A stretch of 64,000 nucleotides of DNA from Candidatus Thalassarchaeaceae archaeon. GTDB taxonomy: Archaea > Thermoplasmatota > Poseidoniia > Poseidoniales > Thalassarchaeaceae. Numbering within the stretch: position 1 is the first letter of the stretch; each line of letters starts with the position of its first letter. The stretch is taken from assembly GCA_030749075.1 (NCBI GenBank), contig JASMKR010000031.1, positions 70,089 through 134,088 of the forward strand. Direction: 5' to 3'. A program made the translations under genes and the position numbers. The notes beneath the pieces were generated by a model, which was not told where the DNA came from, searched no databases, and saw nothing but the letters and a program-made list of their open reading frames with translations. Positions 1 through 64,000 of the stretch are shown here, piece after piece.

Positions 1-2309
1 TGGGGGATGGTTCCCTTGCAGGAGGCGTCATCCACCTCTCGATTGACGGCATAGACGTCGGACCGACATACACGACGATTTCCAATGCAACCAATGGACA
101 TTGGGCGATAACATACGACCTACCTCTCGACATGACCTTCGGACCCCACCAAGTGGGTGCCGAATTCCTCGGAGGATTCACTTGGGTTGACCCCATGGGT
201 CAGGGGGACTCATTGAATCCCGAGTTCTACCTCTTCTCATCAAATAGCATCGAGTTCAATTCCACCCAGACGTCCCAGGTCATCATCACCTCTTCTCCTG
301 GGGAGGTCGATCGAACCGAATTAGTCCTTATTCAGGGACTCTTGACGGATGGTGTTGGCAGGGGTCTGCCAAACAGGGATATTGAAGTCTCCATGGGCGG
401 CCAGTTCGTAACCGGTCTGAATGTCGGTGACAATGGTTCGTTCAGTGTCTATATCCCTGTGCCACCTGATATGCCCCTCGGCCCTAGAATCGTGGAAATC
501 GAATTTGCCGGTGAAGCATTCGTCCTGCCATCCAACTCATCCACCGTAATTTCCGTCTTTGGACCCGTTTTCACCTCTATTGTGGAACCTTTTCCCGCTG
601 CGGTAGACGATGCCATAATACTCCGTGGAACGGCCAAGGACAACCTTGAGGACGGCTGGTTGGGGAACCATACCATTGAGGTTTTCATTGATGGAATCCT
701 AATTGGCATCACAAGTACCGATGACAACGGTCATTGGGCGCTTCCATGGGTGATACCCGACTCTCTTGAGATCGGTAACCACACCCTGTCCGCCATCGCT
801 CCAGCCCAGGGCTATCACAGGCAGGGCAACGTGGAAACCACCCTTACTGTATCCTACCACACTGTGTTCACCGTCCAAGTCGAGGAATCATCAGTCACGA
901 GGGGGTCGGAATGGAACTTCTCTGGGCGCTTATTCGAGAGTGACACTGGTTACGAGCAGGGATTGGACGGCAGGGAGGTGAGAGTCCTTCTCGATGGAAC
1001 TGTCGTTGGAACTGTTTTCACGGAGTTAGGCGGCTTGTTCAGCTACAGGCACAGTCTGGGATATGCCATTTCAAGAGGGGGCCACAACATTAGCTTCTCT
1101 TATGGGGGGGAGTTCCTCTATCTCCCCACTGAGGCCAACCTGACCACCTTCGCCCTATCTGACGTACTGATCGAGGTTCAACCCATCACTTCGAAGATTA
1201 TCAGGGGCAACATCTCCCACTCGATTCTCATTCAAGGCTTTGTCAGGGAGGTCGGTGGCGACTCGAGCATCTTCGAGAACCTTACGATCAGCCTCTCTTG
1301 GGGTGAGAGCAACCTGCCCCTCCAAGGGGGCCCTTGGGACAATCCTAACACCCTGAACTTCCAGATGAGGGCAAAGGCGCAAGAGCTCATGCCTCCGGGC
1401 AAGAACATCGTAACCATCAACATTGGACCTGATCAGTCGAGATTTCTCAACGGCGCCTCCAAAGATATCGAAATTATGGTTATGATCGAGGTCGATTTCA
1501 CCTTATCCAGCATCGAACTATCTACCGGTCAGAGGGTGATTAGAGGGACTGTCAACGCCACTGCCAGGGACACTGGTTCACCCGTGGAGGGCCTTTCCAT
1601 GACTGCCATGCTTCAGAATGGGACCACCTCCCACTTCTCCATGTCCCGGCTCACCGACGCTGAAGGGGTCTTCAAGTACGAATTCAAGTCACTCTCTCCG
1701 CTTCCCCCCCTCTCGGACACCTCCTCGTGGGGCAGGCTCAGCGTCATGCTGGACTCGGACTCGGCTTTCATCGATGCTCGAAGCCTGGCCTATCTGCCTA
1801 GGGATGGCGTCCAAATCGCGTATGAGGAGGATAAATCCGACTCCATCTTCGGCCCGGCCATGATTGGCATAGTCACCATTTTGGCCATCGCTGCTGTACT
1901 GACCTCGGTCGTCGCCGTTCTATCTCGTCGTCGCAAGGCCGCAATCAAGGAACTAGCCGATGTCTTCAGTTATACTGCAGCCATGCTCGCCTCGGGAGAT
2001 GAATTCAGGAAGGCCATTTTCGAATGCTACCAGAAACTATGTGCCGTACTGATGCGCAGCGGCTTCCTCCGCAGGGACTTCGAGACTGTGAGGGAATTTG
2101 AAATCGCTATTCGTAATGCATTGCCAATCAGCGAGATTTCGTTGGTTTCGCTCGACCGGATTTTCGAGGAGGCGCGGTACTCTAGCCACGAGCTCGGAGG
2201 AATTCACAGAGAGAATGCCCAGGTTGCTCTGGCTTCGGTACTACAGGAAATCGAGGAGTTGCAGGAGATCCCCCAGAGAAGCACCCCGGTCTTCGAGGTC
2301 GAGGGCTAG
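1..2309 (+). CDS. Cell-surface protein, 5' partial; repeated beta-sandwich/Ig-like modules; single C-terminal TM helix plus ~130-aa cytoplasmic tail
   Basis: Frame 3 is open from nt 3 to the window edge, so the gene starts upstream. The motif DNGHWA(I/L) recurs in successive ~90-aa modules. There are more than 10 N-x-S/T sequons. The hydrophobic helix IGIVTILAIAAVLTSVVAVL is followed by RRRK and a charged tail. Confidence 0.6.
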   Translation, partial: GDGSLAGGVIHLSIDGIDVGPTYTTISNATNGHWAITYDLPLDMTFGPHQVGAEFLGGFTWVDPMGQGDSLNPEFYLFSSNSIEFNSTQTSQVIITSSPGEVDRTELVLIQGLLTDGVGRGLPNRDIEVSMGGQFVTGLNVGDNGSFSVYIPVPPDMPLGPRIVEIEFAGEAFVLPSNSSTVISVFGPVFTSIVEPFPAAVDDAIILRGTAKDNLEDGWLGNHTIEVFIDGILIGITSTDDNGHWALPWVIPDSLEIGNHTLSAIAPAQGYHRQGNVETTLTVSYHTVFTVQVEESSVTRGSEWNFSGRLFESDTGYEQGLDGREVRVLLDGTVVGTVFTELGGLFSYRHSLGYAISRGGHNISFSYGGEFLYLPTEANLTTFALSDVLIEVQPITSKIIRGNISHSILIQGFVREVGGDSSIFENLTISLSWGESNLPLQGGPWDNPNTLNFQMRAKAQELMPPGKNIVTINIGPDQSRFLNGASKDIEIMVMIEVDFTLSSIELSTGQRVIRGTVNATARDTGSPVEGLSMTAMLQNGTTSHFSMSRLTDAEGVFKYEFKSLSPLPPLSDTSSWGRLSVMLDSDSAFIDARSLAYLPRDGVQIAYEEDKSDSIFGPAMIGIVTILAIAAVLTSVVAVLSRRRKAAIKELADVFSYTAAMLASGDEFRKAIFECYQKLCAVLMRSGFLRRDFETVREFEIAIRNALPISEISLVSLDRIFEEARYSSHELGGIHRENAQVALASVLQEIEELQEIPQRSTPVFEVEG

Positions 2310-2800
2310 CAGGACTCACTTGTCCTCATGGTCAGGATGCCATCTTCCCAGATTGCTCCAGTTATGGTCTTGCCCGCGGGTAGTCTGAAGGTCCTGAGCA
2401 TCCCACCGAATCTCTCAGGTGAGATGAGACGTGCTATCTGCAACCCCTCTTCCACGAGAGTCTCGATGACCACTCCCCCAGGGTAGGGGGATGGAAGGGG
2501 TATTGCCATCTCGGAGCCCGACCACTCCCCTCCTAATTCTGCTAGGAAGTCTCCCATGGAAACCGCATCCCTTAGCACGGACTTCGACACATCCGCCACG
2601 TTGGCAACCTCGTCCAGGACCTCTCCATGACGGTCTTGGACCTCGGAGAGGTGTGGCAGTCCCCCAAGGAATATCTCGTGCATCTGCTGAGCGTTTACGT
2701 CTAATCCAATTCCGAGGTTTTCCAAACTGCCTCCGCCTTCCTCATCGTCGCCATCGACCTCGATTTCAATCCTCGACCACCGCATCTTACGACAATGCAT
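2306..2800 (-). CDS. Hypothetical protein (164 aa), co-directional with and 26 nt downstream of xpd
   Basis: Long ORF in a gap not covered by better genes. I recognised no motif. The true start may be an internal Met. It overlaps the stop of the upstream + gene by 4 nt. Confidence 0.3.
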   Translation of the reverse strand: MHCRKMRWSRIEIEVDGDDEEGGGSLENLGIGLDVNAQQMHEIFLGGLPHLSEVQDRHGEVLDEVANVADVSKSVLRDAVSMGDFLAELGGEWSGSEMAIPLPSPYPGGVVIETLVEEGLQIARLISPERFGGMLRTFRLPAGKTITGAIWEDGILTMRTSESC

Positions 2801-2826
2801 CGAACGGACCCGAATGAACCCATTGA

Positions 2827-4833
2827 TTATGACATCTCGAAGAAGCGCTCTACGTGCTTAGAGGTTCTGGCCGGGCTGGTGGTTTGACGAGTGTGCATAG
2901 ACTGGGGCAAGCAATCTCTGACTCTCTTCTCAAGCAATCGCTTCTCCAATAGTACAATGATAGCCTTATCTTCGGCCTTACGAATCGGCCTACCTAATGC
3001 CTGCATGATACTGTTTACCGCTGGTTGCAGACTCGCGTATTTCCATGCCTTCGACCTCCCGAAGCGTCCAGTGTAGTACTCTAGCAAGGCGTCCTGCCTA
3101 GCGCTTGGAGGAGATAGGGGAAGGCCTACGCAAACCACAGCATCAAGGATATTTCCTGCGTAGTCAACACCCTCTGAGAATTTGCCACTTAGTACTCCAA
3201 ATAATACTGCTTCAACCCCCATAGATTTCCACTCATGGAGCCTTCCTACCGTACCATCGACAGATCGCTTGGACATCCCCCTCTCCTCTAGTAATCTCCT
3301 CTTACCGAACGTGTAGTCAATATCTGCATAAATCCTATCCAACATCGCATAACTAGGAGCGAAAACCGCTACGTTTCCATCCGTCTTCTCCAGTACTGAT
3401 CTAATGTGGTCGCGAATGGAGGCGTAGCTTGCCTCCCTCTCTGTGAACTTGCTAGTTACGTCTCTTGCAATAAATACCGGCCTGTTATCGGGCGGGAATC
3501 CAGAGTAGTACTCCTTGCACATCGCTTTATCATCGGGGATCCCTAGGATGTCTGAGTACATGGTTGGAGGAAATAAGGTTCCAGACATTAGAATAGAGCC
3601 CGCGCACTGCTTGAATATCGGCCCACCGACAACACCCGGATCAAGCAGATGACTGGTCACCCGCGGGACTTCCAGAACGTTATCGAAAATCAGAGACAGG
3701 GCAGGACTATTCCTGTACTTGATGCAGATATCCAGAAACTCTGCCAATCTGATGCAGTCGTTTTGCTCGTCCTCATCTATCGAATCATCCTCATCAACCA
3801 CAACCGAAAGCAGCCTACTGTTCATTCTCATTATTCTGGCAATCCCATCTTCAGGATCATTTTCTTCTATGCCCTCTATCGCTCTCGCAATGACTTCCAG
3901 GAACTCGTCAGTATCTATCCTCAGGTCGCCAACCTTGGATGATTCATTCTCAGCGGTCTTCCCCGAGAACCACCTGCTCAATGCGGAGTCTTCCTCCAAT
4001 GCCTTGACCTGCTTCTCCAGGAGTAATACATCACTATGGCTTTTGGAAACAGGCAAGTCAAGTTTCTTTGCCGATTCCTCAAGATTTTCCTTGTGCGCAT
4101 TGACATCAATTCTTGCCCTATTGAACACTTTTGTCGTAACAATTCTTTCCAAGCCGAGTCTGATTCTGTCTGGTAGGTTGTGTGCTTCGTCTACGACGAG
4201 AATTGCGTTATCCAAATCCACACGCATCACGGTAAGCGATTTTTCCCGGACCGCCTCTACGAAGACGTGGTTGTAGTCGCAGACTAGAATGTCCGCTTTC
4301 CTGACTGCGGATCTTGCTGTCGCCCAAGCACAAATTCCCCTAGCACTCCCCTCCCTGATCACCCGGTCAACATGCCTCGGCTCTTCTAGGATAAAATCCT
4401 CCAAGTCTGCCCTCCTGCCTTTCCTAGCAGATCCAACAATGCCCTCTTCGCAGGTGCATTCACCGGTCGATTTGTTTACGTTATCGCACATTCCTTCCCT
4501 GCCGATGATGTCCACTAGGCTAACTTTCGGGATTTCAGTTGGGAGTTTAGAGTTGATTTGACGCACCGTCTCTACAACAATCCTGTGCTGAGATTGCCTG
4601 CCTGTCATAAACAGGATTTTCGGTTTCTCTGGGTTGGCGTTGTAGAAGTTCGCGACTTCAAATGCCGATGCAAGTGCCGCAGCGGTCTTGCCGATTCCCG
4701 TTGGAGCCGCAGCCAATAGGAAATCCCTTTCTCTGAGTGCAATTATTCCATCAGAGACCATCTTTTTCTGCGAATCCCTAATCTTTTCATGGGCGAAGAA
4801 TAGTCGTGCCTCGACTTCTCTCCCAACTGACAT
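2827..4833 (-). CDS. xpd: Rad3/XPD-family 5'-3' DNA helicase (FeS-cluster SF2 helicase)
   Basis: Walker A is AAAPTGIGKT and the DEAH box is VVDEAHNL. A four-Cys cluster (C..C.C....C around CDNVNKSTGECTCEEG) is typical of the XPD FeS domain. C-terminal helicase motifs are present. Confidence 0.8.
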   Translation of the reverse strand: MSVGREVEARLFFAHEKIRDSQKKMVSDGIIALRERDFLLAAAPTGIGKTAAALASAFEVANFYNANPEKPKILFMTGRQSQHRIVVETVRQINSKLPTEIPKVSLVDIIGREGMCDNVNKSTGECTCEEGIVGSARKGRRADLEDFILEEPRHVDRVIREGSARGICAWATARSAVRKADILVCDYNHVFVEAVREKSLTVMRVDLDNAILVVDEAHNLPDRIRLGLERIVTTKVFNRARIDVNAHKENLEESAKKLDLPVSKSHSDVLLLEKQVKALEEDSALSRWFSGKTAENESSKVGDLRIDTDEFLEVIARAIEGIEENDPEDGIARIMRMNSRLLSVVVDEDDSIDEDEQNDCIRLAEFLDICIKYRNSPALSLIFDNVLEVPRVTSHLLDPGVVGGPIFKQCAGSILMSGTLFPPTMYSDILGIPDDKAMCKEYYSGFPPDNRPVFIARDVTSKFTEREASYASIRDHIRSVLEKTDGNVAVFAPSYAMLDRIYADIDYTFGKRRLLEERGMSKRSVDGTVGRLHEWKSMGVEAVLFGVLSGKFSEGVDYAGNILDAVVCVGLPLSPPSARQDALLEYYTGRFGRSKAWKYASLQPAVNSIMQALGRPIRKAEDKAIIVLLEKRLLEKRVRDCLPQSMHTRQTTSPARTSKHVERFFEMS

Positions 4834-4873
4834 GGAAACCCCCCTGCAAATAGAACCACCAAGAAGATTGGCC

Positions 4874-7816
4874 TCATCTAACTACGATGGCCTCGGAGTC
4901 CCTACTGTCGAGGACCACCTTCAGTGGCGAGTCTAGCCTCACGTGGCGTAGACCACCCTCTTCCGTCAAGGCCTCAATGTCGTCGAGCCATTCCCAATCG
5001 ACCAAATCGTCCTCGAGGATGGTCAGGTAGCCTATGTTGAAGGTCACGATGTTCTGGAAGAAGTGGGTGCCCTGAGACGGTTCCACGCGAATGTCCGCCA
5101 TAGGAACCTCGACGATGGTCTTGGCACCCATTATCTGGTTCCATTGTACGGGAATGCCCAACGATGGGTCAGATGACCCCCAACGCCCGGGTCCAATCAG
5201 AATATATGGCCGGTCCTCCGATCGGAGCCCGGCATCGATCTCCTCGATCACAGGTATGATATCCATCGTCTTCATCCTGTTCATACGCTTTGGGTGTACG
5301 TAAACGACATCTACAATGTGGTCGATGATGCCATTTCCCAGTGACTTGCTGCTGATGCAGACGGCCTTGTCCTTATTGACCTCGTCCAGGTCGATGTCGA
5401 TGTCAACTGATTCGTCCATCAGTGGTCTGACTTGTAAGATGGCGAACTTGCGGTTTCCATCTTCGGGATTGACTGTAAGGGCGAACTCCAGCTCTACGGG
5501 GCTGCCCAAGAAGTTCTCACACGTCGCGAGGACATGGTGCAGAATGCGTGGGAGGGGAAAACGCTGGTGCTTGAGGATTGGCGCGAAGGTGACTAGCCTA
5601 GGCCCTCCCTCGACCTTTATCGAGTCCACGATCCTGTCGTCAGCAGTGATGTAAGTGGAACCGACAAGAGAGAGTCTGCCATCCTCCTCTGCAGAGGATA
5701 ATCCTAGATGTAGCAGGTTCTCCTCCTCAGCAGCGAGCACCGGCCCCGATTCCCGAACCATCGGGATGGCGAAGAAGCGACTCTGTGAGGAACTGATGAT
5801 TGACTGGGTGCTGTAGAATTGGTGAACCCTCTTGGGCTGGCCCGGACTGAATCTCAGGCACTTTCCCCCTGAGGAGACCTGTCTGCCAAGACCGATGCAA
5901 ACGGCAGCCAGTCCATCCTCCATCTTGAGTGGTTCGACCGGGTAGTGATTTCGACTCCTTGCCGCCCCGGAGATATCGGGGTAGAAGCGACCCGAAACCT
6001 CCCTCCCGACAACCTCCTGAATCACAACTGCCATCTTCTCATCCTCGATGGTGTTGGCAGTTGCTGTAACGTATTTCTTGGCGCCCCTGTGGAATATCGA
6101 TGCGTATACCAGTTTTATCGCTTCAAGCAGCCGCCTGAGTCTGACCTCAAGGTCAGGGTGATCATTCGCGAGCATGTATGTTGCGTACACCCCGGCAAAG
6201 GGTTGGTGACTGGAATCCTCGAGCAAGCTCGATGATCGTACGGCCAACGGCCACTCTGAATTCTCCAGCATGGCCCTAATCTCACGGACCTCATCATCTC
6301 CGAATTGGCTACTCAGGAATGCACGGTCCACTTCATCATCGGATTCGTCATCATGAACGAATCTAACCAGTTCGTTCCTAGACACGAAGTCGTCGAAGAC
6401 CTCCGTAGCGATGACTACGGAGTTCGGGACAATGAAATCGATGTCTGGGAAGCCATCACCTAACCCCAACTCCCCCATCTTTGTGTAGAAGAACGCGAGA
6501 CCCCGCCCCTTTCCCCCTAAGCTCCCTCGCCCAATTCTCTGGAAACCAACCTCGTCTATGCCAGATTCGTGATCCCTGATCGTCCGCCTCCTAACATCGG
6601 AAATATGTGCCAGAACCGACTCAGCGATGTACTTCCTCACGCCTTCTAAGTCCTCAAAATCCTCCAAAGTCATCGGTCTGAGGGAGGCTGCGAGCGAGAA
6701 TTCGGTTCGGGCACGGAGCCAGTGGGAGAATTCGTTCCTCGTCGCATGGAACTCTATGGTCTCAATCGGTACCCCCTCCAACTCGACGACGAACTCCTCT
6801 AGATTCGACGCTCTGCCAATCTCCGTCTCATCAGGCATCCTGAAAATGAAATCGCCGAACCCCATCTCCTCAAGCATGAACTCCTCGATTCTCTGGTACA
6901 ATGCCGGATCTTCCTTGTGGAGGAAGCGGACCCCAAGTCCCTCGGCCGCTTCCTTCAGCTCGAGGTTCTTTGATTGCAGTAGTATTGGGAGGTACCTGTG
7001 ACCGCTTTGGGCATAACGAACCAATTCCAATCCCGCTGTGTCCCTCTCACCGTTTTGGTGGGGAAATCTACCATCGGTGAAGACTCCGATGATATTTCTT
7101 GAGTACTTGTCAATTATTTCCTTGGCCGAAGCCATGTCCGAGGCGAGTAGAATCTTCGCTCGGGCCCTCAGCCTCAGGAGCTTCTCATGGAGGTTACCAC
7201 CCTCTCCCATGAGTTTCGTTGTCTGCCGCACCAGTTGAGTGTAGAGGAGTGGTAGGTAAGCAGAGTAGAACCTCCTGCTGTCCTCGACGAGTAGAATGAC
7301 CTGCACGTCACCGTCCCTTACGTCGTTCTCTACGTTCCTTTCATCCTCAATCAACTTGCAAATCGAAAGTAGGATTCTGCTATCGCCCCCCCAAACAAAT
7401 ATCCTGTCAATACCATCGCCGGTTCTGAGAGTAGCCAGCTCCCTCGTGTTCTGACTCAGCATCACCACTGGCACATCCTCTTGATGGACTTTAACCAGCC
7501 TGGCAAAGGCGTAGGGATCCATGGTACCTACATTTGTCATAGTGATTACTAGATCGAAGTTGCGACTAGCGATGAGGCTCAGGGCATCATCGGCATCAGG
7601 GCTATGGATGATTCTAGGGGCCTGGGACAGGTTTAGCACCGAGTACTCCTCTTGCAGGATTTCTGCGAGATAGCCGGATTCTTCTAGGAGGTAGCGGTCG
7701 AACTGACTAGCCACGAGGAGGACCTCTGTGACTTTGAAGGGGGTCAGCCTCTCGAACCGATTCCAGTCCGTGACGCCCCCGTCCATAGGATCAGAGTCCG
7801 GTTGGCGGCATTGCAT
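4874..7816 (-). CDS. Two N-terminal CheY-like receiver domains (first degenerate) fused to a PEP-synthase/PPDK-type ATP-binding domain and a degenerate PEP-utilizing swivel domain
   Basis: The second receiver has VILLVEDS ... GVFTDGRFP ... LPILLQSK. The motifs GGKGRGLAFF (nt ~6497-6514), VPNSVVIATEVFDDF, VRSSSLLEDSSHQPFAGVYATY and LQVRPL match the PPDK_N/PEP synthase nucleotide-binding domain. The C-terminal GPGRWGSSDPSLGIPV (nt ~5165-5200) resembles the mobile domain GGRTSHAAI..GIP, but the His is replaced. Confidence 0.65.
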   Translation of the reverse strand: MQCRQPDSDPMDGGVTDWNRFERLTPFKVTEVLLVASQFDRYLLEESGYLAEILQEEYSVLNLSQAPRIIHSPDADDALSLIASRNFDLVITMTNVGTMDPYAFARLVKVHQEDVPVVMLSQNTRELATLRTGDGIDRIFVWGGDSRILLSICKLIEDERNVENDVRDGDVQVILLVEDSRRFYSAYLPLLYTQLVRQTTKLMGEGGNLHEKLLRLRARAKILLASDMASAKEIIDKYSRNIIGVFTDGRFPHQNGERDTAGLELVRYAQSGHRYLPILLQSKNLELKEAAEGLGVRFLHKEDPALYQRIEEFMLEEMGFGDFIFRMPDETEIGRASNLEEFVVELEGVPIETIEFHATRNEFSHWLRARTEFSLAASLRPMTLEDFEDLEGVRKYIAESVLAHISDVRRRTIRDHESGIDEVGFQRIGRGSLGGKGRGLAFFYTKMGELGLGDGFPDIDFIVPNSVVIATEVFDDFVSRNELVRFVHDDESDDEVDRAFLSSQFGDDEVREIRAMLENSEWPLAVRSSSLLEDSSHQPFAGVYATYMLANDHPDLEVRLRRLLEAIKLVYASIFHRGAKKYVTATANTIEDEKMAVVIQEVVGREVSGRFYPDISGAARSRNHYPVEPLKMEDGLAAVCIGLGRQVSSGGKCLRFSPGQPKRVHQFYSTQSIISSSQSRFFAIPMVRESGPVLAAEEENLLHLGLSSAEEDGRLSLVGSTYITADDRIVDSIKVEGGPRLVTFAPILKHQRFPLPRILHHVLATCENFLGSPVELEFALTVNPEDGNRKFAILQVRPLMDESVDIDIDLDEVNKDKAVCISSKSLGNGIIDHIVDVVYVHPKRMNRMKTMDIIPVIEEIDAGLRSEDRPYILIGPGRWGSSDPSLGIPVQWNQIMGAKTIVEVPMADIRVEPSQGTHFFQNIVTFNIGYLTILEDDLVDWEWLDDIEALTEEGGLRHVRLDSPLKVVLDSRDSEAIVVR

Positions 7817-8011
7817 TTCAGAGGACCGGAGGGTGTGCCCCGCACGAGCGTGCGGGACGGTGTGTGTTGAGTGTGCTCAGTCTTGCTCTCGCCTTCGTAG
7901 CACCCTTGGTGCCTGCCTTGCGTCATATCCGACTGCATTAGAGAGCCTTGCACGATTCCTGATTCCCCTAAGTCCCTTAGAAAACCCCCTGATTCGGCTT
8001 GATTTGTGGTT

Positions 8012-8036
8012 GGGGGGGCGGTTTTGCCGCCCCCCC
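8012..8036. repeat. Perfect GC-rich hairpin (10-bp stem GGGGGGGCGG / CCGCCCCCCC, 5-nt loop TTTTG), followed on the + strand by a GT-rich run
   Basis: Read directly from the sequence. It lies in the 260-nt spacer between the 3' end of the RHH gene and the 5' end of the receiver-PPS gene. Confidence 0.5.
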
Positions 8037-8077
8037 GTGTTGTTTGTGTGCATCCCATCCTCGCTCAATCTCTCACC

Positions 8078-8443
8078 TCAAGCGTTCGAATCGTCGTCAA
8101 ATCGAGAACGCAGATCATCCATGCGTCTCGCGAGAAGTTCCTCTACCGTGGCCCCCTGGATCATCTCCTTGCGAATGTACTCGCGAGCAGATTGTCGGAG
8201 CACGACATCTGCGGACTCGCCCACGAATTTGCAGAAGTCACTGAGTCTGATGGTTAGATCGGGACCAAGATCGACCTCGACCCTGCCTCCCTGTCCAGGC
8301 AACGGAGATGCCAGAAGCCTGCGCACTGCCTCTCTGATGACATCCGACCTATTCCTCATCCCATCGAATCCCACGAGCCTGTCCAGTTCCATCAGGTGAT
8401 CCTCGGGAATCCTCAGCGAGACCATGGGACTGACGCCGGCCAC
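8078..8443 (-). CDS. Ribbon-helix-helix (CopG/NikR-N-like) DNA-binding protein
   Basis: The N-terminal VSLRIPEDHLMELDRLVGFDGMRNRSDVIREAVRRLL is a classic RHH beta-strand plus two helices. The product is 121 aa, with a possible alternative start at Met7. It is divergent from the HD phosphohydrolase gene. Confidence 0.6.
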   Translation of the reverse strand: MAGVSPMVSLRIPEDHLMELDRLVGFDGMRNRSDVIREAVRRLLASPLPGQGGRVEVDLGPDLTIRLSDFCKFVGESADVVLRQSAREYIRKEMIQGATVEELLARRMDDLRSRFDDDSNA

Positions 8444-8487
8444 TTTGAACTACTCCTGAGTCTCGAGACGAGCATGGGCACTTAATT

Positions 8488-8516
8488 GTATTGCATTTGA
8501 AATGCAATTGCAATAC
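8488..8516. promoter_or_regulatory. Nested palindromes: GTATTGCA TTTGAAATGCAAT TGCAATAC. Outer 8-bp arms are 8488-8495 and 8509-8516, the inner TTGCATTT-G-AAATGCAA palindrome is 8491-8507, and ATTGCAAT is 8507-8514. Putative operator in a divergent promoter.
   Basis: Read directly from the sequence. It sits in the AT-richer 165-180-nt divergent intergenic region between the RHH regulator gene and the HD gene. Dyad symmetry is typical of RHH-dimer operators. Confidence 0.4.
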
Positions 8517-8607
8517 GATAGATAGTACACACAACTAGAACCTCCAGATACTACCCTCACAGAGCGATTCAAGGCACATGGGTCCCTGCAACGGCCACGG
8601 TGCTCTG

Positions 8608-9922
8608 ATGAAGGTCATCAACGATGCTATCCACGGTCAGTTCAAGCTCGATGGCGTTACCCAGGACCTCCTCGGCACACCCGAGCTAAACAAACTCAGT
8701 CACATCAAACAATTAGGGCTGGCCCACTTGGTTTTCCCCGGAGCGCATCACACTAGATTCGAGCATTCCCTAGGTGCTTCGCACGTTGCGGGTTTGATGG
8801 CGGAGTCTCTTGATCTGGGCGCACGGGATAGGGCGACCGTCGAGGTCGCAGCAATGCTCCATGACGTTGGTCATGGCCCGTATTCACACACGCTGGAGCA
8901 CATTCTTCAAGAGCGTGGGGGGATGGATCACATGTCGGTTACTGAGGGTATTATTCTAGGAGATTATGATGTGCTGTTGGAAGGTGAGGAAACCTCGGTC
9001 GAGAACAGGGAAGCAATTCCTGACATCCTGACTCGACATGGGCTCGATCCTGTTCAAATCGCATCTCTGATTCGTGGTCCAGACGCATCTGGGACTGAGA
9101 GGTCACTGCTCAATTGGACGGAGGGCAGGGAAGATTTCTCCGGTAGCGATAATACTCTGGCTCACCTAATCCACGGCCCCGTGGACTGCGACCAGTTGGA
9201 CTACCTGCTTAGGGACTCGCACTTCACAGGCGTGAAGCATGGAGTTGTGGACCATCACAGGCTCATCGAATGCCTTCAGAGCCAAGGTGGTGACATAGTC
9301 GTCGAGGAGGGTGGTCTTTCTTCGCTGGAGGGCATGCTAGCCGCTAGGGGACTGATGTACAGCTCCGTATACTTCCACAGGGTTACGAGAGTGACAGAGG
9401 TCATGTTGTCAAGGGCTGTCGAGAGAAGCAGTGAGGCCTTGCCCGACCCTATTGACCTACAGCGTAGGGTCGATGCAGAGATTTGGGGTGCACTAAATGA
9501 CGCGGGGGGGTTCTCTAGGGACATTATCAGGAGACTGAAGTACCGCAAGTTGCTCAAAATCTGCTTGAGCCGTCGCAGGGAAGATCTGACCGATGATCAA
9601 GCCGGTCGATTGGTGAAACTGGCCAATGACTCCAATTCGAGGCAGGCTATGGAAGACGAAATCGCCCATCGAGCAGGGGTCGAGCCGGGCTATGTGGCAA
9701 TCGACGTCCCTAGTGTGAAGCTCCTCATGGCCGAACCTAGGATGGCCCAAGTAGACATCAGGGTCGTCGGAAACGATGGGATGGCCCGGTGGCTGCGTGA
9801 ATTGACCCCCATGGCGGAAGCCCTCAGGAGGCGGCAGGTCAGCCAAGAAGCAGTATACGTGATGACGCTCCCCGGAACAGAGAAGAAAGTAGCCGAAATT
9901 GCAGAGCGCCACCTGTTCTCCT

Positions 9923-9924
<2 letters not shown>
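8608..9924 (+). CDS. HD-domain metal-dependent phosphohydrolase (dGTPase/SAMHD1-like superfamily)
   Basis: MKVINDAIHG..., H...RFEHSLG and LHDVGHGPYSH form the HD motif. There is a further D...D...LRD region. The 8578 ATG is in frame, but 8608 gives the canonical MK.I.D.IHG N-terminus. Confidence 0.7.
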
Positions 9925-11407
<1,483 letters not shown>

Positions 11408-13123
11408 TCACTCTGGAGAACGGCCTACCTCATCAATCTCGTTCATCCTATTGACGGCGACGTACCCCGCAATCGCGATTCCAATGACCAGTGCCAGCAT
11501 GATAGGTATGATGTAATGCAACCCCTCCTCTTCCTCAGCCTCGCCCCAGGTGATAGCACTGCTAACCATCTCCCCCCCTCCAAAGGCCAGATCGTCGACC
11601 AGTTGCGTAGGAGTAAGGACACGGCAAGTCAGACTGTCCTCACCGGTAGTGGACGTCCTCCATGTGAAGTGGATGGTCTCCTCGCCCCCAGCCCCAATCA
11701 TCGCATTGGGCCATGTAGGGGACAACTCCGCTGCGACTCCAGTGCTGGTGACATTGCAATCTATGGCAAGGATAGCCGCTGCGGTGCCCGTGTTCGCAAT
11801 CACCGCCTCGACTGCGACAGAGTCCCCCATAACTGCAGCATCGGTTGAATTCCCGTCATCACCCACTGCGATGATGGACACCCACTCTACGTTCGGCGTT
11901 ACTTGGTCGACTACGACATCTGTCTGCCATCCAAGGGAGAATTGACCTCCTCCGTAGTCCCCGATTCCTGATCCATCAGGATTCCACGCTGTTCTGTAGT
12001 CAGTGATGGTCACAACCGCCTGTTCGGTCCAAATGGGGCTATCCTCCCAGGTGTTGTCATCGGACCATGCGATCTCTACGACCCTCTCGCCTCCCCCCTT
12101 GATGTACGAAACTCCGTTCAAGTCGCTGAAGTTGCTGTATGATGGGGCGTTGTGCATGCCCGTGATCTCGTAGGCGACGTAAATGGCTTCGAAACTGAGG
12201 CGCTGTCCTGCTAGCCGCCTCTCCCACTTGTCAGTCAAACCACCAGAACCCCCCACATCCTCGCCCCATTCAATTGAGCTGTAGGCCCTTGCCCTGACAT
12301 CGTGGTCGTCAGTGCTATTGGTGAAGTTGGTCGTGCCTCCAAGAAAGATGGCCGCCCTATCGCTGGAAAGTATGACTGGACCTACCCTATTCATCACCGA
12401 ATCATTGATTGTAACTTCCCCGGTAGTTGATATCTGGCCGCCCTCAATCAAGGAATCTACAGCCCTCATTTGCCCCTCAATTGATACTGTAAACCCCGAT
12501 TCCCCATATACCATCATGTTCCGATGGAATAGGTCAGCGGCAGAGTAACTGATTTGATTCAAGTTCGAAGCGCTCAAGGTAATTTCACTTAGTGAAACCG
12601 GGTAGCAGAATGGGCCAACAAATTCAACCCATACATCAGTCGCCCCAGGTCCAAAAGTCAGGGTATACTCGGTGCCACTCATGGCTTCAGAATCGTTTCC
12701 AAAATAAGCTGTAACTCCATCTAGGCTTGACGAACCAATTGGCCTGAATGTGGCCTCAAATCTTTTGTTGGCGTCATCCCAAGGTATCATCACAGCAGAG
12801 CGATTGCTCTCATCGCAGTAACCATAGCCAACTAGGCCCGAAGGTGGTTCGGTTGCTATCATTTCCGAGTTTTCAACACGTAGAATTGATCCTTCTTCGA
12901 CGAAAATATTCACGCCTCTTTCCAGCGTTACCTCGGTGTTCGAGAAGGTCAGGGATCCGCCGTTGATGACCCTGATATTCTGTGACAGGGTCATGTCCTG
13001 CTCCCAAGTCATGTCAGATTCGATAATGATGTCCTCGCCGCTCTCAGCTGTTGCTCCAGATGGCAGAACCATCCCAGTTGCGATTAGTGTCATGCAAACC
13101 AATAGGGCGCTTCTGCCATTCAT
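11408..13123 (-). CDS. Secreted cell-surface protein with signal peptide and C-terminal TM anchor
   Basis: The Met25 start gives a classic signal peptide, MNGRSALLVCMTLIATGMVLPSGATA. The C-terminus is EEEGLHYIIPIMLALVIGIAIAGYVAV plus a charged tail. There are many N-x-S/T sequons. The track ORF extends to 13195. Confidence 0.55.
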   Translation of the reverse strand: MNGRSALLVCMTLIATGMVLPSGATAESGEDIIIESDMTWEQDMTLSQNIRVINGGSLTFSNTEVTLERGVNIFVEEGSILRVENSEMIATEPPSGLVGYGYCDESNRSAVMIPWDDANKRFEATFRPIGSSSLDGVTAYFGNDSEAMSGTEYTLTFGPGATDVWVEFVGPFCYPVSLSEITLSASNLNQISYSAADLFHRNMMVYGESGFTVSIEGQMRAVDSLIEGGQISTTGEVTINDSVMNRVGPVILSSDRAAIFLGGTTNFTNSTDDHDVRARAYSSIEWGEDVGGSGGLTDKWERRLAGQRLSFEAIYVAYEITGMHNAPSYSNFSDLNGVSYIKGGGERVVEIAWSDDNTWEDSPIWTEQAVVTITDYRTAWNPDGSGIGDYGGGQFSLGWQTDVVVDQVTPNVEWVSIIAVGDDGNSTDAAVMGDSVAVEAVIANTGTAAAILAIDCNVTSTGVAAELSPTWPNAMIGAGGEETIHFTWRTSTTGEDSLTCRVLTPTQLVDDLAFGGGEMVSSAITWGEAEEEEGLHYIIPIMLALVIGIAIAGYVAVNRMNEIDEVGRSPE

Positions 13124-13242
13124 TGTCACTCGGCTGGCCGAGGGGGAAATGAACATCACGGCGGCATGTCTCCGAAAAAATGGAATTAATCCCAATTCAT
13201 GATGTGCGAAAGTTCAACCGCCCAAGCGGCGTGCTCAACCCG

Positions 13243-13896
13243 ATGGCATCCGAGTACAGCCCCCTCATCGCGCCCTTGCTCGTACTGTGGCTCTATCTTC
13301 CCGGATACCTCTCGAATACCACCGCGATGCTTGGAGGCAAGTGGATTCCGGAAATGATCGGAATGGCCGTGAAGCCCATTGACGGGGGCAGGGTGCTTGG
13401 CGATGGAAACAGGCTCCTAGGGGATGGGAAGACCTGGAACGGTCTAGCCGGCGGAACCCTAGGAGGCGGTCTTCTCGGCATGCTCACCCACGCTCTTTCT
13501 CTTGGCAGCGAGGACTCCGATGCCCCATTCATCGATCCATTGACTGGAGTCACTCCGGATGCATGGTTCTGGCTCGGTGGGGAGTGGGGAGCAGTTTTCG
13601 TGCTTGGATGCGTACTGGGTTTTGGTTGCATGGTCGGCGACTCTGCTGGCTCCTTCGTCAAGCGTCGTTTCGGACACAAGAGGGAAGGCGACGAGAGCTC
13701 CGAGGCACCGCTGCTTGACACCCTCCCATTCGCGATTTCCGCCTTCTTGTTCGGCCAGTTATTGCTGGACCCTTCTATTGTCGGCAGTTCGGAACTGACG
13801 ATGGGGATGGCAATACTGCTGCTAATCACCCCAATCATCCACAGGTCATTCAACCTCCTCGGCTACCGCCTTGGCTTGAAGTCCGTCCCGTATTGA
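13243..13896 (+). CDS. carS: CDP-archaeol synthase (CDP-2,3-bis-O-geranylgeranyl-sn-glycerol synthase)
   Basis: It is a polytopic membrane protein. GDSAGSFVKRRFGHK is the CarS/CdsA-type signature. The track ORF starts at 13180, and the Met at 13243 gives a ~215-aa product. Confidence 0.7.
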   Translation: MASEYSPLIAPLLVLWLYLPGYLSNTTAMLGGKWIPEMIGMAVKPIDGGRVLGDGNRLLGDGKTWNGLAGGTLGGGLLGMLTHALSLGSEDSDAPFIDPLTGVTPDAWFWLGGEWGAVFVLGCVLGFGCMVGDSAGSFVKRRFGHKREGDESSEAPLLDTLPFAISAFLFGQLLLDPSIVGSSELTMGMAILLLITPIIHRSFNLLGYRLGLKSVPY

Positions 13897-13943
13897 GCAA
13901 TGATCTCCGGGGAATTGTCTATCGTGTCAAGCACAAGCGCAAC

Positions 13944-15221
13944 ACCATGGCTGGCATGGACGTACTAATCGTCGGTGGTGGTGGTCGTGAGCACGCGCTG
14001 GCCATCGGCCTTTCCCGGAGCGAGTCCGTGGCCACTGTCCACGCTTCGCCGGGCAATGCCGGCACGTCCATGGTCGGATTGAATCACGGAATCAGCCCCA
14101 ATGACATTGATGGACTGGTGAACCTCGCTGTCGATCTCGAAGTCGGCTTGGTCGTCGTAGGACCCGAGTCCCCCCTCGTTGGGGGGCTCGCAGACCGACT
14201 CAGGGCCAAGGAAATCCCATGCTTCGGCCCTCACTCCGAGGGTGCCAAGTTGGAGGGGTCAAAGCTCCACGCCAAGAGGGTCATGAGGTCGCTAGGAATA
14301 CCAACCGGCGACTTCATCGTCATCCACGACCAGGGTGATGTCCAATCCTCGCTAGATGCGTTCGAGCCTCCTTGGGTGGTGAAACGAGACGTCCTAGCCG
14401 GAGGCAAGGGGGTGACTGTGACGTCCAAGAGGGAGGATGCCGAGGAGGCTTTGCGAGAGGCGATGGAATCCGACGGTTTCGCCTTATTGGAGCAGCATCT
14501 CTCGGGGGAGGAGGCATCCGTCCTCGTAGTGATGGATGAGACGGGGTACATCCTCCTTCCAGCCAGTCAGGATCACAAGCGCGTGGATGATGGAGACAGA
14601 GGACCAAATACCGGTGGTATGGGTGCATATGCCCCAGCGCCCGTTGCGACACCGGCCGTGATGAGGAGGGTCACTGAGGAGATTGTCGAGCCAATGCACC
14701 ATCATTTGGGGGACGGGGACACGCCATATCGGGGATGCCTCTACGTCGGGCTCATGATCGATCGCGACGGGTCCCCCAGTGTGGTGGAGTTCAACGTCAG
14801 GCTGGGAGACCCAGAAGCCCAGGTCACAATCCCGCTCATCGCCTCCGACCTAGGTATGACCTTACTAGCCGCTGCAGAGGGAACGCTAGCCCAAATTGAG
14901 GTCGAATTCCACGATCTCAACGCTGCCACCGTCGTCCTCGCTTCCGAGGGCTATCCCGACACCCCCACAACTGGCCGACCAGTATCTGGTTGGGACGCAC
15001 GCATCGAAGAGGGACAGGTAAGCGCGTTCGTGCATCTCGCAGGTGCTATTATCGGGGAAGACGGCAATCTCCATTCCATCGGCGGGAGGGTCCTCTCCGC
15101 GACCGGCATCGCCCCAACCCTTGGGGAAGCAGTCGAATCATCCTACCAGATCATCGACGGTATCGAACTCGAAGGTTCGCACTACCGCTCGGATATAGGA
15201 TTCCGTGCCCTTTCGAGATGA
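13944..15221 (+). CDS. purD: Phosphoribosylamine--glycine ligase (GAR synthetase)
   Basis: MAGMDVLIVGGGGREHALA is the canonical PurD N-terminus, followed by ATP-grasp motifs. The track ORF starts at a TTG at 13893 and overlaps the carS stop. Confidence 0.9.
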   Translation, partial: TMAGMDVLIVGGGGREHALAIGLSRSESVATVHASPGNAGTSMVGLNHGISPNDIDGLVNLAVDLEVGLVVVGPESPLVGGLADRLRAKEIPCFGPHSEGAKLEGSKLHAKRVMRSLGIPTGDFIVIHDQGDVQSSLDAFEPPWVVKRDVLAGGKGVTVTSKREDAEEALREAMESDGFALLEQHLSGEEASVLVVMDETGYILLPASQDHKRVDDGDRGPNTGGMGAYAPAPVATPAVMRRVTEEIVEPMHHHLGDGDTPYRGCLYVGLMIDRDGSPSVVEFNVRLGDPEAQVTIPLIASDLGMTLLAAAEGTLAQIEVEFHDLNAATVVLASEGYPDTPTTGRPVSGWDARIEEGQVSAFVHLAGAIIGEDGNLHSIGGRVLSATGIAPTLGEAVESSYQIIDGIELEGSHYRSDIGFRALSR

Positions 15222-15254
15222 TGAGCGAACCCGTTCTGCCCCGTCATTACCGCA

Positions 15255-15273
15255 ACCGTTCTACGAACGGTTA
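15255..15273. repeat. Perfect hairpin AACCGTTC-TAC-GAACGGTT followed by AAAACAAG, 34 nt after the purD stop
   Basis: Read directly from the sequence. CCGTTCT also recurs at ~15229. It could be a purD 3' structure or lie in the aglB-giant upstream region. Confidence 0.4.
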
Positions 15274-15319
15274 AAACAAGCGTTCAGGTCGCCGCGCTGC
15301 TGAGCCTTGGCTATGTGGT

Positions 15320-18300
15320 ATGGTGGGTACGATGGAAACTGATAAAGAAGCACCCCAAGTCAACCTCCGGCTCCCCGGGATAGTCTCACCAATCGCCATC
15401 ACCGCGATGCTAACCATGCTCTTCCTAGGACTCTCCCAAATCGAGGGGCGTACAATTGACAACGACTACCTCACTAGCTCCCTGAAACTACCCCTAGCAG
15501 CCCTAGCCTCAGCATGCATTGGAATAATGTCCCCATGGCTGCGACTCAGCCCTACTGTAGGACTCCGTGTTTCAGTCCTGTCATTCGGACTGTTGGCAAT
15601 CGCTTCCATGGCGAACTTACTCGACCCTTTGATATTCGACAACTTGTTCGTCGCCACGTTCTTCCTAGTCGGTTCGGTAATTGGATTCCTAGTGGAGTCA
15701 AAGCGGTTTGAGGAGTCAAGCACCTTCCTTTCCGCCGTTGTGGGCCTGCACCTTGCCACGTCCTACGCTGCGGGGTTGGGGATTATCGACGGCGCTGCGA
15801 CTGCTCAGATGGTAAACGTCGAGAGAGAGGCAATCGGCTCTGCCTTCTTCGCGTTCTGGTTTGCGTCTATTGCACTCGGAATTGTTGTGATGATTGCCCT
15901 GAGGGGCACAATGGAGGAAGCGGGCTCCGGCCCGATGATGTCTGCGCTCCCCACACCGGCACAGAGCCTAGAGGCGACATCCTACGCTGCCCTCATCTTC
16001 GTAGTTCATTTGATCCCACTGGCGTGGATGGGGCAGATAGAGGACATAGAGAAATTCTCTGAGTCCAGCCATCTCGGTGTCGTCTGGGCCATCTTCACGA
16101 CCTTTGCCGTCCTATTGCACTCTTTCTTCCGGGCCGAGGGCTGGCACGTCCTCGGAGCGCTTCTAGCGATCAATTGGATACTGTACACTTTGGGCCATCT
16201 TCACGAGATTGGCAACGAGTTCCCATATCCCCTTGACGAAGGGGACTTGATTGGCTCGTTCTCATGGTTCTTCATGGGCTTCTGGCTAAACTTATTCGGA
16301 ATCATGGCAGCGTCTCGAGGGGTATTCGGAGACATCTCCCCTCGGAGAGAGCCAAGCGGCTTCAGAATCTGGTGGAAATCGAATTCCTACGGAATCTTAG
16401 TCAGCCTAGCCCTGGTAACCGCGCTGGTAGTCAGGACCGCATGGAACGTAATCCCGGCGATGAACGCGTCGGGAACAGGTCTCTGGGACATGACTGGGGG
16501 ATCTGACCCTTGGTACATGAAGAGGGTTGTCGACTACGTGATTGCTGAGAGGAGCCACCTCATCTTCGATCATGACAGGGCGTACCCACTCGGGGGCGTT
16601 AACCCTCGACCACCACTGTTCTCGTGGTCCCTCGCCCTAGGTGGTTTGGGACTCTCCTGGCTACTCGAGATTCCGGCTGAGGAGGCGGTTTGGTGGAGCA
16701 TGTCCGCCCTGCCAGCGATTTACGGTGCCCTCATCGTAATCCCCATCGCTGGAATTGCCACCCGGGTCCACAGCAAAACTGCCGGCATTTTCTCAGCATG
16801 GCTGATCGCACTGATGCCTGGCCACATTAGCAGGTCGACATTTGCCATGGCTGACCACGACTCATTCGCCATGCTTTTCCTAGCCACTGCATTCTACTTC
16901 TGGATTAGGGCACTGTCCGGGATTGAGCACAAGAGGCTGTTCGAATCTACCAGTCCGAACCCACTCTACCTGCTCGCCGGGATGAGGGAGAGTTGGAAGC
17001 AGAACCCCATGGTTATGGCAAACGCCACGATGTCCGGGATTGCTTTCACGTTGATGGCGCTGGGCTGGAAGGGGTTCGTCTACGGGCCGGGAATCCTATT
17101 CCTCGCTTATTCCGTACAGGTTGCCTTCAACATCTTCCGTGGCAGGGACAGCCTCCAGTTCACTGCTGCCGCGCTGCAGATGATGATGACAGCAATTCTT
17201 CTCCCACTGCCGTTCTACGGATGGCCTGGCCTGAATTTGGTCTTCGCGCCCAGTGGCATGCAACCGATGTTCTATATCATCGGTTTCACAATTGCCGTGG
17301 GCTGGGTGGCCAGTTCCTTCAGGGACAAGCCATGGCTACTCGTAATCATCAGCGGCACGATTCTATTCGGCACGATTCTAACTTCCCTCTACCTGCTCCA
17401 AGCCGCCGATTATTACAATGGGTGGGACATACTTTTCACAGGGGGGTTCTACTTCTCAAAGAACAAGATCTTCGGAACTATCGGAGAGGCTCAGGCTCCT
17501 AGTCGAGGGGTATTATTCGCCTCATATGGACCAGTGGTCGCCCTAATAGCAATTGGATGCGGCTTTGTTCTACTATGGAGGGGCAGTCGACGGAACAAGT
17601 CCGAGCTGACTCTACTGGGCTTATGGGTAATCATCGCGACATACATGGCATGGACCGCTGGAAGATTCATCATCAACGCAACTCCGGCTATGGCGGTTGT
17701 GGGCGGTGTCGGAATCTCCATGCTTTGGCGCAGTGCCAATTCATCTGAATTCGCCAAAGAATGGAGGAGGTCCGGCATTGGAACGCCCAGGGCTAGATTC
17801 AGGTCACTATGGCCTGCGACCAAGTCACGCCCCGGCATCCCAGCGATTCTGATCGTCCTCCTTCTTGTGGCCTCGCAGCATTCCACCTACGGAATTGACT
17901 CAGGCATCCCTAGGGGGGAGGAATCCGCCTATGAGGCCGACCTAGCCATCTACGACATCGCACCGGACATTCTGAGGGAGGACTTTTTCAATATCTTCTC
18001 TGTAATGAACAGCAAGGAGTACAATCCCGAAGTCTCAGGCCTTTGGTACATGGGCACGTTCGGCCCTAGCTTCAACAGCCAGGGCTGGAACCATGCCTAC
18101 GACTGGTTGTCCGAGCAGGACTCTGAGCAAGGTTTCAGCGAGCGTCCAGCCTTTGTCTCATGGTGGGACTACGGGTTCCAGGCTCTAGCCTCGGGCCAAC
18201 ATCCCACCGTTGCTGACAACTTCCAGTCGGGAATCCCAAATAGTGGGGGGATGCTCTTGTCGGCTGGACAAGAAGACACCCTGTCCATGTTCATCGTCAC

Positions 18301-21300
18301 TCTGGCACAGGGCGATAGAAAGTCCAACTCCGGCCAACTTGGCGATGATTTCATCGCATCTCTCAACGAGCACATGACCCTTCGACAGGTCGCGGAGTTC
18401 GAGAGCATACTCTCCAACAGCAACAGGGAATTCGTACTCAACAGATCAATGGGCGTCGTAGCGGTGTACAACGACGTCGAACTGCTATACGGAGAGCGTC
18501 TTGGTAGCGATGGCCTCCCTCAACCAGGAAAGGTCTGGATGGTAGTAGAAGATGGGATCCAGGTCTCCGAACCCACCTCGGACGAGTCAGAGGCCATGTC
18601 CCTGTTCAACGTGACCCGCGCCTCATCAACCAAGGTCAAAATCCGTGAGCCAGCGCACTACGACATTGGCGGATATAGGTACACCAAGGACCTGATAGAA
18701 GACTACTACGACATCTCCACTGGCCTTCACAGAAGCAATGCAAAGCTGGGGATGATGCGCGCCTTCCTTGTCACTGCCTTCGACATGGAAACCCTAGTTG
18801 ACATATACCACAGCATCACCTCTATTGAGTACGAGGTCTCCGACTACAACTCCCCACTGGGAAACACGGTGACCCGCAACAACGAGATTCGCTACTTCGC
18901 CGTCGATAACAGGCTCTTTCCGCTAGGTGGCTCTTACTATGAGGACCAATCCTACCATCGCGGACAGACAACAGGAATCTTCCATGCGCCAACTCATTTA
19001 TCGGGGCTAGATTTGGGGACCTACATCTCAACCATGTACCAAACCCAGAGGGGCGATGCCCTTACCGGAGCCAAGGAGATGACCCAAGCCGAATACGAAG
19101 CAGAGTACCGAGGCGACCTGATTAATCAGAGCGCGGGGGTGATCACGGACCCCTCCCAAGTCATCAGGATGACCGATATCGACTACCAGCACCAATCGGA
19201 GTTCTTCGAGACCATGGTCGCTAGGGTATACGTCGGATACGGGTCCTCAACGCTGGGGCTTCCGGGAGATGCCGAGACGCCTGCCGTCTGGTTCAATCCC
19301 CAGCAGACGAATATCATGGGCGCTCCAGGCTCTTCCTTGGAGTACGCCTTCGCTCTCCCCGGAGCAATGATGAATCACTTCGTCATCTCCAACTGGTACG
19401 ACGACAGCGAGTGCGAACTAAATGAGACAGGCGTCAAGATTAGCCAGTTATGCGGTACCATTTACGACTCAAACAGGGTCGTCAAGGTACTCAAGTACTA
19501 CAGCGGCGCAACCGTTGAGGGCACTGTCGAATTGGAAGGCATCGGCCCTGTTCCAAACGCTAGGATCCTGATTGAGAGGGATGCATTCAGCGGCGAGGAG
19601 GAACCCGATGAGAACGGCAGCGTGATTGATAGGGACGAGCGTACGTTTTGGATACCGATTGGCCATACCCAGGCCAACGAAAACGGGGAGTATTCCTTCA
19701 CCGTTCCCGCGGGCAAGATCCGAGTCTCCGCCTTCTCCGGAGAGCCAGACCTTGAGGCTGCTCGTCTTTCGATAACCCCCTCCGTGGCTTCCGAACTCGG
19801 CAACTCGATGTACGAACTGTTCTCCGAGCACAACGAACAGAGGAACGTCAATCCGATTACGGGAATCCTAGGCAACGTCTCGGGCTCGACCTGGCTCTCC
19901 GAGAACATCGTCAACGTCTCTGGGTCTGATGGCCACAGCAATGGCCAATCCCGGATAGAGGCCTCGATCTCAGTCCAGCCCTCCACTGCGGTCGGGGTCT
20001 TGTTGTGGTCTGGCGGCCTTGACTTCGCAGGGGACCCGATCCTGGGCTCTAAGGTGGTGCTGACTCCCTCCTCCGACGAGATTACTATTGAACCATATTC
20101 AGCACCCACCTCAAATGGTACGGTTGAGGGCGAATCTCTGGAGTTCAACGGCATTGGTCAAGCCACCTTCACAGGCGAGGGCACTGTCATCTCAGAGGGC
20201 ATTGTGACCGTCACCGATTTCACGGGGACACACACTCAGACCATCTTGGACAATCACAGTGTTACCGGGGAGGGCCAGTTCTCGGGCAAGGGCACGCTGT
20301 CAGGAACCCTTGTTGACATCACAGCCATTTCCTGCCCCAACGATGAAATTCCTGACGGGGCCGTCGTCTGTTTGCTTGAAAATGGTAAATTCCTTGTGAA
20401 TGGTACCGTAGATGCCTCGGGCAGGTTCACCGCCGACGGAACGGTCCTGTTCTCAAGAACCCTCAACCAGTCTACATTCGTTGGATCGGGTGAGTTCGAG
20501 ACGGACGCTACGCAGTCACTGCCTGCCTATGGGACCATCAATGGTACGGGAATGTTCTCTGGCACTGGGATTTTCAGTGGACCAATGGTCCAACCCGGCT
20601 CCTTCCACTTCTACGATGCCCTCCCGGGCGAGTACATCCCCTCTATCGAATTCGATGATGGCACGACGGTGGAATTGGGGAGCAACTTCCTAATCGGGCT
20701 GAATTCCTTGCAGGCCCCAGTGCAGCTTACTATCTCTGGAGGGGCCATAAAGGGCAACTTGATTGACCAATCTGGTGAACCCCTGTACGGCCAGATCTCC
20801 ATCTTCCCGGCCAACGACACTGCCGAGAACGCCACTACGGAGTGTTCCCAGACCGTATCCTCTCCATGCATGGTCATTCCTGATGACGACGGTGCATTCC
20901 AGATTGGTCCAATCGTCCCGGGGAACTACATAGCCGAGGTCGATCTCGACGATGATGGTTTCCCGGAGGTTTCCCAGGCTTACTCATTCCTCCCCGAGGA
21001 GGATTTCGTAGCCAATTTCCCCTACCCGATCCCAGAAATGTCGGACCTCTTTTTCACTCTCTTGGATGGGGACTCCCCACTCTCCGACCTAGAGGTCCTC
21101 CTGCGACCCGAAAATGGGTCGTTAGCTCCAGTCCTAGCGATATACGACTCGGATTTAGATTCCTACAGGGCCGAGCTCCCCCAAGGCACATGGATACTCA
21201 ACCATACTTTGTCAGAGGACAAGCAGCTCTGGCAACTTATCGAGATTGGCAAGGAGGATGTGTCCGACTCCTTCAGCTTCCAGATCAGCCAGATGGTGAA

Positions 21301-24300
21301 CGGCACAGTGCGATACTCCCAAGACGACAAGCAGGATATCGGAATCATAGTGCCAGCCGCGAGTCTCACTGAGGTAGTTTTCCAATGGGATGGATTCACT
21401 CTTTCTACCACAACGGACGCAGACGGCAACTTCAGCGTGATTCTCCCTGTGGATGCGGTTGTGGATGCCACCGTCGAAATTCTCATGGGCGTCGATGGAT
21501 TCTCTTCCAATGGTACACGCTTCAAAGTGACCCGGGGAATGGACGATGTTTCTCTGAACATTGTTTCGGGTGCCATGGCAACCGGCTCTGTGAGCCTGAA
21601 CCGACTTGGGAACCACTACACTGATGCAATCAAGGGCTGGGAAGCCGTCCATGTCGTCGCCACCAATACTGACGGGTCCACAAACGGGGTTTGGAGGGAT
21701 GAGGCCGATTCCAACGGCTACTTCGAGATGATACTACCTCTGGGTAACTGGACATTCGTTCTTGACCCCGGTCAAATGGGCTCTAGCACGGAGACTAGGG
21801 AAATCAACTCATCCACCGTAATAGATCTAGAGCTTCTAGTCTACCCGGAAGGGAACAGCACGGTCGTAATCGACCTCTTTATCGATCACGATAGAGACAA
21901 CAACGCCTCCAATGGGACGGCGGTGACATATCCTTTCGCCGTCCAGTCGTTGGAGGCCAACGGCGCTGGATACGAAGTGGTCGCAGATGGCGATGAATGG
22001 ATTTCCTCCGGAAGGGCCGAGATTTCTCTGGAACCAGGCAGGTACAGGGTTGTCGTAGAAAGGGCAAATGCCTCGGCAGACGAGCCCTTCGACACTCTCT
22101 ATGACCTCAACGAGGTGTTCCAAGTAGGCATGACTCCATCGGCTGTCGAGAGGTCTGTGGGATTCGAGCCCCTGTGGCTCGTAAACATCACCTTCAGCAA
22201 CGAGAGCGGCAGTCTCCTAGTCGACCACGAGGTCGTTTTCGTCGATAGCGAAAACGGATGGATCCAAACTTTCCTCACCGACGAGGAAGGCAGAGTAGTG
22301 GAATATCTGTCAGAAGGTGACTGGATAGTTATCGTCGACGAGTTCGAGACCAACTCAGACGTTTTCGAAGGACTGCGTCGCCTCATTAGCGTGTCCCAAG
22401 CCAGTGCGGGGGCCCGGTTATATTTCCAGACCTCCGAGCTGGCCGAAGTCTCGATTGCCCTCTTCGAGGATTTTTCTGGTTCCAGTCTCAACCAAATGGA
22501 ACTCAGGTTCACCTCCCAGGAAGGGTTGGGTTCATTCACTGCGCAGACCTCAGGCTTCTTGGAGACCATAAAGATCAGACCGACACCGGGAATGTGGAAC
22601 GTAGAACTTAACCAGTCTGACAACCAAGGAGTGAGATGGGTCATCGATAATTCCTCCCTAGTCGAATCAGGAGTCTCCGTCGGCGTCGAACACATTGTCA
22701 ATCTGACTGTTCGGAGGCTCGTAGAGATGAGCGGCAAGGTCTACTGGGACCTCGATGACGACGGGCTGCCAGGATTCGGAGAGGGTCTAGTCAACGTCTC
22801 GGTGAGCATTACTTCCAACGATACCACCAACCATTCTTTGACCACTGATGATGGTGGCGATTGGGCAATCTACCTCCCAGCCGGCAGTTCATGGAGCGTC
22901 TCGGTAGAAAAGCCAGGATTCGCCAACGAATCAGTTTCCGTCACCCTAGGATCTTCCCGCCATGTCGAGAATATCGTGATTTCCGCTGGGTCAGTCGAGG
23001 TTTCCGGCACCGTCTCGTACATTTCGGATGAATGGATATTTGATGATGATTGGGAAATCGTGCTGATTCCCGCGCATGGGATTTCTAGGGAGAGGGTCGT
23101 TCCAGACAAGGTTGGCAACGAAGTGGATGGGTGGACAGGCGAGTGGGTTGCCTCGGTGGAACCCGGGCGATGGATTGCCTACGTCACGGTCGATTCCCTA
23201 GAGGGGGAGTCCTACCTAATCGCTGTGGATATGCTCGATGCCGATACCGATGGTGGTTCGGTAGATTCAGATCTCTCGATTGGCGGCAAACTCTTCCTTG
23301 ACACCGAGTGGCTGGACTATGACGGTGGACTGCACTCCCTTTCAGAGATCGATGACTACGATCTAGTGATTTCAATCGGAATGGGGATGGAATGGTCCGA
23401 GCAACTGGGTGAGGATGGCACCCTAGAGATGCTACTGCCCACCGGGAGAATCGACGCATCGAGTGACTTCGAGATCGAGCAACGGGCTAGGAATATGTCA
23501 TACTCGGGCGGTCAAGGCGTTACAATGAAGGCCGGCCAGGACAGTCCACTAAAGACACTGAGCTTGGAACGGGTTTCGAAGCAGAACATCGAAATTTCAA
23601 CGATCGGGGAAAGTACCGTCACATTGGGACTGGATCCCGAATGCGAAGTCGAGCTACTACCTCCACCACATGACTGCGAATACACACCCGTCGAATTCTC
23701 ATTGCGCATCGACTACTTAGGACACAGTTCCTTCGACTCATACGACGTTGTGGGCACCGTCCTCGGGACTGATGGCATCCTTTGGCTTGTGCAGTTTGAG
23801 AACGACTCCGGGGGCTGGAACAGCACCGCCTCATTCGAGATGGGAATCGATAACGCTGAGACGATTGACAGCTTAGTTGTCAGGGTGAGTCCAGCAAACA
23901 AGAGCCAGGCCCACCATTTCGGACTTGGACACACTATTCTGATGAAGTTCAAGACTGCCGAGGGTTATTCCACCGAGCACAGTCTGACCGTGAAGGTCCC
24001 CAGATTCTCCGGATTCGAAGTAACCGAGGAATTCGTCGACACAGTCTACTTCAGTTCAGGGGATAAATTTCTGGAAATAGAGATTCCATTTCAAAATCTG
24101 GGGAACGCCGACGACCTACTGACTTTCGACTATCAATCTACTGAACACTGGAACGTGGGCATGCCAACGCTGCAACCAATCTCGCCATTCTCGGAGGGAA
24201 TTACGACTATGTCACTCTCCTACGCAGTCGAGGAGGAACATCTTCCCGAGTACGCGATTGACTTCACTGTGTCCGATGCAGAAAACAACTCCTACGACTA

Positions 24301-24826
24301 CCATATCACGCTCCTAGGGGATTCGCCAGTCCTCTCCATTCACGGAAGCACAATCCAACTCCAAGGTGGTGGAAACCCCGTCGTGGGCCAGAAGTTAACT
24401 TACGTGGTAGAGGTGGTAAATGAGGCGCATGTCAGCGCAGAGGGCGTCACTTTACGGGCAACGCTGTGTAACGACATCAAATGCGAATCAACTGCCGGGG
24501 TGAACTCGACTGCAGTAAGCGACATCCCGGAACAGGGAAGCTCGTTGTTCTATGTCCCCATGGATTACACTAACTTCACCACCCCTGCCAAGTACTTCAT
24601 TATCTTCGAGATTATCCCTCCCGGATTCAACGAGGGGGACGTTCTGGTGGCTTGCGTCGCAGAGCAGGCGGAAGGGGCATCGGCGTGTGTTATGGAGGCA
24701 CAACTCTGGCCTGAGTCCGAGGAAGAAGTGCTATCTTGGATTACCTATCTATTGCTGCTAATGCTCGCATTGGCACTATGGTCACTGACCCGTCGGACCG
24801 GAAGAAGGCCGGGAGCCCCCTTCTGA
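15320..24826 (+). CDS. aglB: Giant (3,168-aa) membrane protein: N-terminal ~330-aa polytopic domain + AglB/STT3 oligosaccharyltransferase core + ~1,900-aa extracellular beta-sandwich extension + C-terminal TM anchor
   Basis: It is an uninterrupted 9,507-nt ORF. FDHDRAYP is the DxD motif of the STT3 first external loop (nt 16565-16579). SWWDYGFQ is the WWDYG catalytic motif (nt 18161-18175). There are multiple TM helices before WWDYG. After ~aa 1,300 there are repeated Ig/CarboxypepD_reg-like modules rich in N-x-S/T. The C-terminus is WITYLLLLMLALALWSLTRRTGRR. Confidence 0.8.
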   Translation: MVGTMETDKEAPQVNLRLPGIVSPIAITAMLTMLFLGLSQIEGRTIDNDYLTSSLKLPLAALASACIGIMSPWLRLSPTVGLRVSVLSFGLLAIASMANLLDPLIFDNLFVATFFLVGSVIGFLVESKRFEESSTFLSAVVGLHLATSYAAGLGIIDGAATAQMVNVEREAIGSAFFAFWFASIALGIVVMIALRGTMEEAGSGPMMSALPTPAQSLEATSYAALIFVVHLIPLAWMGQIEDIEKFSESSHLGVVWAIFTTFAVLLHSFFRAEGWHVLGALLAINWILYTLGHLHEIGNEFPYPLDEGDLIGSFSWFFMGFWLNLFGIMAASRGVFGDISPRREPSGFRIWWKSNSYGILVSLALVTALVVRTAWNVIPAMNASGTGLWDMTGGSDPWYMKRVVDYVIAERSHLIFDHDRAYPLGGVNPRPPLFSWSLALGGLGLSWLLEIPAEEAVWWSMSALPAIYGALIVIPIAGIATRVHSKTAGIFSAWLIALMPGHISRSTFAMADHDSFAMLFLATAFYFWIRALSGIEHKRLFESTSPNPLYLLAGMRESWKQNPMVMANATMSGIAFTLMALGWKGFVYGPGILFLAYSVQVAFNIFRGRDSLQFTAAALQMMMTAILLPLPFYGWPGLNLVFAPSGMQPMFYIIGFTIAVGWVASSFRDKPWLLVIISGTILFGTILTSLYLLQAADYYNGWDILFTGGFYFSKNKIFGTIGEAQAPSRGVLFASYGPVVALIAIGCGFVLLWRGSRRNKSELTLLGLWVIIATYMAWTAGRFIINATPAMAVVGGVGISMLWRSANSSEFAKEWRRSGIGTPRARFRSLWPATKSRPGIPAILIVLLLVASQHSTYGIDSGIPRGEESAYEADLAIYDIAPDILREDFFNIFSVMNSKEYNPEVSGLWYMGTFGPSFNSQGWNHAYDWLSEQDSEQGFSERPAFVSWWDYGFQALASGQHPTVADNFQSGIPNSGGMLLSAGQEDTLSMFIVTLAQGDRKSNSGQLGDDFIASLNEHMTLRQVAEFESILSNSNREFVLNRSMGVVAVYNDVELLYGERLGSDGLPQPGKVWMVVEDGIQVSEPTSDESEAMSLFNVTRASSTKVKIREPAHYDIGGYRYTKDLIEDYYDISTGLHRSNAKLGMMRAFLVTAFDMETLVDIYHSITSIEYEVSDYNSPLGNTVTRNNEIRYFAVDNRLFPLGGSYYEDQSYHRGQTTGIFHAPTHLSGLDLGTYISTMYQTQRGDALTGAKEMTQAEYEAEYRGDLINQSAGVITDPSQVIRMTDIDYQHQSEFFETMVARVYVGYGSSTLGLPGDAETPAVWFNPQQTNIMGAPGSSLEYAFALPGAMMNHFVISNWYDDSECELNETGVKISQLCGTIYDSNRVVKVLKYYSGATVEGTVELEGIGPVPNARILIERDAFSGEEEPDENGSVIDRDERTFWIPIGHTQANENGEYSFTVPAGKIRVSAFSGEPDLEAARLSITPSVASELGNSMYELFSEHNEQRNVNPITGILGNVSGSTWLSENIVNVSGSDGHSNGQSRIEASISVQPSTAVGVLLWSGGLDFAGDPILGSKVVLTPSSDEITIEPYSAPTSNGTVEGESLEFNGIGQATFTGEGTVISEGIVTVTDFTGTHTQTILDNHSVTGEGQFSGKGTLSGTLVDITAISCPNDEIPDGAVVCLLENGKFLVNGTVDASGRFTADGTVLFSRTLNQSTFVGSGEFETDATQSLPAYGTINGTGMFSGTGIFSGPMVQPGSFHFYDALPGEYIPSIEFDDGTTVELGSNFLIGLNSLQAPVQLTISGGAIKGNLIDQSGEPLYGQISIFPANDTAENATTECSQTVSSPCMVIPDDDGAFQIGPIVPGNYIAEVDLDDDGFPEVSQAYSFLPEEDFVANFPYPIPEMSDLFFTLLDGDSPLSDLEVLLRPENGSLAPVLAIYDSDLDSYRAELPQGTWILNHTLSEDKQLWQLIEIGKEDVSDSFSFQISQMVNGTVRYSQDDKQDIGIIVPAASLTEVVFQWDGFTLSTTTDADGNFSVILPVDAVVDATVEILMGVDGFSSNGTRFKVTRGMDDVSLNIVSGAMATGSVSLNRLGNHYTDAIKGWEAVHVVATNTDGSTNGVWRDEADSNGYFEMILPLGNWTFVLDPGQMGSSTETREINSSTVIDLELLVYPEGNSTVVIDLFIDHDRDNNASNGTAVTYPFAVQSLEANGAGYEVVADGDEWISSGRAEISLEPGRYRVVVERANASADEPFDTLYDLNEVFQVGMTPSAVERSVGFEPLWLVNITFSNESGSLLVDHEVVFVDSENGWIQTFLTDEEGRVVEYLSEGDWIVIVDEFETNSDVFEGLRRLISVSQASAGARLYFQTSELAEVSIALFEDFSGSSLNQMELRFTSQEGLGSFTAQTSGFLETIKIRPTPGMWNVELNQSDNQGVRWVIDNSSLVESGVSVGVEHIVNLTVRRLVEMSGKVYWDLDDDGLPGFGEGLVNVSVSITSNDTTNHSLTTDDGGDWAIYLPAGSSWSVSVEKPGFANESVSVTLGSSRHVENIVISAGSVEVSGTVSYISDEWIFDDDWEIVLIPAHGISRERVVPDKVGNEVDGWTGEWVASVEPGRWIAYVTVDSLEGESYLIAVDMLDADTDGGSVDSDLSIGGKLFLDTEWLDYDGGLHSLSEIDDYDLVISIGMGMEWSEQLGEDGTLEMLLPTGRIDASSDFEIEQRARNMSYSGGQGVTMKAGQDSPLKTLSLERVSKQNIEISTIGESTVTLGLDPECEVELLPPPHDCEYTPVEFSLRIDYLGHSSFDSYDVVGTVLGTDGILWLVQFENDSGGWNSTASFEMGIDNAETIDSLVVRVSPANKSQAHHFGLGHTILMKFKTAEGYSTEHSLTVKVPRFSGFEVTEEFVDTVYFSSGDKFLEIEIPFQNLGNADDLLTFDYQSTEHWNVGMPTLQPISPFSEGITTMSLSYAVEEEHLPEYAIDFTVSDAENNSYDYHITLLGDSPVLSIHGSTIQLQGGGNPVVGQKLTYVVEVVNEAHVSAEGVTLRATLCNDIKCESTAGVNSTAVSDIPEQGSSLFYVPMDYTNFTTPAKYFIIFEIIPPGFNEGDVLVACVAEQAEGASACVMEAQLWPESEEEVLSWITYLLLLMLALALWSLTRRTGRRPGAPF

Positions 24827-24867
24827 TTGGGCGATATGGGCGATGACTCCCAGCAACACGGTGGTCG

Positions 24868-26106
24868 GTGATGCAGGACATAGAACACCTCGAACTGATG
24901 CCCGAACCAGATGAGCCAAGCCTGCTTACAACGGTCGACAGCGATGCCCCCGGATATCCCGGTAAGTCCTATGGGGTCTCGGATGAGGAGGCTAGGGAGA
25001 TGCGCTGGCCCGCTGGCCCGATCATGGAGGTGCTATGGCCGTGGGGGGCGATTGTGTTTTCCTTGACAATCGTTTTCCTATTGCTGTCTTGGAACTTGAT
25101 ATCTCCCTTCTTAGGACACGTTCTACCCGATTCTGAGTGGGCATACGAGGACACCGGAATCAGGGAACTGCAGAGTTCAGGAAGATTGGGGAGCGGAGTA
25201 AGCGTGTGCATTGTGGATACGGGAATCGACATATCGCACCCTGACCTCTCCAATGTCCACCTAGCAGGTTTCAGGGACTTCTACGGCGACGATCATGATA
25301 GTGTCAGGGATATCGGGAACGAGGGTCACGGTACGCTAATGGCCGGGCTCCTCGTTGCAAACGGCACCTTTGTGGGCGCCGCTCCCGAGGTCTCCCTCTC
25401 AATCGCAATCGCTCTGGGGCCTACCGGAAAGTCGACCGATGAGCGAATGGTTTCCCAGGCAATCCGTTGGTGCCGAATCTCTCAGCAGGCCGATATCATC
25501 TCACTAAGCCTAGGCAGCGAGCCTGGTTCGGGGATGGGCTTCGAATCCGATACCGTTGGGGCCGTTAAGGAAGCCCTAGAGGAAGGGGTCTTCGTCGTCG
25601 CTGCTGCGGGGAATACGAACTCGATCACTGGTGACTCTGACGTTTCGACCCCTGCAAGCATCGAGGGTGTCATCGCGGTTGGGGCACATAGTAGGAACGA
25701 GGCTGTCTGGAAGGATAGCGCTATTGGAGCTGCAACCGACCCATATTCCGGCGAGAACCGAACGTTTCCAAATCAGAAGCCCGAGATCTCTGCCCCCGGC
25801 GTTCTCCTATGGTCTTGCGTTTCCAGCGAAAACGATCCTCCATACGCTTACTCGACTGGAACCAGCGACTCCACGGTCTTGGTCACCGGTGCTCTAGCAC
25901 TCATTTTGGAGGAACACCGACAGATTATCGCCGGGCAGAACGACAGGATTGACCCCGAAGAGATAGCCCTGGTCAAGGTCGCTTTGGCCAAGTCAGCCCA
26001 AAAGACCCCCTCGCAACAGGGTTCTCATGACCCTAAGATTGGTTATGGCCTACTAGATGCTAAGGCATGGTCCGACCAAGTGGCACTGGAGTTCAATTCT
26101 ATTTGA
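24868..26106 (+). CDS. Subtilisin-like serine protease (peptidase S8) with N-terminal TM/signal anchor
   Basis: The Asp motif is VCIVDTGID, the His motif is HGTLMAGL and the Ser region is YSTGTSDSTVLVTGALALI. An N-terminal hydrophobic helix WGAIVFSLTIVFLLL is present. Confidence 0.75.
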   Translation: MMQDIEHLELMPEPDEPSLLTTVDSDAPGYPGKSYGVSDEEAREMRWPAGPIMEVLWPWGAIVFSLTIVFLLLSWNLISPFLGHVLPDSEWAYEDTGIRELQSSGRLGSGVSVCIVDTGIDISHPDLSNVHLAGFRDFYGDDHDSVRDIGNEGHGTLMAGLLVANGTFVGAAPEVSLSIAIALGPTGKSTDERMVSQAIRWCRISQQADIISLSLGSEPGSGMGFESDTVGAVKEALEEGVFVVAAAGNTNSITGDSDVSTPASIEGVIAVGAHSRNEAVWKDSAIGAATDPYSGENRTFPNQKPEISAPGVLLWSCVSSENDPPYAYSTGTSDSTVLVTGALALILEEHRQIIAGQNDRIDPEEIALVKVALAKSAQKTPSQQGSHDPKIGYGLLDAKAWSDQVALEFNSI

Positions 26107-26148
26107 GACCACAAGGGCTCGATACTACCCTACGGTTAAATCGCTCTG

Positions 26149-29100
26149 ATGGGGCCCGGAGCCATGGCGCGCAGTGGAAAGGCCGGTTCCATTGCCCTCG
26201 CTGCTCTCTTCCTGACCAGCGTCCTACTAGCACTAGTGCTACCGGCCAATCCTGTAAGAGCGTCCAACGAGACCACCTCCGGTACCATCACAGGTACGGA
26301 GACTTGGGCTGGAACGCACGTCCTAACTGGAGATGTGACCGTCGCCCCAGGTGCTAAGCTTATCATCCAAGCGGGAGCCACGATTACCTTTCCCAATGGG
26401 ACGTATCTCGACGTGCGTGGTAGCCTATGCGCGGGGGTAGCCTCTTGCGGCAGCAGCAGCAATGCCGACCCTTCGATGAAGATCACCCTCAGGTGGGAAG
26501 AGCCCCTCAACGCCAGTGCCATTGGGGAGTGCTATGGCATGTCCGAAGGCAATCAGGAAATCTGGATTGACGACCCCTCGTGCAACGAGGGGTTGCTGAT
26601 GAGAAGCAGCATTGACCTATCGGAGACGGGAATGAGGTACGTCACTTTCGACGGTCCTTGGGGAGTCCCATACTATGTCACTGCGGTCAGCGAGTTCCGT
26701 TACGCGGCCCTAGTCCTAGATGGTGCTAGCCCGACCCTGACCAACCTCGAGTTCATTGACGTCAACTCTAGCAGCGTCCTAACCACGGACCTCGCTCAGC
26801 CCACTTTCAACGGTGGCACATTCGTAGTAGGCAATGATGCCAGCAGAAGCATTGTGGGCCCCGCCCTGCAGATTTACTCCTCGGGGTCCTCAATCACTCC
26901 CTTCACCCTCAGCGATATCACACTCTCCAGTACCAACAACGGCTGTGGGAACCGGGACCGCGGCCGCGCCGCCATATGGGCGGAGAAGTCATTCATAGAG
27001 ATCAACAATGCCGAAATCACCGATGGCGACTTCGGCTTCAGCCTCAGGACCTCTGCGGGCAGCGTCACCAACTCCACTGCAAGCGTCAACTGCAATGGCA
27101 TCGACATCAACGGCAAGAAGTCCGTAGGCTCTGTCTACTATGACTTCGAAATTTCGAACAACGTCATCACGACCGTCCAAGGCAGTGGAATCACGCTTTA
27201 CAGCGGTGCTCTGGCCACGTTGACCAACAACGACATCGAAGGCGCCTCTCAAGCCTCCGGCATCACCGTTTATTCCAGCACTGCGGCCCTCCACAACAAT
27301 GAGATTGGCCCGATTGGGGGGTACAACGGACTCTGGCTGCGCGGCTCCTTCGACGTTGAAGCGGAGAATAACACCATCTTCGATACCGGAAGGGAGCCAA
27401 TCGTAGCGGGAAGGTACACCCGGTCTGAGTACTCGGCATCCCGTATCTTCCTAGCTAACAACACCATCTCAACGAAGGGGACCGGCGCGTGCAGCAGCAA
27501 CACATACTGGGCCGGCGACTTCACATGCCCGGCCATTCATGCCTTTGTTACCGGTGTGACGATGTACGACAACGTCGTCAACGTCGATTCCGAAGGCACC
27601 GCCGATGGCATCAGAGCCATCGGCTCGCTGTTGGACATCCAGAGGAACGTCTTCAACGTCCCCAAGTCAGGCGCCATTGTCAAGAACTTCGACAGCGGTT
27701 ACTCCGAAGCCGATCAATACGGCACCCTCGGCTTCTTCTCACAGAACACGTGGAACGGTGTCGAAACGACGTACAACGTCACCAAGAGCTCAATCACTGT
27801 TCAGTCCGAGTACATTCCAAGCCCCCCTTCCGGAGAGTTCCCCGTTCTCCTTGATTGGCCAGACCAGGAGGCATGGCCCGCAAACGGCTTCCAAGGCTCC
27901 ATCATACCCACTCCGGTCAAGAACTGCGCAAACTGCGACAACATGACCCCGCACAACTTCCCCCTCGCGATAAACATGGACAACAACTCCACCGTTTTCA
28001 CCTTCGCCAACCTGTCAAATCTGGACCTCTCCAAGGTCAAGATAGAAACCCAACCCACACATTTTGCGGTTCAGGTCAGCAGGGCTGAGTTGGTCAGGTT
28101 CCAGACGCTGATTAAGGGTGAGAGGGTCGGCGATGCCTTGCTCATTGTCGAGGACGCCTTAGGGAACGACCTCTACTCCATCAAAACCCATTCCGATGGA
28201 TTCACCCCGTGGATTTCTCTTCCCTCCAATTTCCACCTTGACTTCAGGGGGCTTGGTGGTGGTGATAATCCCGATGGCTTCGCGGATGACGAGTACGAGG
28301 ACTCTTGCTCCGATGGTATCGACAACGATGGCGATCTTACCACCGATACAAACGACAACGATTGCAACTATTCTGCAGGTACAAGGGAGATGTCCCTCTA
28401 CAGGTACACCGCCTATAGGTTCGGTTTCGGTTACTACCGCGGAGAGTTCACTCTCGCAGACAGTTCCTACCAAGAGACCGTCAGCCTCGAAAACCTCGCT
28501 CCGACGGTTACTGTGACCCAAGACAATGATCACTCCTATCGCAGGATTGTCAACATCACAGGCAGTGCTCACGATGGCCAACTGGCGAACAGTTACGCTA
28601 CCGACCAATTGGCTCAGTGGGACCAGCGTGGTTACGTCCACTCTATCCAGATCAAGGATCCGTTTACTAACAGCTGGGAGGATGCCGGTAATGCAATAGA
28701 CACCGGTGGAGCCGGGGAGGGGCATGTCACTAGGTTCAACCGGCCTTTCAGCTCCTGGTACTATGCCCTCGACATGAGTAGCATTGCTGGCGAGGGCGAT
28801 TATACCTTCGAGTTTCGTGCCTTCGATGGAATCGATTACAGCCCAACAGTCTCCAAGACCTTCAAGCTCAACACACAACCTCCTACGGTTTTCGTAACCT
28901 CGCCAAGCTCGTATTCATCGCATGACGGGGGAACGGTGAATTTCATCGGAACAGCTCAGGATCCATATGGCTGCCCCTCGGAGTGTAACAAGGACGTCGG
29001 ACTGATATATTTCCAGATCGAGGGCCCGAACTTCCAAGTAACGACTCCAGTCCAATCCAACGATGATGGCAGTTGGGAGTGGGAATGGGACTTCAGCGGC

Positions 29101-30486
29101 CAACCCCGGGATCTCGCCACCTTCACATTTACCGTTTGGGCATCCGACTCCGATTTCTGCGATGGCATCATTGACGAATGCCTGCCGGTGGTTCTGACAC
29201 TGAGCATAGACAACTCCAACAGCCAACCAACCATCAGCGTCAACCAGCCACAGGCGGGCACTCGAATCTCAGTTTCCGAGAGTACGCTGCTTAGCGGTGT
29301 GGCGAGGGACTTCGACGGCGAAGTAACAAGGGTGGATGTGGAGGTCAAGGATGTCTCTAACGACTACATTACCGTACACCTCGCCTCCACTCACGATTTC
29401 ACGTCCGAGGGTGAATGGGAAATCGAGTGGGACACCACCCAACTTCGCCATGATGCCGACTACCTGATCAGGCTCAGATCCTATGATGGAATGGACTTCA
29501 GCAGCTGGGTCGAGGTGGGGATTATCGCCGATAACCCACCCGATGCCGGTAACAACCAGCCTCAGTTCAATCCCAGCGAATGGGTAAGCGAGATCACACT
29601 TTTCTGTGATACTGAGTCAAGCTCTGCCAACAGGTGCACCACGATCGAGATGGACCTGATGGAATTCTTCAGCGACGCTGACGGGGACATACAGTTCATC
29701 TCAGTGTTCAACGACACCTCTGATCCCGCCGACGACAACTATGCCATCGTGATAAACGTCGCAGGTGATGGTATGGCATACTACAACCCAGCGGATATGT
29801 TCTTCTACGATCCAGACATAAGCTCTTGGACACTAAACGACGTAATTTTCATTGCTACTGATTCGCATAACTCTAAGGTCAACTCACTTCCTATTTCCTT
29901 CACAGTCATACCCATTCAGTTTTCGATAGATTCCCCCGAGGAGGCTTGGGTCGAGTTGGATGGGATTTCGGTGTATTCTGGCGTCGGCCTTCCGGGGAAG
30001 CAGGTCACCGTGCTAATCGGCGGGATTACCGTCAACAATACCATAGTGGCCGATAATGGAACTTGGGTACTCGGCATACCGGCATCAAGAATCCAGGGTG
30101 ACTCCGCAACCCCCCAGTTTAGCTATAGTGGCGAATTTACCCCCGGAGATCCAATTCAACTAGGGCAACCAGAAGAAGAGGGGTCGAACTGGAACAGGAT
30201 TGCTCTGGTAGGTGTGCTAGTATTCGCACTGCTGGGTGCCCTAGCCTACTTTATATTCGAAATCGAGGATGATGATGATGAGTACGGGAAGTCACCTGTG
30301 GCCCCATTAGTAGAGCCCGATGAGCCCGACGACCCCTATGCTTGGGCCAAGGTCGACGCCCCTATTCCTCCTACAACAGTTGATCGGGGTCAGCAATTGG
30401 AGCGGCACGAGGAACACCCAGGATGGTTGTGGGACCCCATCAGGGAGGAATGGGCCCCAGATCCTGAATACCATGACTCCGAATAA
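26149..30486 (+). CDS. Large (1,445-aa) surface protein with right-handed parallel beta-helix repeats, Ca-binding-like D-rich segment and C-terminal TM anchor plus acidic cytoplasmic tail
   Basis: Signal peptide is MARSGKAGSIALAALFLTSVLLALVLPANPVRA. Repeated motifs N..I....GSGITLYS / GASQASGITVYSS are pectate-lyase-like PbH1 repeats. DGIDNDGDLTTDTNDNDCNYS is present. The C-terminus is IALVGVLVFALLGALAYFIF followed by EIEDDDDEY. Confidence 0.7.
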   Translation: MGPGAMARSGKAGSIALAALFLTSVLLALVLPANPVRASNETTSGTITGTETWAGTHVLTGDVTVAPGAKLIIQAGATITFPNGTYLDVRGSLCAGVASCGSSSNADPSMKITLRWEEPLNASAIGECYGMSEGNQEIWIDDPSCNEGLLMRSSIDLSETGMRYVTFDGPWGVPYYVTAVSEFRYAALVLDGASPTLTNLEFIDVNSSSVLTTDLAQPTFNGGTFVVGNDASRSIVGPALQIYSSGSSITPFTLSDITLSSTNNGCGNRDRGRAAIWAEKSFIEINNAEITDGDFGFSLRTSAGSVTNSTASVNCNGIDINGKKSVGSVYYDFEISNNVITTVQGSGITLYSGALATLTNNDIEGASQASGITVYSSTAALHNNEIGPIGGYNGLWLRGSFDVEAENNTIFDTGREPIVAGRYTRSEYSASRIFLANNTISTKGTGACSSNTYWAGDFTCPAIHAFVTGVTMYDNVVNVDSEGTADGIRAIGSLLDIQRNVFNVPKSGAIVKNFDSGYSEADQYGTLGFFSQNTWNGVETTYNVTKSSITVQSEYIPSPPSGEFPVLLDWPDQEAWPANGFQGSIIPTPVKNCANCDNMTPHNFPLAINMDNNSTVFTFANLSNLDLSKVKIETQPTHFAVQVSRAELVRFQTLIKGERVGDALLIVEDALGNDLYSIKTHSDGFTPWISLPSNFHLDFRGLGGGDNPDGFADDEYEDSCSDGIDNDGDLTTDTNDNDCNYSAGTREMSLYRYTAYRFGFGYYRGEFTLADSSYQETVSLENLAPTVTVTQDNDHSYRRIVNITGSAHDGQLANSYATDQLAQWDQRGYVHSIQIKDPFTNSWEDAGNAIDTGGAGEGHVTRFNRPFSSWYYALDMSSIAGEGDYTFEFRAFDGIDYSPTVSKTFKLNTQPPTVFVTSPSSYSSHDGGTVNFIGTAQDPYGCPSECNKDVGLIYFQIEGPNFQVTTPVQSNDDGSWEWEWDFSGQPRDLATFTFTVWASDSDFCDGIIDECLPVVLTLSIDNSNSQPTISVNQPQAGTRISVSESTLLSGVARDFDGEVTRVDVEVKDVSNDYITVHLASTHDFTSEGEWEIEWDTTQLRHDADYLIRLRSYDGMDFSSWVEVGIIADNPPDAGNNQPQFNPSEWVSEITLFCDTESSSANRCTTIEMDLMEFFSDADGDIQFISVFNDTSDPADDNYAIVINVAGDGMAYYNPADMFFYDPDISSWTLNDVIFIATDSHNSKVNSLPISFTVIPIQFSIDSPEEAWVELDGISVYSGVGLPGKQVTVLIGGITVNNTIVADNGTWVLGIPASRIQGDSATPQFSYSGEFTPGDPIQLGQPEEEGSNWNRIALVGVLVFALLGALAYFIFEIEDDDDEYGKSPVAPLVEPDEPDDPYAWAKVDAPIPPTTVDRGQQLERHEEHPGWLWDPIREEWAPDPEYHDSE

Positions 30487-30537
30487 TCCGCCCGACTCCT
30501 ACCAACATTATTGAGTGGAGATTGGGGCTGAGGAACC

Positions 30538-33069
30538 GTGGCCACGATTTCTGCGTCCCGCCCCGGGGTCCAAGAGCGAATCTTCCTGCATCTTCGTGAC
30601 TATATGGATCACAGTGACAAGGTAGAAGTCCCATTCGCACTTTCGCAGATGGGAATTGCAAACTCCGTGGCAATCGCTCGATCCAACGTTCCCAGAGCAA
30701 TCTCCGGGATGAAAGAGTCCGGCCATCTCATCGAGCGTCAAGCTCACGTCACCGGAGTCTCTAGGAAACGCAAGGCATACTTTCTCACCGAAGATGGCGC
30801 TAATGTCGCCGATGAGATTTGGACAAAGGTATCCGAGCATCCGGTCAGGCTCGTACACCCCGACGGTCGATCCGAATCCACCTCCCTCTCTGAGGCAGTA
30901 GAGGGGACCGACCTGCCTCTTCGCCATGTCGACCTGCTACGCTACATGGATGACTCGGGCACGATAGACCTCTCAGGACTCACACCTGATCTAATTCAGA
31001 GGGATCTCTCCAAACACATCGAAAAACAACTCATTTCCTACCTCAACGACCTACCCCGAACCCGTCGGTTCTACGGGAGGGCGAAGGAACTCGATGTCAT
31101 GGCAGAACTACTGGATTCCAAATCCGGCTCGATCCTTCTTCCCGGGATTGCAGGAATCGGGAAGACTTCCCTATCGACGAAAATATTGGACCGATTCACG
31201 CATCGACGAAACCTCCTGTACCACAGATGTCAGGACTGGGAGGGGTCACGTGCATTTCTCGAGGGATGTGCTGAGTGGCTCGCAGCGATAGGCCACAACG
31301 ACCTCTCCGACTATCTTGCCTCCACTCCCGTTCCCCAACCAACCATGACAGTGAATCTAATCGAATCAGGACTCTCTGAATCTCCTTCTTTGATTGTCAT
31401 TGATGACCTCCACAAGATGGGTGACGAGACTCTGTACACCATTCTTCGTGAGCTCACCTTGAGAATCCCCAATCTGAAGGAAGTCGGCCTAGTGATGTTC
31501 TCTCGTTCATTCCGGATGGTCGTCCCCGAATCCGACAGAACTGGGAAGATCGTTACACTAGTGATGCCTCTTCAGGGATTGGACGAGGATTCCAGCAAGC
31601 AGATTCTGACGGCGATGCCCGGGTTGAATCAAGAGCAGTTCTCCAATATTTACTCCTTGTCCCGGGGGCACCCCCTAATTCTTGAGCTCATAAACAGGGG
31701 GAATGTCGCTGATACCTTCCATGCGACTCTGGAGGCATTCGTGGAACAGGAAATCTTCAGCCGCCTCTCAGGTGCTGAAAAGCGCCTTCTCGGTGCAATT
31801 GCTGTGTTTCGTGAACCCATTCCTATTCATGCAGTCAAGCAAGTCGAAGGGGGTACTGACCTGCTCGATGAACTGGTAGAAAAAGGGCTAGCCCGCCAAT
31901 CTGATGCGGAAAACTACGATGTCCACGATCTCGTTAGAGAGTTCCTTATGCGCTCGATGGACGATGAACTGAGGAAGGAACTGCATTCTACTGCTGTGGG
32001 TTGGTATAGGGATAAGTATGACAATGCCGCCTATAGAATTGAGTTCATTCATCACCTTCGGTATACCGGGGACGATGATGGCCTAGCCGAAGTACTGCTT
32101 TCAGAGGGTCACCGCCTTGTTAGGGCCGGCCATACCGAGCTTCTCTCAATATTGAACACCCTCGATAGGAATGACTTCGACACAAAGAGCTGGGGACTGA
32201 TAAGGGAACTTAGGGGGGACATCCTCTCTATTCAGGGGAGATGGGATGAAGCAGAGATTGAATACGACGCTGCAACAAGACAAGTCGGAAGAAAAATCAG
32301 TCCCGAACTCGCCCGCCTACTATCTGCTAGAGCCGACATTGCAGTAAAACGAGGAGCAATGGATGACGCGCTTGAACTTCACCGCAAGGCCCTCCAGATA
32401 CAAACCCACAAAGACATTCGTGATGCGGTTGGAGCAGCGCGCTCATACAATAATATGGGATACATCTACAGGAGAAGGAAGGATGTAAGACGCGCGCTCG
32501 AGGTTTATGGCAATGTCGAGGATATGCTGAAACTCGAGGATGATCCCGAACTCAACGAGGCTAGAATCAGACTAGCTTCCGCCTTCATCGAGATGGGGGA
32601 ATTGGACAGGGCCAGAGAGCATGCCCTTGCGTCCTTCGACAATACCAAGGACATCAATCAGGATTTCCTTCACGCACGCTCGAGAGCAGTCCTCGGCAGA
32701 TTCTATGCCAAGATTTCTGACAACGAGCTTGCACTCCACCACTACTCTGGTGCTTTGGAAACTCTCTCTCACCTCGATGACCCAAGAAGCGCGGTGGAGA
32801 TCGAGATGCTGCTAGGGCAGGTATTAGTTGATGCTGGTAGGGGCGGGGAGGCCGGCGAACATTACCTCAACGGTCTTGCAGTGGCCGAGGCAAACGACTT
32901 CAGAATGCTACAGGGCGAGTTACTAGCTCGCCTCGGAGAGGTTGAGGCCGATCGTTCGCAGCGAATGAACTACCTACAGCGCTCGCTTTCCCTATTCAGG
33001 GAACTGGGGGCCGTGGAAAGGATGAAGGAGGTCCAGAACTCAGTTCACCGGGCGGTAATGGGGAAGTAG
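30538..33069 (+). CDS. STAND-class P-loop NTPase with N-terminal winged-HTH and C-terminal TPR repeats (AfsR/SARP-like regulator architecture)
   Basis: The N-terminal ~100 aa is wHTH-like (ALSQMGIANSVAIARSNVPRAISGMKESGHLIERQ). Walker A is LLPGIAGIGKTSL (nt ~31141-31170) and Walker B is LIVIDDLH. LVMFSRSF and GHPLILELI are the NB-ARC sensor-1 and GxP motifs. The C-terminal ~300 aa has TPR-like repeats (SYNNMGYIYRRRKDVRRALEVY etc). Confidence 0.65.
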   Translation: MATISASRPGVQERIFLHLRDYMDHSDKVEVPFALSQMGIANSVAIARSNVPRAISGMKESGHLIERQAHVTGVSRKRKAYFLTEDGANVADEIWTKVSEHPVRLVHPDGRSESTSLSEAVEGTDLPLRHVDLLRYMDDSGTIDLSGLTPDLIQRDLSKHIEKQLISYLNDLPRTRRFYGRAKELDVMAELLDSKSGSILLPGIAGIGKTSLSTKILDRFTHRRNLLYHRCQDWEGSRAFLEGCAEWLAAIGHNDLSDYLASTPVPQPTMTVNLIESGLSESPSLIVIDDLHKMGDETLYTILRELTLRIPNLKEVGLVMFSRSFRMVVPESDRTGKIVTLVMPLQGLDEDSSKQILTAMPGLNQEQFSNIYSLSRGHPLILELINRGNVADTFHATLEAFVEQEIFSRLSGAEKRLLGAIAVFREPIPIHAVKQVEGGTDLLDELVEKGLARQSDAENYDVHDLVREFLMRSMDDELRKELHSTAVGWYRDKYDNAAYRIEFIHHLRYTGDDDGLAEVLLSEGHRLVRAGHTELLSILNTLDRNDFDTKSWGLIRELRGDILSIQGRWDEAEIEYDAATRQVGRKISPELARLLSARADIAVKRGAMDDALELHRKALQIQTHKDIRDAVGAARSYNNMGYIYRRRKDVRRALEVYGNVEDMLKLEDDPELNEARIRLASAFIEMGELDRAREHALASFDNTKDINQDFLHARSRAVLGRFYAKISDNELALHHYSGALETLSHLDDPRSAVEIEMLLGQVLVDAGRGGEAGEHYLNGLAVAEANDFRMLQGELLARLGEVEADRSQRMNYLQRSLSLFRELGAVERMKEVQNSVHRAVMGK

Positions 33070-33876
33070 TCAGGCCGCCACGAATCGCCGTGGTTCCGCT
33101 TGCCCAGTCCAATGGCTGAACTCCGGCCCACGCTGTTTTGAGACTGAAATGTCGCCTGAGAATGTATCGCCAATGGCCATCAGAACCTCGCTCTCTGCCA
33201 AATGGGGGGCATTGTTATTCTCAGAAAGGTGACAGAGGACGATGCTATCCAACTCAGGGTGACACACGTTTCCCAATAGTTCGGCAGTTTGGGAATTAGA
33301 AAGGTGCCCACCTCGCCCCGAAATCCTTCGTTTGAGAGAATCTGGATATGGCCCTTGGATGAGCTTGGAGTGGTCGTAATTCGCTTCGATTGAGATGTGG
33401 TTGCAGCCACGAAGATGCTTCGCCAATTCAGCAGTGGACTCTCCGAGGTCCGTCACTATAGCAGCCCGTCCTCCATTTCCATCGCTGCCGATTACGGCGA
33501 CGTTTTCGGCATCGTCATGAGGAACTGGAACTGTTATCAGACTGAGTCCGGTGGCACACTCTACCCTCTCAAGATTGCCGAACGTCCTACAGTCCTCTAG
33601 AGGGTGCCAACCCAATTTCATTGCAGTTTCTAGATTACAGTGGAGTTTGGCGTCCCATGCCCTTGAGGCTTTGAGGGCTGAGTTGGAGTGGTCCCTGTGA
33701 TGGTGCGTCACGAGAATGGCGTCAATTGAATCCGGTGCGACTCCAATCAATGACAGCCTCTTCTCAGTTTGCCTGAGACTAAATCCACAATCTATCAAGG
33801 CCCTCGAGTCCCCGGAGCTTAGTAGGGTTGCGTTGCCTTTACTGCCCGAACCCAGATGAGTAATCTCGATGCTCAT
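33070..33876 (-). CDS. MBL-fold metallo-hydrolase (metallo-beta-lactamase superfamily)
   Basis: LVTHHHRDH is the HxHxDH motif. The N-terminal HLGSGSKGNATLL is typical of the MBL fold. Downstream His/Asp ligands are present. It is convergent with and abuts the STAND gene. Confidence 0.7.
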   Translation of the reverse strand: MSIEITHLGSGSKGNATLLSSGDSRALIDCGFSLRQTEKRLSLIGVAPDSIDAILVTHHHRDHSNSALKASRAWDAKLHCNLETAMKLGWHPLEDCRTFGNLERVECATGLSLITVPVPHDDAENVAVIGSDGNGGRAAIVTDLGESTAELAKHLRGCNHISIEANYDHSKLIQGPYPDSLKRRISGRGGHLSNSQTAELLGNVCHPELDSIVLCHLSENNNAPHLAESEVLMAIGDTFSGDISVSKQRGPEFSHWTGQAEPRRFVAA

Positions 33877-34053
33877 AATGTCATTCTCTCATCCACAGCA
33901 CCCTTTGAACCAATCCATTATCTTGCCTCAATCACACGCTATTCCAAGACCATGGTGGTTAGCCGCCACCCCATTCTAGCCATCTATGTCCGAACGGCGC
34001 TCCATCACCATGATAAATCACTCAAGTAGGGAAAATGGTACCGAGTGGGTAAC

Positions 34054-37000
34054 ATGCGGCGCAAGCAGACTGCCCTGCTATTCTCCTTCCTGATATTATC
34101 TAGCCTCGCCTTCGTCTCTCAAACACGCCCACAGTCTCCGGTGTCTTCGACCGATCCGAACCTCGCAGAAGGCAGCGAGTCCCCTGTCACTGACCAGGAC
34201 GGAGACCTAATCCCCGATCTCTACGAAGTCATTTTCGGTGATGACTACTTGTTGGAGACTGCGAATGTAGAGATGACCATCAATGGACTCGACCCCTCAG
34301 ATGCCACCGATAACCTCACCGATAACGACGGAGATGGGCTCACCGCCCTGCAGGAGTACTGTTGGCCCTACACCATTGACAGATGTTTCGAAGAGAGGAA
34401 CAGTCTTACTGGTAAGGCACCCGAGGAGACCGTGTCTGGCCTGAGGGAATACCTCGATCCCAGAGTTTCCGATACCGATGGTGATGGCCTTCCTGACGGC
34501 TACGAAGTATATATGTGCACAATTGGAGGCCTTTTCAAGAACAACCCAAACGACCCATTGAACTCGAAGAAGATTTGGGAATGCCAATTCTTCGACCCTC
34601 TCGACCCCAGCGATCTAATTGAGGACTTCGATCGGTGTGAGGCTGACTTCAGTTGGGGATGCGGCGATGGATTCGACTTCAACGGCGACGGAACTATCGA
34701 CATTGGCGAGAGATTCACAAACGCCGAAGAGTACCTCTTTGGCACTCCTCAAGAATGGATAACGGAGCGGGATGGACTTTGGTGCTATGGACAAATCTCT
34801 GGCCTGTCTGAAGATGCTTGTCAGACACAATACGACAGACCCACTTCTAATCATGGTTGGATGGGTACTGACCCTCGATTCGCCGATTCGGACTATTATT
34901 CATGGGACGAGGTCGTGGCCGTCGAGCTCATAGTTCCCGGGGATGGAATTCCTGATGGTTGGGAGGCTCACCACGGCCTGGACCCTCGGAATGCCAGCGA
35001 TTCCGTACTCGATAGCGACTCCGATGGATGGGATGGAAATAGGGATGGCTTCATTACTCCGGATGTAACTACGTCAACGGCCCACTGGGGAGAGTCATTC
35101 AGTAACTATGAGGAATATTCCATCGACTTCGATGAGGCATCCGGGGTCAGGCCAGGCCTCAGGGGGACCAAGGTTTCTTCGGAGCAGGGGCAGGTTCTAA
35201 ACTTCGATCACTCGACTGCAATAAGCCTCTTCGATCCTGCTGTCCACTCCGTGATTGCTGACCAACCGAGGGACCGCCTCATTGTCGGTTCGAGATACGG
35301 AATAACGGCCATAGATCCGTTTAGGGGAACAACCTCCAACTTCGAGTTCCAGCCAGGGATTGAGGGATTGACGATGAGTCGCTATACGATTGGTGACTCG
35401 GACTACCTCTTACTCGGAACAAATGTGGGATTTCACACCTTCCGGATGGAGAACGGCCTCCCTATGATGGACTCAATGAAAACTCAAGAGATAGGCCCCG
35501 TTTCTACCATAATTCCCCTAAAGACCAATTCTGTTGATCTTGACCTCCTACTTTTCGGGGGCTCGAGTGCATGGAAGGCCAAGTTGGCAGTGGGGTTCGA
35601 GTCCAACTCCTCTAGTTTCGAACCCCTTCCCCTCGTTGAGCTTTCCACAATGCTCTCTCACTCCAATGCCTCAGTTACCACGGCCGCGCATGTGGAGATG
35701 TCTGGAAGAGGCCCGCTTCTCTTCATAGGTACGGATGTTGGATTACTGGGTTGGAACACTACTGATGGGTCGAACTCGGTCGGCCAACCCTGGTGGATTT
35801 TCGACATTATGAACGCAGAATATTTCGTCAATACCAATCTCTTTGACTCCACCAATGCTGCTCGGGTAAACACCATTGTGATTGGCGATGGGATCGAGGG
35901 AGAGAGCGATGTCTGGATGGGGACAAGTGGGGGTCTGCATCGGATAAACATGAACCTGATAATATCTCAACCTACAGAGGCATTCGATAATGGAAGGATG
36001 CTCAATATCGATGGCCTGCTGTCTGGAGCAAACGACGTCCATGCAATTCTTCCACTAGATGGGATGGTTGCAGTGGGGTCAAAGGATGGCACTTGGTGCC
36101 TAGAGGGGGGATCCTCGGGGATAATAGGTCCTTTTCTTAACCAAACAGAGATTCCCGGGCTCGTAACTTCAATGGTCACTTTGGACAAAGAGGGGGAGGA
36201 GTGGCTCTTCGCTGGCATCTCCCCTGGCAGATACATGAACATAGCATCCATGAACCCTCACTCTGCTGACTCTGACTTGGATGGGATGCCCGATGGGTGG
36301 GAGTTCGCTTACGGCCTAGATCCAACAGACCCCTATGACAGCCTAAGGGATCCGGACGTCGATGGAGTTTCGATTTCTTGGAGTGACGATGGGTATTACA
36401 CGAGGCAATGGAGCAACTTGGATGAGTATAGATTCATTTCAGCCACAATGGACGGATTCAACGGTACCGACCCCCGACACTCTGACTCTGATGGAGATGG
36501 TTTGAGTGATGGAGAGGAGTATTGGGGGTGGTTCTTTGACTCGACCTCATTTGAATGCCATTACCTCAACGGGGCCTATATGTGCGATCCCAACACTGGG
36601 GAGTCAGCAAGGGAGGTCCATTTGGGTGGATGGCTAGGCTCGGGGTCAGGCGGCGGTAGCGATGGACCCACTGACCCAACCAATCCAGATTCGGATGGGG
36701 ACGGAATGCCCGATGGTTGGGAGATTCGCCATAGGAGGTGGTTGGGGGATGTCTATACCGGCGGAAACAATTGGACCCTAGACCCTAGGGACCCCTCGGA
36801 TGCTATGCAGGACGCCGACGGTGACGGACTCAGCAATATCTGCGAGTACGAGTGGGCAAGACTTCACAATCAAGTCATGACATTGGGTCTGGATACTCAC
36901 GGTGAATCGAAGGAATCGGCAGCAAACTGGTTCAGTACCGATCCTAATTCAGTGGATTCCGATCACGACTCCCTCCCAGATGGCTGGGAGGCCCGCTACT

Positions 37001-39771
37001 CGTGCCACTGGCCATCTGAAAATGCCGGAATCAACCCGATGAACGGCTCTGATTTTCTGAACAATCCCGACGGTGACGGTTACGACTCCAATCATGACGG
37101 AACACTGGAATTGGAAGAATCTCTCGTCAATTGGCTCGAATACCATCTCAAATCGAAAATCCTCCTGCATAATGGTACTTCATCCGGTGAAAATTATCCA
37201 GGTAATCTGACTTCAGTCTTGCCCCACGAGTCATGGGATGGACTAGCGCCAGGTTCCTTTGGCGAGTACATTGGAAGCTACTATGAATCGTTGAATGCTG
37301 CCCTGCCGATTGATGACATAGGCACATCTGACCCTCTTCGCGCTGATTCGGACAGGGACGGGATGCCGGATGGATGGGAAGTCTACAATGCCCGATGGAG
37401 CCTCTTTGAGCAAGACTGGACGCTCAACCCCGTGAATAGCGATGACAGGCTAGGTGACCCAGACGGTGACGGAATGAACAACTGGGAGGAGTACAACGCC
37501 ATCGACGGCCAGTTGAGTGAAAGCGATGGAACTATTTCTGTACCCCAGTTTTACCTATCTGATGCAGCGGGGGCACTCTTGGAGACTCCCTGGATTGGGG
37601 CCGAATCGTCTCTGTCGTTTGGATCATTCGTCACAGAAGAGCAGAGAAACTCGACGGGATTAACTGCCGATCCAAACAACCCTGACTCAGATGGTGATGG
37701 ATTGCTTGACGGTGTCGAGTTGATTTTCACCATGTGGAACTCAACCGACAGCGTCTGGACACTCAATCCATTGGTTCCAAACGATGGGTTCTATGACTCC
37801 GACGGCGACGGTATCCGTGATTCGACTGAACTGAACCTTACTGCCAATGGTCCGGTCAATGGTGACCTTTCTCCTCCCGATGCCCCATTGTTCTGGGAGG
37901 AGGCAGATCAATTGAATCACTTAGATTCCGTGAACCGAATTTTTAGAATATTATTCAAGAAGGAAGGCAGGGCTGAGCTGGCGATGAATCAATTCTACGA
38001 TTGGCAGGAGGGACACTCTGCCAAGCCTCTTCTTTCCTCAATAATTGGAATCACCGATCCAAACGAAGTCGACACCGATCGTGATGGGATGAGCGATGGG
38101 TATGAGTATTGGTTCACCGGCTGGGATCTTGAAAACAATCGTTGGAACATGAATCCCCTGAGTGATACCGATTCAGGTTATGACTCCGACGAAGATTCCT
38201 ACGACTGCAACGAAGATGGGGAGATTTCCGATTCTGAATCCTTCGACAACCTTGCTGAGTATGACTCCAGATGGTACGGAAAGAGGCTGGCCATAGGCAG
38301 CATGCCAAACGGCACAGGAGTGGTGTCCTATGGCTCGGATGCTGTAACCGCTCAAATAGAGGAAAATGGGCTTTCGATGGAAGCTGCGTGGGGGCAACTT
38401 TACCTGCAGTTCGCCACGAAGAGCCTGTCTTCTTCAGAGAAGATGGGCCTGATCAATTCTTTCAACCCTGACAACTTCAACCATACCCTAATTGGAATTA
38501 GCGACCCAACCGACGCAGACTCCGACAGGGATGGTATGCCCGACGGCTGGGAGTTCTGCTACTCCCTATATGCCGAGGTACTCCCAGTCAATGCCTTCCG
38601 CTGGTCGTTGAACCCGATTAATCCCCTCGATGTAGACTACGACCCCGATGCCGACGGTTGGTTCGACAGGATGATTGGGGACAATCCAGCTGAGCAAGGG
38701 ACGTGGGAGAATCGCGAGTTCTCGGCTTATGCGCCCAATCAGCAGATTTCAAACGGAGTCACTGCACTGTACTTCACAAATATCATGGAGTTCCACAATG
38801 GTACAAAACCACTCGATCCAGACTCAGATAGCGACGCAATGGCAATGATTCCAGTATTCCAAGACGGCATAATGACCGATTATGTCAGGGACATGAGCCT
38901 GTCCGATGGTCTTGAGATTTTCAAGTACGGTACAAACCCTCTCGATAATGACACAGACGGCGACATGATGCCAGACTTCTACGAGCACTACCGCGGATGG
39001 AATGAGACTAATGACAATTGGTCCTCTTTCTATAAAATCGAAGTGCAATGGCAGGAAGTCACTCCAAACAACTGGAAACCCGTGGACATCTCGAAGGGCT
39101 ACATCGCCAGACCCTCACTTGGCTGGACATGGTTCACTCACGATGCCACTGATCCATCTGACGCATCACAGGACGCGGATATGGATGGTGAATGGGCCTG
39201 TTCTGGCTCTTCCTGTACATATGAGCCGTACAATAACTTCCAAGAGTACTATGCTGTCGTTAATGCCACCCTATCCTCTCCCTCAGTTGTCCGCGCCTCC
39301 TCCCTATACGACTGCTCTGGGGACACCGTCGAGGAATGGTGGCAACTGAGGGAGACGCTGTTGGGCACTTGTTCTGGCTCCAACTCACTGTCATCCAATT
39401 ACTTGAGAATGAACAGAATCAACAATCAGGATTCACTCTACGCATTGATTATCGACGATAACGATGTTGACTACGAGATCGTCAACACGAGTGATGACAT
39501 CATCTTCGTCAATGGTGCTTGGACGGATGAATTTAATCGATTGGCAGGAGATAGATACCACCTGCCTAACGTCGGACTCGGAGAGAATCCCTATGGTTGG
39601 TGGTACCTGGATATCGACGGCGATCTCATTGCAGATGGGACCGACCCGACGAACTGGGACACCGATGGCGATTGGTTGAACGATTTCTTTGAGATAGATG
39701 ATGACCTATTGGATGGGGTGAGGGGAAACAGCGGTTCCCCCATCAGGTACGACGATCGCACTACCTCATGA
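34054..39771 (+). CDS. Giant (about 1,905-aa) secreted Ca-binding protein with ~22 thrombospondin-type-3-like DxDxDG..D..E repeats; no TM anchor
   Basis: Signal peptide is MRRKQTALLFSFLILSSLAFVSQTRP. Repeats include DTDGDGLPDGYE, DSDGDGMPDGWE, DSDRDGMPDGWE, DADGDGLSNICE and others spread over the whole protein. There is no C-terminal hydrophobic helix. The track ORF begins at a GTG at 34045. Confidence 0.75.
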   Translation: MRRKQTALLFSFLILSSLAFVSQTRPQSPVSSTDPNLAEGSESPVTDQDGDLIPDLYEVIFGDDYLLETANVEMTINGLDPSDATDNLTDNDGDGLTALQEYCWPYTIDRCFEERNSLTGKAPEETVSGLREYLDPRVSDTDGDGLPDGYEVYMCTIGGLFKNNPNDPLNSKKIWECQFFDPLDPSDLIEDFDRCEADFSWGCGDGFDFNGDGTIDIGERFTNAEEYLFGTPQEWITERDGLWCYGQISGLSEDACQTQYDRPTSNHGWMGTDPRFADSDYYSWDEVVAVELIVPGDGIPDGWEAHHGLDPRNASDSVLDSDSDGWDGNRDGFITPDVTTSTAHWGESFSNYEEYSIDFDEASGVRPGLRGTKVSSEQGQVLNFDHSTAISLFDPAVHSVIADQPRDRLIVGSRYGITAIDPFRGTTSNFEFQPGIEGLTMSRYTIGDSDYLLLGTNVGFHTFRMENGLPMMDSMKTQEIGPVSTIIPLKTNSVDLDLLLFGGSSAWKAKLAVGFESNSSSFEPLPLVELSTMLSHSNASVTTAAHVEMSGRGPLLFIGTDVGLLGWNTTDGSNSVGQPWWIFDIMNAEYFVNTNLFDSTNAARVNTIVIGDGIEGESDVWMGTSGGLHRINMNLIISQPTEAFDNGRMLNIDGLLSGANDVHAILPLDGMVAVGSKDGTWCLEGGSSGIIGPFLNQTEIPGLVTSMVTLDKEGEEWLFAGISPGRYMNIASMNPHSADSDLDGMPDGWEFAYGLDPTDPYDSLRDPDVDGVSISWSDDGYYTRQWSNLDEYRFISATMDGFNGTDPRHSDSDGDGLSDGEEYWGWFFDSTSFECHYLNGAYMCDPNTGESAREVHLGGWLGSGSGGGSDGPTDPTNPDSDGDGMPDGWEIRHRRWLGDVYTGGNNWTLDPRDPSDAMQDADGDGLSNICEYEWARLHNQVMTLGLDTHGESKESAANWFSTDPNSVDSDHDSLPDGWEARYSCHWPSENAGINPMNGSDFLNNPDGDGYDSNHDGTLELEESLVNWLEYHLKSKILLHNGTSSGENYPGNLTSVLPHESWDGLAPGSFGEYIGSYYESLNAALPIDDIGTSDPLRADSDRDGMPDGWEVYNARWSLFEQDWTLNPVNSDDRLGDPDGDGMNNWEEYNAIDGQLSESDGTISVPQFYLSDAAGALLETPWIGAESSLSFGSFVTEEQRNSTGLTADPNNPDSDGDGLLDGVELIFTMWNSTDSVWTLNPLVPNDGFYDSDGDGIRDSTELNLTANGPVNGDLSPPDAPLFWEEADQLNHLDSVNRIFRILFKKEGRAELAMNQFYDWQEGHSAKPLLSSIIGITDPNEVDTDRDGMSDGYEYWFTGWDLENNRWNMNPLSDTDSGYDSDEDSYDCNEDGEISDSESFDNLAEYDSRWYGKRLAIGSMPNGTGVVSYGSDAVTAQIEENGLSMEAAWGQLYLQFATKSLSSSEKMGLINSFNPDNFNHTLIGISDPTDADSDRDGMPDGWEFCYSLYAEVLPVNAFRWSLNPINPLDVDYDPDADGWFDRMIGDNPAEQGTWENREFSAYAPNQQISNGVTALYFTNIMEFHNGTKPLDPDSDSDAMAMIPVFQDGIMTDYVRDMSLSDGLEIFKYGTNPLDNDTDGDMMPDFYEHYRGWNETNDNWSSFYKIEVQWQEVTPNNWKPVDISKGYIARPSLGWTWFTHDATDPSDASQDADMDGEWACSGSSCTYEPYNNFQEYYAVVNATLSSPSVVRASSLYDCSGDTVEEWWQLRETLLGTCSGSNSLSSNYLRMNRINNQDSLYALIIDDNDVDYEIVNTSDDIIFVNGAWTDEFNRLAGDRYHLPNVGLGENPYGWWYLDIDGDLIADGTDPTNWDTDGDWLNDFFEIDDDLLDGVRGNSGSPIRYDDRTTS

Positions 39772-40280
39772 CCTCAATCAGTTATGTGCCCAAGCCCAAT
39801 CGAGGGACCATGGTGGGCGAAGACGGGATACCGGCCCCCGACTCGCCCGTAGAGGACAAACTAATCTTCCTGCAAGAGAATATGGTTGGTTTTGTAAGCC
39901 AGTATAGCCTTCCCGCCATCGAAATTGCGCTCGTCCTCTCCAAGTACCTAAGAATCTTGACCGAATCCCTAGTTGAGCATGCAAATACCCATCTCGAGAC
40001 CATCCCGGAAGACCTTCTACGAGCAAGACACCTCGAACCACTCCCTATCGCCTCCGCTCTTTCCGAATTTCCCCTAGAAGCACTCATCTACAGGGTGGAC
40101 CGGGATAGGATGGACATATTAGATACCATTCTGAGAACCTCAATCAACAAGACCGAACTACCATTTCCCCCAGCCATAACACTCTTGAGGGAGTGGGAGG
40201 AAATCGTCCGAGCCCAACTATCGAGTGCAACAACCCCAGGTCACCTGTTCAGTCCCTTGGAGTTACCCAATGGATTCTAG
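39768..40280 (+). CDS. Hypothetical protein (170 aa), translationally coupled (ATGA overlap) to the TSP3-repeat giant gene
   Basis: Its ATG overlaps the stop of the preceding gene (ctcATGAcc). It has no TM segment or recognisable motif. Confidence 0.4.
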   Translation: MTSISYVPKPNRGTMVGEDGIPAPDSPVEDKLIFLQENMVGFVSQYSLPAIEIALVLSKYLRILTESLVEHANTHLETIPEDLLRARHLEPLPIASALSEFPLEALIYRVDRDRMDILDTILRTSINKTELPFPPAITLLREWEEIVRAQLSSATTPGHLFSPLELPNGF

Positions 40281-40628
40281 ACTCTCCCTTGTCTCGGCCG
40301 ATGCCACTATTCCACTCGAGACCCACCATGCGTCTGCAATCGACCAGAAGTAAAGAACGGGCCATAGCACGAGAGACAATATCAGTGGGAATTGAATCAA
40401 GAACCACTCCCCTCCCTTCCTATGCTCCCGATTGAAGTGCTGTCCGAGGAATAGGAGAGGAACGAGGGATATAGCGACTGCGAATAGGGGTCGGACAGCT
40501 CCCCAGGGGCCAATGCCTCCGCTCAACTCGTGCCAGATGACCGAAAGCACGCCAAGGGGACTCGCTCTCGACTCATCTTCGGGTTCGAGTTGAACCACAT
40601 ACTCCTCGCCCACGATGCTCGACTCCAT
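40263..40628 (-). CDS. Hypothetical small membrane protein (121 aa, 2-3 TM helices)
   Basis: Hydrophobic segments are LFAVAISLVPLLFLG and LIQFPLILSLVLWPVLYFW. It has no motif and is a weak call. Confidence 0.3.
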   Translation of the reverse strand: MESSIVGEEYVVQLEPEDESRASPLGVLSVIWHELSGGIGPWGAVRPLFAVAISLVPLLFLGQHFNREHRKGGEWFLIQFPLILSLVLWPVLYFWSIADAWWVSSGIVASAETRESLESIG

Positions 40629-40699
40629 TCGTCACGGAAGAATATGACGACCCCTAGTACTATAGAAAAGGCGAACTAGATGCGGACCGTGGGGTTGCC

Positions 40700-41689
40700 A
40701 TGGCCCTACCAAGGCTACTGCTGACGGGCTTCACCCCTTTCTCAAAGCATGCAGAAAACATTTCTCAAGATATCATTGACGCAATCTCCACCTTTGGAAT
40801 CGAGGGCCTGGAGGTGGAGACCATGTTGCTGTCTGTTGACGAAAAAGGGTCCAGAATTACATCTGAAAAGATTTCTGCAGGTGCGGAATACACAGCAATC
40901 TTGCACCTAGGCTTCTCTCCCGAATCAGAGAACATTAGGCTTGAGAGGTTTGGCCGGAACAGGTACTGTATGCAAATCCCAGACAACTCCAGAAGGCAAA
41001 TGAAATCCGGCACAGTTGTTTCTGGCGCTCCTGAGGTTATTGCAACCAATTCTCCTGAGCACGTCATTGACGAGTCTCTGGACGATTTCGAAGGAGTATC
41101 TTGGAGTGAGGATGCCGGAGGATACGTTTGCAACGAGACCTACTACAGGACTCTTTTTGCCGTTTCGGAGTCTGAGCATCCATCCATGCCTGTGCTATTC
41201 GTGCACCTTCCAGATGAAGGAAAAATTCCAATTAGTGTGCAGGTTTCATTGGTCCGAAGAATATCTCGATGCCTGTGCATAAGGCCACATTTCGAAGTCG
41301 TATCGGCGCTAGTTTTCGATGATAGGCACAGGGTACTTGCTTGCCGAAGGGCCCGTGGCGACAAGTGGGCAGGGATGTGGGAGTTTCCAGGAGGTAAGAT
41401 CGAAGATCAAGAGTCTTCAAGAGATGCTATAATCAGGGAGGTCAGGGAGGAGCTACAAGTTTCAGTCGACCCATCACACGTAGTTTCAGAGATTAGACAT
41501 AGTTACGATGACAGGGACGTATCACTGCATCTTTGGTTTTGCGGGGTTGTTTCACCCGAGGCCGTCATTCCGACTGAGCACGACGAGGTTAGATGGCTTT
41601 CTAGGGAAGAACTACTCGAAGTCGAATGGCTTCCAGCAGACTTTCCAGTTGTTGAGTCATGGTTCGTGAACGGCCTACCGGCCCCTTAA
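40700..41689 (+). CDS. pcp: Fusion protein: pyroglutamyl-peptidase I (peptidase C15) N-terminal domain + NUDIX (MutT-like) hydrolase C-terminal domain
   Basis: The PCP part has LLTGFTPF, a catalytic Glu in LERFGRN, Cys in AGGYVCNETYY (nt ~41119-41139) and His in LFVHLP. The NUDIX box is GMWEFPGGKIEDQESSRDAIIREVREELQV (nt ~41374-41460). Confidence 0.75.
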   Translation: MALPRLLLTGFTPFSKHAENISQDIIDAISTFGIEGLEVETMLLSVDEKGSRITSEKISAGAEYTAILHLGFSPESENIRLERFGRNRYCMQIPDNSRRQMKSGTVVSGAPEVIATNSPEHVIDESLDDFEGVSWSEDAGGYVCNETYYRTLFAVSESEHPSMPVLFVHLPDEGKIPISVQVSLVRRISRCLCIRPHFEVVSALVFDDRHRVLACRRARGDKWAGMWEFPGGKIEDQESSRDAIIREVREELQVSVDPSHVVSEIRHSYDDRDVSLHLWFCGVVSPEAVIPTEHDEVRWLSREELLEVEWLPADFPVVESWFVNGLPAP

Positions 41690-42201
41690 TCCATGTCTCC
41701 TATGGTCTTGCGCCCCTTCGAGTCGAACCATTCAGACGGATCTCCTTCTTCGGTCATTGCAAGCTCGTCACCGGTGCTCCTAGGGATTGAGCCCCTACCA
41801 CTATGCCATGTCTGCTGTTCCAGCCACGAACCCAAGTCCCTGCCCTCGACCATCACCTCCATCGTTCCACCTAGGGGGTAATCTTTCAACACGAACGAGA
41901 CTTTTCCGGCTAGTGCAGATTGCCTTGAGAGAGAGAAGACAGTGGACTTGCCTATCAAAGACATAGCCATAGCATCGAGGGCGGTATCTAGAACTCTCTG
42001 TTCCCTAACAATCTTTAGGACGGTGTCCAGCGAGGTAGCCGGCCCCTTCAATTCCAATTCCCCCCTAGTGCAAGGGAAACAGCACCCGTCTGGATTTGCC
42101 TCCGGACTCCAATCGGGAAATAGCGCTTGTACTGACTTTGTTACTTTCTTTGGGTCCTCGTGGGGACGAACCACAGTGGAGACAGATACAGCGGGGTCCA
42201 T
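41686..42201 (-). CDS. Hypothetical protein (171 aa)
   Basis: ORF without overlap with better genes. It overlaps the pcp-nudix stop by 4 nt. I did not recognise a family. Confidence 0.4.
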   Translation of the reverse strand: MDPAVSVSTVVRPHEDPKKVTKSVQALFPDWSPEANPDGCCFPCTRGELELKGPATSLDTVLKIVREQRVLDTALDAMAMSLIGKSTVFSLSRQSALAGKVSFVLKDYPLGGTMEVMVEGRDLGSWLEQQTWHSGRGSIPRSTGDELAMTEEGDPSEWFDSKGRKTIGDMD

Positions 42202-42294
42202 GGTGCAACGAACGACTGTCTGGTCAAGAGTGCTGCGATGCCAACTCCCTCAAAGGCACGAATATTTCAAACGGCCGTCTAGTGGGGCCTGAGC

Positions 42295-43062
42295 ATGGTG
42301 CAACGAACGACTGCAATGTCCTTCGCTCTCGTAGCATCGCCGAGCGTCTGCCTGCTCGCTATCAGGTTGGGTATTCCCACTTTCAGCGAGGCGCTATCCA
42401 ACGACCTCGTCGCCGAGTCGGGGTTGCACCTATTCGCTATATTGATTGGTGTTGTGATGGTGAACAGATACAGGTCCGTCGAGGATCATGAATACCATCG
42501 TTCCAAGGCAATTGAGCGACTCACCAAGACCTATCGTAACGAGGACAAGGGCCTATGGGAGAAGGGGGATGCAGCGATTCAGAGGCTGGAAGCCAAGGCG
42601 TATGCCGACTTCAAGGGAAAGAGGGCGGTGCTTGCTAGGGAGAAGATGCGGAGCAATATCGGCGTGCTCAACAAGGAAGCTAAGGAAGTCGAGGCTCCAC
42701 AACACGAAGATGGTAGATATTCCATCCGAATTGACGGGGTTGAACAGCATGTAGATCCTCCTCCAGAAATAGACAATCGCAGACCACTCTTAACGAGGAT
42801 TGCCGAACTCATTGGACAAACCGTGGACCGAACCGCCTCCAAGAGGCTAGCCACGTCCTCTCCGGTGGAAAAAGCTACCAAGCCTGTCTTTGCTGTTCCA
42901 AGTAAGACAACGCCTGATTTCGATCCCAAGTGGGACGTACCCGAGGAAGTCCGAGAGAAGGAACCTCCTGTCCATTGCAACGACTGCGGTTCATTCAATC
43001 GACCCGAGGTCAACTATTGCTCCTCGTGCGGCTCATTCATCTCTGAAGCGGGGAACGGTTGA
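42295..43062 (+). CDS. Membrane protein with N-terminal TM helices and C-terminal CxxC...CxxC zinc ribbon
   Basis: Hydrophobic segments are SFALVASPSVCLLAIRLGI and LHLFAILIGVVMV. The C-terminus is HCNDCGSFNRPEVNYCSSCGSF. It overlaps the dnaJ start region by 4 nt. Confidence 0.45.
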   Translation: MVQRTTAMSFALVASPSVCLLAIRLGIPTFSEALSNDLVAESGLHLFAILIGVVMVNRYRSVEDHEYHRSKAIERLTKTYRNEDKGLWEKGDAAIQRLEAKAYADFKGKRAVLAREKMRSNIGVLNKEAKEVEAPQHEDGRYSIRIDGVEQHVDPPPEIDNRRPLLTRIAELIGQTVDRTASKRLATSSPVEKATKPVFAVPSKTTPDFDPKWDVPEEVREKEPPVHCNDCGSFNRPEVNYCSSCGSFISEAGNG

Positions 43063-43097
43063 TAGGACCCGGTCAGGAGCCTCGCTATGGTGAGGGG

Positions 43098-44240
43098 ATG
43101 CCTGAGAAGCGTGACTACTACAGGGTGCTCGGCATAGATAAAGCGGCCTCGGAAACGGAAATCAAGAAGGCGTTCAGGTCTCTGGCTAGAAAGCATCATC
43201 CTGACAAGAATCCCGACGATTCCGAAGCGGAAATGAAGTTCAAAGAGATTCAGGAGGCATTCGCCATTCTATCCAACCCCGAGGAGAGGAGGAAGTATGA
43301 CATGTTCGGCCACGACCGACCTGGGGGTTCGCCGTTTGGCTCTAGGGGATTCCAAGGAGTTAACATCAGTTTCGACGAACTCTTTGGAGGAGGCTTCGAG
43401 TCAATTTTCAGTCAGTTCTTCGGTGACTCCTCGAGCAGTGCTTCTCGCGGCTCCGATCTCCTAGTTCGTCACTCAGTCCCCTTTCAAGCCGTGATGGACG
43501 GAATGGAAGACGAGCTGGAGATTGATATCCTGAGGGGTTGTGAGGGCTGTGGTGGATCGGGTTCGAATAATGAGGACGGTGCACGCCCCTGTCCCTCTTG
43601 CGATGGCAGAGGAAGAATTGATGAGATTTCCATGATCGGACCATTCAGACAGAGGGTCCGCAAGGAGTGCCCTCCCTGCCGCGGCTCAGGACGAATTGTC
43701 ACCGACCCCTGTCGCGTTTGCAAGGGCGAAGGCAGGTCCTACCAAGTTATCAGGGTCAAATTCTCGGTGCATCCCGGTGTAGTCTCTGGAACACGCCTTA
43801 GGATGAGGGGACAGGGTGAGGCTGCATCCAGCCACCGAGAGCAGACTGGCGATCTGTACATCGAACTGGGGGTAGAACCGCATCCTTGGTTTGAGCGCGA
43901 CGGCCCTGACCTCCTGATGGCATTGCCATTGAGTTACGCCGACCTTGCTTTAGGGACCTCTGTCGAGATTCCGCACATTGATGCAGAAAATTTGAGAATC
44001 AAGGTCCCATCAGGATCCAAACCCGGCGAGACAATAACCATTCTAGGAAGGGGCTTGCCACGACCTAAGTCCAACTCAATGAGGGGTTCGGTGACTGCGG
44101 TTCTAAAGTTGGAAGTTCCCAGGAAGACGTCTCGATCCATGCGAAAGAGACTCAATGAGATGAGGGACGATATGGAGGGGGAACTCGATGACTTGGAGGT
44201 TCGGATCAAGAAAGAGGCTAGATTCCGTCGGAGGGGGTAA
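43098..44240 (+). CDS. dnaJ: Chaperone DnaJ (Hsp40), type I
   Basis: The J domain is DYYRVLGIDKAASETEIKKAFRSLARKHHPDKNPDD, containing HPD. There is a G/F-rich linker. Four CxxCxGxG zinc-finger repeats are present (CEGCGGSG, CPSCDGRG, CPPCRGSG, CRVCKGEG). The track ORF starts at a TTG at 43059. Confidence 0.85.
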   Translation: MPEKRDYYRVLGIDKAASETEIKKAFRSLARKHHPDKNPDDSEAEMKFKEIQEAFAILSNPEERRKYDMFGHDRPGGSPFGSRGFQGVNISFDELFGGGFESIFSQFFGDSSSSASRGSDLLVRHSVPFQAVMDGMEDELEIDILRGCEGCGGSGSNNEDGARPCPSCDGRGRIDEISMIGPFRQRVRKECPPCRGSGRIVTDPCRVCKGEGRSYQVIRVKFSVHPGVVSGTRLRMRGQGEAASSHREQTGDLYIELGVEPHPWFERDGPDLLMALPLSYADLALGTSVEIPHIDAENLRIKVPSGSKPGETITILGRGLPRPKSNSMRGSVTAVLKLEVPRKTSRSMRKRLNEMRDDMEGELDDLEVRIKKEARFRRRG

Positions 44241-44241
44241 T

Positions 44242-45399
44242 CTATTCTTCTTCCCATCTGATTGAGCTCATTGGGACAGCAGCTACCGGAACGCCCCCTA
44301 CGACTCCAGAGAGGTTGAATCCAATGACAGACGGTTCCCCAATGATGGAAACTCGCAGGAAGGTATTCGATTGGGGGGTGAGCTTGTCGAGGAAGATCTC
44401 GTCCCCGTGAAACAGGTGCTCTGGGGAAACCCCCCCGATTCTAGCCTCTGATCCCTCAGGGGAATGGATTCGGATTGCCGCCAGTTCCCACGACTCGGAC
44501 CCTATTCGAATACCAACCAGCAACGTTCCTCCGACACCAGGAATTCTCCATGCGCATATCTCGATCTGTTGAGTCAGATGACGTATTTGGGGCTGGCCCC
44601 AGTCCGAGACTACCGCTTCCCAGGCGCTGTCACTTAACTGGCGCAACGCTGACTCGATTACTGCTTTGTCCCTCTCATTTGTCGAGGCAACCTCTCCAAG
44701 CCTCTCCCTGAGCCTGCGCAGTCGCCTCTTCTCATGGTCCTCTATTTTCAGAACCCCGGAACGCCGGCCAAATCCTTCGCCCCTATTCCACCACAGCACA
44801 ATAAGCAATGGAAGCAGCATCACGAATCCAGCGAACAGGTAGAAATCGGAGAACAACCTAGACAGGTCCTCTAAGGAATCTTCATTGGGAACTACAGGGC
44901 CCAAATCCACCAATTTGAAACTGTAATCTATCGACTCATCACCAGAACCTATCCTTTCTATTCGGACTGCGTGATGACCCGCCGAGAGATTCATCTCACC
45001 GTAGAAATACTCTTCATCGTCAAACGAGGTCAATTTGGCACTTTTCGAGCCTTCGATAACCCAATTGGTCTGGTTAAGCAAGAGAATCTGAAAACTTGCA
45101 GTGCTATTTGTCATAATCCCAACTCTGGCTCCATTTTCTGAGCTCACTTTCAGGGCAAAGACGTCAACTGAGTCATTATCAGAAAAATTCCCATTAATCT
45201 CAAAACCTACAAAGATTACTTGATACGTATAGTCCAATTCAGTTTGCCCCCATAGGGAGTCTGGAGCATCACCAATTTCGTTGACTTTGTGAAATCCTGA
45301 GGACAACTGCTCGGAAAAGGAAACCTGGGAAAATAACATAGTGACTACCATCGCAATAGCGAAGCAAACCGCCCTCATCACATATCGGAGAGCGTACAT
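44242..45399 (-). CDS. Hypothetical membrane protein with signal peptide and one internal TM helix
   Basis: The N-terminus is MRAVCFAIAMVVTMLFSQVSFS and the internal helix is FYLFAGFVMLLPLLIVLWW. It has no motif. Confidence 0.45.
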   Translation of the reverse strand: MYALRYVMRAVCFAIAMVVTMLFSQVSFSEQLSSGFHKVNEIGDAPDSLWGQTELDYTYQVIFVGFEINGNFSDNDSVDVFALKVSSENGARVGIMTNSTASFQILLLNQTNWVIEGSKSAKLTSFDDEEYFYGEMNLSAGHHAVRIERIGSGDESIDYSFKLVDLGPVVPNEDSLEDLSRLFSDFYLFAGFVMLLPLLIVLWWNRGEGFGRRSGVLKIEDHEKRRLRRLRERLGEVASTNERDKAVIESALRQLSDSAWEAVVSDWGQPQIRHLTQQIEICAWRIPGVGGTLLVGIRIGSESWELAAIRIHSPEGSEARIGGVSPEHLFHGDEIFLDKLTPQSNTFLRVSIIGEPSVIGFNLSGVVGGVPVAAVPMSSIRWEEE

Positions 45400-45440
45400 G
45401 TCTTAGAATCCTTCAAGCGAAATGCTACGCTCGAAGGTCG

Positions 45441-47222
45441 ATGGCTGAGCGACCCATTGGACGAGACGTCATTGCAAGGCAGCGATTCTCCCGCTTGTTC
45501 TCATTGGGTGACCGGAGGAATCCGCTCTCCTGGTCCCCGGGACTAGTCCTTGGTCCCAATGACCCCGAGCTTCCGGTATCTCTAGCCCCTTTGAGATCAA
45601 CTCGGTCATCTGACTCCATACCTGCTGTCATTACCATTCATACAAGAGGGAAACTCTGTTACCCATTCGATTCCGAGGATGAATGGGTTTCCAATGAGGG
45701 TCTGGTACTGCCCCCAAGCCTGGTTGAGTCAGATTCGGGCGAACTCGGAAGTGGCATGGAGGCGGTTCCGGTATCGTGGAACTCACTGCATCACGACGAA
45801 TCTTTGGCGGTTTTGGACTCTGGGCCCTCAATAATAATCCTCATCGATGCCCCGCAGTTGGTACAGCGTCCCGGCATGCTGTCAGAGGCGCTTCAGACAG
45901 TGAGGTTTCGCTTCCCCTCCTCCCTGATTTGGGCACCCGGAATCTCAGGTCCCGACAATTGTGCTTTGCTTGCTTGGATGGGCGTAGACCTGTTCGATCT
46001 AGCTAGATTGAGGCACGCTTCCTCTCTTGGCGTTCTGCTGACTGAGTCCGGACCGAGAAAGATAGAGCAATCCATGGATGAGAACTTCGGTATGGAGTCG
46101 CAGTGCACATCGTGGACGCAAGCGATTTCGTCCACTCGAGCAGCAATCAGGGAAGGGACGCTTCGGGAACTAGCGGAGAGGCAGAGCATGTCGAGCCCCC
46201 GCTCAGTAGAGCATCTTCGCAGGCACGATTCGATGGCCAGGGGGATTGGCAGCAACCGCTCGATTCTCTCCAGCGCAGTAAGGGCAAATCGACGTCTCAG
46301 ATGCTATACTTTCGAGAGCCGAAACGACCCCCTTATCCTCGATTGGAGGTCGAGGGTTTCTGAGGGGCATCTACCACCTGCACATCAGAGGGAAATCTTG
46401 GTGCTGCTGCCATGCTCGGCCAAGAAGCCATACAAACTATCGAAGAGTCACAGAAGATTCAGACGCGTACTCCGGAATACCTGTATTCACGAGGTGATGG
46501 TGACTGCCCCCCTGGGACTCGTTCCCAGGGAGTTGGAGGATCTCTGGCCAGCAGCCCATTATGACATCCCAGTTTCGGGGGAATGGGATGCTGACGAACT
46601 CGAAGTAATTCGTTCGATGGCTAGCCGCTTTGTCAGTAGGATTGGTTATTCGGTCGTCATCAATCACTCCGGAATTGACATCCACGTCGAAGGTACCCGA
46701 GTAATTGACACTCGTCAGGGGGGTTCCGCAGGATCTGGTGAGGCACTCGCGAGGTTGGAATCATCCGTCGAATCCGCTGTTTTGGGTAGTGGTGACCAAG
46801 GTGCGACCTTTGGAACGCGTCTGGAGGTGATGAAGTCAATTTCTAGATTCATTCATGGCTCCGATGCTTGGCTCGAGGGAACATCGGTATTTGGTAGGCC
46901 ACCTATTCTCACAATCGAAAAGGATGGCTCCCAGATGGCAAAATGGAATCCTAGAATGGGGAGGTTCTCCTTCTCCAAGTCTAGCCTGCCATTGCTCGAT
47001 GAATTGGGTGTACTGCCCAAAGTTTCACTGAGGGAGGGGGTGGATTGGGTAGGGGACATATTCTCCTCGAACACAGAATCTGCAGATGTTTCGATTAGGG
47101 CTGGGGACGAGATTCTTGTTTCCCGGGGGGGCAAGCTGATTGGTTCGGCTAGGGCTGAAGCCCCCGGTTGGGAGTGGCCTCATGGCCCCGGTAGATTGGC
47201 ACGTGCCAGGCATCGCCTGTGA
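45441..47222 (+). CDS. arcS: Archaeosine synthase-like protein (TGT-like N-domain, PC-X3-KPY-X2-S-X2-H motif, C-terminal PUA domain)
   Basis: LLPCSAKKPYKLSKSHRRF (nt ~46404-46450) matches the ArcS signature PCX3KPYX2SX2H. The C-terminal VSIRAGDEILVSRGGKLIGSARAE is PUA-like. The length (593 aa) fits ArcS. Confidence 0.6.
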   Translation: MAERPIGRDVIARQRFSRLFSLGDRRNPLSWSPGLVLGPNDPELPVSLAPLRSTRSSDSIPAVITIHTRGKLCYPFDSEDEWVSNEGLVLPPSLVESDSGELGSGMEAVPVSWNSLHHDESLAVLDSGPSIIILIDAPQLVQRPGMLSEALQTVRFRFPSSLIWAPGISGPDNCALLAWMGVDLFDLARLRHASSLGVLLTESGPRKIEQSMDENFGMESQCTSWTQAISSTRAAIREGTLRELAERQSMSSPRSVEHLRRHDSMARGIGSNRSILSSAVRANRRLRCYTFESRNDPLILDWRSRVSEGHLPPAHQREILVLLPCSAKKPYKLSKSHRRFRRVLRNTCIHEVMVTAPLGLVPRELEDLWPAAHYDIPVSGEWDADELEVIRSMASRFVSRIGYSVVINHSGIDIHVEGTRVIDTRQGGSAGSGEALARLESSVESAVLGSGDQGATFGTRLEVMKSISRFIHGSDAWLEGTSVFGRPPILTIEKDGSQMAKWNPRMGRFSFSKSSLPLLDELGVLPKVSLREGVDWVGDIFSSNTESADVSIRAGDEILVSRGGKLIGSARAEAPGWEWPHGPGRLARARHRL

Positions 47223-47297
47223 TCAATCTGCTTCCACATACACTACGTAGCGATTATAGAGGGAGAGCAGGTGGCCCGGCTGCCCGAGGTTTGACAG

Positions 47298-47753
47298 ATG
47301 GCTAGGATGCACAGCAAGGGCAAGGGGAAGAGCGGCTCGAACAAGCCTTACTCTGAGGCAACTCCCGACTGGTCAAACTCAGACAAGAAGGAAATCGAGG
47401 ACCTCATCGTCCATCTTTCCAGCGAAGGGCATACGGGTGCAACGATTGGCACGATACTCCGCGATAAGCACGGGGTTCCGGATGTGCGTCTGGTTACGGG
47501 CGAGAGAATTTCGCAAACCCTTGCCAGACTAGATGACACCCAAAGTTACCCCGAGGATTTGATGAGCCTGATGCGCCGTGCTTTGAGACTCATTGACCAC
47601 CTCTCGGCAAATGGAAAGGACATTCACAACCGAAGGCAGCTCGAACTGTGTGAATCAAAGATTCGACGCCTTTCCAGATACTACAAGAAAAAAAATCGGC
47701 TTGATGAGGATTGGACCTACAAGAGGGACCAACTCAGACTGATGGTTGAATGA
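47298..47753 (+). CDS. rps15: 30S ribosomal protein S15 (uS15), archaeal form
   Basis: The N-terminus MARMHSKGKGKSGSNKPY and the S13e/S15 C-terminal domain are conserved. The length is 151 aa. Confidence 0.9.
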   Translation: MARMHSKGKGKSGSNKPYSEATPDWSNSDKKEIEDLIVHLSSEGHTGATIGTILRDKHGVPDVRLVTGERISQTLARLDDTQSYPEDLMSLMRRALRLIDHLSANGKDIHNRRQLELCESKIRRLSRYYKKKNRLDEDWTYKRDQLRLMVE

Positions 47754-47794
47754 GAAACGCAGGTGATTTGTACCTCCTCACCTAGGCAGCAGCA

Positions 47795-48652
47795 ATGCGC
47801 GAGTTGCTCATGGAGGAAGTATTCTCGGACGTACGAAGTACGCTGTCATCTGCTGGTGAGGCGATGGCCACCTCAAGTGATGCCATTCTTCTGCACGCAC
47901 CCCCTACTCTCCTAGGCGCCTTGGCCATAGCTCCGATTGAAGCCGCCCTATTGGACTCGGAAATACCATACAGAAGGCGTTTCAGGTCCGAAGCTCCAAA
48001 AGCTCCGCCGTTCGTTCACGTTTTGGGGCCGGAATATAGCTCCGGACCAGTCCTTGAAAGCAGTCCGATGAGGCTGACCATTTCCACAACGGTAGTAGAG
48101 GGTCTCAGAGGCCATCATGGCGATGCAAGAAAGGGACCACTAACCACAGTGCCCCAGGCGCACGCTTTAGCGCAATCCATCTTTCCGGAGAGCAGTAGGA
48201 TGAGACGGATGAGGCCATGGTTGATATCTGGAAATTGGCTGGATTCAGCCCTAGATACGACATACGATCCAGTCTATACGGCCCTACGGGACCTGCTTTT
48301 ATCCGAAGGTTCAATCCGAGTGGTCCCGATTCCGGAGGTCGGCAGTCCAGATTCCAGAAACTCGCCATGGTTGGATGATGATGCATTGGAGGCAATCTCC
48401 AAGCAATGGGATATGATGGATCTGGAGGCCAAGGCGAGGGCACTATCCAATCTCGCCAAGCCTGCGCTCACTAGCAGCACTCCATCATCGGCTAGATTGG
48501 AGGAATTGATGTGGCATTGCGTCCTCGGAAATGACTGGAGCACCGACCTCGCGACCCAGATTCGAAAAGCCTCTTCATATTGGGAAGGAGAACCGGCCCA
48601 CATCGCAGCCGGCACAGTCGTTGATTCTCTTCTCAGAGAGGGACAATGTTGA
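47795..48652 (+). CDS. Hypothetical protein (285 aa), possibly a degenerate DHH/RecJ-like domain
   Basis: AILLHAPPTLLGALAIAPIEAAL resembles DHH motifs I-II but lacks the Asp/His catalytic residues. Position after rps15 matches the archaeal rps15-recJ-like neighbourhood. Weak call. Confidence 0.4.
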   Translation: MRELLMEEVFSDVRSTLSSAGEAMATSSDAILLHAPPTLLGALAIAPIEAALLDSEIPYRRRFRSEAPKAPPFVHVLGPEYSSGPVLESSPMRLTISTTVVEGLRGHHGDARKGPLTTVPQAHALAQSIFPESSRMRRMRPWLISGNWLDSALDTTYDPVYTALRDLLLSEGSIRVVPIPEVGSPDSRNSPWLDDDALEAISKQWDMMDLEAKARALSNLAKPALTSSTPSSARLEELMWHCVLGNDWSTDLATQIRKASSYWEGEPAHIAAGTVVDSLLREGQC

Positions 48653-48654
48653 CC

Positions 48655-50664
48655 CTACTCTATCCTAAGGGTGCTCCCGCATTCTGAGCAGTCCAACCTC
48701 AGGGGCCTCACGTTGGACTCAACCTTGTTCTTGGTCCCACATGAAGGGCATCTAACCCTGCCGGCTTTGGTGGGACCACCACCTGCCTTCTCCATCGACT
48801 CATCGGCGGGGGAGATGAGGGTAACGGGGAACACTAGGAGAACGCTAGAGGCGACCACGCCTAGGACGATTTGCATCGGGAGGCCGAACCAATAAATCAC
48901 TAGAGTCAGAACGCCGAGGACGCTGACCATAATCATGCTCGGAACCCTCGTTCTGCGTTTCGTCAGTGCCAAAGCGATTCCAATCGCCAAGCATAGGGCG
49001 AATACGGCGATCATCGCCGAAACCAGGGGGCTGTGAACAAGGGAACCCGGGGCGGCGAAGTCGATTCTGAAGTCAGTCTCAGAATCTATGTCCGATTCCT
49101 CGATTATTAGGGTCTCCATTACAATCCACCTCCGGTGTGAGTACGAGATATCGTCAGTCTCGGAATACACTGCACCAAGACCTGAAAGCATCCCAGTGCT
49201 AATCTCAAAGTCGAGATCCACCTTTGCCCAGTAGTCGTATCCCCCCGGGCGGATGAAGTCCTCGATTAGCCTCTGCCTCTGACTTTCATCAACGTCATAG
49301 GCCGCACTAATGGTGATGGAAATTACCTCGGAGTTGAATGCTGCCGATCCTCCCAAGTCAATCACTATGCCCATTGGGCCGAAATCGATTGGGTTCACGC
49401 CGAAAATCGCCTCAGGATCTAGGAATAGTCCATTGGATAGAAATGACCTCAAGTCTGATTTAGATCCCCTCAGATGGTCCTGCAGAGCCATAATTTCGGA
49501 ATCGTCGACTCTTCCGTTTTGCTTGTCCGAGCTGCTCACCAAGTCAGAGTAAGAATTCAAGTTCCTCCACCAACTGCTGGAGCCTAGACTCTTATTTCCA
49601 ATGTTGTCAAGCCCCCATCTCATCCACTGGGACATCGACCCATCGAAACTAATCGAAGTAGCCCTATCGATCGAGTCTCCGTCGTATTCGCATGAGATGC
49701 TGACTTCCAGCTCGGAGCCACCGATTCGCGACGGCTCTTCTGCTGGATACCAGCCAGTGCCCCCAGAGTCCACCCCTGCTGTAATCTGATGATTTTTATC
49801 AGCCTCGATTCTCAGGGCAGATTGTGGAGAAAGGTAGAAGTCGGCTCTCAAAGACCCGCCCACAAAGTCATCAGGCACCTCCCAGACGAAGGTAACCTCA
49901 ACCCCATCTTCCAGAACTGTAGTGATGGGGCTTTCACTCACCTCCGTATTTTGAATCGAGAATCCTCCGCTCGAACCGGACCACATCTTGTAACCGAATC
50001 CCGAAGTCAGCTTAATTGGGAAGAACGCAAGGTTGCCCTTCACGCTCGCCTCCCTCATCTCGACGTTGACAAGTGGGAATGACATGGACAAGGAAGCATC
50101 GTTTTGTGTCGATCCCCAGAGAAACAGAATCCCCGATTCACTTCCAGGATTGGAGAAGACCAGGCCTTGCACGGATAGCGAAATCTCGATTTCTTCGCCC
50201 TCGGAAATCTCCCCATCACCGACTTCCACAGAGACTTGCAGTTCTCCTGAGTTGGTAAGGTATACTGCGGGAATCTGGGAAGAGCTCTCGTACGTGCTTC
50301 CTCCCACCTTGATTAGAACGGTGGCGTTGGCAGTAACGCCGGTTGCATCGACAACTTCGTAGGGGATGCTGAAAATCCATGTCCCTGCTGAGTAATCCCC
50401 ATCCGCGCCCCAGATGACGCTCCATGCCCCTATGTTCACCTCTCCCCAAATCGACGGGGTGACGAGGAATGACTTCTCTTCGTCTAAGTCGGAGTCGAAG
50501 GGGGTCAACTCTCCTTCATCCGATTCTCCCATCAGATATAGCTTGAAGTCCTGAGTCTCACAGCATGAATTCACCTCGTCGGATTGCACAGACATTGGGG
50601 ATAGGACAATTATGACCAACAGTGCAACTACCGCTCCCGTACCACGTGGGGAATTGCCACTCAT
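48655..50664 (-). CDS. Surface protein (669 aa): signal peptide, large extracellular beta-rich domain, C-terminal TM helices, cytoplasmic CxxC..CxxC zinc ribbon
   Basis: The N-terminus is MSGNSPRGTGAVVALLVIIVLSPMSVQS. C-terminal helices are LVSAMIAVFALCLAIGIALAL and MIMVSVLGVLTLVIYWF...VLGVVASSVLLVF. The C-terminal motif is RCPSCGTKNK....CSECGSTL. Confidence 0.55.
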   Translation of the reverse strand: MSGNSPRGTGAVVALLVIIVLSPMSVQSDEVNSCCETQDFKLYLMGESDEGELTPFDSDLDEEKSFLVTPSIWGEVNIGAWSVIWGADGDYSAGTWIFSIPYEVVDATGVTANATVLIKVGGSTYESSSQIPAVYLTNSGELQVSVEVGDGEISEGEEIEISLSVQGLVFSNPGSESGILFLWGSTQNDASLSMSFPLVNVEMREASVKGNLAFFPIKLTSGFGYKMWSGSSGGFSIQNTEVSESPITTVLEDGVEVTFVWEVPDDFVGGSLRADFYLSPQSALRIEADKNHQITAGVDSGGTGWYPAEEPSRIGGSELEVSISCEYDGDSIDRATSISFDGSMSQWMRWGLDNIGNKSLGSSSWWRNLNSYSDLVSSSDKQNGRVDDSEIMALQDHLRGSKSDLRSFLSNGLFLDPEAIFGVNPIDFGPMGIVIDLGGSAAFNSEVISITISAAYDVDESQRQRLIEDFIRPGGYDYWAKVDLDFEISTGMLSGLGAVYSETDDISYSHRRWIVMETLIIEESDIDSETDFRIDFAAPGSLVHSPLVSAMIAVFALCLAIGIALALTKRRTRVPSMIMVSVLGVLTLVIYWFGLPMQIVLGVVASSVLLVFPVTLISPADESMEKAGGGPTKAGRVRCPSCGTKNKVESNVRPLRLDCSECGSTLRIE

Positions 50665-50756
50665 CGTATGCTGATTGGCACCATGCCCTTGAATGCGACG
50701 CCCATAGGAACCTCACGCGCGCGATTCACTGGGCAACGCAGTTGGCCCGCACCGAA

Positions 50757-52457
50757 TTATCTGTGCAGCCAAATCAACTTCGCTGGCCCCTTATCAGGGA
50801 GCTCTTCCAATATGGCGAAACCTACTCTCTCGAGTTGGTATGTCTCTCCAACCTGCAGTTCAAAGTCCTCGAGCAGTCCAATCTCGGAGGAGATGAGTCT
50901 GCCATCTGGCCTGTGGAGGACTGCTTCGCGACCCATGCCACTAGGAAGCCATTGGACAACTGGACGCTCGTCTGTTCTACTCCAGGACTCTACTGTAGCA
51001 GTCTCGCCGGACACTATGATATCCCCGTACTCCTTCAGGCGGATTCTAGTCGCAGCGACATCTGCAGACTGGACTGCCACGGTATCTCCAACCGTCCAAT
51101 CCCTAGAACCGCTCACAGTACCTTCTGGGTGCTTGGGGATGGATAACTCCGGACCTGGCCCACCCGAACCATCCAGAGTCAGAGTCACGGGATCGCGGAC
51201 GAAGCTCCGCCGCTCCGTCGAGGGGTCGATCCTCTTGGCGTGAAATGCCTCGATAGTCTGCATTGATGTGGAAATGTCCTTCTCCGAAATTCCGAGGCTA
51301 ATCCAATAATCGCGGATAACATCCGGTCTGAAGCCTCTACGCCTCAGGGCGGAAAGAGTGGGCAACCGGATGTCATCCCAATCCTCGAACTCCCCGCCTT
51401 CAATCGCTGCCTTGATTTCCGATTTGGAAATCTTGCCAAACTCGTGAATCTTGATTCTTCCCCAGTACATCGTTTGCGGGTATGTCCATCCGAAGTGTTC
51501 GTAAAGTAGAGTCTGCTTACGAGTGCTGTCCATCAGGTCCTTTCCCCTGATGATGTGGGTCACTCCACATTTGTGGTCATCTACGGCGCTCTGAAAGTCC
51601 AGAAGTGGCCATACCCTGTCATTCTCGCCGACGTCCAATATTCTCAGGGCCGGCCAATCCCGCAAAGCTGGGTTCGGCAGGCTCATTGACGTCTTCACCC
51701 TGATTACGGCACCTCCCTCGTCAATTTTTCCGGATTTCATCTCTTCCCAGTCAGCCAGGCTGTCGTCCTCTGGTCGATTTCTGCATGGGCAGTCTTTCTT
51801 CTCCTCGCGCATTCTCCTGAAATTATCAACGCTGCATCGGCAGACGTATCCGAAGCCACCGGATAGCATCTCCACTGCGTGCTCGTAGTAGATGCTCATT
51901 CTATTCTCGGCTCGCATTATTTTGTCGGGCGGGCCCCCAGTGAGCCATTCCCACTCATCCACTATCATGTCGTAGGCTTCTTTCATTGGCTTCTTCAACT
52001 TGCGATCCGTGTCATCAAATCGAAGCACCATCTTGCCCCCGTAATTATTAGCGTACTCGGAGTTGATTGAAAGGCCCCTGGAGTGCCCTATTGTCAAGGG
52101 CCCATTCGGATTGGGCGCAAACCTCAGGACGATGCTAGAAGTATTTCCTGGCAATTCTCCTAAGCCCCCCATCTTTTGGTGCTTCTCGCGTTCCAGGGCC
52201 TCGGGCGCAATCTTCCCCAACTCGGCTCGGACGGCATCGACCCCCTGACTTGCGGCCATTGAGTTGGCAGCAGAGACCTCCGCATCGACTAGGTCCATGA
52301 GTTCGCGAGCCTTCTGACGCAGGTCCTCACGCTCAGAGAGCAGCCTACCGAGAACGCTGCCCGACTGCCCCTCGCCATTGTACTCGACCGCGTTCTGGAG
52401 GGCGTACTTGCGGACCACTCCAATCACGACGGCATCCCAATCACTAGGCTCGCTCAT
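50757..52457 (-). CDS. gltX: Glutamyl-tRNA synthetase, archaeal type
   Basis: The HIGH region is LRFAPNPNGPLTIGHSRG and the KMSKS-like motif is FGKISKSE. The track ORF runs to 52625 but would overlap the rnhB 3' end by 127 nt. The Met at 52457 (MSEPSDWDAVV) gives ~566 aa with no overlap. Confidence 0.8.
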   Translation of the reverse strand: MSEPSDWDAVVIGVVRKYALQNAVEYNGEGQSGSVLGRLLSEREDLRQKARELMDLVDAEVSAANSMAASQGVDAVRAELGKIAPEALEREKHQKMGGLGELPGNTSSIVLRFAPNPNGPLTIGHSRGLSINSEYANNYGGKMVLRFDDTDRKLKKPMKEAYDMIVDEWEWLTGGPPDKIMRAENRMSIYYEHAVEMLSGGFGYVCRCSVDNFRRMREEKKDCPCRNRPEDDSLADWEEMKSGKIDEGGAVIRVKTSMSLPNPALRDWPALRILDVGENDRVWPLLDFQSAVDDHKCGVTHIIRGKDLMDSTRKQTLLYEHFGWTYPQTMYWGRIKIHEFGKISKSEIKAAIEGGEFEDWDDIRLPTLSALRRRGFRPDVIRDYWISLGISEKDISTSMQTIEAFHAKRIDPSTERRSFVRDPVTLTLDGSGGPGPELSIPKHPEGTVSGSRDWTVGDTVAVQSADVAATRIRLKEYGDIIVSGETATVESWSRTDERPVVQWLPSGMGREAVLHRPDGRLISSEIGLLEDFELQVGETYQLERVGFAILEELPDKGPAKLIWLHR

Positions 52458-52498
52458 GATAATCGATTTGACCGAGCAAAGGTGGCATTTCACCATTC

Positions 52499-53239
52499 TT
52501 ACTGATTCCAATCCTCCAAGGACGATTGTATTGGGCGTGTCGCACCGGCGTCTCTTGTGGGAACGGGGCGCCGGTGCGTCTCCGTCCAGATATCGAAAAC
52601 CGTCGACCAACTCCAGCGCAGGCACTCGTGAGGGAGTTGGCCTGCACAGAGCTCTCGCACAGCGGCTCTAGTCAGGGGGTCCGAGGGATATCCCGAACCT
52701 AACTCAATTCCAATGCAACTCGCCAATCTACTTACCTCGGCATCACGCCTGAATTTCGCTATTGTGCTGGCGGCGCCTACGACAACGTCTTTTCCATCCA
52801 TTCCATGATCCGAGAGGATTCTGCAACCCTGCCACCTCTCTCCGAGTTCGGACTCTACGTTCTTACCGAATCTAGGGGCATTGACGTCGCAAGCATCGAG
52901 CATAATCCTACAGTTTTCGTTAGGTTCCATCGTCGCGTTAATTGCCTCAGCAAACAACTCGACCTCTAGTGAGTTAAGGTTTCCAGTCATCATTCCTAGG
53001 TCGATTCTGGACGGTCTGCAAACGATTTCTACCACGTCCCAGCCCCTTGAGTCTGAGAGTCTGCCGATCTCTGAAACTACTTCCTCTCGCTTCTTCTTGC
53101 TGAGCTTCTTCGAGTCATCAGCACCAATGTCGACTAGGACCCCCCGATCTTCTTCGGGCACCGCGATGGCGCACACAACGAGAGGACCAATTACAGACCC
53201 CCTCCCTGCCTCATCGACCCCGATGACTCGTCCCCGCAT
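52499..53239 (-). CDS. rnhB: Ribonuclease HII
   Basis: VIGVDEAGRGSVIGPLVV is the DEAGRG active-site motif. Downstream catalytic Asp residues are present. The product is 246 aa. Confidence 0.9.
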   Translation of the reverse strand: MRGRVIGVDEAGRGSVIGPLVVCAIAVPEEDRGVLVDIGADDSKKLSKKKREEVVSEIGRLSDSRGWDVVEIVCRPSRIDLGMMTGNLNSLEVELFAEAINATMEPNENCRIMLDACDVNAPRFGKNVESELGERWQGCRILSDHGMDGKDVVVGAASTIAKFRRDAEVSRLASCIGIELGSGYPSDPLTRAAVRELCAGQLPHECLRWSWSTVFDIWTETHRRPVPTRDAGATRPIQSSLEDWNQ

Positions 53240-53291
53240 AGTGTTGAAATTGGCATAATTCTATTGAAAACTACTGTTTTCAGAAGCATTA

Positions 53292-53519
53292 TTGCGCAAT
53301 ACTGATGTTCATGTGCATTGCTCGAGGCACATGGTTCCGTTTTGGCCTTTCAAGAAGAAGCCCCCAAAATCGCGCATTTCTAGGCAGAAGTTCGTCACCA
53401 ATGTCGTCGAGTACGAGCGCGAAACGGAGAAGGAAGCGAAGAGCAAGACCAGGGAAGGGGACCATTTGAAAGATCGAAAGTTCATGGACGCGATGAAGTT
53501 GTTAACGAAGAAGGATTAG
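53292..53519 (+). CDS. Small lysine-rich basic protein (75 aa; could start at the internal Met for 62 aa), unknown function
   Basis: ORF in the divergent gap after an AT-rich region (53240-53291). The KKKPPKSR...KEAKSKTREGD composition looks like a nucleic-acid-binding protein. It has no motif and is low confidence. Confidence 0.25.
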   Translation: MRNTDVHVHCSRHMVPFWPFKKKPPKSRISRQKFVTNVVEYERETEKEAKSKTREGDHLKDRKFMDAMKLLTKKD

Positions 53520-53522
53520 CCT

Positions 53523-55277
53523 TCATATCACGGGATCTGGAATCAGCTCACCAAGCGCTCCCAGATCGAACTCACCTGCGTGAATGGGGGATTTGAGACC
53601 GAATGCGCTACTTATCAATGGGTCAATCTCACCAAACTCGCCCACTGCCTGTCCTCGTACAGTCACAGAGGACCCTCTTCCAGTTATCCATGGCCCCACA
53701 TTGGGGGCAGTAGCGATGAAGTCGACTTCATTGGCTGGCGCACCCAGGTCCCTAAGAATTCCCTGAACAATCCCTTTGGCGGTAGAAAATCCACTTCCCA
53801 CCTCTGCACACGCCCAGGCGCCCCTGTCCCTGTTCCGGGAGTCGCGAACAACCGAACCGAGTTCGTAGACGCGCTGGGGAAGCTCATGGTGGCGGTTTGC
53901 GGCAAGAAGCCTTAGCAGTGATGGGAGGATGAACTGCCGAAGCATAGTGTGCTCGGATGTAATCGGATTAGCAATGGTTGTCCTAGATCCTCCTTCTGGC
54001 CATCGCGTTAACTCGAACTGGTCAGCCTCATTTGACAGGGTAAGACTCTGAATCTCTTGTAACCCGCAAGCCCGCATACTCTCACTGAACCTACGCTTAA
54101 GGTGGGATGACTGCAGGGGGACTGCATCTATGTGAACGGACGACATCTCCTTGGGTAGATTTTCATAGCCGTAGCCTATTGCAATATCCTCAACGATGTC
54201 AATTGGGTGCATGATGTCGCTTCTCCATCTGGGCATTGAAACTATGTGCTCCTGCTCTCCCACGGCACAATCGCCCCATCTCTCTGATTTGTTCGGCCCA
54301 TCGGTCACAGTCCTACTTTCATCCAGGCGGCCACCCATCCTCGTTAGCGCCTCGGAAAGGACCTCTGCCGACATCTCCAGACCCAGTATACTCCTAATCA
54401 GACGGTCTGGAACCCTGTGCTGACGCTCGTCCCCCCTAGGTGTGCTGATTGAATTTCCGTCACAACCCGTCACAAGCACACTCTCGACGAGCCCCCCCCT
54501 CTCTGCTAACGAGAGGCAGATCAAGAGCAAGCAAGCCTCGCAAGCCCTCTCGTCCCACCCAGTTACATCAATGAAAAAGTCAGTAGTCTTCTCGTTCACC
54601 GTAGTATGATCTCCATTGATAATCGGGGGAAACGAGAGCAGGTCATCATTGGAGTCTAGAATTACTGGGAAGCGATCCAGTTCACTCATCAAGTGGGAAT
54701 ACTCAATCCCCTTGGGATGATTTTCCAGAATCTGCCCGATGCTCATCTTCTCAGTCTCTGCTAGGGGTACGAAGGAGTATGATGGGGGAACGGTGATTAC
54801 GCGGAAGGGGGGGCTCAGGGATGAGAGGTCATGAACGCCAATTGAGGAGAACCTCCTCTTTCTACCAAGGGTTAGGTGCAACTTCTCCTGATGATCCATC
54901 AGAGATTGGATGAAACCGCTCTTCTGCTCGGCGTCGGAGCCAGTGTCAACGTTCCTAACCACTGCTGCCATGATGACTGGTCGAACTTCTCGCAAAGACG
55001 GATCGACGTTCATCTCGATGTCGCCATCAAGCACCCCCATCGCAACGCCATCTCCCCCTTGAGCAAGGAACGAACGGGAGGCCTTAGCGAGAGTCTCGTG
55101 ACTCAGAAGGTCCGGACGATCGGGAAAAACCTCCAATTCCACCACCGTCTCGTCATTGTTATCCACCGGACAGCCGATCCTAGGCAACCAATCCGACCAA
55201 TCCTCGGGGTTGTGTTGAGTTTCATTCAGATTCTGGATGTACCTGAGAATCGAATGTTGGAGCTCTAGGGTAGGCAA
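53523..55277 (-). CDS. pheT: Phenylalanyl-tRNA synthetase beta subunit, archaeal type
   Basis: The N-terminus MPTLELQHSILRYIQ is typical of archaeal PheT. The length is 584 aa. B3/4 and B5 domains and the C-terminal catalytic-like fold are present. Confidence 0.8.
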   Translation of the reverse strand: MPTLELQHSILRYIQNLNETQHNPEDWSDWLPRIGCPVDNNDETVVELEVFPDRPDLLSHETLAKASRSFLAQGGDGVAMGVLDGDIEMNVDPSLREVRPVIMAAVVRNVDTGSDAEQKSGFIQSLMDHQEKLHLTLGRKRRFSSIGVHDLSSLSPPFRVITVPPSYSFVPLAETEKMSIGQILENHPKGIEYSHLMSELDRFPVILDSNDDLLSFPPIINGDHTTVNEKTTDFFIDVTGWDERACEACLLLICLSLAERGGLVESVLVTGCDGNSISTPRGDERQHRVPDRLIRSILGLEMSAEVLSEALTRMGGRLDESRTVTDGPNKSERWGDCAVGEQEHIVSMPRWRSDIMHPIDIVEDIAIGYGYENLPKEMSSVHIDAVPLQSSHLKRRFSESMRACGLQEIQSLTLSNEADQFELTRWPEGGSRTTIANPITSEHTMLRQFILPSLLRLLAANRHHELPQRVYELGSVVRDSRNRDRGAWACAEVGSGFSTAKGIVQGILRDLGAPANEVDFIATAPNVGPWITGRGSSVTVRGQAVGEFGEIDPLISSAFGLKSPIHAGEFDLGALGELIPDPVI

Positions 55278-55281
55278 CGAA

Positions 55282-56913
55282 TCACCTCAGTTCTAGCCAC
55301 ATCGGTAGCGGCCTATCGTACCCAGATAGACGTAGCCCAGAAATTGCAGCCGTGTCATAGTCCATGGCTCTGAGATTCCTTCTGCCGATCCTCTCAAGAC
55401 CGTCTATTCCTAGTTCGCGCATCCAGCCCCTCAGGTCACACTCGACCGAAGTCAGGTAACCTTCTACATCCGTATCTTTAGGCGGTGCAACGACCACCTG
55501 ACATCCGGCCGCGACGGCAATCAGCATGTCTTCAGCACTAGGCACCTCATCTAATTCCATCATCACGTATTTGCCGTACTCGGTCAGACCCATGGCTCTG
55601 GAGGCTAGGCCAATCTTCGGGAGGGCTGAAGCCAATCTGGCTCCGCCGGGGGAAGCCCCATCCACAACCGCACCGTCGAGATCCAATTCAACCACGAGTC
55701 TGAATAGGTGCTCTACTCGATTGACATGCCCCCTCAATAGAATAAGAGAGCGCTCGGACATCCTGCTATGCATCGAAACAAGCAGGGCCTCGATCTCTGC
55801 GTCGTTCAAACCCGGGAATTCGCCTAGGTCCAGAACTATGCCCGCGCATTGCCCGACAATCGAAATGGAGTCGGCCAAATTCCCTTCCCCTAGGAGCAGG
55901 AGATCCGCTGCGCGAGGGGCTGACCGTACTAGTGCGGGCTGGCTTTCCGACATTGCGCCCTTCCACTCTGAGGCGGTTTCACACTGAATTAGCCATGGCA
56001 CCGGAAAGATGACCCCTTCAGAATCCGCATCGGTTGGAATAATCAGGGTGTAGTGATCAAGGGGGGCATGATTGGATAACCGATCTTCATTTGATGGAGC
56101 GAGAGTAATTCTCTCAAAGCCCTCTGCAACGAAGGACTCGGGGGCAACGGGTGGGCCTGCGAGGTTCTTGGCCGGCTCCAGTACCAGGGCATCTTCATTC
56201 AGGGAAAGTCCGAGGGGATCAAGAAGGTTCGAGAACTCAGAAATCTCATCATCGCCTATTGATCTCATGACTACTCCTTGGCCCGGAGGGGGACAGCTCC
56301 CTGAGATGACTATCCTTCCACCATTCATCCCTAATCCCGGTTCTCTGCCTACAGACCCCATCACCATAATCACTCCTTCAGACATTCCCGCACCCAGTCT
56401 GCCTCCAGCGTGCCCTTGAACGACTATCGAGCCACCCGTCATCCCAACTCCGCCTTCATCCCCAATGGAACCCTGAATCGTGATTTCACCCCCACTCATT
56501 CGAAATCCAACCTTGTCACCCGCGTCTTTCTCTACCACGGTCCTGCCAGCAACGTGATAAGCCCCAAGCATTGACGATGCCGAGCCCCTGAGGGTGAAGG
56601 TTCCACCCCGGTTAATGCCACCTGCAAACTCGCCGAGCGTACCTAGGCAAAGGACTCTGGCACCCTCGGGAAGATGGGTGATTACTCCGATTTCGCCTTT
56701 CTTAGGACGCTCGTCTCCTGCTTTCCCCCACCCAATCTTCACTGGCCGGTCTTCTTCAATCCCCTTCTCGACATACCTGTCTAGATCGCGATTGAGCTTC
56801 ACGCTCTTGGCAGTGACATCTCTCATTTCCTCCACACCCCTATGAGTACCCAGACACCTCAACCATACTGTGACATTGACGATAAACGGCGTCTTGTTAT
56901 TGACTCTTGCCAA
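55282..56913 (-). CDS. Glutamate-synthase-related protein: N-terminal GXGXG beta-helix domain (GltB domain 3 / FwdC-like) fused to part of the C-terminal FMN/TIM-barrel region (permuted order)
   Basis: GXGXG-type repeats: GRTVVEKDAGDKVGFRMSGGEITIQGSIGDEGGVGMTGGSIVVQGHAGGRLGAGMSEGVIMVMGSVG. The C-terminus ELDLDGAVVDGASPGGARL ... AEDMLIAVAAGCQVVV resembles the GltS FMN-barrel tail. Confidence 0.55.
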   Translation of the reverse strand: MARVNNKTPFIVNVTVWLRCLGTHRGVEEMRDVTAKSVKLNRDLDRYVEKGIEEDRPVKIGWGKAGDERPKKGEIGVITHLPEGARVLCLGTLGEFAGGINRGGTFTLRGSASSMLGAYHVAGRTVVEKDAGDKVGFRMSGGEITIQGSIGDEGGVGMTGGSIVVQGHAGGRLGAGMSEGVIMVMGSVGREPGLGMNGGRIVISGSCPPPGQGVVMRSIGDDEISEFSNLLDPLGLSLNEDALVLEPAKNLAGPPVAPESFVAEGFERITLAPSNEDRLSNHAPLDHYTLIIPTDADSEGVIFPVPWLIQCETASEWKGAMSESQPALVRSAPRAADLLLLGEGNLADSISIVGQCAGIVLDLGEFPGLNDAEIEALLVSMHSRMSERSLILLRGHVNRVEHLFRLVVELDLDGAVVDGASPGGARLASALPKIGLASRAMGLTEYGKYVMMELDEVPSAEDMLIAVAAGCQVVVAPPKDTDVEGYLTSVECDLRGWMRELGIDGLERIGRRNLRAMDYDTAAISGLRLSGYDRPLPMWLELR

Positions 56914-58022
56914 GTTACGTTATGTTCATAGGCATCCTTCAGACGCCGGCGGATTACCGGAAACGGTTTCGAGGGACTTCTGTGAGCGCTATTAAGATTG
57001 CAATAAACGGCTATGGAACAATTGGAAAGCGGGTTGCAGATGCTGTAGATGCACAGGAAGACATGGAAGTCGTGGGCGTAACCAAGACTGCCCCCTCTTT
57101 CGGGTGCAATCTAGCCGTCAAGAAGGGTTTCCCCCTTTACTGCACCAGTGATGAAACCAAGCGAATATCCGCATTCTCAGAATCTCACTTCGAATGCCGC
57201 GGTGGCCTCTCAAAATTACTTTCGATTGCTGATGTCGTAATCGATTGCTCACCAGGGAAAGTGGGTGCGGAAAACCTGTCCAAATATCGGGCCGCCGGAG
57301 TCAAATACATCTTCCAAGGAGGTGAAAAGCACGAACTGACCGGTCTGTCCTACACATCTTCGGCCAACCATGCCGAGAACCTTAACGCTGAGGGCACTAG
57401 GGTAGTCTCTTGCAATACCACTGGCCTCGCGCGCACATTGGTGCCCCTGTACGATCACTGCGGTTCTTTGAGTGTGGAATGCACAATGATTCGCCGTGCT
57501 GCGGATCCCGGCGATTCCAAGAAGGGCCCCATTAACGCCATCAAACCCGTCCTCAAAGTACCTAGTCACCACGGTCCGGATGTCATGACGGTCAAGCCTG
57601 AAATCATCATCAATAGCCTCGCAGTAGCGGTTCCCACAACCATCATGCATGTGCACGCAATCGTTGCTGATCTCCCCGAAGGACATGGCCTGACGACTGA
57701 GTCGGCCGTCGATCTATGGAAGGAGACACCACGGGTTGTTGTCATGCATGGGGGGGGCAATCGCCTCACTACGACAGCTGAGGTCATGGAGATGGCTCGG
57801 GACATTGGAAGGAAATGGGGGGACCTGCACGAGATTTTCGTGTGGGAGGATGGCGCCAAGCTCGTTGGGAACCGCCTCTACTACTTCCAGGCCATACATC
57901 AGGAGAGCGACGTGATTCCTGAGAATGTTGACTGCATTCGAGCTCTGATGGGGGTGGAATCTGATTGGCGCTCATCGGTGGCCAAGACTGATGTAGCCAT
58001 TTCTCGGTACTACTCCATCTAA
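56907..58022 (+). CDS. gap: Glyceraldehyde-3-phosphate dehydrogenase, archaeal type II
   Basis: IKIAINGYGTIGKRVADAV is the Rossmann motif. VSCNTTGLARTL contains the catalytic Cys. Roughly 25 extra residues precede the Rossmann motif, so an in-frame GTG at 56982 is an alternative start. Confidence 0.85.
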   Translation: MPSYVMFIGILQTPADYRKRFRGTSVSAIKIAINGYGTIGKRVADAVDAQEDMEVVGVTKTAPSFGCNLAVKKGFPLYCTSDETKRISAFSESHFECRGGLSKLLSIADVVIDCSPGKVGAENLSKYRAAGVKYIFQGGEKHELTGLSYTSSANHAENLNAEGTRVVSCNTTGLARTLVPLYDHCGSLSVECTMIRRAADPGDSKKGPINAIKPVLKVPSHHGPDVMTVKPEIIINSLAVAVPTTIMHVHAIVADLPEGHGLTTESAVDLWKETPRVVVMHGGGNRLTTTAEVMEMARDIGRKWGDLHEIFVWEDGAKLVGNRLYYFQAIHQESDVIPENVDCIRALMGVESDWRSSVAKTDVAISRYYSI

Positions 58023-58087
58023 TTCTGGATACCACACTGCTCGTATAGTGTCAATAGTCAAAAGACAATCTTGGGTCGGAAACCCGA

Positions 58088-61000
58088 ATGGCTGGACTGA
58101 AGTCGCTGTTTGGAGTTCTCGGATTGCTCCTTCTCTCCCCCTTCGCCCATTCGATTTCATTTGAAGTAGATGACTTTGAGGATTCAACCTCACACTCCAA
58201 TCAAATTTCCTCCCAAAGTGTTTGGAGAATGCTGACCAACCCCGTGCATTCTACCTACCAACTTACAGAGTCAACAGGACTAATCCACTCGCCATATGGG
58301 TCTTTCGATCCCGCCACTCACCCAGTTCCCCTCGGCCCCTGGGCAGAAGTAGGTTTGGAATCCCCTACCCGAGCGGGAATCTACATCCTCCAGTCCTCCA
58401 GTTCAGACTTGGTAGCCTTGACCGAGCAATTGTACTCATTGGAAATCCCGATAATTGACCTCATTCCTGACGAAGCACTAGTAGTCAGCCTTCCCGAAAT
58501 TCGGAGGGATGAGGCCCTTCGACAGATGCAGCATCTTCCGGGGGTTCGGTGGTCTGGCGATTTCCCCACTCTTTGGACCATCTCACCCGAACTCCTCCCC
58601 TTGCTGGGTTTCGATGATATCGAGGTCGACCTCGATGTCATCCCCTCATCAAATCTAATGCCTCACGAGATTGCTGACCTATCAACTGAACTCGCGGCGT
58701 TGTCACGTCCGTCGGATACACCTCCCAATTGTGACCCCTATCTCTGCCAGTTGAGGTCTGTTAGCCCCTCAATAATCACCACTCTGGCAATCGATTCGAG
58801 AATCATCAAGATTGAACCGGGCCCAACTTTAGCAATCCACAATTCCAACGCCAGCCTTATCGCAGGATTGGCCGCAGCTCTCACGACCTCCGACGACCTG
58901 TTGACCGGGGACGGCGAGGTAATTGGCATATCGGATACCGGGTTGGACGCCGATCACGGCGATTTCGAAGGGAGACTAAGGAATCCAATCTACAACCAGT
59001 TTGGACCAGACAATTCGGGAGCTGACGCAAATAGCGGACACGGTACCCACGTCACTGCAACACTCCTAGGTGATGGCTCAGGTGACTCTATTGCCACCGG
59101 AATGGTTCCTGAGGCAACATTCCACTTCTACCAACTGGAGGTCGACAGCTCCGGACTCCTAGCACGCTGGGGTTCCCTCTACGAGATGTTCCTGCACTCA
59201 TGGCAGAACGACGCCAAGATTCAGACCAATAGTTGGGGTTCTGATAATCTCGTCGGCCAGTACACTTCAGACTCTCGATCTGCTGATTCATTCACCTACG
59301 ATTACCCAAAGTTTCTGGTACTTTTCTCCGCGGGCGATATGGCTGAAGCGGGCGTTAATCCACCGAGTACTGCGAAGAATGTTCTCTCAGTCGGCTCCGC
59401 TACAACTGGCGCCTTCGACTCCGATCCAGTGGGCACGGTCCATGTTTCCTCATCTGTTGGCCCAACTCTCGATGGTAGGATCAAGCCCGATTTGGTTGCC
59501 CCGGGAGTCATGCTCTGCTCCGCTAGGGCGCAGGAGGCTGCATTCACAACCGGGGGCCCCTGCTCCCTCACAAACCACGAAGACGGCTCAACTCCACTCT
59601 ACATGACTCTGAATGGCAGTTCTATGGCGACCCCAGTAGTTGCCGGCGCTGCGGCCATGGCTAGGCAGTACCTGAGAGAAGTCGCCGGAATCTCCGAGCC
59701 TCGCTCTGACTTGATTCGTGCACTGTTGGTAAATGGTGCTGACGACCTCGGCGAGCCAGACGTGCCCAACCCATCTGAGGGCTGGGGCCAACTGAACCTG
59801 ACGAACAGCCTCTACCCAACAAAAGGAGGTCAGAACCTTTCAGTCCTCTACGACTATGGCCGTGCCCTTCTACCGGGACACAGTTTCATCTACACCTTCG
59901 AGCTGTTCGAAGGTGTAGGATTCGATGCAACCCTTGCTTGGAACGACCGCGAAGGTTCTGCTACTGCGGATCAGAATGCTAGCAGGTTGGTTAACGACCT
60001 AGATCTCACTATCATCTCTCCAGACGGTACCGCATACAGGGGTAACAACTTCATGGATGGCACAAGCTCTTCCGGTGGAAATAGGGACCAACTTAACAAT
60101 CTCGAGAGGGTCAGGCTCCCCACCGCTGAGGCAGGTCTGTGGACCATCCAGATCGGCCACTCTGGAGGATTCTCCCAGGACTTCTCCCTATTGTTCAGTG
60201 CTATGGCTGAGGAGAGAATGGAGGCAGATTTGACGGTTCTCCAAGATTCGATTACTACCTTGAACCAAAACCCCTTACAGGATGAGACGATATCAATCCA
60301 ACTGGCTTGGTCCAACCAGGCAGCGTCTCAAACCGGCCAGTACTCAATCAAGTTGGAAGATATTTCAGAGGGTGTCGTAATCCGGACTGATTCCTTCTCC
60401 TCCCTTGTCGGGGGAAGCGTCGAGTCACATTCCCTTTACCACTCGTTTTCGACGACTGGAGAGCACGTACTGCGTCTCACTCTGGACTACTTGTCTCAGG
60501 TCGATGAGCTCAATGACGAAACCACCGGAACGGACAACAATGTGTTCGAGTTCACCTTTGAAGTCACTCAGATTGGAGTCAGAATCATCCCCCTGATGGA
60601 GAACGGTTCTACCCCCAGCAGTTTCGAGGAAGGAATCCAGGCGCGTTCTAGGGATCTCGACCCTAGCACTGAGAGTTGGGTGGTCTTCCAACTTGAACTG
60701 AGGAATGAGGGGACTTCCGAGATTGATGTCAAACTGGGCGTTACCCAGATTCAGATGGTCGACGAGAATGGTATCCTAAAATCTCCAGGGGACGAATGGT
60801 GGCGAATACTCAACGAAAGTGGGGACGGTGACAACGATTTCTGGACCCTTTCTCCTTTCGGACAGGATGGTGACAGGAGGATTATTTCCCTGAATCTCTC
60901 CGATCAGGACGCTGATATCTCCAACAGTGCCGAAGCCAGATATGCGCTGCCTGGAAATTTCGTTTCGGACCTGACTCTTTATGACAAGAACGCGCCGACC

Positions 61001-62884
61001 ATCTCTCACTCTATTCGGCTGTCCATTAACGTCCAGAGGGTAGAGGGGCTGTACACAATCGCTGCTGGAACGGGTGGACTCGGGGCCGAGCCAGGCGAAT
61101 TCGCAGTATTTTCCTTATCCGTTAAGAACATTGGAAACGGGCCCACGCAGTATTTGATTTCATGTGACAGTCCTAACCGTTGGCTGATTAACATCGGCAA
61201 TAGCCAGTCATCCAATGTCACTCTCGGACCTCTCAGCAGGCTTCAGTTCGTCCCAATCCCAATACGTGTTAGGGTCCCGCCATCTTCAGGGGGACTTCCC
61301 GCAGGAACCACTGAACATGTAACCTGTTTGACTACGTCTGTGAACGACCCCACCCTCCAGACAACCGAAGAAGCTGAGGTCGAGGTATTCGAGAGCCGCT
61401 CTTTCTCGACAGAAATTTTCGATGCTGAGGCCAACCCTCTCGGCCCCATTGCTCTAGCGGAGTTCCGTTCAGTTCTCAATGGAGACTACGTCTCAACATT
61501 GCTGGCAATAAACAATGAAGGAAACATTCCCCTTCAATTTGAGGTCAGAGCCCTCTCCTCGAGCAACTTCTGGCCAATCCAAGTGTACGAAACAGGGGAA
61601 GGGCCGCCAATCGGCGAGATAGAGTCACTCACGGTGGTGCTGCAACCAGGTGACTCGGTTGAAATCAGCATCAGGACAATTGTTCCCCTTTCGGCACAGA
61701 AGGGTGACAGGAACACCATTACCATCAAAACCACATTGGAAGGGGGCCCAATTGTCAACAATGGAACCGAGTTGGAGGTCAGGGAGATCACCACACTGGA
61801 TGTCCAAATCTCTTCGGGATTTTCCATTGCCATGGGGAGGTCCGGTAACGCTGAGGTATTGCTTCACAATTCCGGAAACGTCCCCCTCTCAATCGAATTG
61901 ACACTGGGAACCCTTCCCACTGGATGGTCAGGGGGGTTCCTTTCGGGAAGGCAGTTCTCTATGGATATGAATCGAGACTCAGTCATCAGTATTGGACTAG
62001 AATTACCTGGCAGCATCCAGCCCGGACCAATCGCAGATAGCGTGCCCGTAATTGTCGAATCGACATCCCCAACTGGGGTCGTCGAAGTTCAGACGATTAA
62101 TCTCGATGTGACTGTCGTTCCTTCCGTATGGCTTTTGGTAGATGGTGAGATCACCCAATTACAGGGAATTGAGATCAATCAGCATCAGAGTTTCGTGGTG
62201 AATGTGCAGAATCTGGGGAACATTGCTACAGGGGTCAGCATGGGGGTGGAGGGATTGGAAGGATGGGATATTCTTCTAGTCCCAGCCTCCATCGACGACC
62301 TAGGCATCGGAGATTCGGCCGAAGTGAGTGTGTCTATTCGCCCAACGACATCTTCAGATGACGGCTTGAAGCAACTGCGCATTATTGCCAATTCTACAGT
62401 TACAAGTGAGGATGTCACTATCACCGATTCAGTCTACTCCGTTGATGTCAGTAGGGCTAGGCCATCGAATAATGGTGGGTTAGCAGGGGCTCTGGAAGCC
62501 ATTGGGCTACCTGCTTGGACACTTGCCATCTTCTTCCTGTTTTCTGTATCGGCCATCATAGTGGCGGGGATGAGAATGCACAGGACTCACGAGTCACTCA
62601 GACCCGAAGAGGAGATTATCCCTCGTGGTTCGGCTTTGCAGGCCGGCACCAAGGCCGAAAGACGTGCTGCGGCATTGGAAACCTCCTCCTCGGGTGAAGT
62701 CGTTACGGGAGAGGTTTCTTCCAGCGAGATTCAAGATGTCTTGACAACTTCTCTCCCCCCATTGCCCATTCATAGAGCCCCCGAAGGGGCTCCACCACTC
62801 CCTCGAGGGGGCCTTCCTGATGGATGGACGATGGAACAGTGGGTTTCCTACGGCTCCCTCTGGTGGGAACAGAACAGCCCCTAG
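58088..62884 (+). CDS. Large (1,598-aa) cell-surface subtilisin-like protease (peptidase S8) with ~1,100-aa C-terminal beta-sandwich extension, TM anchor and cytoplasmic tail
   Basis: The signal peptide is MAGLKSLFGVLGLLLLSPFAHS. The Asp motif is VIGISDTGLD, the His motif is HGTHVTATLLG and the Ser motif is GSSMATPVVAGAAAMA. The C-terminus is LPAWTLAIFFLFSVSAIIVAG followed by RMHRTHE... The extracellular part is rich in N-x-S/T. Confidence 0.8.
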   Translation: MAGLKSLFGVLGLLLLSPFAHSISFEVDDFEDSTSHSNQISSQSVWRMLTNPVHSTYQLTESTGLIHSPYGSFDPATHPVPLGPWAEVGLESPTRAGIYILQSSSSDLVALTEQLYSLEIPIIDLIPDEALVVSLPEIRRDEALRQMQHLPGVRWSGDFPTLWTISPELLPLLGFDDIEVDLDVIPSSNLMPHEIADLSTELAALSRPSDTPPNCDPYLCQLRSVSPSIITTLAIDSRIIKIEPGPTLAIHNSNASLIAGLAAALTTSDDLLTGDGEVIGISDTGLDADHGDFEGRLRNPIYNQFGPDNSGADANSGHGTHVTATLLGDGSGDSIATGMVPEATFHFYQLEVDSSGLLARWGSLYEMFLHSWQNDAKIQTNSWGSDNLVGQYTSDSRSADSFTYDYPKFLVLFSAGDMAEAGVNPPSTAKNVLSVGSATTGAFDSDPVGTVHVSSSVGPTLDGRIKPDLVAPGVMLCSARAQEAAFTTGGPCSLTNHEDGSTPLYMTLNGSSMATPVVAGAAAMARQYLREVAGISEPRSDLIRALLVNGADDLGEPDVPNPSEGWGQLNLTNSLYPTKGGQNLSVLYDYGRALLPGHSFIYTFELFEGVGFDATLAWNDREGSATADQNASRLVNDLDLTIISPDGTAYRGNNFMDGTSSSGGNRDQLNNLERVRLPTAEAGLWTIQIGHSGGFSQDFSLLFSAMAEERMEADLTVLQDSITTLNQNPLQDETISIQLAWSNQAASQTGQYSIKLEDISEGVVIRTDSFSSLVGGSVESHSLYHSFSTTGEHVLRLTLDYLSQVDELNDETTGTDNNVFEFTFEVTQIGVRIIPLMENGSTPSSFEEGIQARSRDLDPSTESWVVFQLELRNEGTSEIDVKLGVTQIQMVDENGILKSPGDEWWRILNESGDGDNDFWTLSPFGQDGDRRIISLNLSDQDADISNSAEARYALPGNFVSDLTLYDKNAPTISHSIRLSINVQRVEGLYTIAAGTGGLGAEPGEFAVFSLSVKNIGNGPTQYLISCDSPNRWLINIGNSQSSNVTLGPLSRLQFVPIPIRVRVPPSSGGLPAGTTEHVTCLTTSVNDPTLQTTEEAEVEVFESRSFSTEIFDAEANPLGPIALAEFRSVLNGDYVSTLLAINNEGNIPLQFEVRALSSSNFWPIQVYETGEGPPIGEIESLTVVLQPGDSVEISIRTIVPLSAQKGDRNTITIKTTLEGGPIVNNGTELEVREITTLDVQISSGFSIAMGRSGNAEVLLHNSGNVPLSIELTLGTLPTGWSGGFLSGRQFSMDMNRDSVISIGLELPGSIQPGPIADSVPVIVESTSPTGVVEVQTINLDVTVVPSVWLLVDGEITQLQGIEINQHQSFVVNVQNLGNIATGVSMGVEGLEGWDILLVPASIDDLGIGDSAEVSVSIRPTTSSDDGLKQLRIIANSTVTSEDVTITDSVYSVDVSRARPSNNGGLAGALEAIGLPAWTLAIFFLFSVSAIIVAGMRMHRTHESLRPEEEIIPRGSALQAGTKAERRAAALETSSSGEVVTGEVSSSEIQDVLTTSLPPLPIHRAPEGAPPLPRGGLPDGWTMEQWVSYGSLWWEQNSP

Positions 62885-62888
62885 GGGC

Positions 62889-62898
62889 GCTTCTTTTT
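62889..62898 (+). terminator. Oligo-T tract (CTTCTTTTTT followed by CCCCCC) immediately after the subtilase stop
   Basis: Read directly from the sequence. Archaeal transcription terminates at oligo-dT tracts. It is 20 nt upstream of the adk ATG. Confidence 0.4.
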
Positions 62899-62917
62899 TC
62901 CCCCCACCCTCTTTGGC

Positions 62918-63547
62918 ATGGCTGTGACGGGGTCAATCGTGCTATTCGGTCCTCCTGGGGCCGGCAAGGGAACACAAGCTACCCGAATTGTCGAATTGAC
63001 CGGAAAGCCCCAGATATCTACCGGAGACATGCTAAGAGCAGCAGTTGCCTCTGGCACCGAATTGGGCTTAGAGGCGAAGAGATACATGGATGCCGGCGGG
63101 CTTGTCCCCGATCAAGTCATCATCGGGCTGATCGAGGAGCGGCTCAAGGAGCCCGACGCGACAAACGGAGTGCTCTTCGACGGGTTCCCTAGAACCGTCC
63201 CCCAAGCCGAGGCCCTCGCTAGCATCACTGAAGTTTCCATTGTCATTTCCATAGAAGTTCCAGATGAGGATATTGTGGAGCGTATTGTCGGTAGGAGGAT
63301 GGACCCGGAAACCGGTGACATCTACCACATCTTGTTCAAACCACCCCCTTCAGCGATCGAAGACAGGCTCATTCAAAGGAAGGATGACACCGAAGAGACA
63401 GTGAGGAACCGACTTGATGCATATCACTTGCAAACAGAGCCTCTCGGCTCGTGGTATGGTAGCAGGGGGCTATTGGCTCCCGTCGACGGTAGTGGCACGA
63501 TATCCGAGGTGGGCGATGCGGTGGCCTCCGCTGTGATTGGACTTTGA
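62918..63547 (+). CDS. adk: Adenylate kinase (bacterial/eukaryal short-lid type)
   Basis: The P-loop is IVLFGPPGAGKGTQA. ISTGDMLRA and GFPRT are NMP-binding motifs. The product is 209 aa. Confidence 0.9.
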   Translation: MAVTGSIVLFGPPGAGKGTQATRIVELTGKPQISTGDMLRAAVASGTELGLEAKRYMDAGGLVPDQVIIGLIEERLKEPDATNGVLFDGFPRTVPQAEALASITEVSIVISIEVPDEDIVERIVGRRMDPETGDIYHILFKPPPSAIEDRLIQRKDDTEETVRNRLDAYHLQTEPLGSWYGSRGLLAPVDGSGTISEVGDAVASAVIGL

Positions 63548-63878
63548 GGTGCACATGAGAAGACGCAGACAACGCACTGGTCGGAAGCGGTTGGGACGTA
63601 AGGAGGGCGCCGCGAAGGCAATCCAGCACCTCTCAGGTATCCTTGGGGCGAGGCATATTTCCAATCAAGAGATTGCTGACAGCGCGGCACGCCAATTGAT
63701 GGGCATTGGAAGGAGGCACGGGGTTCGCGCCAAACCCCAGGTCACTCGAATGATTTGCAGGTCCTGCCACCTCTCCCTTATTCCCGGAAAGTCTTCTCGT
63801 GTCAGGATCTCCTCTGGCGTCATTACCAACTCATGCTTGAGGTGTGGTAGGGTCCGACGCTTAGGTCCGGATTTCTAG
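63537..63878 (+). CDS. rnp4: RNase P protein component 4 (Rpp21/Rpr2 family zinc-ribbon protein)
   Basis: CRSCHLSLIPGKSSRVRI....CLRCGRVRR is the Rpr2-type zinc ribbon with the LIPG.S.R motif. It overlaps the adk 3' end by 11 nt. A likely start is an internal Met (MRRRRQ..., 63555). Confidence 0.65.
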   Translation: MDFEVHMRRRRQRTGRKRLGRKEGAAKAIQHLSGILGARHISNQEIADSAARQLMGIGRRHGVRAKPQVTRMICRSCHLSLIPGKSSRVRISSGVITNSCLRCGRVRRLGPDF

Positions 63879-63890
63879 GGGGTCAATCGA

Positions 63891-64000
63891 ATGTCTGACT
63901 TTGTCCCGAAGGCGGTCTTGTCGAGGGCTAAAGGTAATCAGATTGAGGTCTCGGTCAGAATTGGGCGAAGTGGAATCACTGATGCCGTGATAGGGGAGCT
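63891..64000 (+). CDS. CRM-domain (YhbY-like) RNA-binding protein, 3' partial
   Basis: MSDFVPKAVLSRAKGNQIEVSVRIGRSGITDAVIGE matches the YhbY/CRS1 pattern V.iGK.GiTd.vi.E. It runs off the window edge. Confidence 0.5.
   Translation, partial: MSDFVPKAVLSRAKGNQIEVSVRIGRSGITDAVIGE

Follow-up and report, generated by a model that had tools for sequence, protein, structure and literature searches.

A family of response regulators with a PPDK_N-type ATP-grasp domain often encoded near glutamate dehydrogenase genes in archaea and bacteria

A protein encoded in the genome of a Candidatus Thalassarchaeaceae archaeon represents a large, uncharacterised family in which two receivers are followed by a middle domain, an ATP-grasp domain of the PPDK_N type and a family-specific C-terminal domain. 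With moderate confidence, this protein is proposed to be an orphan response regulator whose output would be ATP-dependent phosphotransfer at the glutamate dehydrogenase (GDH) node, where its presumed substrate lies. GDH is the hinge of carbon and nitrogen metabolism, and the Marine Group II (MGII) archaea are abundant heterotrophs of the ocean. Both in MGII and in no fewer than eight bacterial phyla, an enzyme-type response regulator is kept by gdh, and control of the GDH node by such a regulator is undescribed in the literature searched. That search yielded a single catalogue entry from 2018, in which the REC-PPDK_N domain combination is noted in metagenome contigs of Heimdallarchaeota and called a bacterial type (PMC5847659), and nothing on function, on DUF5752 or on the link to GDH. 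The entry lists the architecture only, with no function, C-terminal domain, invariant histidine or GDH linkage, and MGII is unmentioned.

Gene, family and domain architecture

The gene occupies positions 4874..7816 on the minus strand (stop codon 4874-4876) of the window, that is, the whole stretch of 64,000 nt analysed (assembly GCA_030749075.1, contig JASMKR010000031.1, positions 70,089-134,088). The open reading frame (ORF) is listed with 980 aa; because the homologs begin with MDGG..., translation probably begins with the ATG at 7786, which gives a protein of 970 aa, and residues are numbered here from that codon. An earlier note on this DNA had described a pseudo-receiver, a receiver with a phospho-acceptor Asp and a PPDK_N nucleotide-binding domain in this ORF; the ORF is real, the architecture is as described, and the motifs quoted in the note (GVFTDGRFP, GGKGRGLAFF, VRSSSLLEDSSHQPFAGVYATY, LQVRPL and GPGRWGSSDPSLGIPV) are all present in the translation.

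The protein is strongly conserved, with more than 7,700 database matches, including one 970-aa copy that is 99% identical. The family to which it belongs, with the arrangement REC-REC-DUF5752-PPDK_N-'GRWG/GTHFFQ', comprises about 2,400 clusters when grouped at 50% identity, and its full architecture of about 990 aa is colinear across MGII archaea and many bacterial phyla. A 49-member profile aligns over positions 6-972 in 74 of 80 archaeal and bacterial loci, which are the best matches to one query rather than a random sample of the family; the window protein itself gives a colinear full-length match and carries the invariant GxGRWG and SxGxHFFxN motifs. Among the 49 homologs, Pfam recognises PPDK_N in all, Response_reg (PF00072) in 38 (best E=3e-11) and DUF5752 in 31 (best E=1e-7). 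Databases currently name members of the family 'PEP/pyruvate-binding', 'phosphoenolpyruvate synthase' or 'histidine kinase'; these labels mislead, and metabolic reconstructions based on them would be distorted.

The AlphaFold model of the protein (pLDDT 83) contains two (beta-alpha)5 receiver folds that match the tandem receivers of PleD (Foldseek E=1e-8) and that Foldseek also links to the receivers of PorX, CheB and OmpR. REC1 (7382..7735, minus strand; residues 18-135), identified by a weak Pfam Response_reg match, by hhalign against CheY and by its receiver fold, is a pseudo-receiver as judged from its residues: hhalign places D57 of CheY opposite Met83 (codon 7538-7540), 'VAS' stands in place of the acidic pair and Trp132 in place of the conserved Lys. 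REC2 (6887..7309, minus strand; residues 160-300), delineated by hhalign against CheY and by a PleD-like tandem receiver fold, is intact, with E168/D169 (7280-7285), the phospho-acceptor D238 (7073-7075), S272 (6971-6973) and K291 (6914-6916) all invariant among the 49 homologs; hhalign pairs D238 with D57 and S272 with T87 of CheY, and K291 was assigned by pattern alone. By their residues, REC1 is degenerate and REC2 fully competent. The receivers are followed by a middle domain (6572..6874, minus strand; residues 305-405) that consists of a beta-hairpin and helices in the AlphaFold model, is weakly DUF5752-like by Pfam and carries the motifs FGDFIF and HA.RN.FS.W. This domain is missing in the paralogs that have no receivers and is therefore part of the regulatory N-terminal half.

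The ATP-grasp nucleotide-binding domain (5411..6523, minus strand; residues 422-792) was identified by Pfam, hhalign and Foldseek. Alignment to PF01326, the check that the earlier note had called for, confirms the PPDK_N assignment (E=6e-32, residues 432-802 of the 980-aa ORF), and hhalign against the N-terminal domain of E. coli PpsA (probability 95%) aligns K426 and R517 to that protein. The invariant ATP-grasp residues are K426 (in GGKGRG), R517 (VRSSS), E765/E767 (VELEF) and Q785/R787 (LQVRP); by these signatures, the ATP/Mg residues of the fold are retained. The best Foldseek match of the domain is rifampin phosphotransferase (5hv1, E=6e-12; E=5e-8 for the profile against PDB). This core is shown by sequence comparison to be independent of the receivers, given that paralogs of 580 aa without receivers and paralogs fused to a nucleotidyltransferase keep the same motifs, and even distant paralogs (E~1e-26) retain the core motifs.

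The C-terminal domain and its invariant histidine

The remainder of the protein is a family-specific domain of 166 aa (4877..5374, minus strand; residues 805-970) that is modelled with high confidence (AlphaFold pLDDT 94); it matches nothing in Pfam or among PDB sequences, and Foldseek gave no significant match for it. Two motifs stand out. The GPGRWGSSD loop (5168..5194, minus strand), whose G, R, W, G and D vary little or not at all, may bind phosphate or substrate. The motif S-Q-G-T-H-F-F-Q-N (5051..5077, minus strand) contains H908 (codon 5063-5065), which is invariant in all 150 cluster representatives with mutual identity of at most 50% and is located at the N-terminus of helix 103-111 in the domain model; GTHFFQ is also visible in three alignments of PPDK_N-NTase paralogs. 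The conservation and modelled position of H908 make it a candidate phospho-carrier or catalytic histidine, although it could instead serve as a substrate or metal ligand. Given the confident model, the lack of database matches and the invariant histidine, the C-terminal domain is therefore a candidate new phosphotransfer or catalytic domain.

These observations bear on the claim that the swivel-domain histidine of PEP-utilizing enzymes is replaced in this protein. The stretch around the GPGRWGSSD loop had been read as the histidine motif, with GPGRWGSSDPSLGIPV taken as a swivel segment in which His is changed to Ser/Gly, but it has no detectable homology to GGRTSHAAI..GIP or to PF00391. A Pfam search of 44 C-terminal domains gave no match at E<=10, neither to PF00391 nor to PF02896, and the profile, hhalign and Foldseek comparisons given below agree; the domain therefore offers no 'His column' that could be inspected. 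The invariant H908 lies about 30 residues downstream of GPGRWGSSDPSLGIPV, which comes close to the conserved histidine at a shifted position that the earlier note had itself named as speaking against its reading; the catalytic histidine that had seemed to be lost is probably present.

The possibility that the domain is a stretched PF00391 swivel was also considered. By eye, LGNG..VYV can be paired with G.G.v.vi, LLIG with ILV, TIVE with aiVT, GTHFFQNIV with TSHAAIVA, and LLDGR.G.A.V with v.vDG..G.V, but four tests gave no support. Besides the negative Pfam search, the C-terminal HMM profile retrieved only chance matches among PDB sequences; hhalign of the domain against E. coli PpsA and against a swivel profile built from 17 PpsA/PtsI sequences of viral-contig loci (L083-L104) gave a probability of 0.1%; and the best Foldseek matches in PDB were unrelated chitinase-like chains (E 0.02, TM about 0.3). 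The resemblance therefore stays an unproven lead. A motif search of 1.17 Mb of related loci found no bona fide swivel proteins.

Genomic neighbourhoods and the link to glutamate dehydrogenase

In the window, a ribbon-helix-helix (RHH, CopG-type) gene (8078..8443, minus strand) lies 261-291 bp upstream of the regulator gene on the same strand and is probably in one transcription unit with it; three MGII loci (L001, L002 and L004) have a co-oriented ORF of 129-144 aa at this place. The adjacent divergent unit begins with a dGTPase-like HD + HD_assoc_2 gene (8578..9924, plus strand), the synteny of which is MGII-specific, and ends with a GdhA-type NADP glutamate dehydrogenase (10013..11407, plus strand; Pfam, and NCBIfam NF006929 at 733 bits against a cutoff of 536). 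The GDH gene is thus 2.2 kb from the regulator, divergently transcribed and separated from it by two genes. The window also encodes several secreted-type subtilases.

The HD, DinG/XPD-like and RHH neighbours raised the question of a defence-system role, which was rejected because PADLOC gave no match to the regulator protein and because these neighbours are MGII-specific, whereas GDH is the partner across phyla. In line with the earlier observation that the window contains no histidine kinase, HisKA and HATPase domains were found neither by Pfam in 30 window ORFs (three giant ORFs excluded) nor when every long ORF was scanned for motifs. Among the 80 best-matching loci, a kinase-like neighbour is present in at most one or two.

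A GdhA-type GDH is encoded within 8 kb on either side of the regulator in 42 of the 74 loci and may lie upstream or downstream. In 27 of them it is the immediate neighbour, and 25 share the strand of the regulator, with 5-260 bp between the two genes. The regulator genes found beside GDH come from at least eight bacterial phyla, and the linked taxa include Acidobacteriota, Planctomycetota, Desulfobacterota, Bacteroidota, Ignavibacteriales, Fibrobacteraceae, Krumholzibacteriia and Eisenbacteria as well as MGII archaea. Some loci contain anciently diverged tandem GDH-regulator arrays (L049 and L071), and in others two GDH isozymes flank the regulator (L031 and L074). An independent gene call gives the order saccharopine dehydrogenase, aldehyde dehydrogenase, regulator, GDH, aminotransferase, and in four Bacteroidales loci aspartate ammonia-lyase adjoins the regulator. 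GDH is absent within 8 kb in 32 of the 74 loci and in one MGII-like clade, and the neighbourhood survey found no separate TIM-barrel partner conserved near the regulator. This strong, cross-phylum genomic coupling shows a functional link, from which it does not follow that GDH is the substrate; the neighbourhood suggests a connection to nitrogen and carbon metabolism. Conservation of the regulator beside gdh across phyla therefore points to post-translational or signalling control of the GDH node.

Possible mechanism, alternatives and known systems

In the scheme favoured here, Asp238 would receive its phosphoryl group from a small phosphodonor or from a kinase encoded elsewhere and would thereby gate the core; the ATP-grasp domain would move the phosphoryl group from ATP to His908, predicted to lie at a loop-to-helix junction like the phospho-histidines of dikinases; and His908 would in turn donate it to some component of the glutamate/2-oxoglutarate/ammonia node, GDH itself being the likeliest target. 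Of the description of this protein as a phosphorylation-controlled, ATP-dependent kinase or dikinase-like enzyme, the intact REC2 and the ATP-grasp domain with its ATP/Mg residues are supported, and the replaced histidine is not. A more specific and clearly tentative proposal is that the family consists of signal-gated covalent regulators of GdhA-type GDHs and, in some Bacteroidales, of aspartate ammonia-lyase, with a new kind of phospho-His domain (S-x-G-T-H-F-F-x-N) that would be loaded by the ATP-grasp domain and would phosphorylate the dehydrogenase. MGII archaea and many bacterial phyla would then have a switch for both assimilatory and catabolic flux of ammonia. Reversible inactivation of GDH in vivo was reportedly observed in Bacteroides fragilis in the 1980s, and the regulator would then be a molecular candidate for this effect.

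Among the alternatives, a direct ATP-grasp kinase or ligase, in which His908 would be a general base or ligand, the reaction would be ADP-forming on a small molecule of glutamate/2-oxoglutarate metabolism or on a protein, with no phospho-histidine, and the C-terminal domain would be a substrate-binding or catalytic lobe, is considered somewhat unlikely. ATP-grasp enzymes generally activate carboxylates, the C-terminal domain has no detectable kinship to swivel domains, and its invariant polar cluster (R868, D873, E893, S904, H908, N912, Y920) resembles a binding site. However, the ATP-grasp proteins nearest in sequence and fold are all His-relay dikinases, namely PEP synthase and rifampin phosphotransferase, and the secondary-structure order and the G-T-H at a helix N-terminus appear, in the model, to resemble dikinase His domains. 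Less probable is a self-contained phosphorelay in which the ATP-grasp domain and His908 replace a histidine kinase, the phosphoryl group passes from ATP to His and on to the protein's own Asp238, and the receivers would be the output towards GDH or some other partner. Such a relay would fit the presence of all five catalytic residues in REC2, yet with kinases almost never adjacent and none found in the window, and the rarity of two-component systems among the Thermoplasmata, of which 11 genomes contained 3 kinases (PMC5847659). It is at odds with the retention of the His and GRWG motifs in the 580-aa receiver-less and nucleotidyltransferase-fused paralogs, where the role of the histidine therefore needs no receiver, and orphan regulators are in any case common in kinase-rich bacteria.

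A non-catalytic sensor of ATP or energy charge, which would only bind the nucleotide and regulate partners allosterically, is quite improbable: in its favour, catalysis is a prediction for every family member, whereas the phosphate/Mg residues of the ATP-grasp domain, like the motifs of the C-terminal domain, do not vary between phyla, a pattern typical of catalysis rather than of mere binding. An ordinary if divergent metabolic PEP synthase or pyruvate phosphate dikinase (PPDK), as the PPDK_N domain and names such as 'PEP/pyruvate-binding domain-containing protein' and 'phosphoenolpyruvate synthase' would have it, carries negligible probability and is refuted by the domain content. Neither the PF02896 TIM barrel nor the PF00391 swivel has a Pfam match in the protein at E<=1, and the protein stops 178 residues past the ATP-grasp domain; with neither the swivel domain nor the PEP/pyruvate TIM barrel, this is therefore no metabolic PEP synthase, in agreement with the earlier note. 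With the PEP synthase models of NCBIfam, the scores are 15-49 bits where 598-1063 are required, over residues ~460-612 only. The same holds for the rifampin phosphotransferase model (NF041857; 28.6 bits against 999, residues 493-610 only) and for the prodigiosin ligases PigC/RedH (NF052631/NF052632; 55.9 and 47.5 bits against 1300 and 1350, N-terminal ATP-grasp part only).

The proposed regulator has partial counterparts among known systems. With PEP synthase and PPDK (E. coli PpsA; 2ols, 1ggo), it shares the ATP-grasp signatures GGK, VRSS..ED, E.E and LQ.RP, but it lacks the GGxTSH swivel and the TIM barrel and carries two receivers together with a DUF5752-like domain. Rifampin phosphotransferase of Listeria monocytogenes (5hv1/5fbs), the best match of the ATP-grasp domain in structure and sequence, is likewise a non-metabolic, PPDK_N-based enzyme with an essential histidine in its C-terminal domain; however, it lacks receivers, its ATP-grasp domain is followed first by a large domain that binds rifampin and then by a canonical swivel His domain (PF00391), and the C-terminal domains of the two proteins are unrelated by every test run. 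In terms of gene context, the analogy is with dedicated regulatory kinases whose genes lie beside those of their metabolic targets, namely PpsR, an ATP-using phosphotransferase kept beside the gene of a central-metabolism enzyme (ppsA), and AceK of aceBAK; these likenesses are functional only, the folds being unrelated to that of the regulator. PleD (PDB 1w25, 2v0n) also has tandem receiver folds, one of them catalytically dead, ahead of an enzymatic output. Its phosphorylated receiver comes first, followed by one that serves as an adaptor; in the regulator described here, the order is reversed, with the dead receiver first and the competent one second, and the output is an ATP-grasp domain in place of GGDEF.

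Domain architecture of the regulator

The window is archaeal; among its genes are those for CDP-archaeol synthase, ribosomal protein S15 of the archaeal type and an XPD-like helicase, and the closest homologs of the regulator come from metagenome genomes of Marine Group II (MGII; Poseidoniales/Thalassarchaeaceae). The regulator gene (4874..7816, minus strand, 980 aa) is a real ORF whose translation contains all the motifs quoted in the earlier note. Because the homologs comprise 965-977 aa and begin with MDGG, translation probably starts at the ATG at 7786, which gives a predicted protein of 970 residues; the coordinates of the key residues were verified by translation and follow this numbering.

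Pfam searches detect PPDK_N (E=6e-32) and, weakly, Response_reg in the regulator; across 49 homologs, PPDK_N is found in all 49, Response_reg in 38 and DUF5752 in 31. The AlphaFold model, built on the 49-sequence alignment (pLDDT 83), consists of two (beta-alpha)5 domains (REC1 and REC2), a small hairpin-plus-helices domain, an ATP-grasp domain and a C-terminal alpha/beta domain. The top Foldseek match of the full model in the PDB is rifampin phosphotransferase (E=6e-12), followed by the tandem receivers of PleD (E=1e-8) and further response regulators. In the alignment with E. coli CheY, REC1 carries Met83 at the position of D57 and has neither the acidic pair nor the lysine, whereas in REC2, D238 corresponds to D57 and S272 to T87, with the active site completed by E168/D169 and K291; these REC2 residues are invariant in the 49 homologs. 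The aligned residues therefore confirm the proposed order of a pseudo-receiver followed by a receiver.

By hhalign, the ATP-grasp domain aligns with the E. coli PpsA N-domain (95%), and its invariant residues K426, R517, E765, E767, Q785 and R787 correspond to the PpsA motifs GGK, VRSS, E.E and LQ.RP, which are responsible for nucleotide and Mg binding in PPDK-class enzymes. This conservation suggests a catalytic domain and not a vestigial one. Thus equipped, the dikinase-type ATP-grasp domain is combined with an intact receiver and, throughout the family, is always accompanied by the C-terminal domain with its invariant histidine.

The C-terminal domain and the missing swivel domain

Neither PF00391 nor PF02896 was found by Pfam on the protein, including separate scans of the C-terminal domains, and models of PEP synthase, RPH and PigC/RedH score no more than 15-56 bits, where the cutoffs are about 600-1350, and cover residues ~460-612 only. 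Given that both domains are lacking, the domain content excludes the database reading as a metabolic PEP synthase, in agreement with the earlier note.

AlphaFold models the C-terminal 166 residues as a domain of their own (pLDDT 94, pTM 0.90), which contains the motif S-Q-G-T-H-F-F-Q-N. The histidine of this motif, H908, is conserved without exception: in all 49 close homologs, in all 44 fragments of a diverse and mostly bacterial set, and in each of 150 cluster representatives no more than 50% identical to one another; the GTHFFQ motif is also seen in three displayed alignments of PPDK_N-nucleotidyltransferase paralogs. The domain family profile yields only chance matches among all PDB sequences, hhalign comparisons with E. 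coli PpsA and with a swivel profile of 17 PpsA/PtsI sequences have a probability of 0.1%, and Foldseek returns no match below E=0.02. The domain is currently assignable to no known family, and any alignment to swivel domains lacks a statistical basis. The earlier equation of the GPGRWGSSDPSLGIPV loop with GGRTSHAAI..GIP, with Ser/Gly in place of His, finds no support in the profile, hhalign or Foldseek searches; since there is no swivel alignment and a conserved histidine, H908, is present at a shifted position, the notion that the phospho-histidine has been replaced is not borne out. Of the earlier interpretation, the architecture and the non-metabolic nature stand, and the lost histidine is wrong or unsupported.

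Family spread and association with glutamate dehydrogenase

Searched against 1.84 billion representatives, the C-terminal domain profile matches 2,439 clusters (50% identity) at E<=1e-3. Of 80 loci from species-representative genomes, which are the best matches to one query, 74 encode the whole ~990-aa architecture in colinear form with respect to the archaeal protein (profile positions about 6-972). The bacterial loci belong to Acidobacteriota, Bacteroidota, Desulfobacterota, Planctomycetota, Ignavibacteriales, Fibrobacteraceae, Eisenbacteria, Calditrichia, Zixibacteria and others, and the archaeal ones to MGII and one other Thermoplasmata archaeon. Some Acidobacteria additionally encode two other forms, one of 580 aa that has no receivers and one of ~1,100-1,280 aa with a Pol-beta-type nucleotidyltransferase following the ATP-grasp and C-terminal domains; the ATP-grasp and GRWG/GTHFFQ domains therefore make up the conserved core, to which the receivers are one regulatory addition among several. 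Up to three paralogs (REC-REC, core-only, and PPDK_N with the C-terminal domain and NTP_transf_2) are adjacent in Acidobacteria and unclassified bacteria (L059, 9434-13285 and 12628-14382, both minus strand; L060, 9395-12727 and 12579-14357, both minus; L037, 9884-11626 and 11619-14804, both plus). The NTP_transf_2-bearing paralog recalls nitrogen regulators of the GlnE/GlnD type. Among the public names of family members (P0066, P0107, P0187, P0215, P0232) are 'histidine kinase' and 'phosphoenolpyruvate synthase', both at odds with the domain content of the family.

Clustering of neighbors in the 80 loci reveals one dominant partner, a ~450-aa protein encoded in 42 of the 74 regulator-bearing loci and identified by Pfam as glutamate dehydrogenase (GDH; E about 1e-83 to 1e-94) and by NCBIfam, above curated cutoffs, as a bona fide GdhA/PRK14030-type enzyme. 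By our own estimate for a 16-kb window and 1-2 gdh genes per genome, this frequency of 57% compares with well under 1% expected by chance; proximity to gdh is under selection. GDH directly adjoins the regulator in 27 loci, in 25 of these on the same strand (gaps of 5-260 bp), upstream in some loci and downstream in others. Two loci contain alternating GDH-regulator arrays, whose copies are 58-67% (regulators) and 58-77% (GDH) identical, which indicates an old co-duplication. In two flavobacteria a GDH isozyme lies on each side of the regulator, and an independently annotated contig encodes, consecutively, saccharopine dehydrogenase, aldehyde dehydrogenase, the regulator, GDH and an aminotransferase.

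The link is frequent, not universal, since one MGII-like marine clade (L109-L111; protein P0100, 46% identical) has no GDH within 8 kb; the neighbors there are succinyl-CoA synthetase, two squalene/phytoene synthase genes and an ABC-F ATPase. In four GDH-less Bacteroidales loci (L042, 8694-10562, plus strand; L050, L033, L054), the regulator adjoins an aspartate ammonia-lyase (TIGR00839, above cutoff) with an N-terminal cyclic-nucleotide-binding domain, an unusual fusion. A few genes away in Acidobacteriota lies a conserved pair, a DHODB_Fe-S_bind protein and a GltD-like Fer4_20/Pyr_redox_2 protein (glutamate-synthase small-subunit/NfnAB-like; L006, 12613-14948, plus strand; also L014, L019).

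In the window, a ribbon-helix-helix (CopG-type) gene (8078..8443, minus strand) lies directly upstream of the regulator, so that the two occupy the minus strand from 8443 down to 4874. Across a divergent intergenic region of 134 bp, the plus strand (8578 to 11407) encodes an HD + HD_assoc_2 (dGTPase-like) protein (8578..9924), conserved in this position in MGII loci only, and GDH (10013..11407; NF006929). The layout is the same in the MGII loci L001-L004, with a co-oriented ORF of similar size at the position of the ribbon-helix-helix gene in L001, L002 and L004; the ribbon-helix-helix protein of the window may be a DNA-binding partner or operon regulator. The window GDH scores 733 bits, above cutoff, with the bacterial NADP-GdhA model versus 209 bits with archaeal GdhA and is 62-66% identical to bacterial GDHs neighboring this regulator family, which is compatible with, and no proof of, co-acquisition of the two genes by lateral transfer.

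Among the other genes of the window are very large plus-strand ORFs (15320..24826, 26149..30486, 34045..39771 and 58088..62884; 3168, 1445, 1908 and 1598 aa), the last encoding Peptidase_S8 and CARDB domains; an additional S8 subtilase is encoded at 24868..26106. A single ORF (40700..41689, plus strand) unusually fuses pyroglutamyl peptidase (Peptidase_C15) to a C-terminal NUDIX domain.

Proposed mechanism and comparison with known systems

In the reading we favor, phosphorylation of Asp238 would gate the core, ATP would phosphorylate His908, and a target at the GDH node would then receive the phosphoryl group, with GDH as the simplest candidate. Direct kinase or ligase chemistry by the ATP-grasp domain, in which His908 would serve in catalysis or binding, is rather unlikely. 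Histidine kinases do not belong to the conserved neighborhood in the 80 loci, and the window yielded none, as previously noted, by Pfam on 30 ORFs and a motif scan of all long ORFs. An internal His-to-Asp relay would need no separate kinase; we consider it improbable. A non-catalytic ATP sensor, set against the apparently catalytic ATP-grasp domain, is very improbable.

These findings are of moderate to high relevance to nitrogen metabolism, two-component signaling and marine archaea, and the key claims on the family are directly testable in cultured flavobacteria. The domain architecture is already catalogued, being among the entries listed by Galperin et al. (2018; PMC5847659), who recorded it in Heimdallarchaeota metagenome contigs and ascribed it to a bacterial type; the literature searched contains no report of its function and nowhere describes the strong GDH link. 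The protein belongs to a large, catalogued, uncharacterized family and appears to be a variant form among dikinase-type phosphotransferases, one whose C-terminal domain is unassigned.

In the domain model, H908 is located at the start of a helix (103-111), preceded by a strand and a small-residue loop that is the least confident segment of the full-length model, possibly reflecting mobility. The phospho-histidine of PPDK and Enzyme I likewise sits at a helix N-terminus. Because the order of secondary structure elements and this placement of the histidine are similar to those of the PPDK and Enzyme I His domains, the C-terminal domain could plausibly be a very divergent His-carrier domain.

Follow-up and report, generated by a model that had tools for sequence, protein, structure and literature searches.

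A gene for an RHH regulator and a gene for an HD-domain protein diverge from a short spacer in the window, by which we mean the whole 64,000-nucleotide stretch analyzed here; its source is an archaeon of Marine Group II, family Thalassarchaeaceae. The divergent arrangement had been described in a first-pass annotation of the locus, and the underlying ORFs at 8078–8443 (− strand, 121 aa) and 8578–9924 (+ strand, 448 aa) were confirmed, as were the proposed gene identities, Pfam placing RHH_1 in the former and HD plus HD_assoc_2 in the latter. The spacer, put at ~170 nt in that annotation, measures 164 nt from the GTG of the RHH gene to the HD start at 8608 and is AT-richer as stated, with 47% GC against 53.7% for the window and 29% for its core (8480–8530). 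The features of the locus are the following.

7877–8053, − strand: small ORF encoding a basic protein of 58 aa, unannotated but conserved, directly downstream of the RHH gene
8011–8037, − strand: G/C-rich hairpin within codons 6–14 of the small ORF
8059–8062, − strand: Shine-Dalgarno sequence GAGG directly upstream of the small ORF
8078–8443, − strand: gene of the RHH regulator (121 aa), which reads MAGVSPMVSLRIPEDHL from its GTG start
8453–8457, − strand: AGGAG, resembling a Shine-Dalgarno sequence, 9 nt ahead of the RHH GTG; GGAGG is conserved in orthologous spacers
8480–8486, − strand: ATTAAGT (ATTATAT in most relatives), TATA-like element in the promoter of the RHH gene, ~40 nt ahead of its start codon
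8487–8495, no strand: operator box 1, TGTATTGCA, nearest the RHH TATA-like element and at the BRE position; defined by weight matrix and information content
8498–8506, no strand: operator box 2, TGAAATGCA, 11 bp from box 1
8509–8517, no strand: operator box 3, TGCAATACG (TGAAATACA in most relatives), 11 bp from box 2
8564–8574, + strand: GCGATTCAAGG, probably the BRE/TATA-like element of the HD core promoter
8599–8602, + strand: Shine-Dalgarno-like GGTG, 5 nt ahead of the ATG (8608) that opens the HD gene
8608–9924, + strand: HD dNTP triphosphohydrolase-type gene, 438 aa, SAMHD1/EF1143/Aq_1910 clade

Conservation was assessed in 80 species-level loci from MGIIb (Thalassarchaeaceae). The RHH–HD pair and the AT-rich element between its members recur in 79 of these; the eightieth (L055) offers only 57 nt of upstream sequence, leaving 79 informative loci, and an apparent RHH defect in another (L074) was dismissed as a run of N. 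The neighbors of the RHH gene comprise the small ORF, a PPDK-like gene, an XPD-like helicase gene, the HD gene, and a glutamate dehydrogenase (GDH) gene. Downstream of the regulator, the 58-aa ORF is followed by either the PPDK-like or the XPD-like gene, and this left flank varies (the PPDK-like gene is found in 33 of the 80 loci), while GDH is near in 79 of 80 and XPD lies downstream throughout. RHH–HD–GDH belongs to a larger block of conserved synteny, so that adjacency by itself is weak evidence for co-control of these genes. Rfam returned nothing at the gathering threshold in the window and only chance-level matches within 7700–8700.

The RHH_1 domain (Pfam PF01402) covers residues 8–45 of the regulator (25.4 bits against a cut-off of 20.5; profile positions 2–38 of 39) and is followed by a C-terminal region of ~70 aa, which is helical in an AF2 model and drew no family match in a Pfam search. 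The N-terminal MxGxSP extension is conserved, some homologues lacking the internal Met, and R11, G25, G28, R30, R32, S33, D34, V35, R37, and G60 are invariant in 150 family members. At E ≤ 1e-3 the family amounts to 88 clusters among 1.84 billion representatives, and in that search it was confined to marine Thermoplasmatota. The AF2 model (pLDDT 81.8) is of the monomer, and the RHH strand forms only in the dimer; it contains helices at residues 14–23, 32–45, 60–74, 78–95, and 100–120, with an extended segment preceding the first two. Its N-terminal 40 residues superpose on NikR (rmsd 1.5 Å, probability 0.94) and on Arc and CopG (rmsd 1.5–3.9 Å with NikR included), and the model also superposes on ParD, all with Foldseek E values of at least 0.38. 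The protein does not qualify as a NikR, in which RHH is joined to a C-terminal nickel-binding ACT-like domain: the NikR model matches the RHH part only, at 17.2 bits against a cut-off of 83. A tandem-RHH fold, that is, a single-chain pseudodimer, was considered and found no support: hhalign of the N-terminal against the C-terminal half gave a probability of 5.9% with only helix 2 in register, the AF2 model with pLDDT 81.8 has helices but no intramolecular ribbon (a first model was poor, pLDDT 59.5), and the Foldseek match to permuted single-chain Arc fell short of significance (E = 1.1, with an rmsd of 17 Å). A type II antitoxin role finds no counterpart among the neighbors, with the small ORF, PPDK-like protein, HD protein, and GDH matching no toxin family.

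The HD protein carries the Pfam domains HD (39.9 bits) and HD_assoc_2 (135.2 bits) and matches the PDB entries 2hek (2e-42), 2q14 (3.6e-36), and 2o6i (1.7e-33). It aligns directly to SAMHD1 over residues 7–284 at about 1e-28 (1.8e-28), and it possesses what marks the SAMHD1/EF1143 type, namely the HD domain with its associated C-terminal region and direct similarity to characterized members. Residues H47, H48, H53, H85, D86, H89, D193, D195, D198, and D203, located in the segments AHHTRFEHS, LHDVGH, and VDCDQLDYLLRD, are invariant in 14 orthologues; some of them may correspond to the metal ligands of the solved enzymes. The best reading is that of a SAMHD1/EF1143-type dNTP triphosphohydrolase, with the activity of this type, cleavage of dNTP to deoxynucleoside plus triphosphate with nucleotide-dependent oligomerization, putative here. 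The likeness to SAMHD1, EF1143, and Aq_1910 (2HEK) lies in direct alignment and in the combination of HD and HD_assoc_2; differences are that the window protein has no SAM domain and that here a single conserved chromosomal gene of an archaeal family is involved, known from sequence.

An antiviral role for this gene had been entertained in the first-pass annotation and was not supported by comparison with defensive dGTPases (the Sp-dGTPase family, represented in PADLOC and NCBIfam). The HD protein scores 12.5 bits against the NCBIfam model antiphage_dGTPase (NF041026), whose cut-off is 400, and its 30-bit match to the PADLOC dGTPase model is local, spanning only residues 57–112 (56 residues), so that the likeness is limited to the HD metal-binding motif region; a PADLOC scan of the RHH and HD proteins gave no family-level match. 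Defensive dGTPases are not directly alignable to SAMHD1 and are enriched beside defense systems (10.1101/2021.04.26.441389), whereas the window protein aligns to SAMHD1 directly and sits in a fixed RHH–HD–GDH context. In every informative locus of the 80 species, the HD protein is 69–88% identical and keeps this same context; the gene does not lie in a variable region and does not show the patchy distribution of defensive dGTPases. It looks like a conserved core, housekeeping-type gene of Thalassarchaeaceae, which is the first of the two outcomes that the annotation had named as refuting its proposal, and a tempting but unsupported defense-system reading of a SAMHD1-like gene is thereby removed. 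The HD gene is the divergent neighbor in 79 of 79 MGIIb species, and some co-regulation with the RHH gene may occur.

Between the two genes, the string GTATTGCATTTGAAATGCAATTGCAATAC is present exactly at 8488–8516, where three overlapping dyads had been proposed as an operator. Repeat searching returned a perfect 9-nt dyad (8490–8498/8500–8508) and a 15-nt dyad of 87% (8485–8499/8505–8519), and the 64 kb contain a single instance of the pattern TTGCA-N7-TGCAA, where 0.04 would be expected. The dyads are not what the orthologues retain. Only one of 58 distinct operator variants has a perfect outer 8-nt dyad, the inner two are perfect in eight and five, respectively, and the nested palindrome is perfect only in the window and in one other locus (L002); in the window, the outer dyad owes its perfection to the C at the third position of box 3. 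The conserved unit is instead a set of three 9-bp boxes of the form TGnAnnnCA at 11-bp spacing (8487–8517), whose 15 phased positions (TG.A...CA, three times) are intact in 43 of the 58 variants. These boxes are TG/CA pseudodyads joined by 2-nt A/T linkers, an architecture that places their centers 11 bp apart on the same face of the helix. The broader proposal of an operator of the kind bound by RHH oligomers is supported by the retention of the element in 79 of 80 orthologous loci; the second outcome named as refuting, lack of conservation upstream of orthologues, is not what was observed for the element.

A weight matrix of 36 nt, derived from the spacers of the orthologues, reaches 56 bits at this site, exceeds 30 bits over its full length in 79 of 80 loci, and finds only one other match in the window above its 8-bit listing threshold, namely the same site on the other strand. 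Further copies of the motif, suggested as a check in the first-pass annotation, were sought in the window and in local loci: no second array exists in the 64-kb window, and 682 kb of loci yielded two weak two-box matches only. Single boxes occur in the window at chance frequency (10 against 6.5 ± 3.3), so that, with no second array, a regulon within it was rejected, and a box over the PPDK-like start codon at 7812 was rejected as a site given its lack of conservation. The scan covered the window (~3–4% of a genome) and the local loci, and other targets may exist.

The array holds a strict position relative to the RHH gene. In all loci it lies 54–59 nt from the internal ATG of the RHH gene (a 6-nt range), and its proximal box ends 1–2 nt from the RHH TATA-like element, in which T-A-A at 8483–8485 is invariant in 73 distinct orthologous blocks. 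Distant relatives carry ATATATAC, TTATATAC, or TCATATAC at the TATA-like position relative to the RHH ATG. We infer from placement and conservation that 8480–8486 acts as the TATA box, with box 1 at the BRE.

On the other side, 8564–8574 is probably the HD core promoter element, as judged from the recurrence of the motif. TTSAA stands 37–45 nt from the HD ATG in 78 of 79 loci, and TTSAARG is found 29–40 nt upstream of other window genes, for instance those starting at 50664 and 33876 (both − strand); as a general promoter motif its statistic is weak (13 matches against 8.7 ± 2.2 at random positions). Interpretation of GCGATTCAAGG (8564–8574) as a second operator was rejected, since TTSAARG precedes other genes and the segment bears no TG...CA box. 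Orthologous spacers show GGTG, GAGG, or AGGG at the HD Shine-Dalgarno position. An upstream ATG at 8578 provides an alternative HD start (448 aa), but 8608 is the more likely one because most homologues have 438 aa and begin MKVINDAIHG, and because other species do not retain the upstream ATG in frame.

Dedicated, tight repression of the HD gene had been proposed, and in its fuller form this would make the array a shared bidirectional operator through which RHH represses both promoters, with HD tightly held either for dNTP homeostasis or as a latent antiviral enzyme. The retention of the divergent RHH–HD pair in 79 of 79 informative loci despite a changing left flank is in keeping with such an arrangement, as are the location of the element between both genes and a gap to the HD promoter-like motif that narrows to 17 nt in some species. 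Yet across loci this gap ranges from 17 to 68 nt without phasing (resultant length 0.13–0.24, 19 distinct distances) and the array lies anywhere from 92 to 146 nt from the HD ATG, compared with the fixed distance on the RHH side; the operator matrix and single-box scans found no box at or near the HD promoter-like motif; and the array stays with RHH promoters that have other divergent neighbors where HD is absent. Together with the wider syntenic block, the negative defense-family comparisons, and the position of HD outside variable regions, this renders a shared operator rather unlikely.

The behavior of the array outside MGIIb was traced through distant RHH relatives, which are 26–39% identical to the first sequence of the query profile (P0242; the window protein is 45% identical to it). 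No HD gene occurs within 4 kb of the RHH gene in the ten loci inspected. In nine of these, three to four boxes of the TGTAAT(A)CA type nonetheless stand in phase next to a TATA that precedes the RHH ATG by ~37 nt; in the tenth (L088) the array is degenerate and was recognized by eye only. The divergent neighbors in these loci are a 148-aa protein without assigned function, GDH, and other genes, and the conserved partners are a small ORF and an XPD-like helicase. Box sequence tracks the RHH clade, with TGTAAT(A)CA in the distant loci versus TGyATTTCA/TGCAATACA in MGIIb, and the element accompanies the RHH gene across clades, not GDH or HD. These observations also bear on whether the AT-rich block might belong to a different regulator, for example of the Lrp/AsnC type, or merely represent core promoter elements of two divergent genes. 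Regularly spaced palindromes rich in AT are the sites of Lrp/AsnC-type proteins, the gene for glutamate dehydrogenase is never far away, and promoters alone would predict AT-rich conservation between divergent genes. However, the block follows RHH and its sequence covaries with the RHH clade, TG/CA invariants at a strict 11 bp are unlike TATA/BRE elements, and no further transcription-factor gene is linked to the locus among the window neighbors or in the distant loci, which makes this explanation highly improbable.

We therefore favor, with moderate confidence, a reading in which 8483–8518 serves the RHH gene as an operator in its own promoter and mediates negative autoregulation, the HD gene being a syntenic housekeeping-type neighbor. 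RHH would be the box-binding protein, its dimers reaching into one major groove after the next with the N-terminal β-ribbon (VSLRI, whose S and R are invariant), and the helical C-terminal region may hold neighboring dimers together. Box 1, ending 1–2 nt from the TATA-like element, would cover the BRE position read by TFB, and an RHH oligomer on the boxes would compete with TFB/TBP. The predicted outcome is repression of a short operon composed of RHH and the 58-aa ORF. HD, with a promoter-like element and Shine-Dalgarno sequence of its own, would be influenced by the operator at most secondarily.

Boxes upstream of a TATA can also serve archaeal activators. As an upstream activating site, the array would recruit TBP/TFB through RHH or another factor, giving positive autoregulation and possibly HD activation as well. 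None of the boxes covers the start site, all being located upstream of the TATA-like element of RHH, and the TATA-like elements of both promoters are noncanonical (ATTAAGT and ATTCAAGG), weak or noncanonical TATA-like elements being the usual setting for archaeal activators. Against activation, the proximal box overlaps the BRE position 1–2 nt from the TATA-like element, the closest characterized relatives by sequence, the aCcr1 proteins, repress, and repression is also what most characterized RHH autoregulators exert (Arc, Mnt, CopG, MetJ, omega); we regard an activating site as very unlikely.

Autorepression, the favored reading, would be the ordinary mechanism for RHH autoregulators. Arc and Mnt of phage P22, CopG of pMV158, MetJ, and omega of pSM19035 are autoregulated RHH repressors with phased subsites, in which short subsites approximately one helical turn apart are bound by cooperative dimers on one DNA face and overlap the core promoter. 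The locus resembles these systems in having a small RHH gene beside phased repeated boxes and differs from them in its archaeal promoter (TATA/BRE, not −35/−10), in its three 9-bp boxes at 11 bp (four in distant clades), and in the additional ~70-aa helical C-terminal region of the protein.

Among named models, the RHH domain scores best against aCcr1_fam (E = 6.9e-7) and CdrS (E = 2.8e-6), although it belongs to neither family by their cut-offs, reaching 29 bits against 60 for aCcr1 (NF053762) and 27.2 bits against 100 for CdrS (NF058555). Both named proteins are single-domain and ~58–61 aa long, whereas the window protein has 121 aa with a C-terminal extension. The Sulfolobales cell-cycle regulator aCcr1 represses from a promoter/5′UTR position, and its box, (A/T/G)GTAATACN, is a 9-bp near-palindrome found in promoters and 5′UTRs, often in two copies (PMC9976878). 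This box fits that of the distant clade, TGTAATACA, at 9 of 9 positions and the reverse complement of window box 1, TGCAATACA, at 8 of 9. CdrS, a haloarchaeal cell-division RHH regulator, is co-transcribed with ftsZ2 (PMC7439475). Neither cdvA nor ftsZ2 neighbors the RHH gene here, and no tubulin/FtsZ gene was seen between 6000 and 12500 in the window, nor in the 4 kb around RHH at ten Pfam-annotated distant loci.

A more ambitious proposal would treat RHH as the Poseidoniales counterpart of the aCcr1/CdrS cell-cycle class, an autoregulated, lineage-wide master switch that acts through an aCcr1-like box and is wired to the XPD-like helicase (order-wide) and the SAMHD1-like dNTPase (in MGIIb), timing dNTP supply and DNA repair/replication, with the 58-aa protein and its hairpin included. 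Drawn by analogy, this scheme seems quite unlikely; if true, it would concern a globally abundant, uncultured archaeal group. Marine Group II, an uncultured lineage abundant in the ocean, has had hardly any of its gene regulation described, and the locus offers for it a concrete candidate pair of cis-element and transcription factor. The likeness in box and domain to the Sulfolobales aCcr1 hints that such RHH regulators may be wider in archaea than the named families suggest.

The small ORF downstream of RHH, with which it is probably co-transcribed, had no match in Pfam or NCBIfam. In 59 of 77 anchorable MGIIb loci, and in the window, it stays open for 52–77 aa and encodes the motif RA+LSNAVGY..APR, and in its C-terminal half variation is confined to third codon positions. 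The hairpin within it was flagged by a sigma-70/intrinsic-terminator scan that is otherwise uninformative for an archaeon; it is conserved, and three of its nine pairs show double changes, which change the encoded residues too.

The divergent pair of a ribbon-helix-helix (RHH) gene and an HD gene proposed in the first-pass annotation is present as open reading frames of 121 aa (8078-8443, minus strand) and 448 aa (8578-9924, plus strand). Pfam places RHH_1 on residues 8-45 of the RHH protein (25.4 bits against a cut-off of 20.5) and the HD and HD_assoc_2 domains on the HD protein. Because most HD homologues comprise 438 aa, beginning with MKVINDAIHG, and in other species the upstream ATG does not stay in frame, HD translation probably starts at 8608, which would give a spacer of 164 nt. 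The RHH start is assigned to the GTG at 8443, given the conserved MxGxSP extension, the absence of the internal Met from some homologues, and a GGAGG-type Shine-Dalgarno sequence just upstream.

Both proteins have their homologues in Marine Group II archaea (Candidatus Thalassarchaeaceae/Thalassarchaeum, Poseidoniales). With each species represented by one genome, a scan yielded 80 loci of the Thalassarchaeaceae (MGIIb) with an HD orthologue (69-88% identity), and in 79 of them HD is paired with a divergently oriented RHH orthologue (56-93% identity); the upstream sequence of the eightieth is only 57 nt long. An apparent RHH defect in one locus (L074) is a run of N. Another locus (L044, PBAZ01000027.1) is labelled "Chloroflexota bacterium", yet displays a complete MGIIb RHH-operator-HD arrangement with an HD identity of 73%; this contig is probably mis-binned.

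The nested palindrome previously described as an operator lies exactly at 8488-8516, and its dyads were recovered by a repeat search, with TTGCA-N7-TGCAA occurring once in the window versus 0.04 expected. Alignment of orthologous spacers revealed a conserved block at 8483-8518, whose invariant positions are T-A-A followed by three TG.A...CA units joined by 2-nt A/T linkers. The operator comprises three 9-bp boxes (numbered outward from RHH) spaced 11 bp centre to centre, and 43 of the 58 distinct operator variants retain all 15 phased positions. Only the window and its closest relative (L002) have a perfect outer 8-nt dyad, and the inner dyads are perfect in 8 and 5 of the 58 variants. A conserved RHH-type operator is thus found at this spot, but it is the phased boxes that are kept and only rarely the dyads. 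Since each box is a TG/CA pseudo-dyad and box 1 resembles boxes 2 and 3 read on the opposite strand, the nested palindrome is a by-product of the box arrangement, and in the window lineage a C as the third base of box 3 completes the outer dyad. Scored with a 36-nt weight matrix, the window operator reaches 56 bits and 79 of 80 loci exceed 30 bits; the matrix detected no further operator sites elsewhere in the 64-kb window and, over 682 kb of loci, only two weak two-box matches besides the operators.

In every locus the operator keeps a distance of 54-59 nt to the RHH internal ATG (a 6-nt range), while its distance to the HD ATG ranges from 92 to 146 nt. Towards RHH, 1-2 nt separate the proximal box from ATTATAT or ATTAAGT, so that the box would abut a TATA-like element and cover the BRE position; the Shine-Dalgarno sequence and RHH start codon follow ~25 nt further on. 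HD possesses its own conserved motif, GCGATTCAAGG (8564-8574), located 37-45 nt from the HD ATG in 78 of 79 loci. This motif is read as a local element of the BRE/TATA type and not as a regulator site, because the same TTSAARG sequence is found 29-40 nt upstream of several other window genes. Depending on the locus, the operator and the HD motif are 17 to 68 nt apart, without helical phasing (resultant length 0.13-0.24 over 19 distinct distances). Ahead of start codons, TTSAARG often follows GCGA or GCA (50693, 33909, and 45416 on the minus strand, 8568 on the plus strand, and others). The motif may represent the standard TATA/BRE-like promoter sequence of the source organism, in which case leaders would be short and carry Shine-Dalgarno sequences, though statistical support is weak (13 matches upstream of starts versus 8.7 ± 2.2 at random positions).

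A profile search over 1.84 billion representative proteins showed the RHH family to be small: 88 clusters reached E ≤ 1e-3, and full-length relatives (118-130 aa) numbered ~20. Distant members, labelled where labels are present as Poseidoniales, "Euryarchaeota", or Thermoplasmatota, share 26-39% identity with P0242 (sequence 1 of the query profile); for the window protein, identity is 45% to P0242 and 26-39% to most of these members. The HD gene is absent from all ten distant RHH loci (L081-L090), where the divergent neighbour is a 148-aa protein without known family followed by glutamate dehydrogenase (GDH), GDH alone, or unrelated genes. Nine of the ten RHH promoters nevertheless carry three to four phased TGTAAT(A)CA-type boxes abutting a TATA element (ATATATAC and similar) that precedes the ATG by ~37 nt; in the remaining locus (L088), only a degenerate array is present, seen by eye. 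The array is unique within the 8.4-kb locus in eight cases, and that of L090 is of the MGIIb type. Because the boxes persist without HD, the operator follows the RHH gene and not the HD gene. From its placement across loci, the operator is assigned to the RHH promoter; the earlier suggestion that HD is the repressed target of a dedicated RHH protein does not fit a distance to HD that is variable and unphased, and an influence of the operator on HD is unlikely. In L081-L087 and L090, the position of HD is occupied by an acidic protein of 148-171 aa (e.g., L084, 3355-3801, minus strand) with only a weak TerB-like match (E = 9e-4); it lies between RHH and GDH in L081-L087, and no GDH follows it in L090.

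Negative autoregulation of RHH is the best-supported reading of these patterns. RHH dimers would bind successive boxes along one helix face, the helical C-terminal region would couple neighbouring dimers, and the bound complex would occlude the BRE/TATA of the RHH promoter. An AF2 model (pLDDT 81.8) places C-terminal helices at residues 60-74, 78-95, and 100-120, a region that gave no family or fold match. Phased-box autorepression of this kind corresponds to the RHH systems Arc, Mnt, CopG, MetJ, and omega. In archaea, the RHH repressor aCcr1 recognizes a 9-bp box, (A/T/G)GTAATACN, in promoters and 5′UTRs (PMC9976878), and the window protein is proposed to act likewise from boxes in its promoter. 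The best-scoring models for the RHH domain are aCcr1 (29 versus 60 bits) and CdrS (27 versus 100 bits); because both scores fall far below the cut-offs and the window protein is twice as long, it belongs to neither family, although we propose that it works like these proteins. CdrL, a "long" haloarchaeal RHH protein (PMC7439475), was ruled out as a match by its zinc-ribbon domain and its restriction to Halobacteria.

Direct alignment of the HD protein to Aquifex Aq_1910 (2hek, 2e-42), Bacteroides 2q14, E. faecalis EF1143 (2o6i, 1.7e-33), and SAMHD1 (~1e-28) classifies it by homology as a SAMHD1/EF1143-type enzyme. In its conserved HD-motif segments, the His and Asp residues do not vary among orthologues, and the RHH-HD-GDH context is fixed in every species sampled. 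An antiviral effector role had also been raised. The NCBIfam antiphage_dGTPase model scores 12.5 bits against a 400-bit cut-off, and the PADLOC dGTPase model yields only a local 56-residue match. Published defensive dGTPases are not directly alignable to SAMHD1 and occur preferentially next to defence systems (10.1101/2021.04.26.441389), neither of which applies to HD. These scores, the direct SAMHD1 alignment, and the fixed context argue against that role; HD is a neighbour of the housekeeping type rather than a defence effector under repression, and may sensibly be assigned to dNTP-pool control.

Downstream of RHH, the window contains the following features:
2827-4833, minus strand: XPD-like DEAD_2/Helicase_C_2 helicase (~4700-6780 in L081-L090)
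4874-7816, minus strand: PPDK_N/receiver-domain gene, 980 aa, between the RHH operon and the helicase
7877-8053, minus strand: unannotated, very basic 58-aa ORF (MHTNNTGGRQNRPPNHKSSRIRGFSKGLRGIRNRARLSNAVGYDARQAPRVLRRREQD) directly after the RHH stop, with Shine-Dalgarno sequence GAGG at 8059-8062
8011-8037: G/C-rich hairpin GGGGGGGCGG-CAAAA-CCGCCCCCCC inside codons 6-14 of the 58-aa ORF

The helicase lies downstream of RHH in every clade examined, followed in most loci by a ~140-aa protein; both are always present in the distant loci, most of which also have a small ORF between RHH and helicase. Judged by gene order, the RHH-helicase association is conserved more deeply than RHH-HD. The PPDK_N gene is inserted in only 33 of the 80 MGIIb loci, and its product combines PPDK_N (ATP-binding) with a sub-threshold receiver-domain match (24.4 versus 30.2 bits) and a weak DUF5752 match. 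Upstream of this gene (~7831-7860) is a conserved hairpin, CGTCCCGCAC...GTGCGGGGCA, then CTGAA and ATG. Overlapping its start codon, TGAAATGCAAT (7812-7822) is identical to box 2 plus linker; it was judged coincidental, and not an operator copy, because other loci with the PPDK-like gene do not conserve it and the frequency of single boxes is that expected by chance.

The 58-aa ORF is open, with the motif RA+LSNAVGY..APR, in the window and 59 of 77 anchorable MGIIb loci, and its C-terminal half displays a clear codon-position signature (third-position variation). An ORF of 59-60 aa takes its place in distant loci; the 58-aa ORF has no Pfam or NCBIfam match. The hairpin within it is kept in all MGIIb loci, and compensatory double changes at three of nine pairs alter the encoded amino acids, which argues that structure and not peptide is under selection there. 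This hairpin has no Rfam match; it could act in attenuation or termination ahead of the genes downstream of RHH. A non-coding octamer, GGTGAGAG (8070-8077, minus strand), immediately follows the RHH stop codon and precedes a GGAGGGGATGGGA-like sequence. The octamer is shared by MGIIb and the remotest relatives in the family (L082/L088/L089), whose RHH proteins are only ~30% identical, and may have a role in translational coupling or as an RNA element.

Follow-up and report, generated by a model that had tools for sequence, protein, structure and literature searches.

Giant AglB of ocean archaea: an oligosaccharyltransferase probably extended at both ends into a doubly anchored surface stalk

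A Thalassarchaeaceae archaeon (MGIIb, Poseidoniales) carries, in its core chromosome, a single gene that probably encodes an active archaeal N-oligosaccharyltransferase (AglB), enlarged at both ends to form a glycosylated surface stalk with two membrane anchors. This giant AglB is apparently an undescribed version of the STT3/AglB catalytic subunit, an enzyme that occurs universally and has been studied thoroughly. Homology identifies residues ~346–1382 as a genuine AglB/STT3; for the domains added on either side of it, roles are what we infer. The first-pass annotation had placed AglB/STT3 on one chain with N-terminal transmembrane (TM) helices, sequon-rich beta modules and a C-terminal anchor, and this arrangement holds. 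Hundreds of ocean archaea share this design.

The open frame and its relatives

The window (the whole stretch of DNA that was analysed, 64,000 nucleotides) contains the gene as a single uninterrupted ORF with an ATG start, confirming the 9.5-kb frame noted at first pass.

15320..24826, + strand: whole giant AglB ORF, 3,168 aa plus stop; dN/dS 0.04–0.22 in every region

Public gene calls use the alternative start M5 (nt 15332), which gives a protein of 3,164 aa, four codons shorter. An open frame of 3,168 codons is not expected randomly and is kept intact across hundreds of independent assemblies, which excludes a chance origin. Among 53 orthologous ORFs bounded by stops in the species genomes of GTDB, 49 measure 3,145–3,320 aa; these include ORFs from single-cell genomes and from one 1.6-Mb long-read contig. 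Equally long orthologues, for which a search had been proposed, are the rule. ORFs with the same length range and termini were recovered from JGI, ENA, NCBI, Tara and Logan assemblies. Purifying selection acts along the entire gene, with dN/dS of 0.035–0.06 in the TM core, ~0.10 in the proximal ectodomain and 0.15–0.22 elsewhere. An assembly or annotation artefact, in which a chimeric contig, a missed stop or a frameshift joins separate genes, would account for the split gene calls at a minority of public loci and for the shorter ORFs in four of the 53 genomes; however, the contigs with split calls are rich in errors, with housekeeping genes nearby broken up as well, and the recurrence of one ORF size and one pair of termini in independent assemblies, single-cell genomes and long-read contigs, together with selection over the whole length, means that this explanation is effectively refuted already.

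The earlier statement that known AglBs span 600–1,000 aa stands for the characterised enzymes but not for public data, which hold hundreds of orthologues of 3,000 aa and more, as well as many Thermoplasmatota relatives of 2,000–2,800 and 1,100–1,400 aa. The giant AglB is thus unusual but not a one-off, and its Thermoplasmatota relatives fall into graded sizes of ~1,100–1,400 aa, 2,000–2,800 aa (tier 2) and ~3,170 aa, in all of which the first CarboxypepD_reg module directly follows the AglB domain. The 1,100–1,400-aa intermediate class was brought up by a search seeded with a Methanomethylophilaceae fragment; looking for a cultured organism with a giant AglB, the same search gave MAG proteins only. 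Database names of the relatives include 'carboxypeptidase regulatory-like domain-containing protein', 'STT3 domain-containing protein', 'peptide transporter' and 'glycosyltransferase family 39 protein', and because these names mislead, surveys of archaeal N-glycosylation may overlook or misread these relatives.

The AglB core and the ten-helix extension

The enzymatic part of the protein comprises a TM core and an extracellular catalytic domain, with the following elements.

16355..17899, + strand: STT3/AglB transmembrane core, aa 346–860, ~13 helices (PF02516, TIGR04154, 3WAJ/5GMY alignment, Foldseek)
16505..16507, + strand: D396 in GGSDPWY, external-loop-1 catalytic Asp, aligned with the Asp of A. 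fulgidus AglB (AfAglB) GGNDPWY
16565..16588, + strand: FDHDRAYP, external-loop-1 element with invariant D417 and D419, aligned with AfAglB FDPFTYYP
16853..16861, + strand: D512-H513-D514 in ADHDSF, canonical DXD metal-binding motif, aligned with DHH of AfAglB NDHHIW
17477..17488, + strand: T720-I721-G722-E723, TIXE motif of external loop 5, invariant and in the most conserved 50-aa block
17900..19465, + strand: extracellular catalytic (AglB C-terminal) domain, aa 861–1382, with lineage-specific insertions (3VGP/3VU0 C-terminal-domain matches)
From nt 18890, + strand: conserved block RYFAVDNRLFP...TGIFHAP, aa 1191–1225, in the AglB C-terminal domain

The profile check proposed at first pass returned a Pfam STT3 (PF02516) match at aa 395–793 with 45.2 bits (gathering score 24.5) and an NCBIfam archaeo_STT3 (TIGR04154) match at aa 360–982 with E 2e-46. 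The latter covers profile positions 3–571 of 831 and scores 158.8 bits against a curated cut-off of 450, so the giant AglB is a homologue rather than a member of the archaeosortase A system-associated subfamily. The best PDB sequence matches are Archaeoglobus fulgidus AglB (3WAJ/5GMY), and Foldseek with the core model, an AF2 model of moderate quality, ranked AglB first, followed by STT3A/B, yeast Stt3 and PglB, all of the top 19 at probabilities of 0.99–1.0. The AF2 models had overall pLDDT of 66 and 69, were poor in the catalytic loops and at aa 1181–1545, and reached as far as aa 2380.

The TM core is the most conserved part of the protein. Within it, FDHDRAYP had been read as the catalytic DxD; the element is present and conserved and starts at nt 16565 as described, but it ends at 16588 rather than 16579 and is not the catalytic DxD, since it aligns with AfAglB FDPFTYYP and the canonical motif is D512-H513-D514, which is also kept in the 2,000–2,800-aa relatives. 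The TIXE motif was assigned by pattern and position, as the HMM alignment to 3WAJ ended short of it. It lies in a modelled flexible loop between helices 671–695 and 727–757, within the 50-aa block that forms the identity peak of the protein (0.90), and its counterparts are TIAEAQ in distant relatives and SVSE in eukaryotes. WWDYG is found exactly where the first-pass annotation put it (nt 18161–18175, aa 948–952) and aligns with WWDYG of AfAglB. D396, D512, H513, D514, T720–E723 and W948–G952 are invariant among 20 orthologues, down to 47% identity, and the active-site residues are retained in Thermoplasmatota relatives at 28–38% identity. The C-terminal domain aligns to a normal-size AglB (P0309) and is modelled at pLDDT 75–90 over aa ~990–1170. 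No Ser/Thr-pocket pattern of the DK (DxxKxxxM/I) or MI (MxxIxxxI/V/W) type was recognised in the expected region, which is cut or poorly modelled in the AF2 models and holds the lineage-specific RYFA.D.RLFP...TGIF.AP block; this block recurs in the 2,000–2,800-aa relatives and in one normal-size relative.

Ahead of the core, the ~330 aa of additional TM helices expected from the first reading prove to be a ten-helix bundle.

15320..16354, + strand: N-terminal extension, aa 1–345, ten predicted TM helices (AF2 pLDDT 75–90; positive-inside pattern)

K/R-rich and acidic loops alternate over the ten helices, giving an N-in/C-in topology. The invariant charged or polar residues of the bundle are E131, E132, R169, R195, E273, W275, N285, W286, E296 and D338, of which E131/E132, R169, R195, E273, E296 and D338 sit inside helices or at helix edges; such invariant intramembrane charges suggest that the bundle may have a lipid, ion or partner protein as its ligand. 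Its dN/dS of ~0.2 indicates purifying selection, and aa 1–250 are the least conserved stretch of the protein (identity 0.3–0.46). There are zero start codons at aa 330–380, so STT3 TM1 cannot be made separately from the extension. The extension had no match in Pfam or among PDB profiles, and its own profile, run against 5.8 billion proteins, gave only eight matches, all pieces of the same gene, two of them on longer contigs as frameshift-split calls of the same locus. In an exhaustive search of representatives it was confined to the tier of ~3,150–3,230 aa. Foldseek returned, beyond STT3 matches, nothing for the bundle at a probability above 0.3 except ALG12, which is also a GT-C enzyme. An origin as a duplicated STT3 TM module or as an internal duplication was rejected, with hhalign probabilities of 0.2% and 0.5%.

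The ectodomain, its anchor and the downstream subtilase

The remainder of the protein, and the gene that follows it, contain these features.

19466..24709, + strand: ectodomain of mutually divergent beta-sandwich modules, aa 1383–3130 (AF2 model 2, Foldseek, Pfam, sequon statistics)
20117..20584, + strand: Gly-rich GxGxFxGxG region, aa ~1600–1755, six very long beta-strands in AF2 model 2
20942..20959, + strand: DLDDDG, DxDxDG-type, aa 1875–1880, putative Ca2+ site, in 11 of 12 orthologues
24728..24784, + strand: C-terminal TM anchor, aa 3137–3155 (hydropathy)
24785..24823, + strand: cytoplasmic tail LTRRTGRRPGAPF, 13 residues, basic, with an invariant R-R-x-x-A-P-F end (orthologue alignment)
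24868..26106, + strand: membrane-anchored S8 subtilase, 412 aa, N-terminal TM segment, directly downstream of the giant AglB (Pfam)

Sequon-rich beta-sandwich modules had been predicted after the core, and both halves of that prediction are borne out. Residues 860–3130 hold 41 sequons against 17.5 in shuffles (2.3-fold, z ~6–7 [6.2]; none of 2000 shuffles attained 41), aa 1–340 hold none, and 11 of the 13 sequons that are positionally conserved in at least nine of 12 orthologues lie within the ectodomain. Structure prediction of the post-core region, another proposed check, gave an all-beta model at pLDDT 80–93 for aa ~1550–2380; extrapolated roughly from this modelled part, the ectodomain would have ~17 modules. 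Pfam identifies a CarboxypepD_reg module at aa 2487–2546 and also DUF11, and Foldseek matches to modules of pilins, SdrD, an RTX adhesin and the SlaB stalk range from E 1e-11 to 1e-5 at probabilities of ~1.0, the SlaB match (8QOX_B, E 2e-5) being at fold level only. The GxGxFxGxG region is among the best conserved stretches of the ectodomain. Reading DLDDDG as a Ca2+ site is supported by the fold matches to the Ca2+-dependent modules of SdrD B and the RTX adhesin. HMMs built from three modules cross-detected just one other module (aa 2001–2086 with 2470–2562); a tandem-repeat adhesin of the RTX/Bap/SdrD type is ruled out, the modules being mutually divergent and positionally conserved among orthologues.

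The C-terminal TM anchor claimed at first pass is likewise present, in all orthologues and in the 2,000–2,800-aa giants, and is absent from the 1,100–1,400-aa relatives. The chain terminates in APF in 49 of 53 GTDB orthologues. A shared sorting signal was considered and rejected, as APF ends none of the other ORFs (100 aa or longer) of the window and of loci L001 and L003. In proteins processed by archaeosortase (PGF-CTERM), the C-terminus has a PGF motif ahead of a TM helix and a basic tail; the giant AglB was rejected as such a substrate, with no PGF before the last TM helix and APF at the extreme C-terminus. From fold and topology, the ectodomain may serve as an envelope protein or scaffold.

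Working model, alternatives and comparison with known systems

On the positive-inside pattern computed here and the basic tail after the last TM helix, the N-terminus would be cytoplasmic, with the ten lineage-specific helices coming before the STT3 core of ~13 helices. Outside the cell would lie the WWDYG domain and the next ~2,200 residues, and the last TM helix would return the final 13 residues (...RRxxAPF) to the cytoplasm. The outward orientation of the C-terminal domain is established for STT3 enzymes. By homology and invariance, D396, D512/D514 and E723 would hold a divalent cation and the acceptor Asn, and WWDYG would bind the +2 Ser/Thr, so that proteins appearing on the outer face of the membrane would receive, at their N-x-S/T sites, glycan carried by dolichol phosphate. 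Fold, sequon excess and double anchoring suggest that the ectodomain is a stalk or an arch, probably stiffened by Ca2+, whose beta-sandwich modules differ from one another. The ectodomain itself probably bears many N-glycans, the simplest source being the catalytic site of the same chain or those of adjacent copies. It would belong to the glycoprotein coat of the cell and would hold a fixed scaffold above the enzyme.

That the STT3 part is dead and merely anchors a surface protein, with another AglB performing glycosylation, would fit the archaeo_STT3 score far under its cut-off and the lack of a recognisable DK/MI pattern; however, the metal-, acceptor- and sequon-binding residues are all invariant in the family and in distant relatives, and the catalytic core is the most constrained region, with identity peaking at the TIXE loop, so we consider a pseudo-enzyme very improbable. 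Another alternative is processing of the chain. The S8 subtilase lies directly 3' of the giant AglB in every Poseidoniales locus examined (47–88% identity), and the ectodomain has a C-terminal anchor of its own, as would be expected if the product were a polyprotein whose ectodomain is glycosylated in cis while emerging and is then cut from the AglB domain, for example by this subtilase, yielding a TM-anchored surface glycoprotein and an AglB of conventional size. Yet the 2,000–2,800-aa giants share the plan of AglB, beta-modules and anchor although no subtilase adjoins them, which also removes the subtilase as a universal partner. Moreover, the junction (aa ~1290–1480) ranks among the better conserved and more constrained parts (identity 0.6–0.77, dN/dS ~0.10), unlike what one would expect of a disposable linker. 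In every size class the AglB domain is followed by the first CarboxypepD_reg module, and no cleavage motif was identified. We therefore regard cleavage as unlikely.

A further reading adds to the main explanation and does not compete with it: the ten-helix bundle could be transporter-like, e.g., a module that flips or recycles the glycan linked to dolichol phosphate, fused to AglB for the coupling of flipping and transfer. The confidently modelled helices, their invariant charges, the purifying selection on them and their obligatory co-translation with STT3 TM1 speak for it, whereas the bundle resembles no known family in Pfam, PDB-profile or Foldseek comparisons (ALG12 aside), shows the lowest conservation in the protein and is dispensed with by the 2,000–2,800-aa giants and all other AglBs; we hold this proposal to be quite doubtful. 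Similarly speculative is an all-in-one envelope machine in marine Thermoplasmatota, in which the Poseidoniales-specific bundle would handle the lipid-linked glycan by flipping it or recycling its carrier, STT3 would transfer it and the doubly anchored, self-glycosylated arch of ~2,200 residues would be a principal structural element of the coat. If true, glycan supply, transfer and envelope construction would be physically coupled within one protein of 3,168 residues. The reading that we prefer remains an active AglB carrying a doubly anchored stalk.

Poseidoniales are uncultured and, to our knowledge, have no described wall or S-layer; the papers that we found on searching say nothing of their cell envelope. 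Our literature search yielded no paper joining AglB with Marine Group II, nor 'giant protein' with Marine Group II. The Poseidoniales papers that mention oligosaccharyltransferase or N-glycosylation are silent on size and architecture, the comparative genomics paper of Rinke et al. does not mention glycosylation, and neither a giant nor a fused AglB appears in a 2024 review on N-glycosylation in archaea. An oligosaccharyltransferase gene of a genus O1 Thalassarchaeaceae (MGIIb) MAG, which we treat only as a candidate orthologue of the window ORF, is commoner in metatranscriptomes where O1 is active (PMC9723583). Poseidoniales have been described as the most abundant planktonic archaea of ocean surface waters (PMC6461757). 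It is unusual for an AglB to be 3–4 times as large as normal, to include a novel membrane domain and an extracellular stalk on the same chain, and to be fixed throughout an order and graded through a phylum. As a conserved, very large and, by prediction, heavily glycosylated surface structure, the giant AglB offers a specific target for metaproteomes and cryo-tomograms.

The oligosaccharyltransferases (OSTs) characterised from prokaryotes consist of one compact subunit, and those of eukaryotes rely on accessory subunits that are separate proteins. AglB-L of A. fulgidus (3WAJ, 3WAK, 5GMY, 7E9S) shares with the giant AglB the GT-C/STT3 TM core, the external-loop-1 Asp, DXD/DXH and the WWDYG domain, and presumably catalyses the same reaction; however, its solved chain of 875 residues is without the ten-TM extension, the beta-module stalk and the C-terminal TM anchor, and identity is only ~16–18% over the fold alignment. 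In eukaryotic OST (STT3A/B; 6S7O, 6S7T, 6EZN, 8AGC), the catalytic subunit is homologous and is accompanied by large accessory domains on the non-cytoplasmic side, held by single TM helices. There these are separate subunits, whereas the giant AglB has everything in one polypeptide. None of the OST accessory subunits was among the top Foldseek matches of the ectodomain model, and we use the likeness as a working analogy of architecture only, homology being unsupported.

A possible parallel in general plan is eukaryotic NOMO, an ER membrane protein with prealbumin-like, Ig-like modules of the CarboxypepD_reg type, a single C-terminal TM anchor and a short cytoplasmic tail. Precomputed Pfam matches to NOMO1-like families, weak or faint, occur on the 2,000–2,800-aa relatives, and Pfam gave no NOMO-family match on the window protein itself. 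Beads-on-a-string CnaB/prealbumin-like modules are shared with surface stalks of Gram-positive pilins and MSCRAMMs (BcpA, SpaA/SpaC, RrgB, SdrD B domains), with further likeness to the B. anthracis TIE protein, the Ca2+-stabilised RTX adhesin of Marinomonas and Sulfolobus SlaB, and with a putative Ca2+ motif in common. Those proteins have an anchor at one end only and no glycosylation enzyme on the same chain, and the modules of the giant AglB are mutually divergent, unlike their tandem repeats. The nearest relatives beyond Poseidoniales are the Thermoplasmatota AglB–CarboxypepD_reg fusions, with 28–38% core identity and the same catalytic motifs. They are without the ten-TM bundle, the ...APF C-terminus and the adjacent subtilase. 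Those of 2,000–2,800 aa end, like the giant AglB, in a TM anchor and a basic tail, and the forms of 1,100–1,400 aa have few modules and no C-terminal anchor. The size series from ~1,100 through 2,800 to 3,170 aa is a natural experiment on the roles of accessory domains in an oligosaccharyltransferase.

The gene and its neighbourhood

The giant AglB is encoded by an uninterrupted ORF of 3,168 codons that opens with ATG, in agreement with the single 9.5-kb frame described in the first-pass annotation; public gene calls on the identical sequence start at M5 (3,164 aa). The flanking genes encode CDP-archaeol synthase, PurD, glutamate dehydrogenase, ribosomal protein S15, GluRS, PheRS-beta, GAPDH and DnaJ, and these housekeeping neighbours place the gene in an ordinary archaeal core chromosome. 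A scan of GTDB species genomes assigns it to Poseidoniales, family Thalassarchaeaceae (marine group IIb, MGIIb), with the nearest match at 89% identity over the first 1,200 aa.

15320-24826, plus strand: giant AglB, an AglB/STT3 oligosaccharyltransferase (OST) extended at both ends
24868-39771: conserved downstream gene string, with the following members
first of the string: S8 subtilase, 412 aa, membrane-anchored
in the string: beta-helix/Big_7 protein, 1,445 aa, N-terminal signal, TM at aa 1351-1369
in the string: AAA_16/TPR STAND-like protein, 843 aa
in the string, minus strand: metallo-beta-lactamase-fold protein
in the string: secreted TSP3-repeat protein, 1,908 aa

Poseidoniales loci share the gene order CarS, PurD, giant AglB, S8 subtilase, ~1,420-aa beta-helix protein, AAA/TPR protein, metallo-beta-lactamase-fold protein and ~1,900-aa secreted protein over an AglB identity range of 47-88%; the downstream string listed above recurs in this order at 47-63% AglB identity. 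Elsewhere in the window, we also observed:

58088-62884: 1,598-aa secreted S8 subtilase with CARDB and NPCBM_assoc modules and a C-terminal TM segment, a second large surface protease within the window
40700-41689: 329-aa ORF, an unusual fusion of a Peptidase_C15 pyroglutamyl peptidase (aa 5-171) and a NUDIX hydrolase (aa 199-317)
4874-7816, minus strand: 980-aa ORF with a PPDK_N (PEP/pyruvate-binding, ATP-grasp) domain, its N-terminus weakly response-regulator receiver-like, below the Pfam cut-off

Searching 5.8 billion proteins gave 448 homologues. The best 120, drawn from JGI, ENA, NCBI, Tara and Logan assemblies, are 2,565-3,338 aa long, and the majority align over the full length of the query, with identities of 47-100%. 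A relative is encoded in 464 GTDB species genomes. Among the best 80 GTDB loci, the ORF is bounded by stops on both sides in 53; 49 of these 53 ORFs, with single-cell genomes and a 1.6-Mb long-read contig among their sources, are 3,145-3,320 aa long and end in APF, so that the equally long orthologues the first-pass annotation had proposed to look for do exist. Split or short versions are few and sit on error-rich or masked contigs whose adjacent housekeeping genes are split too. At one locus on a long-read 'pilon' contig (L004), nearly all genes, including CarS, PurD and giant AglB, are broken into short calls, which looks like the result of residual indel errors and leaves protein databases with spurious stand-alone 'domains'.

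In comparisons with orthologues at 88% and 81% identity, the STT3 membrane core has the lowest dN/dS, 0.035-0.06; the proximal ectodomain follows at 0.10 and the external catalytic domain at 0.11-0.13, and the N-terminal extension, distal ectodomain and anchor have values of 0.15-0.22. The entire 9.5 kb codes for protein and is under purifying selection throughout.

The oligosaccharyltransferase core

The Pfam STT3 model (PF02516), which the first-pass annotation had named as a check, matches aa 395-793 at 45.2 bits, above its gathering score of 24.5. The archaeal STT3 model of NCBIfam hits aa 360-982 (E 2e-46) with a score of 158.8 bits, far under its curated subfamily cut-off of 450. By sequence, the closest solved relatives are A. 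fulgidus AglB (AfAglB; 3WAJ/3WAK/5GMY/7E9S), then yeast and human STT3. AF2 models of moderate overall quality cover aa 1-1200 and aa 1181-2380, and the top 19 Foldseek matches of the former are all AglB, STT3 or PglB (probability 0.99-1.0).

The query segments GGSDPWY and ADHDSF align to GGNDPWY and NDHHIW of AfAglB, respectively, which identifies D396 and D512-H513-D514 as the catalytic residues. FDHDRAYP, previously taken as the catalytic DxD, aligns instead with FDPFTYYP of AfAglB, an element conserved in external loop 1, and is not the DXD motif; its start at nt 16565 was correctly placed, but it ends at 16588, not 16579. The WWDYG motif does lie at nt 18161-18175. In an alignment of 20 orthologues reaching down to 47% identity, D396, D417/D419, D512-H-D514, T720-I-G-E723 (the TIXE motif) and W948-W-D-Y-G952 are invariant, and the TIXE loop falls within the best-conserved 50-residue block of the protein (identity 0.90). 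The same catalytic motifs are retained in relatives at only 28-38% identity. No DK- or MI-type Ser/Thr-pocket motif was recognised in giant AglB; the region where such a motif would be expected carries a lineage-specific block, RYFAVDNRLFP...TGIFHAP (aa 1191-1225), also present in a normal-sized relative. Together, the computations support a catalytic site that is predicted to be intact.

N-terminal bundle, ectodomain and anchor

Ahead of STT3 TM1, ten helices are modelled over aa 1-345 (pLDDT 75-90), consistent with the extra TM helices noted before the core. Their loops alternate between K/R-rich and acidic, and the extension fits an N-in/C-in arrangement that would enter STT3 TM1 from the cytoplasm. 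There is no ATG, GTG or TTG codon at aa 330-380, and therefore any translation of STT3 TM1 has to include the extension. Neither a Pfam family nor a PDB sequence matched it, and a profile search recovered only fragments of the giant AglB gene itself. Descent by duplication of the STT3 membrane domain was rejected on comparison of the two. In an exhaustive representative search, the extension is confined to the ~3,150-3,230-aa tier; E131, E132, R169, R195, E273, W275, N285, W286, E296 and D338 are invariant within it.

The AglB external domain ends at about aa 1382, and the chain runs ~1,750 residues past it. As the first-pass annotation had anticipated, beta-modules follow the core: the model of aa 1181-2380 is confidently all-beta from ~aa 1550 (pLDDT 80-93). 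Foldseek matches this model to stalk proteins of beads-on-a-string build (the B. anthracis TIE protein, Gram-positive pilins, SdrD, a Ca2+-stabilised RTX adhesin and Sulfolobus SlaB), with no enzyme fold or OST accessory subunit among them. A Gly-rich 'GxGxFxGxG' stretch (aa ~1600-1755) forms six beta-strands in the model, each 14-25 residues long, a length that distinguishes it from the shorter-stranded modules on either side; it has a conserved Cys pair between strands and is among the best conserved ectodomain segments. Further features are a DxDxDG motif (aa 1875-1880), kept in 11 of 12 orthologues, and a Pfam CarboxypepD_reg match (aa 2487-2546). The modules are divergent from one another, only one pair cross-detecting, and keep their positions among orthologues, so they do not stem from a recent expansion of repeats.

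20117-20584: Gly-rich stretch
24785-24823: C-terminal tail, aa 3156-3168

The ectodomain is indeed sequon-rich: aa 860-3130 hold 41 N-x-S/T sites against 17.5 expected (z 6.2), and aa 1-340 hold none. Thirteen sequons are conserved in at least 9 of 12 orthologues, the conserved ectodomain sites being N1532, N1645, N1741, N2143, N2195, N2198, N2294, N2431, N2492, N2828 and N2860. Three further large proteins secreted from genes in the window (1,445, 1,908 and 1,598 aa) have no comparable excess. A 725-aa ORF at 132-2309 is also sequon-rich (12 observed, 4.4 expected), with Big_3_5 just under and DUF4129 also under the Pfam cut-off and one TM at aa 578-596.

The C-terminal TM anchor is present at aa 3137-3155 and is followed by the tail LTRRTGRRPGAPF. 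Practically all giant AglBs of Poseidoniales end in R-R-x-x-A-P-F (49 of 53 loci), a terminus that occurs in none of the other ORFs checked; this cytoplasmic end may serve for docking or sorting of giant AglB specifically.

Proposed function and wider family

In STT3 enzymes the C-terminal domain is established to face outward. With the orientation taken from this family knowledge, the computations support placing aa ~861-3136 outside, as a region held in the membrane at both ends, with a predicted ectodomain of stalk-like beta-modules bearing conserved excess sequons; they also support constraint along the whole chain. We infer that giant AglB would act as an active OST, transferring dolichol-phosphate-linked glycans to N-x-S/T sites on the outer membrane face, and that its own ectodomain would be a major substrate. 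The glycosylated arch, possibly stiffened by Ca2+, may contribute to the cell coat and could form a fixed platform above the active site, while the N-terminal bundle may bind something inside the membrane.

Rival readings are post-translational cleavage of giant AglB into an enzyme and a surface protein, and a transport role for the bundle. That giant AglB is a dead enzyme, or its giant ORF an artefact, is poorly supported or effectively excluded; against the artefact stand the end-to-end homologues from several independent assembly sources and the low dN/dS over the whole gene.

An exhaustive search with aa 1-1200 also revealed a second tier, dozens of 2,000-2,800-aa proteins from Thermoplasmata/Thermoplasmatota MAGs that match only from query residue ~350 on and are mainly named 'carboxypeptidase regulatory-like domain-containing protein'. 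Like giant AglB, they have the catalytic motifs, a first CarboxypepD_reg module right behind the AglB domain, and a basic tail after a C-terminal TM anchor; unlike it, they have neither the N-extension nor the APF end. No adjacent subtilase was found at the tier-2 loci examined. Relatives of 2,449 and 2,775 aa in Thermoplasmata MAGs (loci L088, 1-7762, and L089, 1-3810) adjoin enormous surface proteins, beside one an 8,356-aa ORF and then a 1,077-aa PKD/Ig protein, beside the other a 4,565-aa transglutaminase-core/CarboxypepD_reg/PKD protein. Most relatives that seem short are pieces of such giants, cut off by the ends of their contigs. A third class comprises complete 1,100-1,400-aa proteins, on contigs of up to 252 kb, with one to few modules and without the C-terminal anchor. 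Given these three size classes, giant AglB is the extreme end of a graded series.

Giant AglB sequences are plentiful in public databases, some under misleading names. Those of five public proteins (P0141, P0148, P0166, P0173 and P0298) are inconsistent and partly wrong, and relatives appear as 'carboxypeptidase regulatory-like domain-containing protein', 'peptide transporter' or 'glycosyltransferase family 39 protein', so that surveys of N-glycosylation in archaea could overlook them if they rely on annotation. No paper that connects AglB with Marine Group II came up in a full-text literature search, and a metatranscriptome study does no more than name a gene from an MGIIb MAG as an 'oligosaccharyltransferase' (PMC9723583). 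Nor is a giant or fused AglB described in the main comparative genomics paper on Poseidoniales (PMC6461757), in a 2024 review devoted to N-glycosylation in archaea, or in a paper about viruses of Poseidoniales; work on AglB phylogeny may hold an earlier mention. Tempered as it is by additions that so far amount to a novel helical bundle and common beta-sandwich modules, the interest of giant AglB is solid because the organism is abundant and the protein departs so far from all characterised oligosaccharyltransferases.
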